DNA of 64,000 nucleotides from positions 226,921-290,920 of the forward strand of contig ML992505.1 of NCBI GenBank assembly GCA_010093995.1, written 5' to 3'. This document shows positions 1-64,000 of the stretch, in pieces (position 1 is the first letter of the stretch; each line of letters starts with the position of its first letter). The notes below the pieces were generated by a model. It searched no databases. It saw only the letters and a list, made by a program, of their open reading frames with translations, and was not told the DNA's origin. The position numbers and the translations under genes are program-made. The stretch is from Elsinoe ampelina (lineage: Eukaryota).

Positions 1-1441
1 GTGGTTGCCAGCGAGAGCAAGCTTGAGCTCGTCACCCATGCGACCTTTGGCGTATCCGAAGAGGGTGGTGTCAACACCGGTGTGACCACCGGTAGACCAC
101 TTGAGACCAGACCTGGTGTTGAGAACATTGGCCAAATTTAGGGCGAAGCTGTCGCCACCCGCAACGAGCTGCTCGATCTCGGCAGGAGTAGCGTCGGAGA
201 CCCCGTATGCGGGCAGGATAGTGCTTGTCAGGAAGCTACGGCGGTCGGTGCCGTTGTAGCTCCTGAATTCATCAGCGAGAGTCTCGGCGGTCTTCTTCGC
301 GCCGGTAAGAGCCTTGACATTGTATCTGCTTGGAATGGTCAGACCACCAGTCTCGTGATCAGCAACGGAAATCATGGCAGTGTCTGGGTGATCATCGATC
401 CATCTGCGGACCAACGCCATGACACGCTCGTACTCGAGGACTTCGTGCAGGTGGGCGGCACCATCGGAGGCATGGGAAGCGTGGTCGATGCGGCTAGCTT
501 CAATCATCAGGAAAAAGCCCTTGCCACGCTTGACCAAGCAGCGGAGTCCACGGCACCTGGTGGCATTCTCGAGAGCTTCGAGGGCCTGGCTAGTCATTTC
601 CGACAAAGATGGCTCACGTTCAGCCTCTGGCTGCTGCTGGCGGTCAAGGTCATAGTTGAGGTCACCATCGTTGAAAGTGCCGAGCCATGGAAGATTGATG
701 CGGCCGCGTGACTCCGAGATGGCGTTAAAGGCGGAGCGGTTGGTAGCCACATAGTAGCCTTTCTCGCGAGCAAATTTGAAAATGTCAAGGTCATCTTCGC
801 GGCAAGAAGTAGGGTCTGATTGGGGCTTGAAGTAGCAGCGACCACCGCCAAGTAGGACATCGACAGACTGGTTGAGGGGATGCGACAAGCCGACCTGTTG
901 CTCGACAATGGCGGCGAAGGCATTACGATCGATGACATGCGAAGAGAAAGACGCTGGTGTGGCATGGTTAACGATGCTAGTAACAACCAGACCGGTCAGA
1001 TATCCCTCGAGCTTTGCCGCCTCGAGGATGGTCCCGACGGGTTGGTTGTCGGCAGTGACACCGATGGCACCGTTGTTGGTCTTGAACCCAGATGCGAGAG
1101 CAGTTCCGGCAGCGGCGGAGTCAGTGACCAGATTGTTGGCGGAATGCGTCCTTGTGTTGCCAATGGGCTATCATAGAGTCAGATTATGACAGCGTTGTGT
1201 AGCACGATTACTCACCATCTCATCGATGCTGATACCACTGTTCAGGGCATCGAGGTACGTTCTTGCGATAGTCTGCGACACTGGGGCCATGCCATCTTGA
1301 TTGACAGTATCAGCATTCATCAATATGACTCTCGACGAGTGGCATACCGGGAATAACAAAGATGAAGTTCTTCGGCTTGTCTCTGAAAATAGCGAGGGCC
1401 GCAGGGGCAAAGGCTGCGGAAAGTAGGATTGAAGAACGCAT
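1..1441 (-). CDS. Alkaline phosphatase, secreted type; 3' end runs off the window
   Basis: Spliced translation (introns 1296-1347 and 1168-1215): MRSSILLSAAFAPAALA signal peptide, KNFIFVIPDGM, active-site motif VTDSAAAGTALASG, NHATPASF, FFLMIEASRIDHASH, ADHETGG, WSTGGHTGVD. These are the canonical alkaline phosphatase metal and serine motifs. Confidence 0.95.
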
Positions 1442-3364
1442 TGTGGCGACAATGGAGGCTGATGAGACATTGTAGCTGGGTATGACCTGCATATAAATAC
1501 TGCTCCGCCGTCTTCATACGTTGTGAAATGAGTCGGACGCCACACGGGTAGTAACGCTTGGAGCGGCTCTGTGCCCTGCATGTCCACCCTTTCGATACCA
1601 CGTTCTTGAAGTCGTAGGGGAAGGGTCGGCCATGTTACCTCTCCAGCGCGGTGGAAACACTTTGGTCAAGAGTCCATCTCTCTTGGCTCTGGCTGGCCAA
1701 GCAGTCCGGAACAGGAAGGCTAAAATGAAGCTGAACCCACGTGTTGCAAAACTGACTCTTGAACAGTAGAAAGCTCTGGCCAGGGGAAAGTGAATGCGGT
1801 TCGGTAGCAATAATTGGGATTACCAAGAAGAAAATTCTATAGCAATGCAAGACTATTGTCTTGATGCCAAGAGATACTCACGGTCAAGATTGTATGATCT
1901 GCACATCGTCGTCGCTCAGGGTCGCAGCCGGCCGGGTTATCTCCTGACCAGGAACACTATGCAGACAAGCACTCAAAGAGACGATAAGGTGACATGATTT
2001 TTGATTATCCTGGTCAGATACGGAGTATGTAATGGGAAAGATATTCCAGACATTGGTGCACAGACTAGGGTGACTGACCACTGAGGTCCGGTGGAGCCGC
2101 GAACTATCACGTGTAAAATAATGCAGGGCGTGATCATTGAACCACTGGCAGCGTGTGATCTCTATGTCAAAGGGAGGCGCGGAACCGTCGGGTCCCAACG
2201 TGAGTGCTTCTCAAAGTCAGCGGTGGTAACTTAGCCAGCTCAGAGCTTCATCATATGACCAGACGATCGAGCGGAGTCTCTAGCGACAAAGACATGAATC
2301 GGAAGCTCTGCCTGAGCGGCGTGGTGATGATGGAACATCTCAACTCCGCATGCTGTCGTGGCACGAGTAGACGGGAGGAGTGCCTGTCAATCCGGCAGGG
2401 ATCAGGCATCGATCTCTCACCCAATCTGCTGCCAGAACCCGCAAATTGTCGAAAGTGGTGTGCATTAGCGGCCGAAGTGCTTGTGTGACTTGAACATTGT
2501 TCAACGAGCTGAGGTGGAAGTGGTGTAAGAGGCCGATGGAAGTAGTAAATCGATACTGCGAAGACGACTTGTGCGCACGACTTACGATGGAACAATCGAT
2601 CTTTAGAGACAGACGCCCGTGCTTCACGTGTTGCTGCATCAACTCGGGCGCGTGTCAGGGCAAAAAAGTAGTGGAGGAACCAGAGTGTGCGATCGGAGCC
2701 GCGTTGGCGCTTGTGCTGGCGAGTGACAGCTCTGCCACTCTGGCAGGGAAAAAGGGAAAAAGAGACCAAAAACTGGCCTTGATGATGTGGGTGGATGCGG
2801 GAACTTGAGCCGCGAGTCAGGCCTTTTCTCCTCCAAAAGAGCCCGTGCCCACTTGATCCCAGCCTCTCTTGACCTTTAGTCTCTCTCCACCAACTTGACG
2901 CCAGCTCACATTCACTTTGACATTGTAACTTTGAAGTTTCTTCTTTCCGACACATCCAGCGTGCAGTAAGAGATCCACCTACTGATCGAACACCGATCTC
3001 GAAATATTTGGCCACGACAGCATCTTCAAACGGCCAAACTCGTCCAAGCTTTCGGACCGTTTATCCTTGCCGTACCGAACCTGCGATTGGAAAGAGCAGA
3101 GCTCCAGGAAAAGAAGCTCAAGAAACCCTTTCGAAAACACCAACGCAAACACCGGAACAGCTCTTCGACACGTTACTATCCGACGGCTATTGTCGACATA
3201 TATCTCGAACACTCAGTCGACTCCACTGTTACCTGAGCTGCATCTGCCACGCTTGAAAGGCAGGTGAACTTTCACCACTCACGACCATTGCTCGCATTGC
3301 CCTGCGACTGCGCAATCGATAAGCTTCACTCCGTCTACCATGCCCTTCTAATTCACCTGCGACC

Positions 3365-6300
3365 ATGGGCGTAGACACCCGTCGACCTCCCTTGCCAGCT
3401 CCAACAGAAGATCCGAGCTCAATGGACAACGAGACTGATCTCGCGACCGACATTTCCCGTCGCACCGATCGCACCTCCTACTCCATCCCCGAGGACGGTA
3501 GTCCCATCACTATTACGACCTCGAAACCCATTACCACAAAAGACAGTCTGCACAGACGAAATCGATCACAGACGTCACTTCTCATCGAATACTTTGAGGC
3601 AGGGAAGAATGGCGACAAATCAAGATCGAAACCAAGCGTAAGAGTAAAGGTCACACCCTCAGCCGCGCGAAGGTCCAAGAACGGCAGCGGAAGTGATTCA
3701 GTTCAAATCACAGGCATTGGGAAAGATAGGAAGCCTTCATACACTCGCCGCATCTCTCTTGGAAGCAAGACCGAGACTAGCGAAAAGGTCATCATTGACG
3801 GGACAGAGGTTTCACGAGTATCACGCTCGACAGACTCGAATGGCTCAGCTCACCCGCCTGTCGAAGTCGAAGTTTTGAACCCGAGCGACCTCTCCAACTC
3901 ACGACTGTCCAGAGATTTGCGTTACGTGGAGAACACCTCGGACATTTCTTCCATGCCACCGGATAGCTTGCTTGAACCAGTCACGCACACAGCTACGACG
4001 GAAAGCGACACAGTCCAGGCTGGAAACCCCTTGAACCGGAAACGGAGTCGTAGCCTGGAACGAATCACGACAGATACGAAAGAGACGACACATCTGAACC
4101 CTCCCAGCCACGCCAGGACTCGCAGTCTGAGTCGCGAGCGCATCACACAAAAGGTCATGGAGAAGTTAGCCGGCAGACCGGTCGAGTCGACCAGTCGCCG
4201 TCGTAATGTCGAGTATGAACCGGACACCAAGCCTGTGAAGGAGCGGCGCCGACGTTCATCGAGATCGCATCACACCGAAGATGTCATCAGCCCTGGATCC
4301 AGTCAACTATCCTCCAACATTACACAAAGTCAAGCATCGTACCGATCTGGGAACTCGAAGGTCTCTCTGACAAATCCACGATTACTGGAAATGGTCGAAG
4401 ACACTGTCAGACGGCTGATCATGCCTGAGTTGCAGCAGATGAAAACACAACAGAAGACGACCAAGAATCTAGAAGAGTTTGAAGAGAGCCGGAGAAGCTC
4501 AGCTGTGGACCGTGATTCTCGCAGCGGGCTTGACCGAAGCATCTCCAAGTCATCCAGCACTCCCAACATTCGAGGCAAGCCCAAGGTCGTCCTGAATCGA
4601 CACGACGATGATCCTGGAGAAGTCTTGTCGAGAGGCGATTCCGAACGCATCAAGGTCAGGAGGTCCAGCCGAGGATCCACCGCAGAGTCCGACTCCCGAA
4701 GACGGCGACGATCATCGCGGGCTGACTCCGTCGAGGAGGAACGTACAGAGCGGAAGACCAAGTCGAGCCACAGTAAACGTGACACTGCAGCCGCAGCCAT
4801 TGCAGGAGGCGTTTTGACTGCAGCAGCGCTCAAGCATCACAACTCTCGCGACAAGGACCGGAAGCATCGACTGGCTGACAGAATCGATCACAACGAACAC
4901 GACAGCTACACTCTCTCAGACAGCTTCACGGATACTACGGAGCGCGATCATGGCCATCGAATACGTACAGACGCCCCGCGGATACCCTTCTTGGGCGGAC
5001 CTACCGACTCGGAAATGACAAGGCCGTCCATCATGTCTGCTTCGACCGAACGACCTCTATCTTCTCACGTCGAATCACTGGACACTCCAATTCAAGAGGT
5101 GCCTAGACGTACCTTGGGCGAGTCGCATTCAAGGGGCACATCACGTTCTCGTGGCACATCAGTCGATACCAGAACTCCAGAGACTGCACGTAACGTGGGA
5201 GAGAAAAGCAGCGTTCGATCACTGACCGAGAATATCGAGCGCCACAATCACAGTGGGTCTTCCACCCCAAGTAGATCACGCAATCCCGCACTTGTGGCTG
5301 GGGCGGCCGGACTTGGTGGAGTCGCAGCTGGCTATGCACTCGGTAAGAGCAAATCACCCAAGACGGGCAGGTACGAAGAGACACAGCAGAGCATCAGTCC
5401 AGTGCAAAGTGTGTCCAGCTATCGAGATGATCTCAATGATCCTTTGATCCCGCAAGCTTTGAGCCCGAGAAGTCCAACATATCAGGATGGGTTCAGGACG
5501 GGGGCATATGTACCCTCACCGCTTTCGACCCCCGGTCTGAATGGAGCAAAAGGCCACCTTCCTCCAAAGAGTCAAAACGTCGACTCTTTCGCCGCACGAA
5601 GCAAGCGTCAGAACTTCCGCCCGGACTCTGAACTGTACGATGACACGACGTCAAGGGGCGAAGAGGTCGATGAATGGCTAGAAGAGGAGCACAGGAAGAA
5701 CGACAGACTGAGGGACTCCATGACTGATGGATCCTTCCGCGATTCCTACATCGAAAACAGAGACTCCTACATCGACAACAACCGAGACTCATACACTGAT
5801 GCAAATCGGGATTCGAAGTACACGGTCGACAGTGGCAGCATTAATACCGGCACATCTGAGCGCGGTATCGCTGCTATCGCCGCCACACCCCACTATGTGA
5901 ACTTGCCCATGGGCGTCGAGTCGAATGTGGCGTCACTCATAGATCCATCGACAGTCGACAGCTATCAGTCTTCTGGAATCAGCATGGATCGTCCCTATCA
6001 GGATGTTCATTCCCTACGCGACGATGTTGAGACCCATCAGACTCGCACAGAAGCACCAACCCAGCACGGATATGCTGCGATCATTGACGAGCAGGATGCC
6101 AGCTCTCGAGACTCGAAGAATCTTGGTCAGTCACCTTTGCCAAGCGGTAATCTCGAGCGTCAACGGACTGTTGTGCAATCTCCGAGGCAAAGTGAAGCTT
6201 CTTCCCACCATAGGCGGTCCTCGCATGCTTCCACACCCGTGCAGCTTGGTGCGAGTGGTGTCCCAGATCTCAATGATCCCATGCCAGAGATCGGACACGG

Positions 6301-9124
6301 CCTCGACGCGGCTTCCGTGTCAAGTGCTCGTCATTCCATTCCGGTCTCGCCAATCAGTGCCAAGGAAAGCAGAGAACGATTCCAGTCTGGTCTTGTCGAT
6401 CCGCAAAGAGACAACCGCTACTTCTCATTCGAGCAAGACGACGATGTCTCTCATTCCAGCAAAGGTCACGGCAAAGCTGCTCTAGCAGCAGGTGCAGCAG
6501 GTCTTGCAGCAGGTGCAGCTGTAGGCGCGGCCGCCAAGAAGAGCCGATCCTCCTCGCTAAGAAGTCAGGAACGTCGCTCTTCGGTGGAAGATCTTGAGCG
6601 TGAGGAGACACATCTCGAGCCGCACACTTACCAAGACGGACTAAAGCCCAGCATAACCCCGGTGAATGCACAGCCTCCCCATGACGAGGGTTATGTCTCC
6701 GGTGCCTACGCTCGCTCTGTTGACACTCCACAAGCACGAAGACACGACGAAAAGACTTATAGTCAGGAGGATCTCGCCGAGTATGAAGCTGCCATGGGAC
6801 AGGACGATGTGTTCCAGAACCCCAAGCGTGAGACTTTCCTCAGCGGCAAGTCTGATGGTCTCGACTCTCCCCTGTATGAGAGCGCCACTGGTCGCGGTAT
6901 CGACAGGATCCATTCCAAGGACATCGTGGCTCTGATGGATCATTTGACGGTCCGTGATGCTCAGCGTAATGCTCGCGATACTGAGATTCTGGTCACGCTT
7001 GTCCGCAGTGCTGCCGAGATGCGTCAAAACTTTGAGGATCTCAAGAAGTTCATCAAAGAAGAGGATCGCATGATCATGAAGAACACTGATCGTAACGCCG
7101 ACTCAACCATTCAGCGTGTATTGGGAGGACCCAGACCACAGCCTCAAAGCTCGCCGCGACCTCCACGTGTGGCGTTCGACGAAGAATCCGTCTCTTCAGC
7201 CAAGCGACAGAATGTCTTTAAGCGCGCTCTCAAGGGTCTAGGTGGTCGCAACGCGAACGACCTCGCAAAGATCGAAGATATGCTTAATCAACTCTTGGAT
7301 GACGTCGAGTACCTCAAGGATGCACAGTCGCAGGGTGTCAATAGCCAGCCAATCTCATCCGCCGGCGATAGACATCCTCCAAGCATAGCGGAGAGCCGTA
7401 ACGACGGCTTTTCATCATACGAAGCGCTTCGTGCCAACACCGGATCTGGGTATGAACCCGAAGGTCTGGCTGGAACTGGCTCAACTCCGAACCACTCTGG
7501 CAACGTTCAGCTTTCTCCTCCGGCAAAACAGACTTTCCATTCTGGCTATGACGGACGTCGTGATTCGATTAATCGTGTCAGCACAGTCTTGGAAGGTGAC
7601 GAGGATGAGTTTGACAGAGATGACTCCCTGACTCCGAAGCCACTCGCGACAGGCAAATACCCAAGTCCTATTCAGGACACTCGAAGGAGTGGAATGGTCT
7701 TCGGGACTCCTCCACAAAAATTTGCCTCTGCAGACAACAGTCTTGAGAACACGCCCGATCGCCGGAGTAAGCAGTCATTCGTGCCAAAAGTTTCAAGATG
7801 GTCCAAGACTACCGCCTCGTCTGCTCCAGATGGCTACGACTCGAGAAGACAGTCACATGAGCAACGACCACTCTCAGACGCTTCACTTGGCAGCCGGGGC
7901 ATAGCTGCTCGTGATACCCAGTACTACGACTACGACGACTACGACAGTACTGCGTCTCGTTCACAGCGGCATGCACAAAGCGTGCGGAGCGGTATTAGCG
8001 ATATGACACGTTCTCCATCACCTCTGATCCCTTCCGAAGCAGGATCGGCAAGCAATCAACGACAATCGTATTCCACAACACGCGATTCTTACCACTCAGC
8101 GCCTCGCTCATACAACGCCCCTGCTGGCCAGTTGCCGTCGTCTGCTTCGCCAACTTCTTCACGTCGCTTGTCGAACAACACTGATCGCTCCGCGGCTAAC
8201 GAGTTGCATCTTCCCATCGATGAGGATGAGGACGACTACGACGATCCAAAATACCATGCTCACAGGAAGAGTCTGCTTCTTCATGCCCCAGTCGCCGTGC
8301 CAGGGAAGAAGCCAAACCATGGTAGCACGCTCGAACGTGGAGCTATAGACTACGAGGATGATGGCAGCGAGCTGGGCAGCTTGCCTGGAAGCTTGAATGG
8401 TGGTATGCCAGGTGGCATCCCTGGCAATGTCTCCAACATATCCGGCTCCGATCTCAGCCAGAGGTCAATCGACACCGAATTCGACCCAAACATGTGGGGA
8501 TCAAACCCGGCTCTCTCCCTGGCCCGCGCTCATCGTCTCGGCAAGATCAATGGAGGACAGCCACAGCAGAGCCCGCTCCGCAAAGCTGTCTCTCAGAGCA
8601 TCAGCCCAGCTCAAAGCCCAGTCGAGGCGCTCCCTAGCCCTCGCAGCGGTGGCGGCAGAGACGAACTGCCCATTCAACGCCCAGAAGATCTGCCTATCAA
8701 GACAAGCAAGAAGATCAATCCAGCTCCCGCAAGGCAATACGACGATTACGAGGAAGATCCAGAGCGTCGCTACACCCGCTCTCACGCTCCACCAAGGACA
8801 TTCGACAGGCTGTACTATTCGTCTCCACTCGGAAGCGGACACCTCCTAGAGCCAATCCAGGAGGTGAGGTACAGTCTTGAGACAGACGTGAGCACCCCGC
8901 ATATAACACCTGAGGAAGCCAATACTGATGACTCGCAGAGAACCCCTCCGAGCAGGGAGATCACACCCGAGCCATCAGTGACGCCTCAGCCAGCTGTTGG
9001 TGCGGGAAGCAAGCTGAACCCGTTGAGGAAGATCACTGGCCCGAGACCAATGGGGAGCAAGGCATCTCCAGGCGGAGAGGAGGGAAAGGGGAAGCTGATC
9101 AAGAGAAAGGCCGTTGGATCCTGA
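3365..9124 (+). CDS. Large (1919 aa) S/R/D-rich, mostly disordered protein of unknown function
   Basis: Uninterrupted 5.76-kb ORF. Ordered-looking islands: SLLIEYFE..KPSVRVKVTPS, LLEMVEDTVRRLIMPEL, and DIVALMDHLTVRDAQRNARDTEILVTLVRSAAEMR followed by a coiled-coil-like segment. Confidence 0.85.
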   Translation: MGVDTRRPPLPAPTEDPSSMDNETDLATDISRRTDRTSYSIPEDGSPITITTSKPITTKDSLHRRNRSQTSLLIEYFEAGKNGDKSRSKPSVRVKVTPSAARRSKNGSGSDSVQITGIGKDRKPSYTRRISLGSKTETSEKVIIDGTEVSRVSRSTDSNGSAHPPVEVEVLNPSDLSNSRLSRDLRYVENTSDISSMPPDSLLEPVTHTATTESDTVQAGNPLNRKRSRSLERITTDTKETTHLNPPSHARTRSLSRERITQKVMEKLAGRPVESTSRRRNVEYEPDTKPVKERRRRSSRSHHTEDVISPGSSQLSSNITQSQASYRSGNSKVSLTNPRLLEMVEDTVRRLIMPELQQMKTQQKTTKNLEEFEESRRSSAVDRDSRSGLDRSISKSSSTPNIRGKPKVVLNRHDDDPGEVLSRGDSERIKVRRSSRGSTAESDSRRRRRSSRADSVEEERTERKTKSSHSKRDTAAAAIAGGVLTAAALKHHNSRDKDRKHRLADRIDHNEHDSYTLSDSFTDTTERDHGHRIRTDAPRIPFLGGPTDSEMTRPSIMSASTERPLSSHVESLDTPIQEVPRRTLGESHSRGTSRSRGTSVDTRTPETARNVGEKSSVRSLTENIERHNHSGSSTPSRSRNPALVAGAAGLGGVAAGYALGKSKSPKTGRYEETQQSISPVQSVSSYRDDLNDPLIPQALSPRSPTYQDGFRTGAYVPSPLSTPGLNGAKGHLPPKSQNVDSFAARSKRQNFRPDSELYDDTTSRGEEVDEWLEEEHRKNDRLRDSMTDGSFRDSYIENRDSYIDNNRDSYTDANRDSKYTVDSGSINTGTSERGIAAIAATPHYVNLPMGVESNVASLIDPSTVDSYQSSGISMDRPYQDVHSLRDDVETHQTRTEAPTQHGYAAIIDEQDASSRDSKNLGQSPLPSGNLERQRTVVQSPRQSEASSHHRRSSHASTPVQLGASGVPDLNDPMPEIGHGLDAASVSSARHSIPVSPISAKESRERFQSGLVDPQRDNRYFSFEQDDDVSHSSKGHGKAALAAGAAGLAAGAAVGAAAKKSRSSSLRSQERRSSVEDLEREETHLEPHTYQDGLKPSITPVNAQPPHDEGYVSGAYARSVDTPQARRHDEKTYSQEDLAEYEAAMGQDDVFQNPKRETFLSGKSDGLDSPLYESATGRGIDRIHSKDIVALMDHLTVRDAQRNARDTEILVTLVRSAAEMRQNFEDLKKFIKEEDRMIMKNTDRNADSTIQRVLGGPRPQPQSSPRPPRVAFDEESVSSAKRQNVFKRALKGLGGRNANDLAKIEDMLNQLLDDVEYLKDAQSQGVNSQPISSAGDRHPPSIAESRNDGFSSYEALRANTGSGYEPEGLAGTGSTPNHSGNVQLSPPAKQTFHSGYDGRRDSINRVSTVLEGDEDEFDRDDSLTPKPLATGKYPSPIQDTRRSGMVFGTPPQKFASADNSLENTPDRRSKQSFVPKVSRWSKTTASSAPDGYDSRRQSHEQRPLSDASLGSRGIAARDTQYYDYDDYDSTASRSQRHAQSVRSGISDMTRSPSPLIPSEAGSASNQRQSYSTTRDSYHSAPRSYNAPAGQLPSSASPTSSRRLSNNTDRSAANELHLPIDEDEDDYDDPKYHAHRKSLLLHAPVAVPGKKPNHGSTLERGAIDYEDDGSELGSLPGSLNGGMPGGIPGNVSNISGSDLSQRSIDTEFDPNMWGSNPALSLARAHRLGKINGGQPQQSPLRKAVSQSISPAQSPVEALPSPRSGGGRDELPIQRPEDLPIKTSKKINPAPARQYDDYEEDPERRYTRSHAPPRTFDRLYYSSPLGSGHLLEPIQEVRYSLETDVSTPHITPEEANTDDSQRTPPSREITPEPSVTPQPAVGAGSKLNPLRKITGPRPMGSKASPGGEEGKGKLIKRKAVGS

Positions 9125-9607
9125 GACTCAATGCCATGAGGTCCATGTCGCAGGCGGCAGGGACAGGAGTGGACACGAGAATTTAGGACTTGCATCATAC
9201 AAGAGAGACGAAAGGGAAGCGGAGGAGTTGATGTAGCACAGCGCAGGATTTCTACGAAAAAGGCATGGCGAGCGAGCTGTAGAGAAACACTTTCATTTGC
9301 AGATGAACGAAATCACGACGAGGAAACGACGACGCTAGATATGAGATATGATATGCGACTTTCTCTTTCGGACTTTTTTGGGTTCGTGGTGATTGTACTG
9401 CTCTCCTGCTGCGATTCCTCTGACCCCTCTTCCACCGGGTCCTGGAGAGCGTTCCCGTTCGCAGTGACTGGATTTGCCCATTCAAGCTCGCATGCCACCA
9501 ATAAATACCCATTGCTCCTATTCTATCAAACGATATTGACTCCCCTCTCTCACTCCCACCTCCTTCCTCACTCTGTCCTCTGGATTCCAGCCATTGGAAA
9601 TACAATC

Positions 9608-11540
9608 TCATCCCCTCCCCCTTTGCCCCTTCTGGAACCCCCCCTGCCTAGGCTGCCGCCCATACTCCCTCCTCCCCTTGATTTTCTCATCGGCGCTCTT
9701 CATGCTCGCGCCCAACTGTATATCGATGCGCGGGGGGTGGGCGAAACCGAAGCTCTTGGCCACTTTGACGAGGTCGAGCGAGTTGACGTTGAAGACGGAT
9801 CGTAACGAGTGGGAGGCGTAGGCTTGGAGGTAGGAGCGGTAGCCGTCTTTTGCTGACTGGGGGGAGGGGTTAGCATGAATGGAAGGAAAAGGAAAGGGGG
9901 AAAGGGGGGGAGGGAGATGGACGGACCTTGTTCAAGTAGTAGTTCTTCCCGATTAGGCCCTCGAGTTGTGACTGGATGTTGAGCACCTTGCCCATTGGCA
10001 TTTCAAATTCCACGAGGGGAACACGGGCTTCTTTGAGGTATTTCAAGAACCCGACCTCGCTGGGCTGCAGGAACATGAGACTCTTCCCCTTGCCGCCACT
10101 GCCTCGCGCTGTTCGTCCCACGCGGTGGATGTAATCCCTCGGATCGTCGGGGGGGTCGAATTGCACGATCCAGTCTACGGCTGGGATGTCGAGACCGCGG
10201 GCTGCGACGTCGGTGCAGATGAGGGTTCCCTTTTTGGCGTTGCAGAATTCGAAAAAGGTGTTGGTTCGTTTTTGTTGTTTTTGTTTACCGTGCAGGTCGA
10301 GGACGGGGAGGTCGATGTAGTTGAGGAGTTCGGAGAAGTACTTGACGCAATTACAGGAAGAGAAGAAGACGATGACTTTCTTGTGGGTGTGTTTCTTGAG
10401 GAAGGTGAAGAGGAGGCGGAAGCGGAGGTCGGAGTCGCAGATTACGTAGCCTTGCTCGAGACCGGCGACGGTGGAGTGTTCTTGTGAGCTGTCTACGTTG
10501 ATGTAAAGGGGGTTGGGCCGGAGCGAGATGCGTGCAAGATCAGAGACCTTTGTCGTCTGAGTGGCGGAGAAGAGCATGGTTTGGCGCTCTTCTGAGGGAA
10601 GAACCTTGACAATCTGTCGCATTTCGTCCTCGAACCCGACTTCCAGGATGCGGTCTGCTTCATCTATGACGAGCGCCCGAGCGTTCTTGAAGATGAAGCC
10701 TGGAGTGTTCTGCAAATGATCGAGCAGTCGACCTGGCGTGGCAATCAAGAGGTTGACACCTTTCGATAGCTTCTCTGCTTCTGCTCTACGATTCGCACCA
10801 CCAATCACGATACCGAAGGTCTGCGAGTGATGTGCCATGAGCTCACGAGCGACACCGAAAATCTGCAGAGCAAGCTCACGAGTGGGAGAAACGACAATCA
10901 CACCAGTACCATTCCGCGGCTTGAATCGCAATGAGTGTAGCATCTCAACAGCCGGGATGAGGAACGCAAGTGTCTTTCCAGATCCAGTCTTTGCTGCCCC
11001 GAGCACATCCTTCCCAGCTAGCAAAGGTGGAATGCCCCGCCGTTGTATCTCTGTCATGCTCTTGAATCCCATGTCATTGATCGCTCGCATCGTCTTCTCG
11101 GAGAGTTTGAGCTCGGTAAAGTCCTTCGGGTCGTTGTCGGCGCCAGGGAGAGAGACCCCGTTGGATGATGGCAGGTCAGCACCCTCGTCGGCCTCTTCCA
11201 CCTCCGCACCATTCTGTGGTGCGTCGTCCTCGTCGAGACCTTCGAACTCCGAGTCGGCGCCCTCATCATCGCCGTCCACTGTGGTTGCGCCGGCCTCTGC
11301 GGCAATTACTTTCAGGCTGGAGTTGAGCTCCTCCTCACTGTCCGCACCTCCCTCATCTTTATCCTGCTCTGCCTCTTCGATCACCTTCTCTTTGCGCTTG
11401 TGCTCTTTCTTCGACTTCTTCCTAGCTTCAACATCTTTGCTCGCAGGAGTGGCGTCTGTCGGTCCGGCCGATGTCGAGTCATCTACGGTCTTTGCGTGCT
11501 TTCTCTTGCGCTTCCGCGAGACTTGGTCTTCGTTCGACAT
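9608..11540 (-). CDS. HAS1: ATP-dependent DEAD-box RNA helicase HAS1/DDX18 (~620 aa)
   Basis: [26 protein letters not shown] and HRVGRTAR motifs. Removing intron 9857-9926 restores the HAS1-type tail [24 protein letters not shown], ending at TGA 9610-9608. Confidence 0.96.
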
Positions 11541-12052
11541 GATTGCTTGAACAAGAGTTGCTACAGAAAAAAGTCTCCTACCGCAAAAAGATGCCGGCCC
11601 GCATCGGTGAAGTCAGGCAAAATTTCTGCCAGAGCGGTGAGAGGGGCGGAAAGATCGAAAGTGAAGGCAATTCCGAGCCGCACTCTCCTACGCCACCTTC
11701 AGCACTAGATTGTGCTTATGTTCCTCTACTCAGACATCGGATTGAGCAGACTTGGTCGTGTACAAGCATCAACCAATATGAACTGTGCAGATATGGTCCT
11801 CGAGACAAGGTATTTATAGCAGACCATGATACAGCATGTTTGTATACGAGGCCTAGCGCAGCACGGTACATGAGGCCTCCCATACCAACGAGACCGCTTT
11901 CAGGCAAGTGTCTCGACTTCTCTTTATCATCATGACTGCACATTCATCTACGCGTTCCACGATATAGACACTCGCTGTTCTGGACTTTCCCACTTCGACC
12001 ATCCGTGGTGTTTGGTGTTGAGCGTAGTAGGCCAGCAGGCCAGCAGTCCAGC

Positions 12053-13186
12053 ATGGCTTTATCCACAACTTTCAGCAGCAGCTTCGCAACATCCACAATC
12101 ACCCCTTCGATACCAATCATCACCCCTCGCGCCGACTCAATCTCTATACTGCGCTTCACACCTGCTGCAGGGTGCTTCACCGACCTCAACTTCTGGGCCG
12201 CACAAGCGAGTTGCTCCAGCCCAAACGAAGACCGAAGTCGACTATGCAACTACTTCCACCTCGCCGACCCCTGGTACGGCCGCATCCAACCCGCCCCCTC
12301 CGTGATCCTTCCACAATGCTACCTCCCCGCCACCGCCATTGCTCCCGCCACCGAGTGCCCCATCTACTACACCCCAGCCAGCACAAGCGACATCACCGTG
12401 GGCCTCTCCCGCACCTCCCGCACCGTAATCTGCTGCCCCACCCTCTTCCCCTTCACCTACACCCTCGCCACCACCACCGCCTTCAACGGCAACGTCGCTA
12501 CCTTTTCCACCTCGACTTGCTACGCGCCCAGCCCGACAATCTCCCTTTTCAACCCTTTCATCCCTTTCATCGAGCAACACTCCGAGGTTCCCCTCCTCGC
12601 GACCTCCTGGTCGTCAACAACATCAGGGTTCTTCGTCCCATCACTAGTAACCACCACCTTCACCACCGCCTCCGACGTGCTACTGGCATTCATGGTGTCC
12701 ATCTCCTTCGAGGTCTCCAAGGGACGCACCTGCGCGCCGAATTGCGCCTCGCCCTTCACGGGAGGGGAGTGGCCTTTGCCGACCACGGAGGTGGGGCCGA
12801 CGGCGACGGTGACGTTGATCCCGACCAGGGGGGAGGAGGAGAGCGGGTGTTGGAGTAGTAGTCTTTGTGAGTTTTGTAAGGTGATTGTTGTTGCGGTGAC
12901 TGTGCCGGTGGGATTGACATTGTTGTGCTGTGTGGGGTGTTGTTGGTGTTTTGCCGGGAGGAGGAAGGAGAGGAGGAGGGAGAGGGAGGGGGAGAGGGAA
13001 GTGGAGGGGCGGAGGTGGGAGCATGGCGGGGAGAGTGTGGGTGTTGAAGAAGGGAAGAGGCACGTTGGACTGGCACCTGCACCGGGGCTCAGAGATGAGC
13101 CAGAGATGGAGCCATCAAGCCCCGGGGAAGTTCTAGGTGACGATCAGCGGACTGGAGGTGGGGAGGGCGTATCCCAATCTCGCTAA
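12053..13186 (+). CDS. Hypothetical S/T- and Cys-rich single-pass membrane protein
   Basis: Long ORF from ATG 12053. S/T-rich region with scattered Cys (PQCYLP, ICCPT), a hydrophobic stretch VIVVAVTVPVGLTLLCCVGCCWCF, then a basic stop-transfer segment GRRKERRR. Confidence 0.6.
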   Translation: MALSTTFSSSFATSTITPSIPIITPRADSISILRFTPAAGCFTDLNFWAAQASCSSPNEDRSRLCNYFHLADPWYGRIQPAPSVILPQCYLPATAIAPATECPIYYTPASTSDITVGLSRTSRTVICCPTLFPFTYTLATTTAFNGNVATFSTSTCYAPSPTISLFNPFIPFIEQHSEVPLLATSWSSTTSGFFVPSLVTTTFTTASDVLLAFMVSISFEVSKGRTCAPNCASPFTGGEWPLPTTEVGPTATVTLIPTRGEEESGCWSSSLCEFCKVIVVAVTVPVGLTLLCCVGCCWCFAGRRKERRREREGEREVEGRRWEHGGESVGVEEGKRHVGLAPAPGLRDEPEMEPSSPGEVLGDDQRTGGGEGVSQSR

Positions 13187-13334
13187 GCAAGCACATATCC
13201 AGCACCCGCGGCCAGAGTTGGTGGGTATTATGAGAACCATTGTAATTATACCATTCTGCAGCCAACCTGTTCTCATCGACTTGCACGACGACTGCATCAC
13301 CTCATTCCTGTCCTTCTTGGTATCAATACCTCCT

Positions 13335-14729
13335 TCAAAACTGATCCCACCCCTCATCAAAAACCTCCAACGTCCTCCTCGCCACCTCCGTCCCCAACTT
13401 ATCCCCCGCCTCCGCCGCAAAATCAAAATGAATCCCGCCAAAAACCCTACTCTCTCCATTCTCCCTCGTCGCCTCCCTCAAGCTCGTATACGTCCTTGTC
13501 ACCTCCCCTATTGCATCAATCGTCACGTTCGACGTGACTGTGATGTTGACCTCGTCTGTTCCGAGGTAAGAGGTTATGACTTCGACCGCTGCACCGCCAA
13601 AGGTCGCGTGGGTGGAGGTGTAGTCTTGGTGGCTGGGCGTGGTGAGGAGGGGGGTCCAGGTGGGGTTGGAGATGTTGCGGCCGCTGGAGAGGTAGACTTC
13701 GGGGAAGCGGATGGCGGTGATGGGCCGCCAGGCGTTGTATTGAAATCTTTGAAGGGTGAGGATGGGGTAAAGGGGAGGAGAGGGGGAGGGGAGAGTTTAC
13801 TTGGCTTGCCAGGACGCGATGCCGGCGTTGGCGAGGGCGTAGTAGAATTGGGCGTAGAATTTGGCAGAGGCGGGGACGTCAGTGGCGAGAGATTGCCCGA
13901 TGGCGCCGCTGGCGAATCGGGTCCATTGTCTGCGTTGTTGGTTGGGAAGAGTGGGATGGAGGGAGGACGTACGAGATACTGCTTTCGCGCCAGTAGTAGG
14001 CTGTCAAGGTGTCGTAGGGTTGGCGGACGGTGGAGTTGCGCTCGCCTTGGGCTATGACTCTGTCGATGTAGGGTTCGTACTCGGGAGAGGTCGGATCTGG
14101 TGGTCCATCAATCTCAAATTGCTCGACGTCGCCTACTGATCCGAATAGTCGAACAAAGCGTGCCTGTGGAGTATCTGGGAGCGGATTCCCACCTGGTGTG
14201 TTCTGGTAGACACCCGGCTCACGAGGGCCAAAAGTATAGTCGACAAAGTCGTTGATGCGGTCGTCCGCGCGCGCAGTGACAACCCTCGCGGCTGCAGCTC
14301 TGCCGGCTTTGATAGCAGCAGTGCCGTCGGAAGAATTGGGGGACAGTCCAATCTGGGGGATCACTCGGCGCAGAGCTGCATTCGTGGGTCCGTAATTTCT
14401 GGTGCCGTGAAACAGCCATACAAGAGCATTGTGCGCCGCGTGAGACACCGCAAGCTGCTGGTACTCGAGAGACCTGTTGCTAGCCTCTGTCGCTGCGAGA
14501 TAGACGGCACCGTGCACGACAGCCGGACCCCATGCAGAAGGCGGCGACTGCAAACCTCCTATGATGCTACCATTGATCAAGACACCACCCTGATCAGCCC
14601 TGTCCCGACTGTCAGCTCTTGCGAAGGTCTCTGGATGAGACCAGCCTACCAGTACTGAACAATGTCGCCGGGGTAAGCGGCTAGAGCGCCAGAGGCTAAG
14701 GTAGCTAATGCAGTGATCGAGAACTTCAT
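13335..14729 (-). CDS. Secreted PAP2-superfamily / vanadium-dependent haloperoxidase-like protein (3 introns)
   Basis: Signal peptide MKFSITALATLASGALA. The spliced product contains the three PAP2/VHPO motifs: KFQYNAWRP (K-x6-RP), HQDYTSTH (PSGH equivalent) and SRVFGGIHF. First intron 14600-14649; others near 13930-13970 and 13750-13800. Confidence 0.85.
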
Positions 14730-15498
14730 GTTGCAGTGAGAGCAGAAACGTTCCAGATACCAGTTCCTACCAGATTGCTGTACCTACCCAATCATTAAAG
14801 CTCTCTACCCCTCCTCAACCACGATGATGCACAGAAGCCGCCAAGCGAAGACGCAATGCACTTGGTCCAGTAGGGTGTCAGTACCTGGCGGGATGGCGCA
14901 TGGCCTTTAGATGCATGGCCATCAATTCTGATGATCGAATATGCGCCAAGGAGATCCCTCGCTCAATAGAGGAAAGGAAGCAACATGAGATGCAGCACAG
15001 AATATCACGTCATCCGCGGACGCGGTCGAGGTCGAGAAACCCGTGCTTTCGCTCACAGTTGACGAGCTGGACTAGGACAAGCTCCCCAGCTTGGATCAGG
15101 TTGGAAGGCGATGATAATATGGTTTTTCCGTCTGACAACTAGTAGTGAGTTCAAATTGATCAAGGTGATGAAAATGTTTACCGAGGTCAATAATTCGTCG
15201 AGGCGCTTCCAACAGGGGCTGGGCAAACGGGCACTCTTTGAATCCTCCCTCAAGACACCCATCACCGTGTGGACCATGGGCGGCGCAATATCTCGAAATA
15301 CGTCTCTATCGCATCGCTAGGATCTGCCACATAGCCGATGTTCGATATCGTGACTATACGTTGGCTTGGTCCGTGGGATAAACGACGGCGCTGCCAGCTA
15401 TCGATTTAAGCTTTAGTTCTCATGGTGCCGAAGAGCCCATTATACTATTCGCTCCATTCGAACCCCATCGCCGGCCCTTGCCACCTCCTATTCCTGTC

Positions 15499-16200
15499 AT
15501 GTGGGCCGAAAATGAAAGCAAGGAGATCGACATTGATGCTCGGATAGTGGAATCTTGGGCGGAGATCGAAGACACCTGGGGCTTTGTCGTGTATCGATGC
15601 ACCTACAACGACGACGGAGATTGGAAGGAGTTCATGGAATATCTGACCGCATACGTACAAGAGGCACTACAAGCGTATGGGGTGGAGCATTTGATGAGCA
15701 AGCTGAACTGGCACGTACAGGAGGACAGCTCTTTCGAAGGAGCTACTAAAGCTACTATCAGGCAGTGAGTAAGCACTGGCGACCCACAAGTAATTGCACT
15801 AAGCTATGGAAGAACGTTTGAGGATTGGCGATCTCGTCAACCGCAGATAATATCCCCAAGAGGCGACTACTGTATCATGGTCGACCAAGACAGCCTGGAT
15901 TCAGTTCTCGTCGCCGGAAAGCCGCCCGATGACTTAAGTTGTCTCGAACCCTATGTCATTCTGATTGATCGTCAGTGGAGACAGCTCTATGAAGATGAGA
16001 CTGAGGTACCCGACGACAGCAAGCCAGATCCAGCCAGGCGGCTTCTCGACCAGGATTGTGAAGCACTCGAGGGATGCAGGATGGAAGATGTAGGCTGGAC
16101 TATGGTCAATATTGCCGCAGTGCCCATACGGATGTATTCCGTACTGGATACCGGATGGGACATTGTCTATCAGCGACCACCGACGGTGTCTAATCCATAA
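15499..16200 (+). CDS. Small acidic 'WGFVVYRCTY' family protein, copy A (217 aa)
   Basis: Intron 15765-15812 joins ...TWGFVVYRCTYNDDGDW...WHVQEDSSFEGATKATIRQ|TFEDW..SPRGDYCIMVDQ...GCRMEDVGW...WDIVYQRPP. Clearly paralogous to seven other copies in the window. Confidence 0.88.
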
Positions 16201-16572
16201 ACATGGATACGAGGCACGTATCTTGCATTGCATGGCCGCAGACTGTTCCGGAAATACATACAGATCGATTGGCAGGAGGTTGCTCCGTATCGACTCATAG
16301 TCAACAGAGCGGTTCGATTGAATTGATGACAAATTGGGAAAATCCAGGAAGTCGAGGGGTGATTGAATGATCCGAGAGTTCGCTCTATCCGTGGACGGCT
16401 GCGTTTGACTTGGCTGTTTCACCACTCGCAGCTGAAGAGTTCGCCGATTTTACCCACGCACCTCGCAATGTGCACGTGGAGTTCTGAAAATATCGACCGA
16501 CCTCCAACCACGTGGGCAGGTCGTAAAGTATGTCAACGCCACTCGCGGAGATCTTTAGTCCAAGGCCTGCAC

Positions 16573-17033
16573 ATGGGTGACACCTGCGATATTCTTAGCC
16601 TTCTAGAGGAGTGGGCCGACAGCACCTGGGGATTCGTCATCTACCGCTGCACATACTCAAGCGATGAGAAATGGGCTCATTTCATGGAGCTTCTTTACGT
16701 TCACTCCAAGGAATGGCTAGAAGGTGAAGACCTTGGGCAGATCGTTGACAGTCTGGAGTGGACTGTCCGGGAAAATCGCATGTTCGAAAGCGCATCGAAG
16801 CATGAATTGAGAACGTATTCCGTGGACGTTCCCACCTGCAGCTGACCTGACGCGCTGACATACATGACAGATCTTTCAGGGACTGGGTGGGCACCACATC
16901 TGCGGGCAAGAGAAAGGTAAACCCTCGTTACGATTATTTCATCGTAGCAGATCAGGAGTGCCTGGACTCCGTCCTCGATCGAGAAGATCCGACCGAGCTT
17001 GAAGTGAACGGCAGAGCGTACGTAAAATTGCTG
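16573..17033 (+). pseudogene. WGFVVYRCTY family copy B: lacks the C-terminal third and reads in frame into copy C
   Basis: WGFVIYRCTY, intron 16815-16870 at the family position, then SFRDW...PRYDYFIVADQECLDSVL...AYVKLL. The conserved VGW...RPP end is absent and no stop occurs before the copy C ATG at 17115. Confidence 0.7.
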
Positions 17034-17114
17034 AGGCATATACTCGAGTGTCTGTTCCCTCTGATTCGGGTCTTGCAACCCTCACAAGCTGGACCCATAG
17101 ACGATTCGAATAAA

Positions 17115-17792
17115 ATGGAAGACGAAGCCAGAGCAGTTCAGTCATGGACAGAGGTAGAGGGATTCTGGGGCTTTGTCATCCATCGATGCACGTACAGGGA
17201 TGATGACGAATGGGATCTTTTCATGGCCCACCTCAATGCCCATGCACAAGCGGAATTGGATGCCAACAATGCCGGCCATCTGATAAAGTCACTAAGATGG
17301 GAAGTCCAGGAGGATATTTCGTATCAGGGCGCTAGCAAGAGCTTCATCAGGCAGTGAGTGAGTCCGGTGATAGTCAGCCGAACTTGCTAAACAGTCACAA
17401 GGAGATTCCAGGGATGGAGAGAGAAGCAGGGTCGAATTACATCGCCACGGGGCGACTACTGCATTATGGTCGACCAGGACAGTCTAGATTCTGTACTTGT
17501 GGCTGGGATACCACCTGACTTCGATTCAATGACAGAGCCCTACGTTGATCTAATCGATCGTCGCTGGAGACAATTATACGTCGACGACACAGAAGTCATC
17601 GGCTCCGAAGAGCTTGACCCAGCGAAGCCTCTCATGGACGAAGGGTGTGAAGAAGTCGAAGGTTGTAAGATGGAGAACGTAGGCTGGACTAGGGTCGACG
17701 TATCCTTGTTATCGGTTCGCCTTTTCACCATTCTCCACGACGTGGGCTGGGAGATCGTCTACAAACGTCCACCAGAACTCTCTAGCCCATAG
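17115..17792 (+). CDS. WGFVVYRCTY family protein, copy C (209 aa)
   Basis: MEDEARAV..FWGFVIHRCTY; intron 17354-17401; RFQGW..SPRGDYCIMVDQ...GCKMENVGW...WEIVYKRPP. Confidence 0.88.
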
Positions 17793-17993
17793 TTTAGCAC
17801 TCGCATGATGTCGAAGAAAGAACGGAAGCTAAGCATTCTTGCTGGAGATGAGCTATCGAATGCCCTGCCACGGGGGAGCGTTATGGCATTGTTTATATTT
17901 GATCTCGAGCTTGGTTATTCAACGTTGTCTCCAGTCTTGGCTTCGAACCTATCATCACCTAGGATCGAACATGGTGCTGGACGAACGGCCATG

Positions 17994-18682
17994 TCAAGGT
18001 TTGACCACCACAGGTGGCCTACGATACACGCCTTCCCAGCCAGGATCGTCGAGGATACTGAAAGCTCTGGGAGCTACATGACTGATAGCAAGCTTCATCC
18101 AACCGACGTCGTCCATGCGGCATCCATCCAGTGGATCGAAGCCTTCATCTGCCGCTTGCCTTTCCCCCTCTGCCGCTCTATCTACCTTGTCTTCATAGCT
18201 ACCATCGAAGTATTTCTGGCGCCAATTCTTGTCGATGATGTAGACGAATGCTTTGTTCTCGCTGTCGTACTCCGGCGGCGCAGGAGCTGCCAGCGTAGCG
18301 TCTATGCAGTCCTGGTCGACCATGACACAAAAGTTGGCCCTGGGTGAGGACAGTTCAGAATGCTTGGATGCCCATTCGTGGAACCTTCTATCTCTATATC
18401 AGCGGTGGCTGAATGGCATGGCAAAGATTGGACTTACCTTCTGACCAGTTCTTTGCTCGCACCTTCAAGCTCGGGCTTCTCCTGGATAGCCCAGTCCAAT
18501 GTGTCCATGAGATCCAGGTAGTCCTCATCGTCTGCCTCGAGTGACTCCCGAACATGATCATTGAGAATCTTGAGAAAGCGCGACCACTCATCGTCGCTTT
18601 TGTATGAGCATCTGTATATAATGAATCCCCATACTCCCTCCTCTTCTACAATCTCACGAGCATACTCTGCGTCGCTGCTCAT
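17994..18682 (-). CDS. WGFVVYRCTY family protein, copy D (212 aa)
   Basis: VWGFIIYRCSY; intron 18388-18437; RFHEW..SPRANFCVMVDQ...GCRMDDVGW...WEGVYRRPP. Confidence 0.88.
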
Positions 18683-20159
18683 AGTGCCGGGATTGGGGAG
18701 TGAAAATTGCGAAAGGAAGACGTGAGAGATCGCACGATGTCACAAGTCTCACCGGATTCCAGCTGCACTTACCTCCACCAAAAACAGCTCATGCATCGGG
18801 CGGTGACGATCGTTCCGTTGAGCAAGGAAGATGAGGTCGGTGAAGTGGTTACAGAGCGAGTCAAGGTGCTGGCTGTGATTGGCCGATCGGGCAGGGCCTC
18901 GCCAAGAATTTCCCCTTGCTGGCCTGACCGTTTTGAGATGGGCAATTTACCAGACCTCTCTCCATTATTGTCGACCTGTACAGCTGCGGTCTCCGGCGAC
19001 TACAAATACTTCGTGACAAGCTATTTAGCTACTCGAAACTGCAATATTGCCACGGAGTACCAACATCTGCATATGTCTAACTGCGGAGGTTTCGTCTACG
19101 CTGAGGTCCTGTCATCAGCTCCTTCGTTAGATCGTTGTCCGGATTTGAGACACATGCGGATCCTGCCACACATGGAGTGCCATTAACGACAACTAGGTAG
19201 GGCGCGGCTGATTCTTCTGCCATACCATGCGGCGTCGACAGAGCATGCGGCGCCACCCGTCTACCTCTCATCCAAGGCCCTGTGCCAAACTCGGGGATCG
19301 ACAGTGGTACACGCCTCGCAAGCCATTACCATGATGCACTGCAGCCACTCGAGTAGACGGTACAGCAGGTAAACATGCTCTCATAAAACGTACCTGCTCC
19401 GGAAATAGACCTCAGCTCTGAAATTCGTCTAGACCCATTTCGTCCACTATCGTGCAGGAATCTTAGATCGCATTTTGATCAGTACCATGGACTGCTGGAG
19501 CTGTCGTCGTTTTGGACCTACTTCAAGGTTTCTGGCTGGCACGTATTTCCAAGTGTTGATCATAACCAACATGATCGATATCCTGAGGTCATCTCCGAAG
19601 TTTCGTCAATTATTGGCTTGTATCTACGGACGTACTTCGCCCCAAGCACGAGCGATGCTACGCTGTCTACCGTGGACAGAAGGTCGGGCCTGAAGATGCA
19701 GTACCCTGATCTTTGCCTGCACTAGCGCTCGCACGACCGTTCATGCTGTTGCTTCACTAGTCCGTGGCTGATCACACCCTGCCATGGTGCTCTTCTAAAT
19801 CGCCAAAGCTTGTCCGGCATTCCATGGCAGTCACCACATTCGACAGTACTCATCTGCATGGTCGGAGTGCCGGTCAATCAAACTTCCAGGTATGGAACGA
19901 GACACCGTCAATTAGGATCCTAATTGTACTGCCAAGCTCAGAGCAATATCCCCCGACATCTGACCATTCCAGGAATAGATGTGAACTGCTATATAAGACC
20001 AGCATGTTCGGCCGGAAAAAAGTGCATAGTCAACTTCCCAAACACTCTCTTCTTGTCATTCCTTTACCTGACTACGATACTCATTCTTTACTACTGCTTC
20101 AATCAGAATAGAATTCGTTACCTATCATCACCTGGCTGTCTATCAGCACGCACCTCAGT

Positions 20160-22664
20160 ATGCGTCTGAACGCATTCCTGCTGCTCCTTAGCTGGTCTAC
20201 GGACTCTGCCGTGGATGCGTTCTCAATTGGCCGCCGAGCAGACAAACAGTCCAAGGAGACTTTCGACCAAGAGACCAAGGCATTCGAGAAGGAAGGTCTG
20301 TGCAGATCATACGAAGGCAATGGAGACACTCTATCGACTTGTAAGGTATATTGTAACCAGCCATCCAATATCACTTGCTACGGTGGCGTTGAGGTAAACG
20401 GTAAAAAGACATACCACTACGACCCGGACGGCCAGCCATGGATCATCGGCAAATGTGAATGCAAGGTGCCAGAAATAGCCGTCTTCCTGGCCACCGAAGT
20501 GCTTGAAGCTATGCCTCTGGTAGCTGGCATCGGGTGTACTATCCTGTTTGGAGCCTTGCAGATGGTCATCGACATCGGCACTGCTGTCATTCCTGGAGGA
20601 GCCGCCGTCAAGGGAGTCGAGAAAGGTGTGCAAGCCGCTAAGACTCTGGTTGAGAATGGTAACGACGCTGCTGGCTTCACCGGCTGGTTCTCCAAGGTCT
20701 GCAATCCTACCAACTCGGATGAGGTTGCTCGTATCAACGCCGATGTTGGCAAATTCTTCGACCCGCTTGCTGCTGCACCTGACTTTATTGGTGTGGGAGC
20801 TGGATGTGTTTTGCAGGATAAATCCAAATGCAAGAAGAACGATAAGAAGCCGGACGAGTCATCTAGGGATAAGCAGCCGGATCAGACGACGAAAGACAAC
20901 CAACCCGATCAAACGTCCAAGACAGACGAGTCGAAGACCACAACCACCGACAAGAGTTCCACAGCCGGTACCAGCACAACCACGACCACGACCACGACCG
21001 GTGGATCGACTACAACGACTGACGGATCCACCACCACGACAGACGCTTCTAAGACGACAACCAACACTGATTCGTCTAACACGACGACAAGTACAACCGG
21101 GGACTCCTCGGCATGTGTTACGACAACGACAAAGTATGCACCGGCAGCGACGGACGCCGTATCTGTCTGCAAAGTCGCACCGGATGTATGCAAGAACCCC
21201 GATGACCTTGAAGCTGCAGACTTCATAGATGACGTGGTCGACCACACCGGCATCGAGGCTCGCGATCTCGAGAAGCGTAGCAGTGCTCGCCCATTCAATA
21301 TCGCTCTCCCGAACAACGGGGAGATCAAGATGTCATCGATACCTTACGTCGAGCGTCCGGCGTTCGTTGAGGAGCTGCGGACCACGACCGACAAGGATTT
21401 GTACACCAAGGTATTCGACTACTCTACTTCCAAGCTTGATGATGTCAAGTGTGGTCCCCAAAAGCTTCCTACTGGCAAGGACATTGAAAAGTATGCGGTG
21501 GAGCATATCGTCGAGGTAGGGTCAGTCCATCCGCGATTGACCATCAGCGAGCTGACACTGCATAGTTACAAACGGTCAAGGACTTCGTCAAGTATGCCCT
21601 CGTCGGCGACATCTCTGTGCTGGATAGTCGATCGAAGGCGTGGACAAACAAGATCCCCGCATCCGGCACAACTGCCGCGGGCGTCAAGGTCATCTCGAAG
21701 GACTACTTCCTCAAGCCCTGGGGCGAATCAATCCTTGCTGGCAAGGGGCTGGGCAAGGTCGGCAAGGGAACTGCGAGCCAGGATGTCCCGGCACAACGAG
21801 TTTTTGAAGCGCTCGGATCCAAGTCCAATAAGGCCGCTTTCCTCCTGCTCAACTCCGAGGTGAACAGTATGAAAGCTCTCATCTGGGGTAGGAAGCGAGG
21901 CATGGACCCAGCAGAGTTCAAGAAAGCAGTCAAAGTATCTGCCGACCCAGGCAAATACGCAGACAGCGGACGTGCCGGGGTCAGTCCTACCTCCGTCGAC
22001 CTCGTGTCACAGTGGATGTCCATCTTCCGCCTCGTAAGCCCCTCCGTCTCCGTCTCCCTCCCTTATCATACTAAAGCTCGCCTAGGTCATCGGCACCTAC
22101 CAATACCTCAACCACAAAGAAACCAAATCCCGTCTCTGGGAAGAACTCGCCTCCGTTCGCGCCGAACTCACCAACATCGAGACCAACGGTCCCGCAAGCG
22201 GCGTCGGCCTCATCGCTCTCTGGGACACCTTTGTGCCGGCGTACTTCCAGCGCATCGAGGAGAAGACCAAAGAGTGGTACGACAAGTACCTCAAAGACGC
22301 CAGGGTTGTTTTCGAGAAAGCAAAGAAGACGTTCGACGACGACAAGGCGAAGCGGCAGAAGCAGTGTGCCGCGGGCAAGAGGCCGAATGATGAGCCGACG
22401 CCGCAGTATATTGAGTTCACACTCAAGACCATCGCGAAGTATGAGAAGATGTCGGATAAGTTGAAACTGCCGAAGGAGAAGGATCTGAATGTGGATGTTG
22501 AGTTGGATCTCCCCAAGGATGATGCCGAGGATGGCTCGTCGGGGTCTGGGACCTCGAGCACGAGTAGTGTGGGAGATTTTGTGCAGTCCGGGATTGGGGC
22601 GCAGTTGGGGGCGATGTTGAGTGCTATTCAGACGATAGAGGATGCGAAGAAGGCTCAGGGTTAG
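20160..22664 (+). CDS. Secreted multidomain precursor T1 (~800 aa): Cys-rich N-domain, Thr-rich linker, KR site, C-terminal EHIxELQ domain (putative toxin)
   Basis: Introns 21516-21565 and 22034-22085 join three ORF-track pieces into one frame. Signal-like start MRLNAFLLLLSW; C..YC..C..GKCEC; poly-Thr linker; LEKR (21273-21278); YAVEHIVE|LQ...GSKSN...VNSMKALIW. Collinear with the paralogue at 27916-30650. Confidence 0.88.
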
Positions 22665-23344
22665 AGGGGTGACTGGGGTCCTCAATGATGGTAATGGCTA
22701 TGCAGTGACGAATGCGCATGTCCCTATGCTAAACGTGCTGATGTTCTTCTCCGGCAAGGAAAGATCTCCCCCGCCCTGTCTCTATTGTGCATGAGCGTCG
22801 CTGTTTAGTTCGACCTACCGGGCTCCAGAGCTGTGGCAGCCTCAGGAAGCGATTGACGCTGCAACAAGCACGGCATCAAGCTCCCTCCTGCTCTCTGACC
22901 CTTCAGCTGATGGCGATGCTGTTCGTCCGGGTTGCCACGTCTGATACGGTCCTTGCTCTGCCTGCCTGGGTGGCTGTGAGCCTGTCAGGCTGCCACAAAG
23001 GCGTAGATTTTGCCTTCTTTTCATGCCTCCTGCCACCTTGACAGCGCATCCCAGCTGGACTACAGTTTTCCCTCTCCGAAATGCAGCACCTCCAGTGGTC
23101 GATAAGGTCCCGTCCAATCTCTGCCACGTCAAGTGTGTGCTACCACATCACGAGGAGGGGGTGATCGTGTGATAGATCCCGTCAATGGTCACGCAGTCGT
23201 TCTGTACCACGATTATAGTGCCGTCTATAAAGACACGCTGACCACCCTTCCTGCTTGGGTCCTATAAACAAGCCCGATTTTGCGATTCAACAGATTCCGG
23301 ACTCACATATCTATCTGTAAAGCTCTTCAACCAATTATACAAAC

Positions 23345-23535
23345 ATGTCCACGAAAGGTCCTCGCGGGCCCGTCACAAAACCGCCGGAGCATTGGATCCC
23401 TCGTTTCCCAATGCCACCACAGCCACCTCCCCCTTCACGACCTCTCCCAAGCGCAAATACAGGACGGCCTCCTCCTCGTTGTAAGTCCCAGATTTCACGT
23501 GCCTCACCTGCTGAGTCTCTGATCGGCGTTTAGAA
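23345..23535 (+). CDS. Possible 45-aa Pro/Arg-rich micro-protein
   Basis: TATAAA at 23226 and 23263, ATG at 23345, and a GTAAGT...TAG intron (23481-23533) whose removal creates the stop T|AA. Confidence 0.3.
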
Positions 23536-23748
23536 TGTCATTCTCCATGCTCCTCGCTACTCCTCGAATTGCTTGAGCGCCTCCTTCCCATGGGCTAGGC
23601 TCCGCATTCGACGCTAGATTGCTTGTAGGAGGCCACCGAGGAGAGTCTGTTGCGGAGGCTAGGGCGTACGGTGTCTTGGATTTGGAAGAGATAGCTGTGC
23701 ATGGACTCATTATATCTGAATACCACGATTTGTGCAGCTCGTGCCTTC

Positions 23749-34332: not shown

Positions 34333-35647
34333 GCGACGATGCCCTTCCATACCCTGCATCATACCCGCGTATTAATAATGAATCATTGAAAATTTGAATT
34401 CGGTCGCGAGGAAAAGGAATTAGAGCCATCCGTTGGCTGGTGGCCGGTGTCTATCACATTACGGTGCATCTGCACTTCTGGCTTTTTTCTAATGGAGTTT
34501 ATGATCTGGCGAGGGAGATCTGAGGGAGACAAGAAGGAGGTCGAGAAGACACTTGTAAATAAGGCTTTCTTTGGGGTTTCCATAGGATGATAGTATAGCT
34601 TAGGATAGGGCGGAATGGACGAGGTGATAATACTTGTTCCTTTGAACTTGCGTGACATGGCATGGCGATCCTTTGGTATCCTTCCATCCATCCAGCCTGT
34701 CTTTATCATTTCGACATTGCACAAGTCGCCTCGATACGCCATCTGTAATCACAATCTCCACCTTTGAAAAAGCACGTGGGCAAAACCGGAACCACAAATT
34801 TCGGGCATCCATCTCCAGAAATAACGACATGCAGCCTCCTCCCACGCACAGAAATGCAGCGAATAGTATCGCACCGCGTGTCGTGCATTGGGACTACATC
34901 ATTGAGCAGGTAGACATATCTCATTCGTTCTCTGGCCCGTTTGGTCACTTTCCATTCGCTCCACGCAGGTATCGCGCACGTGAGGTCCACGTTGCACCAC
35001 TTGGTACCGAAGATGGTTTTGTGAGCTGTGGAGCGGTGCCCAACTTCGGGTATGAAATGGTCTTTTCACCCGCTTGTTATTGACCCTTTTTGTAGCGACA
35101 CTGGATTTTGGTTTCTGGATTTTGTTTGAGCAGCGATCGAGCGAGCGAGCGAGTGTTACTACGATAATTCAAACCCGGTGGATTTGGCGGGAAAACTGGT
35201 CCTGACGGTAGCCGATACCACATCGTCACCGTATGCTTGGGCCCTAGGAATTTACAATACCCGACAGGAGACTACGGCTCGACAGAGGTCGACGTGAGAG
35301 GACAAATTGTCCTTCTGATCTCACAACTGCTCGACTGATCAAGGACTCGAAGATTCTGGATCAAGCTCAGTGACCTCAGACGCTCTTCCCTTCGAGGAGG
35401 CACACCAACACGCATGGTTTATATGAACGAGGATCGCACCTGGAGATTGATCACTACAACTAGTCTACAGTCATATCACGGCTTCTCCTGTCGCTGTGAT
35501 CAGTGACAAATTCTGATCCTTCCAACCCGCCTCACATCTGTCCTTGTCCCTCTCGTTCGGCAGATTTAGTCATATCAATCTACTTTTCCGCTTTCCAAGA
35601 CCACTGGAACCAACTCCCAAACACTGTATACAACACCACCATCAACC

Positions 35648-37531
35648 ATGTACCCCTCCCGCCCAGCTGGACCACCTCTGAACTTCGGCCCCTCACGCCC
35701 CATCCGCTTCCTCACTTCCAAGGACCTCTCCCCACCCACCTCCCCTCCCCCGACCAACACAACCTTCACCCCCACGCCCACCCCCAGCTTCACCTCCTCC
35801 TCCTCCCCACCCCAACCCTCCACTCGCCCCATAAACTACGCAGCAGACTACACCCAAAAACTCACCACCTGGCAGGCCAGCGGCTGGGAAGGCTACCGCC
35901 GCGCCCTCTCCAACGCAGGCAAGACCGACGCAGAACTCCAAGCCGAAGCCGACGCCAAGCGCGCCGCGGAGGAGGCAGAGCGGAACCGCATCATCTCCGA
36001 GCGTATCGAGAGAGCGCAGGCAGAAGCCGATGCGTTAGCGGCGGAAGCAGCGGAGAAGGAAGCGAGGCGGGAAGCGAAGCGGGCGGCGAAGGAGAGGGAG
36101 GAGGAGGAGAGGGCGAGGAAGAAGGAGGAGAAGAAGGCGAGGGAGAGGGAGAAGGAGGAGGAGAGGAAGGCGAGGGAGAGGGAGGAGAAGGCGGCGAGGA
36201 AGGTGAGGGAGCAGGAGAGGAAGGTCAAGGAAGTGGAGAAGAAGGAAGCGGAGAGGGCGAGGAGGGAGGAGAAGAAGATGCAGGAGAAGGTGAAGGAGGG
36301 GAAAGGGAAGGGGAAAGAGAAGGAGGGGAAGGGGAAAGGGAAGAAGGAGAAAGAGAAGGTGGGAGCAGGGGATGGAGGAGGGGAGGTGTTAGTTGAAGGA
36401 GCCGGGGAAGGGGAGAAGGCAATACCGAGTTTGGAGGATATACTTGCTGAGACGGCCAGCGTGACGGCCAGCGCGGAAGGGTCTGCTGTAGTGGAAGACA
36501 AGGGGAAGGGTAGTGGTAAAAAGTCCAGTGATAAGAAGGCGAAGGAGAAGAGCGGTAAGGTCAAAGAGGAAAAGAAGAGCAAGGAGAAAGAGAAGAGTCG
36601 TAAGGAGGAGAAGAAGAAGTCCGGGAAGAGTGCGAAGGGGAAGCATAGCAAGACGGGAAGTCGGGAGGTGGATGAGATGCCGGTGTATAGCGTTGGTGGA
36701 GCGGAGCTGGACGGGGCTGATGTGGTGGTGATGAATGTTGGAGGTGGGGAGGGGCCGCCACCGCTACCACCGATGGATTTGGATGAGCTGGTACCGCCTC
36801 CCATGGACTTGGCTGATGCAATACCGCCACCAACGGAGGCGCCTGATGTGGAAGAAGTAGCATCTGCTGCAGTGGAGGATGCGTCGGAGGACACATCGTC
36901 TTCATCACCTGCTGAACAACAAGCAAACGATGCTGAGCCAGCCGCTGAAGTTGTAAAGGCTGTCGAAGAAAGCGTTGTCGCGGAGGAAGCGCCCGTTGCC
37001 GTTGCAGAAGAGCAAGCTGCAATAGACGATGTGCCATCGTCGAGCGAGAACAACACTGGATCACCAGATGAGCCTGCAAGCGAGGTCACACCTTCCCCGG
37101 ATGAAGCAAAAACACCTGAACCTGCGACAGAAGCCATTGAAACTGCCTTGGCTGATCCGCAACCCGAAGCAGAAGAGGCTCCGGCTGTGATCGCGGAAGA
37201 TACTGCAGCTGTGGTCGTAGCGGATGCTGCAGAGGAAACTGCGAGCTCGCCAGATGGTGGCGCTACGTCTGCTGAAGCACCAAATGTATCCGATGACAAG
37301 CCTCTCGAAGCAGTGCCAGAGCCCGGTCCAGATCTGATCGTTCCTACAGAGATGCTACCACCCCCACCGGGTATGGACAAGCCGAAGAGGGTCAAGATTT
37401 CGGAGGAGCTGTTCGGTGGTGACGACAGCTCTGATTCGGAGATTGAAGACAACCACGTGCATTTCGTGGGAGATGTGCCGAGTCCGCCTGGCAGTGAGAA
37501 AGGAGACAAGCAAAAGAATGGGGGGAAGTGA
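35648..37531 (+). CDS. Low-complexity protein (Pro-rich N-terminus, E/K/R coiled-coil, acidic Ala/Pro-rich tail)
   Basis: 627-codon ORF with a charged helical repeat region. No recognisable domain; start uncertain. Confidence 0.6.
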   Translation: MYPSRPAGPPLNFGPSRPIRFLTSKDLSPPTSPPPTNTTFTPTPTPSFTSSSSPPQPSTRPINYAADYTQKLTTWQASGWEGYRRALSNAGKTDAELQAEADAKRAAEEAERNRIISERIERAQAEADALAAEAAEKEARREAKRAAKEREEEERARKKEEKKAREREKEEERKAREREEKAARKVREQERKVKEVEKKEAERARREEKKMQEKVKEGKGKGKEKEGKGKGKKEKEKVGAGDGGGEVLVEGAGEGEKAIPSLEDILAETASVTASAEGSAVVEDKGKGSGKKSSDKKAKEKSGKVKEEKKSKEKEKSRKEEKKKSGKSAKGKHSKTGSREVDEMPVYSVGGAELDGADVVVMNVGGGEGPPPLPPMDLDELVPPPMDLADAIPPPTEAPDVEEVASAAVEDASEDTSSSSPAEQQANDAEPAAEVVKAVEESVVAEEAPVAVAEEQAAIDDVPSSSENNTGSPDEPASEVTPSPDEAKTPEPATEAIETALADPQPEAEEAPAVIAEDTAAVVVADAAEETASSPDGGATSAEAPNVSDDKPLEAVPEPGPDLIVPTEMLPPPPGMDKPKRVKISEELFGGDDSSDSEIEDNHVHFVGDVPSPPGSEKGDKQKNGGK

Positions 37532-39095
37532 TGCAGATGTGGGTTGGGTCCGGCGTCTCGATATGTTTGCAAATATTATGATTGACGATGATTAATGAAA
37601 GCGTGCAGCAGCGCAGCATTTGCTATACCTCTAAGAACATGTTCAGACGTGAGACGTGAGACATGCTGAAAGCAACAGAACCATCGAGCCCCTTCTCGAG
37701 TCGGTCAGCACTTCCGACAGCTTCGAAGACGCTCTCCGAAGAGTCTCGTCTGTCTCAAAGGCGCAAAAGGCCTCGGCGCACAACCTCGTGGAAGCGTTTG
37801 AGATCTTGGGACGGCAGAGCTGCTCAGATGGAGCCATTGAAACGGGAATATGTGGTGAGAAAACGGCCTTCTTCGGTGCGGCCGGCAAAAAAAAGCGTCG
37901 CAGCGACCATGACGACGAGATGCCCTGAAAGCAGTGCTCAGGATACGAGAAGTCTTCTTTAGTCAACCAGACGCATGGTGGTATATCTTCATCCGGCGGT
38001 GAACAAGATCCGATCTGTGCTAGGGACGAGCCGTGGTAGGGATGCAACCACCACGGGGCATCCGAACCACAGCTTGATGAGCCGGAGGATTCCCATGTGG
38101 TAGGCCTGAGTTGAGAGCAGACAATCGGATGAGCTAAAGCCGACGCTAATACGCTTGAGATGGCCAGTTCGGTGAAGCCGTTGCAACGCAGAAATAGGAC
38201 CTGTGCCTCTGCCGGACCACGAGGGATGGATAGAAGGAAAAGTGTCCGTTCGTAGTGGTCGTCATATCAGCAATGCCAGCAACGGGCAGCTGTTTGACGA
38301 CCCGTGTCTGGAGGGGTTGATGTGAGGGCCTTGGTCATGATTCATCTAAATCGACTAGAGGAAGAAGACCGGAAAGAGAGCCGTGCATTTTCCAGGGTAA
38401 TTGCAGCCTGCGTGTCTTCAAGCTAGCCAAAAGTCTCTGTATAAAGTTGGATAGCGCCCCTGGTCCATTGCTTCAGAATAAAGGTTACAGACAAAGGCGA
38501 ATGGATGAGTTATGGCGGGCCGAGAATTCTTGTGTGAAGAGTCGCTGGAATGGCAACAGTAGACCAACGGTGCGAACAGGAACCTTACCATGGCGAGTCC
38601 GTGTGGTGCAGTCTTACAGAAAAGATGATTGTATAAGCTACAGTTGCTTCAGCCCGGTCGTTTGGCCGTTAGACAACGGTGTACCTAGCATCCTGAATTG
38701 CTCACCTTCCAGCCATCTGTGCCATCTGTGCTGAAAGACTACGTCTGTGCATGCACCTCATCGTCAAGTCCATCTGAACATCGTCGTCGTCGACATCCAA
38801 CCCATACCAGCGACATCTTCCCCTCGGTGGTGTGCATACTCGATGCCGACTAGCTCAAACTACACGACTCAAGCACGTCGATCTCCCACGACGACTTGAC
38901 CTCTTTCAGCCTTCCCGCACGGCTTTATGCGTCGCAGATAGAGTACCGAGCTTGGCCACACCAGTCGACGACAAAAGGACAAAGCGATTTGACAGCGAAA
39001 CCCCTGCTCAGGTTGCTCGGCTTCGGCCCTCGATCCCATCCCTGCCCTGAAGCGTTGACAAAGGGCCACTCCCTGCACCTTTGGACCTTTGGACA

Positions 39096-42000
39096 ATGGC
39101 AACCGACCTCATCGCCAGTTCTCCCCCTCTCCCACAACATGAGCTGTACTTCCATAACCACTCCTCTATAGCAGTCGCTGCCACTCCCGACATGTCGCGA
39201 CGTGGTCCGCCCTCCGTGGCCAGCGACAGCACTTCGGTGGTTAGCAGCCTCGCCGCCGCCGGCATTCCCCCTTACCTCACCTCGATAAATCCAAAGCCCG
39301 ATTATGTGTCGCAGGACAGCGCCTCTCGTATCACGACAGAATTGTACAGGGCGCAGAGGGATCTGGACAGCGAAGATGAGGATAGTAATACAAGGGAACC
39401 AGACAGTCTGGAAGTGACCGACGGCGCAACCCAATATGTGAACAGCTTTCTCGATAAGCTGCTCCATGACATTCTCTCAGTCGCAAACACTACACAACTC
39501 GCACAACTACGAACAGCGACGGGGAAGACACTGCGAAAGAGTCTGGGAGTCGAGGCGGTACAATATGCCGACGCCAATCTCGAGGATCTCCTCGCCCTGG
39601 AAGACGAGGAGGAAGAGCAAAGACCAATATCCAAGGACTCCAATTCGAAGTGGAATCTAGAGTATACATGGAAGCGCTCACGACTACGGGTTATGATGCG
39701 CAGCGAGAAGAGCGAGTTTGACATTGACGACGACGAGCGATGGGTACAGCAAGAGGCATTGATACCGCCTGGCCGCCGCTTCTCAGAGAACACCGCCATC
39801 ATTTCTCTCCAAAGCGAGATCTTCCTTGCCGGCGTGCTAGACTATGTCGCCGACACCCTCTTCAATCTCGCAATTATTCCGGCCTCCATCCGCATGCGCC
39901 GCGGCAGCAAGAGATCACCGGCGCAACAAAGCAATCCAAACATCCTGGTTATTGAAGAGCCGGACCTGGAGAAAGGTGTGCTCAACTCCCCACTCGACAA
40001 ACTCTGGCGCATGTGGCGCAAGTCACAGCGGCCTCGCGGCTTTGCTGGCACACCGAGACACGGACACAGTTATTCCAATGTGAGCAGTCCGGCGACCACA
40101 AGGCGCGAAAGTGACGTCTGGGGAGATGGCCCTTACCACGATGCTTCGCAGGATCTCCAGACCCCGCGAGGCATGCCTGGAGAGTTCATCGAGACACCAG
40201 CGGTCGAGTACAACCAGCGGGATGTGGTTCCCGACGCAGACGACCATCCAGAGCATGTAATCGCCTCGAACATCCCTCTCCCGCAAGGACAGCGAGACGT
40301 TGATGAGATTGAAGTGCCTGGACTAGCGAGAGATCCGGATGAGTACGAGGAAGAGCTTGTCGAGGAACCCCGACGCGCCAGCTACAACCCTCCCTCGAGG
40401 AAGACTCGTCAATCCGAGCAGACTGAAGATGGCGCTCAACGACCAGGCATGCAAAGGAGACGATCTATTTCAGCACCTCCGCCGTTTGCTGCGCGCGACT
40501 TTGCTCCAAACAAGAACGCCAACATCTCAGAAATCCCCGCTGAACCTTCAGCAAACGAAATTTCGTCACTGCCCGCCCCGGAAAACACGTTTTCGCTCAA
40601 GCGCGAGGAAGGGCCCGCAGGAGATTCTTCTGAACAGGGTACAAAGGTCGAGTCTACTGGCAAGGTCGTGGTAGACTCTCAACCGCGGGAAGATACGGGA
40701 CCATCGTCTGGCAAAATTGCTGCTGGTATCGGCGCTGCTGCTGCAGTCGGAGCTGTGGGCACCGCTGCTGCTGCGTCAAGATGGACAGATCGCAACGACC
40801 AATCGCCCGAACGAGAGGATCATTCACCCACGGATGGGTCTCCTAGAGGCAACCGCCGAAATCGAGAAGCAGCAGTTGGCTTTGGATATCCCAATGGCAT
40901 TTCCCTACCTGGACAAACCGCGACTGGTGAAGTGTACAAGCATAAGCACATGTCGGTCGCTTCTTCCGCAGCCTCAGAACCTGAAGTACCACCAAAAGAT
41001 GTGTCAAATCCTCCAAGCGAGCGATCACCTTCGGAATTGTCAAAGCTCAGAGCTGGCAGTCCTGGTTCAGAGACCGAGACGAGCGAGATCATGTCACCAC
41101 GGGACTTTATGGCGTCACGAAATCTGCAATACACTCGATCGACACGCTCCGACTCTTTGCCTGAGCACCCCATGAACCCGCTTGGCTCCAACAAGCCACC
41201 GCCCGCTCCTCGAAGCAGAGGTGCTTACGACTTCAGCAGGAAAGGCGATTCCAGTCCCGTCAGTCCCATCAGCCCTGTCGATAACGGCCTCGGCAGCATC
41301 GATGAAGCTGGTAAGCTGCCGAACATTGATCGCGAGCAGAAGCCGACACACAGGAAGACGAGTGCTCCCGCGGGCCGACTGCAAGATGATCTTGCCCGGG
41401 CACGAGGCTCACCAAAGGTCCGACAGGCCTCGTTACAAAGTGATTATAATCAAGGAGACTCCAGCCCTGTTCATCGGAAAGAGAGCTTGCGCAGAATCGC
41501 AGTCGAGCGGAACGGCTCGCTCGTATCTCTTGTCGACGAAAATACTCACAAGGTCCGAAACAAGGCGCCAATCACTAGCTCATCAATCACATCAGCAGAA
41601 GACTTTGACAGTCTGTTGAATGGAGGCGAGACGATTAAGATGACTCTCTCTCCATCAAGCGTCAGAGAAGTACCAGTAAGTTCTATCTATATTGTTCAAC
41701 GTATGCACGGACTGACCATCCCCCAGTCCGCCCCTCCGTCCCGTAACGGCTCTGTTGATCACAACGCCCTGGCCAAACTTTCCGGCGGTTCCTCACCTCG
41801 AATCGGTAACCTCCTACAAAGGAAGCAAGGCGATGATGGTAGTATAAAGTCACCCTCCATTGGGTCATCGGACAAGAGCAATAGAGGTCGCACGGGCAGC
41901 ACAGCTACACAAGACAGCAGAAGGTCCATCAGCAGACCATCTGTGCGCAACAAGAGCAAAACAAGAGCTGGGTTGATGGCCCGGGAGCCAACGGTACAAA

Positions 42001-43269
42001 CAGATTCTACTCGAGACTTTGCCGATTTCATCAGGTCAACAGGTCCTGATCGAGAGCCGAGAACTCTTGTTCCTGCCTTGACCAACCGGACCTCAGAAGT
42101 CGCCGACGCTCAGCGAGCTAGCAGCATCTCCGGTCGGAGCATTAGTGGACTCGGCAGATCTGAGGAAATGGCGCCAGCCATGCCCCAAGTCTCGGAGAAT
42201 GCTGGCATCAAGTACAAGAGGAGTCTGGCGCCTAGAGAAGCACGCGGATCTGAGCCAACGGGCAATGATGGTCTGATCGACTTTATCAGAACAGGGCCGG
42301 GTTCTGGCAAGCAAGATGCGCGCCCGTCAAAGGACATTGCACCCTTCCGGTACTCCATGGACAGTGATGACATGAGGCTGCCAGTGGAGACAATTAACCT
42401 TGACGATCCGACACGGAACCCCAGCATGACTCCCAGCATGGCTAATGGCAGCTACGACCATCATCGTGGTTCAGTCTCCACTATGGCAACCATGCAGACC
42501 ATGAACACTTACAACTCACACGCACCTCTCGTGTCAAATCGTGGCGGCACTTCGATCTCCAGCCCAATCTCTCTAGGCGGAAATACAACCCCGAAACTCA
42601 ACACCCAGCCCAAGAAGTCCAGGACGACCAAGAACTCAGACGGCGTGACCCGCTACCGCAACAAGGACCCCTACGCAATCGACATCTCCGACGAAGACGA
42701 CGACGACGAAGAAGAAGAAGATCTCGGCCCCCGCATCCCCCAACTCCCACGTAAACCACTCTCCCCCCGGACCTCATCCCAAAACAAATCCTCCCCAACC
42801 CGCTCACCACTCAGCCAATCCGCCCCCTTCACCGCCTCAGCCCCAAGCAAGCACGACCGGCGTCCCCTCGGCCAACGCCGGCCCCAACGCCATCGCCCCC
42901 AACCGCTCCGTGGTCACCAAGACGGCATCGGGCGGCATCATCCCGCGCAACCCGAACCGCAACCGCGCGCCGGCCGACGACGGGATGGCGCGTCGCAAGG
43001 AGACGTCGACGCGGGACCTGGCGGATTTCTTCAGGGATAGCGCGCCTCCTGGGGATGGGCCGGTGGGGGGGAAAGCGGCTGCGATGATGGGAGGGGGAGG
43101 AGGAGGACCAGGAGGTGCAGGGGCAGGAGGCAGGTATGTGGCTGGGAAAGATCAACTGTTTGGTGGTGCGGCGCCGAGTCCGAATATCGGGAACGGAGCG
43201 GAGGGGAAGAGGGGCGAGGAGAAGAAGGGCAAGTTTTGGAGTCGGAAGAGGTATTTGGATTTGCCTTAG
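39096..43269 (+). CDS. Large hypothetical protein with a histone-fold-like N-terminal region and repeated D(F/L)ADF.R motifs
   Basis: Long ORF with an in-frame intron at 41676-41726. A 64-nt intron at 42751-42814 links it to the 42910-43269 frame ending FWSRKRYLDLP*. Confidence 0.85.
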
Positions 43270-45874
43270 GGGATGAAGGGGTGCTGATGTGGTGTAGGTG
43301 ATGATTTTCTTTTTGGTATCCCAGCGGAGGACGCATTTTGGGATGGAGGGATGGGGAGGAGAAAGGGTGATGGGGAGGATCGTGTAGGCTTCAGCCGGGG
43401 GAGGGAAGGATGAAGAGCTGGATCGTGGATACTGCATGAGAGGGCAAAGGTCGGTATGGACATTATGAGGGAAAAGACGGGTTGACACGGCTGGCATTGA
43501 TCATCGCTGCCTGTCCAGCACTGAGGTGCTTGTAGATGAATTGTACAGTACGGATACCCTCGACGGCGGCACGAGAGCAGCTTCGGAAGAACGAGGTGGA
43601 TACACCAGACGCCCGCCCCGACTCCAGGTGCTCGTGGAGTGCCGCGTTGGTAGGCATAGCTTGAGCTGTATTCCTGAGCTTAGGCTTCAAGGCAATCTGC
43701 CCTGGGGCTGGCTGATGTAGGAGAGGGATCAGCTGGAGAAGCGGCTGCATTTGGAGTTGACATGAGCGTTTGCATTGTTCTTTGTTAGATACCTTACTTT
43801 GTTTTGCAGATATTTTGTTGAATGAGATGTTTGATACTCTAAACTGTTTGAGTTTGTGATGGATGGGGTGGTCATGGACGAGAAGGACTGAGAGAGGATG
43901 GGAGGAAGATCCGAGAGGTGAGGGAGGGCAGACAGAGGTTGAACAGGAATAGCAAAATCGAGTCCTGACAAGGTACCTGTAGCCTCGAGTCTTCACCCTG
44001 CGGCTGCTCTCAAGGGCAGTAATGGACAGGGCATCGTGGCAGGTTTGCCGGGGCTTGACATTGGGACAGCGAGCCTCACAAACAAAGGGATAGAGTCGAA
44101 GAAGTTCAGTATTGTCGTATCCACTATAGGTTTGTCTTCATCTCTGTTTGTCTCCATCTCTGCGTGATAGTCACCCCTCTGTTGATCTTGTCACCGACCA
44201 CTCCGTCTTGCCTATGACAGTCCACCATCTCCTCCGATCCTGACAAACCACCACCTCCCTCCCAGCCCCACTGTTGTCACCTTCCACCCACAGACCAGCT
44301 CCAATAATGCTCGTCAGTGTACAGCTAATGCTCTACACCGACGGGCTCACCCACCGGATCTCCGTTGCGAGGCCTTGTCGTCGCGATCCAGACAACCGAT
44401 GCGGCTGTGGCTGTGGAGATGGCGTGGTCGTCACAGGTTCGTCTTCCGCACCAGGCAGATTCCCCCGTCCGTCCTGTACCTCTTCTTCACTCTCCGACTA
44501 CCCGTGGTTGTAGTCGAAGCCAGTCGGAGGAGGCGCCGATACCGTGGCTGCCGTCGTGAACCCGTACTGTGTCGCCGCCCTGCAAGCCATCAACAATGCG
44601 CTCGGCGAAGATGTGGTTGACTGTCTCGTAAGCGTCATAGTTCGACTGCTCAAGAGTTTGCGCAACATAGTCGGGACGTGGAAAGGACCTTGATCTTAGC
44701 TGACCAGATGATGGGGCCGACTCGTCCTCGGATCCTGAGAAGCGGACAAGATCATGTCTCCTGTTGGCTTACGCGACCCCTGTATTTGGATCGTTTCCAC
44801 GTGGCGCCAATATGAAAGCTCCAGTCTGATGTTTCGAGAGGGACCGGAGGGTGTTGCTTCTACGTTTTAGAGCTTGATGCTCCGGTCCTGCACTTCCACC
44901 AATAATTGTGGACTTGGAATTCTACGGTTTCGCTGGTTCTGGTTGACCACGTATCGGATGTTCCAGATGTTGGAATCGAAAATCCAGCATCTCTCCGCTG
45001 TAATGCAAATCGGCAAGCGTATCAGTTCCCTTGCCGTTGCAGTCGCTCTGACCTCGTCCGAGGTTGTCGCCAAGGGCGTCGGAGTCGTCATTCGGGTCAT
45101 TAGTTGTTGTGTTGGTATTCGGACTCACCGCTACATGTCGGTCAGAGGGGTGGTCGAGTGGGAAGACAGGAGGATAGCTCACCTGACCACCTCTGTTCTT
45201 GGACGTCGGACCATGTAAGTCACCTTAGCGTGGCTCGATGGAGGACCTAGAGGCGGTCGAGTCTGCTCTTCCACGAACAATTCGGGAAGCCGATCGCGCT
45301 GTCACTGAGCGGAAATCGCGGGAGTATAGCTCGGCGTCGCTCTCCGGAGTTGTTGTTGAGTTGGGAGGAGTCAACAACAACATTTCCACAGCGCCCGTAT
45401 CTCCAGAGATAAGAAGCACGTGTGGTGAGTACAGCAGATGGCAGTACCCACCCCGTACCTCAAGGTCTGGGTTGGTGGTACTGTTGTTAATGTCAGTAAG
45501 TGATTTTGGTCTTGAGGATTGGCAAAGACTGACCAGAGGCGGCGAATAGTCGACATCCCAGCGTACTCCCCATTGATCCTGACTCAGAGCCAGTTCCTAT
45601 TCCCACTGATCCGACTCTCCTCCTTTTTCCAGCTTCTTTGTACTCGTGCGAGGCGTATCTGGACTCGCGGGTTGGATGCGGCGCTTTGAGATTTTCTTGA
45701 CAGCCACCGAATAGGTCGAGCCAGACAGGATCATTCTGCGGATTTTAGTCAAATGGTATCGAGGGGACGAAGGGGAAGAACTCACCTCTGAGTCGATCCA
45801 AGGCCGACAAGGACAAGCGTGAATATGGCTCCGGAGCCGAGTGCCGTCGTCATTGTTGAGTTTGTTGATCGGCC

Positions 45875-46160
45875 AACGATAATGAATGATGGGACCCGGC
45901 ATCATTATCGACGACCGATCCGACAAGCTTGTTGATACTACCTCCCTTCCCAGCAGCAATAATGAATGATGGGGCCTGGCCCATCATAGATCGACTGTGC
46001 TGGGAAGAGGGAGGTAGAGAGTTGTGCCTTTCGTTCGTCGACCAGCCAGCAATAATGGATGATGGGACCGGGTGATCATTATCGCTAGCGGAGTCGACAA
46101 GGTTGAAAGACGCGTCCCTCCACCAACGACAATAATGAATGATGGGACCCGGCCCAACAT
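45875..46160. repeat. Four copies of a ~26-bp motif (ATAATG(A/G)ATGATGGG(A/G)CC.GG), spaced 80/93/80 bp
   Basis: Cores AATGAATGATGGG at 45881, 45961 and 46134, and AATGGATGATGGG at 46054. Spacers 1 and 3 resemble each other, consistent with a diverged 173-bp duplication. Confidence 0.8.
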
Positions 46161-48686
46161 GTTTGTCGATGGTGGAGGACATGATAAGATGTCACTGAGA
46201 TACTAGCTGATGTATCCCGGCGAAGTTGAGATGATGAGTAGACCAAGAAGAGAGGAAAGAAGCCGGCCTTTATAGAAGTATCTGGATCTTGTCGGGAACC
46301 GAGTGAGAGTGATGAGCGGGTGGTTGGGGAGCGCGATACACCCTGCAATTGACAAAGGAGACCTGTTGTCCAGGCGCCGGTGATACCTTGGACGGGACAT
46401 CCATGCCTCTGAGCACTGTCATCGGTATGGAACGAGTCCAATAGACGGTCCTGTGTTGTCTGGATTGATTGCCTTCCTGCAATGAGCCTTGTGTGTTCCA
46501 TCTCATAAGACCAATCGTCGCTATGCTCCTTGATGCTGTGCAATGCCGTGTATCATATCCTTCATCTTGTGTGTCCTCTTGTGGTCATCAAGGACGATCA
46601 TAGTAGGCTGAGGAGCGTTGTCGCCGTCGGAACGATGTGCCACAAGAGTGTAATCAAGGAATTGAGATGTAGTAAGCCGGGAGGCTGAACCGCGCGACTG
46701 AATTGACGTCGACCCATTTGTCACCATCGGAGACAGGAGACAGGACGAGATAAACTTGATTGGAGCTGTAATGATACAATTGCCAGGCAGATTGCCCTCG
46801 CGATGGGTGCCACGGAGGCAGGGAGGCCCTCGGAGGTAGTTGATAGGTCGACAATCGACAAGAGGTCTCTGCAACAACATTAGCCCGCATCCCTTGGCTC
46901 TCCTAGCCATCTGTGCATCGACAATCATCACTCCGTACAACCCGCCAGCCGCCGATGACAAGTACGATTGATGTCAATCGACCGGTATGAGCTGCTATCA
47001 ATCGAGAATGATTTGGCACGGAGTACTGGCGTCAGAGTGTGAGCACTGTGGTCATCTGGACGGTGTTGTCCCATCCATTGGCCGCTCAGGCCCATACGAG
47101 CCCTGCCAATATCAGTGGCTGATCGATGAGCGTCCTAGAGCCCTGATGCGGGCGAGCGAGCACCGTCGGCTTGGTCTGTAACACCCCGACCCCTCGGCAG
47201 TCATCCTGCTCTCGCCTGGCCAGATCAGGCGATTGCTTTGATTATCGGGCTGCGAGCAGGCGATGGATGACCTCGAGCGAGGACAAGTCTTTGTTCTGGC
47301 CCTAGGCTGCGACAAAGAAGGACCCTGTTGTGGTATCCTGAGTGCTGGCGGACCTGCACGGAGCTCCTCCTCTTCAGTTTCCCGTGGGTAGCTCGCTGCG
47401 CCCATCCGTGATAGTCTCGCTGGCGCCGTGCTTCGATGATTGGCGAGGACAGTACGCTAAGGATGAGGGTGAAGACAGTCGTGCAGCCTGTGTTCAATTG
47501 ATTATCTAGTGTCAGGTCGAGCAGCTCGTCATGGCGACGAGCAAGGCGGCTGTGGTGGTCGCACGCAGCACCCACGCGCAAAGATCAAGCGGAAGCTTTG
47601 GTGCATGTGGTCCGAGCGGTGGTGTCAATAGCAGTGCCGAAGGATCGCCAGGTCCGACAAGCCCGCCGAAAGTCAAACGCCGTCCAGCTCGAACATCGCC
47701 ACGACGAAGGCATCGATCTATCCCCACTATGAAGCCTATATGGTGTGATTAAGCAGAGCAAGCCCGAGTAATCTCACAGGAGCCTCTAGAGTCGTGGAGC
47801 AACCGTGAAAGAGCGAAGGGAATACCGCTCCCCTTGGACAAAGCCAGGGAACGCAGTCCACCTTCAAGCCGACAAAGGAAAACTACGGAGCAACAAAGGA
47901 ACAGCATCCAATCACTCTATCACCCCTGCAATGATGTCTGATGAGGCAGAGAGGTAACACAGAGCAAGAGAGATTTTCAAGCATCGACGCGTGAGGAAAT
48001 TATACCGATAGCGCATCCTGATCCTGTTTCACGGAGCCATCCCGCAGCACAACAGGCCAGTCTATGAACGCGCTACAGGGGAGACTGCTTCGCATTCGGG
48101 AATAGATCGAGATAAAGCATTATCGTCGACATCCCACCTGGCGTACGAGTGCAGCGCGGAATAACAACTCCGTGGAAGTACAATGGCATTGACCCCTCTT
48201 TGGTGCATAGCATCTGCATAGCTCACGAGTGCCAGTAGTGACAGGGTTTATACGCGAGGAGAAGCGCATAGTCCTGCATCACCCCTCTGCACTGCACACT
48301 GTCAAATACGAAGCCCTCCGGCGAGGTCGCTGCTCTGTCCTCACGCGACGGCACTTCGACTACCTCCAAGACAATTGACCACTCACCCTCTTCACCGATC
48401 CCCACTGGACCTTCGCACAAGCACACCTCACATCTCTCTCGAGACGCTCATCACCGACCTGGTCCCACGACACCAGCACAACATCCTCCGAAACAATCGA
48501 CAAAGAGAGCAAGAAGACTGACAGTACGGCCTTCGGAGAACAAACGTCAAGGAGAGCATTGGCAACACTTGGCCGGAACAATTTCACGACAGCAGTGCCA
48601 ACATTCACTCACCTTGGTCGGACACTCAGTGGACCCCAGCACGCATCACCACTCTCAAGCATTTCTCTTCCCCAGCGTATCCGACA

Positions 48687-49582
48687 TGCCAGCATCCCCA
48701 GCATCCCCAGCGAACAGCGCGAGCGGTGGTATGGGCGGTGAGAATCAGTACCAAGGACAGTCTCCCACGGCCGCCCAGCAGACACCACGACGCCCACTGC
48801 GTCCCGAGGCACCAGCCTTCAGTCTTCTTAGGCCTGAAGCACCGGTATTCACGCCGGCCATGCCACCTTCGGCAAACCCATCGTCAGCGAATCGGGGCAC
48901 AATTCCGGGTCTACCTCTTGGGATCCGGCCACATCCCCTTCGCAGCAATCCTCCGTTGAGGAGGGTGCTTCTAGTAGGGGTACCGGCGTTAGTCCCCAGG
49001 AGACCAGTTCGTCACATGGGCCCGAGGTCCACGAACTCAGACCGAAGTGCCGTAGATTCGGTCATGAGTGCGACTGGAGACCGGCCCATCACTGCCCCGC
49101 TCGCTGGCCTGGGTCAGAGAAACGCCCCTGACCTCCTGCCCCCTCCGACTTACCCACCGCCGGCCCGCTTCGATCACAGGGAGCAGGATCCAAGGCCTCC
49201 AATCACTCCTCCACTGACCAATGGCAGAGCGAGCCATGGCAGTAGCACCGAGCCAGTCCCCCGACGTCGGCTTCACAACACCCCGGCAGGAACTCCTGGT
49301 CGAGCGACCGGGCCCGGCAACGTCAACGGCACCTCCGAAAGCGACGCAGAAGTCGAAGAGGACGAGGATCCGGAAGCCCCCGAGGTGAGCTACTTCTTCC
49401 CGGAGGCAGACGAGACCGACAGCGACGATATTGACGTCGATTGGAGCACCAGTAGTCGGTCGGTGCTCTCCGCCGAGAGGTACTATCAGCGTCTCGAGGC
49501 GGAGCGATTGGATGCTCACAGGAGGCTGGCAAGGGAGCGGCAGGCGTACCTCGTGCGGTGGCAACGGGCTCTTCTCGAGTAG
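48687..49582 (+). CDS. Orphan Pro-rich protein with tandem PAM2-like motifs
   Basis: ~300-codon ORF: PLRPEAPAFS-LLRPEAPVFTP, an acidic patch and a helical C-terminus. Start uncertain. Confidence 0.45.
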
Positions 49583-50549
49583 GTCTCTTCCATGTGCGTC
49601 CATGCAAGCTCAGCTAATCGGAGTAGGTCGTACCATGAGTGGGTGATAGACGAGTGAGCAAAAGAGGTGACGATAGACTTTCGGTGAGCAATTTCCTGGT
49701 ATTTTCTTTTTCCCTCCTTCTGTGTGCCCTTGCCACAAGGGCGAAGTCCACTCTTCGTTCAACATTTCCAATATATGTTCCCCAACTCGGTACGCGATCG
49801 TTGGCCTGTGAGGTCTCTCATAGTCCCATCGTCCCATGTCTACTCGACAACGTCGTCGGCGATCGCAGAGCCGCGTGCACTGGGGTTGTCCAAAAGATCA
49901 TGATCAGCTCGACAATCGCCTCTGCGGTGCATGTTCCCTCCTCTTGCACTTCAGGGATGTCTCCCGTCCTCCTTCTGCACGTCTCTTTCATCGTTGCTGT
50001 ATGGTGACGCGTGGTTCCATTGCTGGACCGAAAGCTTTGTCGATAAAGTTGCTCATAGTTCATCGACTGATCATCTCAGTGTCGTCGAAGGTCTTTCAGA
50101 CCCAGATACTGGACACATCAAGCACCAGGACAGATTGGAAAGATGCACGAGTGCTCGATGAGCTGTGAAAGGGTCGTCGTCGAGGGTCAGGATAAAGGAG
50201 TGAAGTCCTTTGTTCCGTCGGCAAGCGCGGCCGACAGCCAAGCAACTTTCAGGATTGGCTCGTGCGGAGGAATATCGAGGTCATTAGAAATGTCCAAATG
50301 AAACGTCAATCAACAGCTCTTGTTCATCACTTGTCCCAGTCTTATCGCGCGATCTAGTTGGATATCTTTGTACCAGTATTGCAAACTCTGGATCAAATGT
50401 ACTAGCGCAGCTCTCATCCTTTTGCATTCCTCCATGCATGACCTTCACACCAAGCGACAGAGATATCGGACTATTCTTACAGCTCCGGCTTGCCTGGAGT
50501 TCAGCACAAGAGGCGGATAGGTGATGGCTACACCTGGTGGGTCACATAT

Positions 50550-52413
50550 ATGAGGGCAGACTATGCAGGTATATCTGCTGGTCATCCCTAGGAAACAAGA
50601 TCTATTGCAGTTGCTGATTCTATCTTCAAGAGCCCAAATGGCCACGACGGTCCTCCGTGACTAGGAGTCCCGATACTGTATCCCCGTTATGGCCCGACAG
50701 ACCTATACGACCATTACCTAGGAATCGTCTCCGGTCACAGTTGTCACCAGAGCAAGCAGATTCTATCGTCTATCCTCCAGTGCCCACGCAATCGTCACCA
50801 CTGTTCAGCTTTCCGTACGGTGTCTCGGAAGGACAAGAGGCGAGGTCAGGGAGCAGGCCGAATGGACACAGGCATAGCAGTCCAGCACACTGTGACTGCG
50901 GAGAATATCATCAAGACCACAGCGATGAGGAGGAGGTAGCATACGATCACCCCAGCTATCGTTGGTCCTCTCCAGGCGCAGATGGAGCACCCCTCAGCAA
51001 TGCACAGCAGAAGCTTCTCGCCTCCTCGCGATCGGGCAAGGTCCCTCCGCCACCGGCGTCGACGGCATCTTCTGCCGATGGCTACGAGTCATTCGAGAAT
51101 ACCAGCAACAAGAAAAAGCGGAAAATACCTCTTTCCGGTGGTTTCAGTGTTCACCAATCAAATTTATCGGCCGAGCTGGCCAACATGGGTATTTCTACGC
51201 CTGCAGGAGCAGGGGATCCGGCTGATCAGGTCAACGGCACATCACATCTGGGCATTTCGTCCCCAGCTCCTTCGTCAAACGGTGGAACAGGGATTTCCGG
51301 TGCAGGCAGAGGAAGGTACAGCAGGAGCACAGGCAAGGGTGATCGCCGCGCCGTGAATGGCACGATATCAGGAAATTACTCGTCGAGCTTGTCTGCAAGA
51401 TCCCGCGGTGGTGATTATCGAGGGGATGGCACGAAACCGAGTGAGTCAAGCGTGGGTGAAACCTGCGCACAACTGAGCTAACCTCGCTTGTAGAGCACAA
51501 CGGCGATCAAGGCATCATCTCAGCAGCGATAGCAAACGCCGCAGGTCAACCACCAACGACACCACCAAAGGGGAAGGAAAATGTGAGCCTACTTTCGCAG
51601 GAGGCGGACAATACCACACCGAAGTCGCAGTTCACCTTCACCTGCGAGACGGATGCTTCCAGCAAGATATCGTGGCCATTGCAAGGATCCGGACAATACA
51701 GCAACCCACCATCGAAGCGAAATTACTACCCGATCAGGCAACGCCCAGGTGATCCTGTCAACGTCAATCAGGGCACACAGACAGCACCTGCCCCTCGCGG
51801 TCCACCCGATCCCAGGATGGCAGCGCCTGCACCACCTCCAGCCCCGCAGTCGCAGATGCCAATGAATGGGCAGCCACCACCTCCGAAGCCAAGACGCAGA
51901 CGCCCGAGCAAGGAGTTTGCCATGGCAGCACGGGAGAGGCGCTTGCGTCAGGAGTTCAACAATTACCAGCACAAGCCGACCATGGATTCAATGTGGATAT
52001 GCGAATTTTGTGAATACGAAGATATCTGGGGTCAGCCCCCTCGTGCTCTAATCAGGCAGTACGAGATCAAGGACCGCAATGAGAAGGCGAAGGCGGAAGA
52101 GCGCCGCAGGCTACTGGAGAAGGCCAAGATGAAGGGCAAGAAGGGCAGGAACAAAGGGAAGGGCGGCAAGAACAACAACAATCCTCCGCCGGCAAACACG
52201 GATCCGGCGTACGACCAAGGCCTGGACAATGTCAACATGCCGCCAGATATGCAGGGTGATGGATACTATGAGGACGAGTACGACGATGGGTATGATCCTG
52301 TTGATCCGAATGACCCAGCGTACCACCAGCACTATCAGTACGATGATCATGTGGACGTGGGACATGGCGTTCAGCAAGGTCATGCACCTCCTGTGCCTCC
52401 TCCGCCTGCTTGA
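50550..52413 (+). CDS. Hypothetical probable nuclear protein (NLS-like NKKKRKIP, C-terminal WICEFCEYE motif)
   Basis: Introns 50569-50630 and 51441-51493 give one frame containing PDRPIRPLP, DGYESFENTSNKKKRKIP, GIISAAIANA and WICEFCEYEDIWG..PRALIRQYEIKDR. The 5' end may extend further upstream. Confidence 0.82.
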
Positions 52414-53039
52414 CCATGCAGCTTCGGCAAGGATGTCTGCTCTCCGACTGCTCCGAGTAGGACAATTTTGGGGGTTGCCTGATCTGCACAGCATGAGCAG
52501 CACACACCAAGGACCACAATCATACAGTCTTGGCCATTCGCCAAAGCAAAGCGGCCAGTGCGTCGACGGTGGTGAACATGCGTGCTCGTCACCACGAGCT
52601 GTCGCCGTACCGCAAAGGAAGGGTTGGACAATGAGCTCACACATCTGAGCCCGACTTGCATAGCCCTGCCTTTCCTTTGTCAAAGCATCCCCTCTCCAGA
52701 TAGCCAAGAATCAATGGCAGCAATATCCGTGAATGTTCATCGTTGTGGTTTCCCAGTCTAAGTGATCAGTTGAGCCTCAATGAAGCCCTCCTCGCTGTTT
52801 CGAACATTGATCGGAAGAATGCCAAAAGAGGCAAATCCGCACCATCCGAGGCTGCCTTCGGGAGACTCTCCGCCGAACCTTCCCCTCACCCCTCCAAGAA
52901 TGCCCTTAGGCAGGTTGCCCGCGATCATCTTGGGGCATGGTGATTCAACATAGACCGTGAAGACATGTGAGCTTGCTTTCGCGTGTAGGTATCATTATCA
53001 CTCAACTGCTTTTCGCTCCACAAGGCTATAGAGTTCAAC

Positions 53040-54138
53040 ATGACAAGTACCACTGTAAAGCCTCCAACCCCTCCTCAGGCACCATTCTCTTTACCAGGCA
53101 AGACTGCGATTGTGACAGGAGCGGGCTCTGGTATGCTTGATGGTACATTTGCAGATATTACACTCTTTGATGCATGATAGGGATCAATCTATGCTTCGCC
53201 GAGCTCCTACTCGAGGCTGGGACAAATGTGGTCATCGCTGACCTTGCCCTCCGACCTGAAGCGGAGGCTCTCATCAAGCAATACGAGACAAAGCAGGATG
53301 GCAAACAGCGAGCCGTGTTTGTCAAGACAAATGTCACGATATGGAATGAATTGGAGAACATGTTCAAGGTGGCTGATGAGGAGTTTGGGGGAGCTGACAT
53401 TGTGAGTCGATCGATCACACTGAATGATGGCCCAATTGACGGCATTAGGTATGTCCTGGGGCAGGAGTGTTTGAACCACCTTGGTCCAACTTCTGGCACC
53501 CACCAGGCACTTCGCTGTCCAAGGACTCTATCACTGGTGACTCCCCGAGCGGACTGGGCCACTACATGACGCTCGACCTGAATCTCACCCATCCCATCCG
53601 AGTCACACAAATGGCCATTGCCCGCTGGCTAAACCCTGTTCCTGGCTCCAAGGTCGGCAAGGTCTCCCCTCAGAACCCCAAACGAGTAGTCCACATCTCC
53701 TCCATAGCAGGGCAGACAGCGTCTCTACTCACCCCTCTCTACCACGTCTCCAAGCACGGCATCACCTCCTTCATCAAATCACTTGCCTTGCTAGATCAAA
53801 TCGGCATTCGTGTGAATGGCGTAGGACCAGGTCTGATCATGACACCACTCTGGCACGATCATCAAGACAAGATGCAATTCGTCAAGGAGGGGCATGAGAC
53901 GTGGGTGCACCCCAAGGAGGTAGCGGAGGCTATGATGGCTTGTTTGATTGATGACCAGTATGGAGCGGGCGCGATGGTCGAGATCACAAAGGACAAGAGG
54001 AGACTGGTGGAGTTCTACAATGATCCGGGTCCTGATCCGGCGGTTTTGGCTGGGTTTGAGATGAAGGATGCTTTTGGATCTGTGTTTGAGACGTTGGGCA
54101 AGGAGGGATGGGGGACGAAGGACCAGAAGGCTGAGTAG
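53040..54138 (+). CDS. Short-chain dehydrogenase/reductase (15-hydroxyprostaglandin dehydrogenase-like)
   Basis: GKTAIVTGAGS|GIN Rossmann motif, DI|VCPGAGVFEPPWSNFW, SSIAG, catalytic YHVSK, IRVNGVGPG. Two introns near 53131-53180 and 53402-53448. Confidence 0.93.
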
Positions 54139-54471
54139 ATATGTCGATTGCTGTATAGCTTAGTGACAGCTGTATCTTTCTTCGATACCGCTTGCTCAGG
54201 TACAAAAGGTGAAGCAGAGCTACCCCGCCAAACACCAACATGACAACATCACCCCCGCAACCCGAGCTGCCTGCCTATTCCAGGCACAATCTCACCATTA
54301 GGGCACGCCGTCACGGCACCACGATGCCGATATTACAGTCAATCTCTGGACTATAGAGTTCACAATTGCTCTCCTATCCATTTCCTCTCCGTCCCGCCGT
54401 CTCTTCATCCCTCGACCTCCTCCCCATCGATTCCCTGACCATCAGACACGACACAAACCAAACCAACCACA

Positions 54472-56782
54472 ATGACAGTCCGCACCCGCCTCACCCCCCA
54501 AACCCTCCTCTCCGCCCCTCGCCGCTCCCCCGCCCTCCCCAACCCCAGCGGCACTCTCGTCCTGCACACCGCAACCACCTACTCCTTCAGCACCCACAGC
54601 AAAACCACCGAACTCCGCCTCCTCTCCCCCTCCAACAACGAATCCACCCTCCTCTCCACCTCCTCCTCCCTCTCCTCCCCCGTCTGGCTAGACGACACCA
54701 CCTTCCTCCTCCTCTCCTCCTCCGAGGGCAAAACCGACATCCTCGCGTCCCCCGCCCTCGATTTCTCAGCGCGGTACACCGTCGGCTCCATCCCCAGCTC
54801 AGCAGACAACCTCAAGATCACCCGCCTGGATAACGGAGGTATAGGCGTAGTCGTCTCCGCCCTGCAAGACGACCAAGGCGAGCTATGGGAAGGGAAGAAG
54901 CGGGAGACATACTCCTCGGGGAAGCTGTACAAGAGCCTCTACGCGCGACACTGGGATACCTGGGAGGGGCAGGGGAAGAATGCACTATGGTACGCTGTCG
55001 CGGCGCGGGAGTCTGGGAAATGGGGCCTGCGTACCGAGTGGCGGAATCTGCTCAAGGGTCGGAAGGGGTTAGAGAGTCCGGTGCGTCCGTTTGGGGGGAC
55101 GGATAGTTTCGATGTGAGTAGGTCGGGGATTGTGTTTGTGAGTAAAGATCCGGAGAGGAATCCGGCGTTGAATACCACGTGTGGGGTTTATCTGGCGGGG
55201 TTGAGTTCGTTTGAGGAGGAGCCGGGGGAGGTGGAGATTGAGCGGGTGGACGATTTGCCTGGGCAGGAGGGGGCGGCGGGGAGTCCGGTGTTTACGCCGG
55301 ATGGGGATGGGGTGGCGTTTTTGAAGATGAGGATTAATGGGTATGAGAGTGATAGGAATCAGATCTGGGTTATGTTGGATGTGCATACGGGGAAGAAGGG
55401 GGTGAGGGCGGCGATGGAGATGGAGGCGGTCAAGGGGTGGGATAAGAGTCCTTCGGTAAGTCCTGTCAGGGGAGATTAGGCTGGCCAAGTGTACTGACTG
55501 TATGCAGAGTCTAGTCTGGAGTCTTGACGGACAAACGCTGTACTTGGTCGCGGAAGAAGCAGGATACAACAAGCTCTTCTCGCTATCATTAACCGGTAGT
55601 GCTTCGCCATACCCGAAGACGCTCACAGAGAAAGGCTCAGTATCATCTGCTGTGCCATTGACGGACGGCTCAGTATTCCTGTCATCTACCTCTTTGATCG
55701 ACAATAGCTTGTACTCGATTGTGAAGCCAACAGAGGTAAATTCAGTAGCATCTCTGGTTTGGTCACACTCAATCTCAAAAAGCGGCTCAGCATTTGGTCT
55801 TTCAGAATCACAAGTCTCCTCGATATGGACACCTGCAGCAAATCCAGATATCAACGAGAAGGTGCACTCGTGGGTGGTTCGTCCGTCTAACTACGACAAG
55901 TCGAAGAAGTATCCTCTGGCTTTTTTGATCCACGGAGGACCTCAAGGAGCATGGACGGATGCTTGGTCGACTAGATGGAACTCTGCTGTTTTTGCCGAAC
56001 AAGGCTACATTGTGGTCTCACCCAACCCGACCGGCTCGACAGGATACGGTCAAGCGTTCACTGATGCCATCCGGAAACAGTGGGGTGGTGATCCATACCG
56101 CGACCTCGAGAACGTGTTCGAATACATCGAGAAGGAACTCTCCGACGTCGACACATCAAACGCTGTCGCTCTCGGCGCCAGCTACGGCGGCTACATGATC
56201 AACTGGATCAACGGCCACCCACTCGGACGAAAATTCAAAGCCCTCGTCAACCACGACGGCATCTTCTCCGTCAACGCCGGCCTCGCCACCGACGAGTTAT
56301 ACTTCCCCTTCTACGACCTCGGCGGCCTCCCGTTCTACTCCCCCTCCTCCTCCGGCGCCGACATCTCCGCCCAAGAAACCGAAACCAAACGCACCTTCGG
56401 CACCACCGACCTCCAAACCTGGATCGCCAACGATCCAGCCCAACACCTTGACAAGTGGGAGACGCCGCAACTCGTCATCCACAGCAGCAAGGACTACCGT
56501 CTCTGCATAAGCGAGGGACTCTCTGCGTTCAACGTGCTCCAGGCGCGCGGCATCGAGAGCCAATTCCTCACGTTCCCGGACGAGAATCACTGGGTGCTCA
56601 AGCCCGAGAATTCCCTGGTGTGGCACAAGGTGGTGTTCAATTGGATCAACAAATTCACCGGTCTACCCCAGCTCGCGGACGAAGGAGCGGAAGGAGCTGA
56701 TTTCTACGGTGGGGTGGTGCAGAAGGAGGGCCAGAGGGAGGGCGAGCAGGATGTGATTGCGTTTGGGAATCCGACGACGTAG
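54472..56782 (+). CDS. DPP5: Dipeptidyl peptidase V-like S9 serine peptidase, no signal peptide
   Basis: LYARHWDTW, PFGGTDSFD, YESDRN, IHGGPQGAW, nucleophile motif GASYGG, KDYRL, FPDENHWV. Intron ~55456-55508. Confidence 0.92.
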
Positions 56783-59387
56783 TTGCGTGGACAGCGGGTA
56801 CGGTATGGTAGAGTACACAACGAGTGGTGGGGAGATGGATGCTGGCGGTGAAGACATGGTCTTGCGTCTGGCTTCTTGCGTCTCGCATCTGGCGTATGCA
56901 TCACGCTCGTCCCGAGGCCTACATAGGCGAACATGCATAGACCACGCACATGCCCACATTTCTCTTCGCCCTTTGATCCTCCCCCTTCCGTGCCCCTCTC
57001 GGTAGGCTTGCAGGCGGCGTCAACCACGTGTCCGCCCACGCCGCGATGGTCCCACCGTCGTCACCGTGGAGAGTCGCACATGTGCCTGAGGCTGTCTGCC
57101 ATGCCCGGAGATGAATCTCGTCTCCGTGCGCCAGCCACGAACGCGTCCTTGCCTCTCGGCGGGACGAGGTTAGGGCTGGCATGGCGGTATGTCTCAGTAG
57201 GCGAACCAGCATGGGGGAATCACGAGGATGGGAATTACGAATTGCGAACGTGACTTGCTTGGAGTGGAGTCGGAAGTAGTGGTTGGCAAGACAGGCGGCT
57301 GAGGCATCCACTTCGGGAGAGGGTGGTGATGATGCAAGGTTGTCGGACGGCTGGACTGCTGCGTTTGACCGGTCAGTGGCATGGACTTGGGCTTGACCGG
57401 TTCTGAAGCTGCAAAATGCGCAAGTGATGCGATTCATCGAACCCGCAAACCACTCGGAGCGCTCCCTTTGGTCGTCGCCAGAGCAGTCAGGGCTGATGTC
57501 CGTTCAATCGTTCATCGTTGAAGCTTCACTGAATAATTCCACCTTCCGAGCATCACAAGTTCATAAGTTAGTAATAACTTATGCACCGACAGACAGGGAA
57601 AAAAGTGCGGCCGCTAGCGCCCCTCCGCGTGGTCGATAAGCGAGACTAGCGCTCGTTAGCGTGGAGTCGGGACTACAGCTCGCGATTATCTCGCACCGGC
57701 GGTTGAACTGCTGCTGCTGCGGTGATGTTGAGGCTGCTAGTAGTGGGGGACACAAGATGGTCAAGCTTCGGGTTCGCTTCTGGAAGGGCGCTAGGGGATT
57801 TATGGACCCGGCAGAAGAGTGATTGATTGATTGATAAAGCTGAGGTGGTAGAACAGCTAGGCGATTGCGAGCACGCCGGGCATGATCCCGAGGGAGGAGG
57901 CAGAGAGCCATGTGCGCTCTCGTGCGTATGGCAACCTTACGTGCGTTCCCTCACACCTCCCATGCTTCAATTCGCCTATCGCCCGCGAAAACAAGTGAAG
58001 TCAGTCTGCTATACAACCAACCCACAGATCTGAGATCTCATCTGCAGCAGTCCAACCCAACCAATCAGAGCTCCGAGATAGTGCGTCGAGTAGTCCCCCA
58101 CTTTTTCCCCCTTCCTTCCCGCCGCCCATTCTTCGGGCGTCGGGACGATGCCTCCCCCTTCCTTTTGCTCTTCCAAGGTTTTTTGCGACGGAGCACGCTC
58201 GCCTGTGGAGAAGGGTGATAGGCTCGGTAGCCGAGGGAGTGGTCGTTGTCGTTGTCGTCGGGTCCTCGCGGGCAGGAATGCCATGCGGGTGACGAGTGCA
58301 CTACTGCATGGCGAGGCATGGCGTGGCATGCGATCAGGACAGACATGTGGTGCAAAGCTATGGACGAGAGAGCGAACTGCGCAAGTGGGAAGCTTATCCC
58401 CCTTTCTCCCGGTCTCCAGTGGGACACAGGGCCGTACAATCTCGCAGTGTCGGCGCAAAGCGACATGCATCATCGAACAACACTAGATGATGAAAATCTC
58501 GCTAACCAAGCCGCACGATGTCACCATGGTTGATGCTTGACCTGCGTCTGCGACTACAGCACAGTACACTGTGCATGCATACATGCAGTGTTAACCGTGC
58601 CTCTAACTTCCGGGTAATAACGACTCAGCAGGCGAGTGCAACCCTTCCCATTCCCTTCCTCTGCCTCTGGCTTGCGTATGCCGCCACGCAGTGTGACACG
58701 CTCCCGGCACCTTGGTTCTCCCCGTGTCCGCATTGTGGTCTCCGCCGTTGACGTCGCATCCCGTTTGGAGGGGGCCCACCGTTTGGCGCGAGGGCGCAGG
58801 CGCAACGGTCGTTTGCGTCGTTCTTGGGGGATTGATTGAAAAAGAGGGATTGGCGCCCCCCCGTTCTTTCTGGGGGTCTGGATTCATTGATTGACTTGGG
58901 AAGGGCGATCTGTTTTGTTGATCTTTTGTTGCTGATTGTCGGTTTGGATATAGAGCTCAGACAGGAGCTTCGACCTCTGAGATCTGGTTTCACTGATTGA
59001 TTGCATCAGGACTACATTGTTGTTCGAAACTGGAATTGTAGGCCGAGGGCTCGCAACAATATCGACAGGGATCTCATTTAGAGTTTACCATCTCGCTTCT
59101 CTGGAACGGGTTGCACTTCAACGAGCGAACCTATCCGGGGCATAACCTGACTAATCCGCAGGAACGACGTCGTATTTTGTGGTGTCGATAAATTGATTTG
59201 GTATTCCGGACGAGGCTATATACTGTCTCGGATCCTGTCGAGAAAGATTCAAGATACCATTACCTCGCCGTCGGCCGACTCTGGACTCTCCCCCACTGCG
59301 AAACTCGGACTACCACTGCACAACTCGCCTTTCATGGGTGGCCGACCTCTCACCAAGCCTTCCATCAGATACAGCAGTGGAGCGGTG

Positions 59388-64000: not shown

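Follow-up and report, generated by a model that had tools for sequence, protein, structure and literature searches.

The T1 gene of Elsinoe ampelina, in the 64,000-nucleotide stretch of contig ML992505.1 analyzed here (the window), encodes what we consider, with a probability of roughly 60%, to be a modular secreted fungal toxin, for which the I proteins encoded around it would be the antidotes. For this system we observed the gene structure, the conserved residues and dibasic site, the shuffling of domains, and the linkage of genes; its activity and toxicity we infer. The best evidence that the domain acts as a toxin inside cells is the immunity-like array flanking it. The sequence-only reading of this DNA had proposed a proteolytically released nuclease toxin, which the predicted fold, the conservation, and the KR site support, but that proposal was incomplete in leaving out the flanking immunity-like array.

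The T1 precursor is encoded by three exons (Table 1), and most of it corresponds to P0001, a hypothetical protein named from Elsinoe ampelina in the database. Word-based homologue searches retrieved only three Elsinoe proteins; the T1 orthologues are P0002 (E. fawcettii) and P0003 (E. batatas), and the gene model of P0003 is without the entire EH..N..K core, reflecting either a deletion or a misannotation. Hydropathy over 19 residues reached 1.95 in the N-terminal module, over which no Pfam family scored above cut-off. The domain following KR is a 369-aa, 42-kDa basic polypeptide (pI 9.3) with first residues SSARPFNI, and the key residues of its core are R377, E448-H449, E452, Q454, G536-S537, N540, N552, and K555. 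The EH...N...N-x2-K signature first noticed here was confirmed in its coordinates, with EH at 21501-21506, N540 at 21827, and N552-x2-K555 at 21863-21874. Intron 1, of 50 nt, divides the motif EHIVE/LQTV and was spliced at GT..AG in contigs of 3/4 probable RNA runs (2 studies), and intron 2 in contigs of 1/4; the four sequencing runs behind these joints were guessed to be RNA, none being recorded as such. Elsewhere, the window holds a DEAD-box helicase (9870-11612, -), a TRP-like channel (32051-34375, +), an S9 peptidase (55460-56782, +), a FAD-binding enzyme (59151-60668, +), a Zn2Cys6 transcription factor (61204-63232, -), and open frames of 1933, 653, and 1329 aa with no Pfam family (3323-9124, 35570-37531, and 39051-43040, all +).

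Table 1. Features of the T1 locus, in window positions. "Runs" are the four probable RNA runs.
Feature	Position	Strand	Remarks
T1 gene	exons 20160-21515, 21566-22033, 22086-22664	+	800 aa; residues 135-800 = P0001
T1 signal-peptide-like start and RR25-26	20160..20237	+	9-residue hydropathy peak 2.14, similar in E. fawcettii orthologue
T1 N-terminal module, residues 27-228	20238..20843	+	Cys-rich portion, then hydrophobic 106-146; presumed delivery module
T1 Thr/Ser-rich linker	20877..21149	+	read from sequence
T1 Kex2-type site KR372-373 in IEARDLEKR	21273..21278	+	dibasic KR ahead of domain in relatives
T1 His-Me-like core, residues 374-563	21279..21898	+	from conservation, models, and structural matches; intron 1 inside
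T1 helical bundle, residues 564-742	21899..22487	+	from structure model; intron 2 inside
T2, T1 paralogue	27916..30650	+	same plan as T1; P0004; orthologue P0005
I1, immunity candidate (P0162)	15499..16200	+	intron spliced in 4/4 runs
I2, shortened copy, in frame with I3	16573..17114	+	intron spliced in 3/4 runs
I3, immunity candidate	17115..17792	+	intron spliced in 1/4 runs
I4 (P0163), divergent from T1	17994..18682	-	predicted to bind T1 domain; intron absent among joints shown
I5, seems partial	23811..24116	-	only a first exon found
I6, immunity candidate	24312..25019	-	intron spliced in 4/4 runs
I7, immunity candidate (P0161)	25344..26038	-	intron spliced in 3/4 runs
I8, divergent from T2	26470..27203	-	intron spliced in 4/4 runs

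A profile built from the domains of T1, T2, and E. fawcettii matched 225 of 1.84 billion representative proteins at E<=0.001, and the best 150 of these, together with P0002, gave an alignment of 151 rows, many of them partial gene models. Counted over the rows spanning each column of that alignment (best 150 of 225 plus P0002), conservation was 47/48 for R377, 80/82 for E448, 81/82 for H449, 142/143 for G536, 129/143 for S537, 123/143 for N540, 140/144 for N552, and 143/144 for K555, values that are biased upward because the query motif helped recruit the rows. Surrounding identity among the rows was mostly 16 to 38%, and shuffling the T1 domain 20,000 times never reproduced the ordered motif. 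Relatives keep both the His and the N-x2-K of the signature, conservation of the His having been a point on which the earlier proposal depended.

Of the 66 rows that extend far enough upstream, 43 have a KR pair 15 to 40 residues ahead of an anchor Tyr, compared with 12.9% of random windows from the same proteins. This dibasic site, conserved and placed behind a spacer, is a family trait that fits a secreted precursor, and from its sequence it would be cleaved by Kex2, as had been suggested for T1. Among the 75 longer family matches scanned with Pfam, nine carried GH18 and none had a Pfam family over the nuclease domain. The E. ampelina genome itself has two chitinase genes with this domain as a tail, and the statement that EHIxELQ-type tails occur on GH18 chitinases was correct. 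So was the statement that T1 is without a chitinase module, none of the 22 GH18 matches in the genome being on its contig. The named family members were filamentous ascomycetes (20 of 151 looked up), with records from Trichoderma, Cercophora, Polytolypa, Zopfia, and Lojkania. Single motif scans of prokaryote genomes and of viral contigs, each with a narrow pattern, gave no relative. A weak genome match at C10:970k was rejected as a family copy, being a different protein.

The region after KR had been treated as one nuclease domain; the His-Me-like core stood, but the structure model has two parts, the core at 374-563 followed by a bundle of helices at 564-742, beyond which the protein ends in a short acidic tail. 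The order of elements is strand-His, long insertion, strand, helix-Asn: model strand 72-76 terminates at H449 with E448 preceding, N540 is between strands, and helix 176-186 bears the conserved N552 at 179. At the +4 and +8 positions of this helix (556 and 560), where a His-Me polar metal ligand may be found, there is no conserved polar residue, the conserved one being K555 at +3. Three structural matches to the T1 domain were obtained, all weak and all His-Me proteins: CAD/DFF40, Vibrio endonuclease I, and phage T5 SciA. Foldseek against the PDB and viral models gave no match to the domain, nor did a second look at 283 Foldseek chains. VIA with the whole domain returned generic helical matches only, as did structural comparison of the bundle. 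The Atlas provided leads only, with all structure rows at TM<0.4 and with the closest named clusters, the His-Me families GmrSD_C, GH-E, and AHH, at feature scores of 0.75 to 0.79, below 0.8. Sequence searches of Pfam, NCBIfam, and PDB yielded nothing significant for the nuclease domain or the I family. Judging by the model, the T1 domain very probably adopts a His-Me (beta-beta-alpha-metal) finger with a 70- to 80-residue insertion, and it is quite probably an active nuclease.

Over 352 aa, the nuclease domains of T1 and T2 share 37% identity. The motifs first seen as shared between them are kept in both, in T2 as RRRALMKR (29176-29199), EHILE/LQTV, QRVFE..GS..N, and N..KAKMW, but T2 is not an intact gene. 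Two in-frame stops, at 28298-28300 and at 28882-28884, interrupt its front half, and its start is out of frame with the next part. Since the stops are confined to the front half, only the nuclease part (29200-30407) is open, with every motif residue present. Run contigs over the stops carry no alternative letters. The annotation P0004 begins at an internal Met shortly before KR and gives a 444-aa protein with no signal. The E. fawcettii orthologue P0005 is intact, two locus tags away from the T1 orthologue. An antisense spliced transcript covers the T2 nuclease region, with CT..AC joints at 29728-29784 and 29987-30053, one of them in two studies.

Around T1 and extending as far as T2 are eight paralogous small genes, each of the two-exon type marked by the motif WGF(V/I)xYRC(T/S)Y. 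They are 41 to 56% identical where measured, and the coding introns of six were spliced in run contigs; I2 and I3 are annotated jointly as P0160 (371 aa). The E. fawcettii orthologue of I4 is 75% identical, and its locus tag adjoins that of the T1 orthologue. The eight close I matches of the genome are all at 15.5-27.2 kb of the window, and eight distant ones are at four other loci. For 120 of the 152 I relatives found, the median pI was 4.8, and a crude score detected a hydrophobic start in 4 of these 120. No Pfam family passes cut-off for the I family; DUF6924 was rejected, with a best score of 14.5 bits (E 0.046) versus a Pfam cut-off of 24.4 bits. Twelve of the 13 strain differences listed are within 17181-17966. 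A + strand transcript between T1 and I5 has a GT..AG joint at 23480-23534 in 2/4 runs, with a short Pro-rich ORF from near 23346. The Aspergillus lentulus record P0182 combines LysM and an I protein in a single gene model; the annotation has probably fused two neighbouring genes, and several metagenome loci are similar.

Other loci also bring I genes and the domain together. At G000:C1 2.701-2.711 Mb (L011:143-9998), a full cluster comprises a LysM gene, a CBM18-GH18-nuclease fusion, and two I genes; the chitinase ends, after LEKR, in the same nuclease domain, with the LysM gene head-to-head and the I genes adjoining. At G000:C6 1.461-1.471 Mb (L180:365-9829), a LysM gene and a GH18 gene fused to a distant tip of the EHVFEGQ type are beside P450-like genes, and about 27 kb around this distant copy contains no I gene. 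A tandem of four distant I genes is found at G000:C10 218-222 kb (L010:415-4348), with no nuclease in the flanks examined and N stretches downstream. Three I loci in the genome are orphans within the flanks examined. Metagenome loci were selected by the I motif alone, and among the best 80 of 110 the nuclease domain was present in 17, with none in reversed decoys. Merging these 80 at 80% identity left the domain in 10 of 48 clusters and in 6 of the 15 with at least 10 kb (absent from the other 9), where chance would give about 0.07 domain loci in 670 kb, taking three loci per 28 Mb. Seven of the nine GH18-bearing clusters from the same best 80 had the domain, and the remaining two end at contig edges. 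By eye, the flanks of 14 I loci without the nuclease held no obvious other toxin. Ten other GH18 stretches in the genome have neither the nuclease domain nor an I gene, and the T1 window has I genes and neither GH18 nor LysM; the I link therefore tracks the domain and not the chitinase. Linked I genes, arrays, and orphans are a polymorphic-toxin-like feature, with G000:C6 as the exception.

ESMFold2, run without alignments, scored T1 374-742 with I4 at 0.86, versus 0.00 for the best of three controls; contact agreement between runs is 84% or higher, and the pLDDT of the partner is at least 85. The mark for complexes was reached by 51/78 solved and 2/108 mismatched pairs in a microbial benchmark, by 39/65 novel solved and 2/126 unrelated pairs in a eukaryote benchmark, and by 7/44 blind neighbours. 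Neither the T1 domain nor I4 matches any solved sequence. Predicted I4 contacts on T1 include the conserved R377, E452, Q454, N552, and W559, but not H449, and 14 of the 37 I4 contact residues are acidic. The model supports binding of I4 to the T1 domain without discriminating among paralogues, and we consider it probable that the I family is an inhibitor of the nuclease domain.

The T1-type front module was present in 8 of the 151 family proteins. A third copy in the genome, at G000:C5 about 583.4-584.7 kb (L008:6378-7743, -), has RRRRKR and a linker and no nuclease tip. At G000:C2 about 1.058-1.063 Mb (L185:1908-6758, -; L190:8408-9610, -), LysM-CBM18-GH18 is followed by the front module (E 1.6e-5 and 3e-4 for two pieces) and then by a different tail, which has no Pfam match and a C-x-R-D-E-W-P-P word that we take to resemble NucA/NucB. 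One tip on several modules, and one module with several tips, is polymorphic-toxin-like shuffling.

As we envisage the toxin, the T1 precursor would enter the secretory route and be cleaved by Kex2 after KR373, and the Cys-rich/hydrophobic front module would carry the 42-kDa basic domain into the target cell; for this delivery, relatives would use a GH18 chitinase that binds chitin, usually with an adjoining LysM gene. H449 would activate water, E448 and N552 would hold a divalent metal, and the domain would cut DNA, RNA being less likely. Acidic cytosolic I proteins may cover the active-site face and so protect the producer, with a cognate copy head-to-head with each toxin gene, while extra and orphan copies might guard against related toxins of competitors.

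A His-Me nuclease could also work outside cells, on extracellular DNA as food or as an escape from plant defences, with the I proteins guarding against mis-sorted enzyme. Secretion, dibasic processing, and the presence of periplasmic endonuclease I among the solved matches would all fit. A dedicated inhibitor is no proof of a toxin; NucA/NuiA and barnase/barstar are cases of dedicated inhibitors of secreted bacterial nucleases. However, eight diverged I copies and orphan arrays exceed the need of one enzyme, the fusions to chitinase and to a hydrophobic module suggest delivery through the fungal wall, and a plain DH-NNK nuclease that is secreted is already encoded in the genome, so we regard this explanation as unlikely. 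We are similarly doubtful that T1 is a nuclease effector against the plant host, adding to necrotic lesions, with the chitinase-free front module adapted to plant cells. Its closest matches come from Elsinoe species that are plant pathogens, and T1 is without chitin-binding parts, but the family also occurs in the Trichoderma, Cercophora, Polytolypa, Zopfia, and Lojkania records, often on chitinases, and a growing immunity array suits conflict between fungi better than an attack on plants. That the target of the T1 toxin is other fungi is fairly likely. The conserved residues might instead serve another activity, or a fold merely resembling His-Me, with I proteins as chaperones or assembly partners; this is improbable, as the structural matches, three in number, and the closest Atlas clusters with names, the latter as leads only, are all His-Me, and the I proteins are without signal peptides and therefore would not encounter the domain during its secretion. 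Action within the species, as self/non-self recognition or poison-antidote (hyphal-fusion incompatibility or spore killing) by nuclease forms without a signal peptide, would draw on the signal-less annotation of T2 and the antisense joints over it but is very improbable given the hydrophobic signal-like starts of T1 and of the E. fawcettii T1 and T2 orthologues and the extracellular nature of the chitinase and LysM partners.

More broadly, the chances are about even that filamentous ascomycetes own a widespread, nuclear-encoded polymorphic toxin system, in which an undescribed, Kex2-released His-Me tip is carried either by killer-toxin-like chitinases or by a translocation module that has no chitinase and can bear other tips, and in which an undescribed acidic immunity family, in tandem arrays and orphans, records past conflicts in the manner of bacterial polyimmunity loci. 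The T1 domain and I4 would then be a further concrete payload and antidote for fungus-fungus killing tied to group C chitinases, for a share of which a killing activity would be named. They would also represent a new eukaryotic His-Me family and an inhibitor family without a solved relative, and would bring bacterial-style immunity arrays into fungal genomes, with a bearing on biocontrol fungi and on niche-holding by pathogens. We found no publication on the nuclease domain or its I partner in the accessible literature, although the supplementary lists of the zymocin-like preprint (unidentified cluster ORFs and immunity candidates) and of Zhang et al. and Jablonska et al. (fungal members) could include these families.

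His-Me finger proteins have a near-invariant His ending strand 1 after D/E/H, a loop Asn, and an Asn or His in the first helix turn, and frequently, though not universally, another polar residue binding the metal at +4 or +8 (Jablonska et al. 2017, PMC5714182). Like CAD/DFF40, Vibrio endonuclease I, and phage T5 SciA, the T1 domain as modelled has an acidic residue and His ending strand 1, an elaborated Asn loop, a second strand, and an Asn in the first turn of the helix. Unlike known His-Me proteins, it matches no Pfam His-Me family by sequence and has the 70- to 80-residue insertion, an N-terminal hairpin with an invariant Arg, a 180-residue helical bundle, and no zinc knuckle.

Tox-DHNNK, which we take to be the same as DUF1524 (GmrSD_C, PF07510), resembles the T1 family in the order of its D/E-H dyad, Asn residues, and helix N-x2-K, and GmrSD_C is among the nearest named Atlas clusters. 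It is defined by a DH dyad, Asn residues, and a Lys, occurs in ascomycetes, and has the immunity families SUKH, SuFu, and Imm33 (Zhang et al. 2011, 2012; PMC3113570, PMC3482391). The T1 family differs in having EH in 80/82 rows, in that both helix Asn residues of the definition are not present together, and in an I family that matches none of SUKH, SuFu, and Imm33. Thirty relatives gave no PF07510 match at E<=10, nor did a scan of the genome place one at T1, and hhalign of the T1 family against DH-NNK, with a shallow template, scored below shuffles. A separate secreted DUF1524-like nuclease gene of about 200 aa, at G000:C1 617 kb (L096:924-1764), is up to 83 to 85% identical to actinobacterial proteins over the tested exon.

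As in group C killer-toxin-like GH18 chitinases with Hce2 (Ecp2-like) tips, the T1 family includes a chitinase with a C-terminal effector domain, but the tip has no PF14856 match and T1 has no chitinase. The payloads of group C chitinases named in the literature we found were only separate tRNases and Hce2 tips.

The closest known system to the T1 locus, going by the accessible parts of its description, is the zymocin-like cluster of filamentous fungi. Such clusters in Pezizomycotina combine a nuclear GH18 chitinase, a LysM-only gene, a gamma-toxin nuclease, and a non-secreted immunity gene homologous to pGKL1 ORF3 / pPac1-2 ORF4 (Heneghan et al., bioRxiv 10.1101/2024.10.25.620242; PMC13556262), the toxin being a small anticodon RNase with Glu-8 that is encoded separately and secreted; in those parts of the preprint, clusters were not found in Dothideomycetes (bioRxiv 10.1101/2024.10.25.620242). 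T1-family loci likewise combine a GH18 chitinase, a LysM gene, a nuclease, and a non-secreted immunity-like gene. Unlike the toxin so described, their nuclease is fused behind KR, is His-Me-like, also occurs on a module without chitinase, and is accompanied by as many as eight immunity-like copies. Membership of the T1 locus itself was rejected on the same partial account, with GH18 absent from the contig and part of such a cluster only at the two related loci, and with a fused 369-aa domain as the candidate toxin.

Although the T1 system differs from bacterial polymorphic toxins in being eukaryotic, intron-containing, and ER-secreted, with a Kex2-type site, it resembles those with polyimmunity loci (Zhang et al. 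2012) in a shared delivery module, a swappable C-terminal nuclease tip, putative proteolytic release, and adjacent as well as orphan tandem immunity genes.
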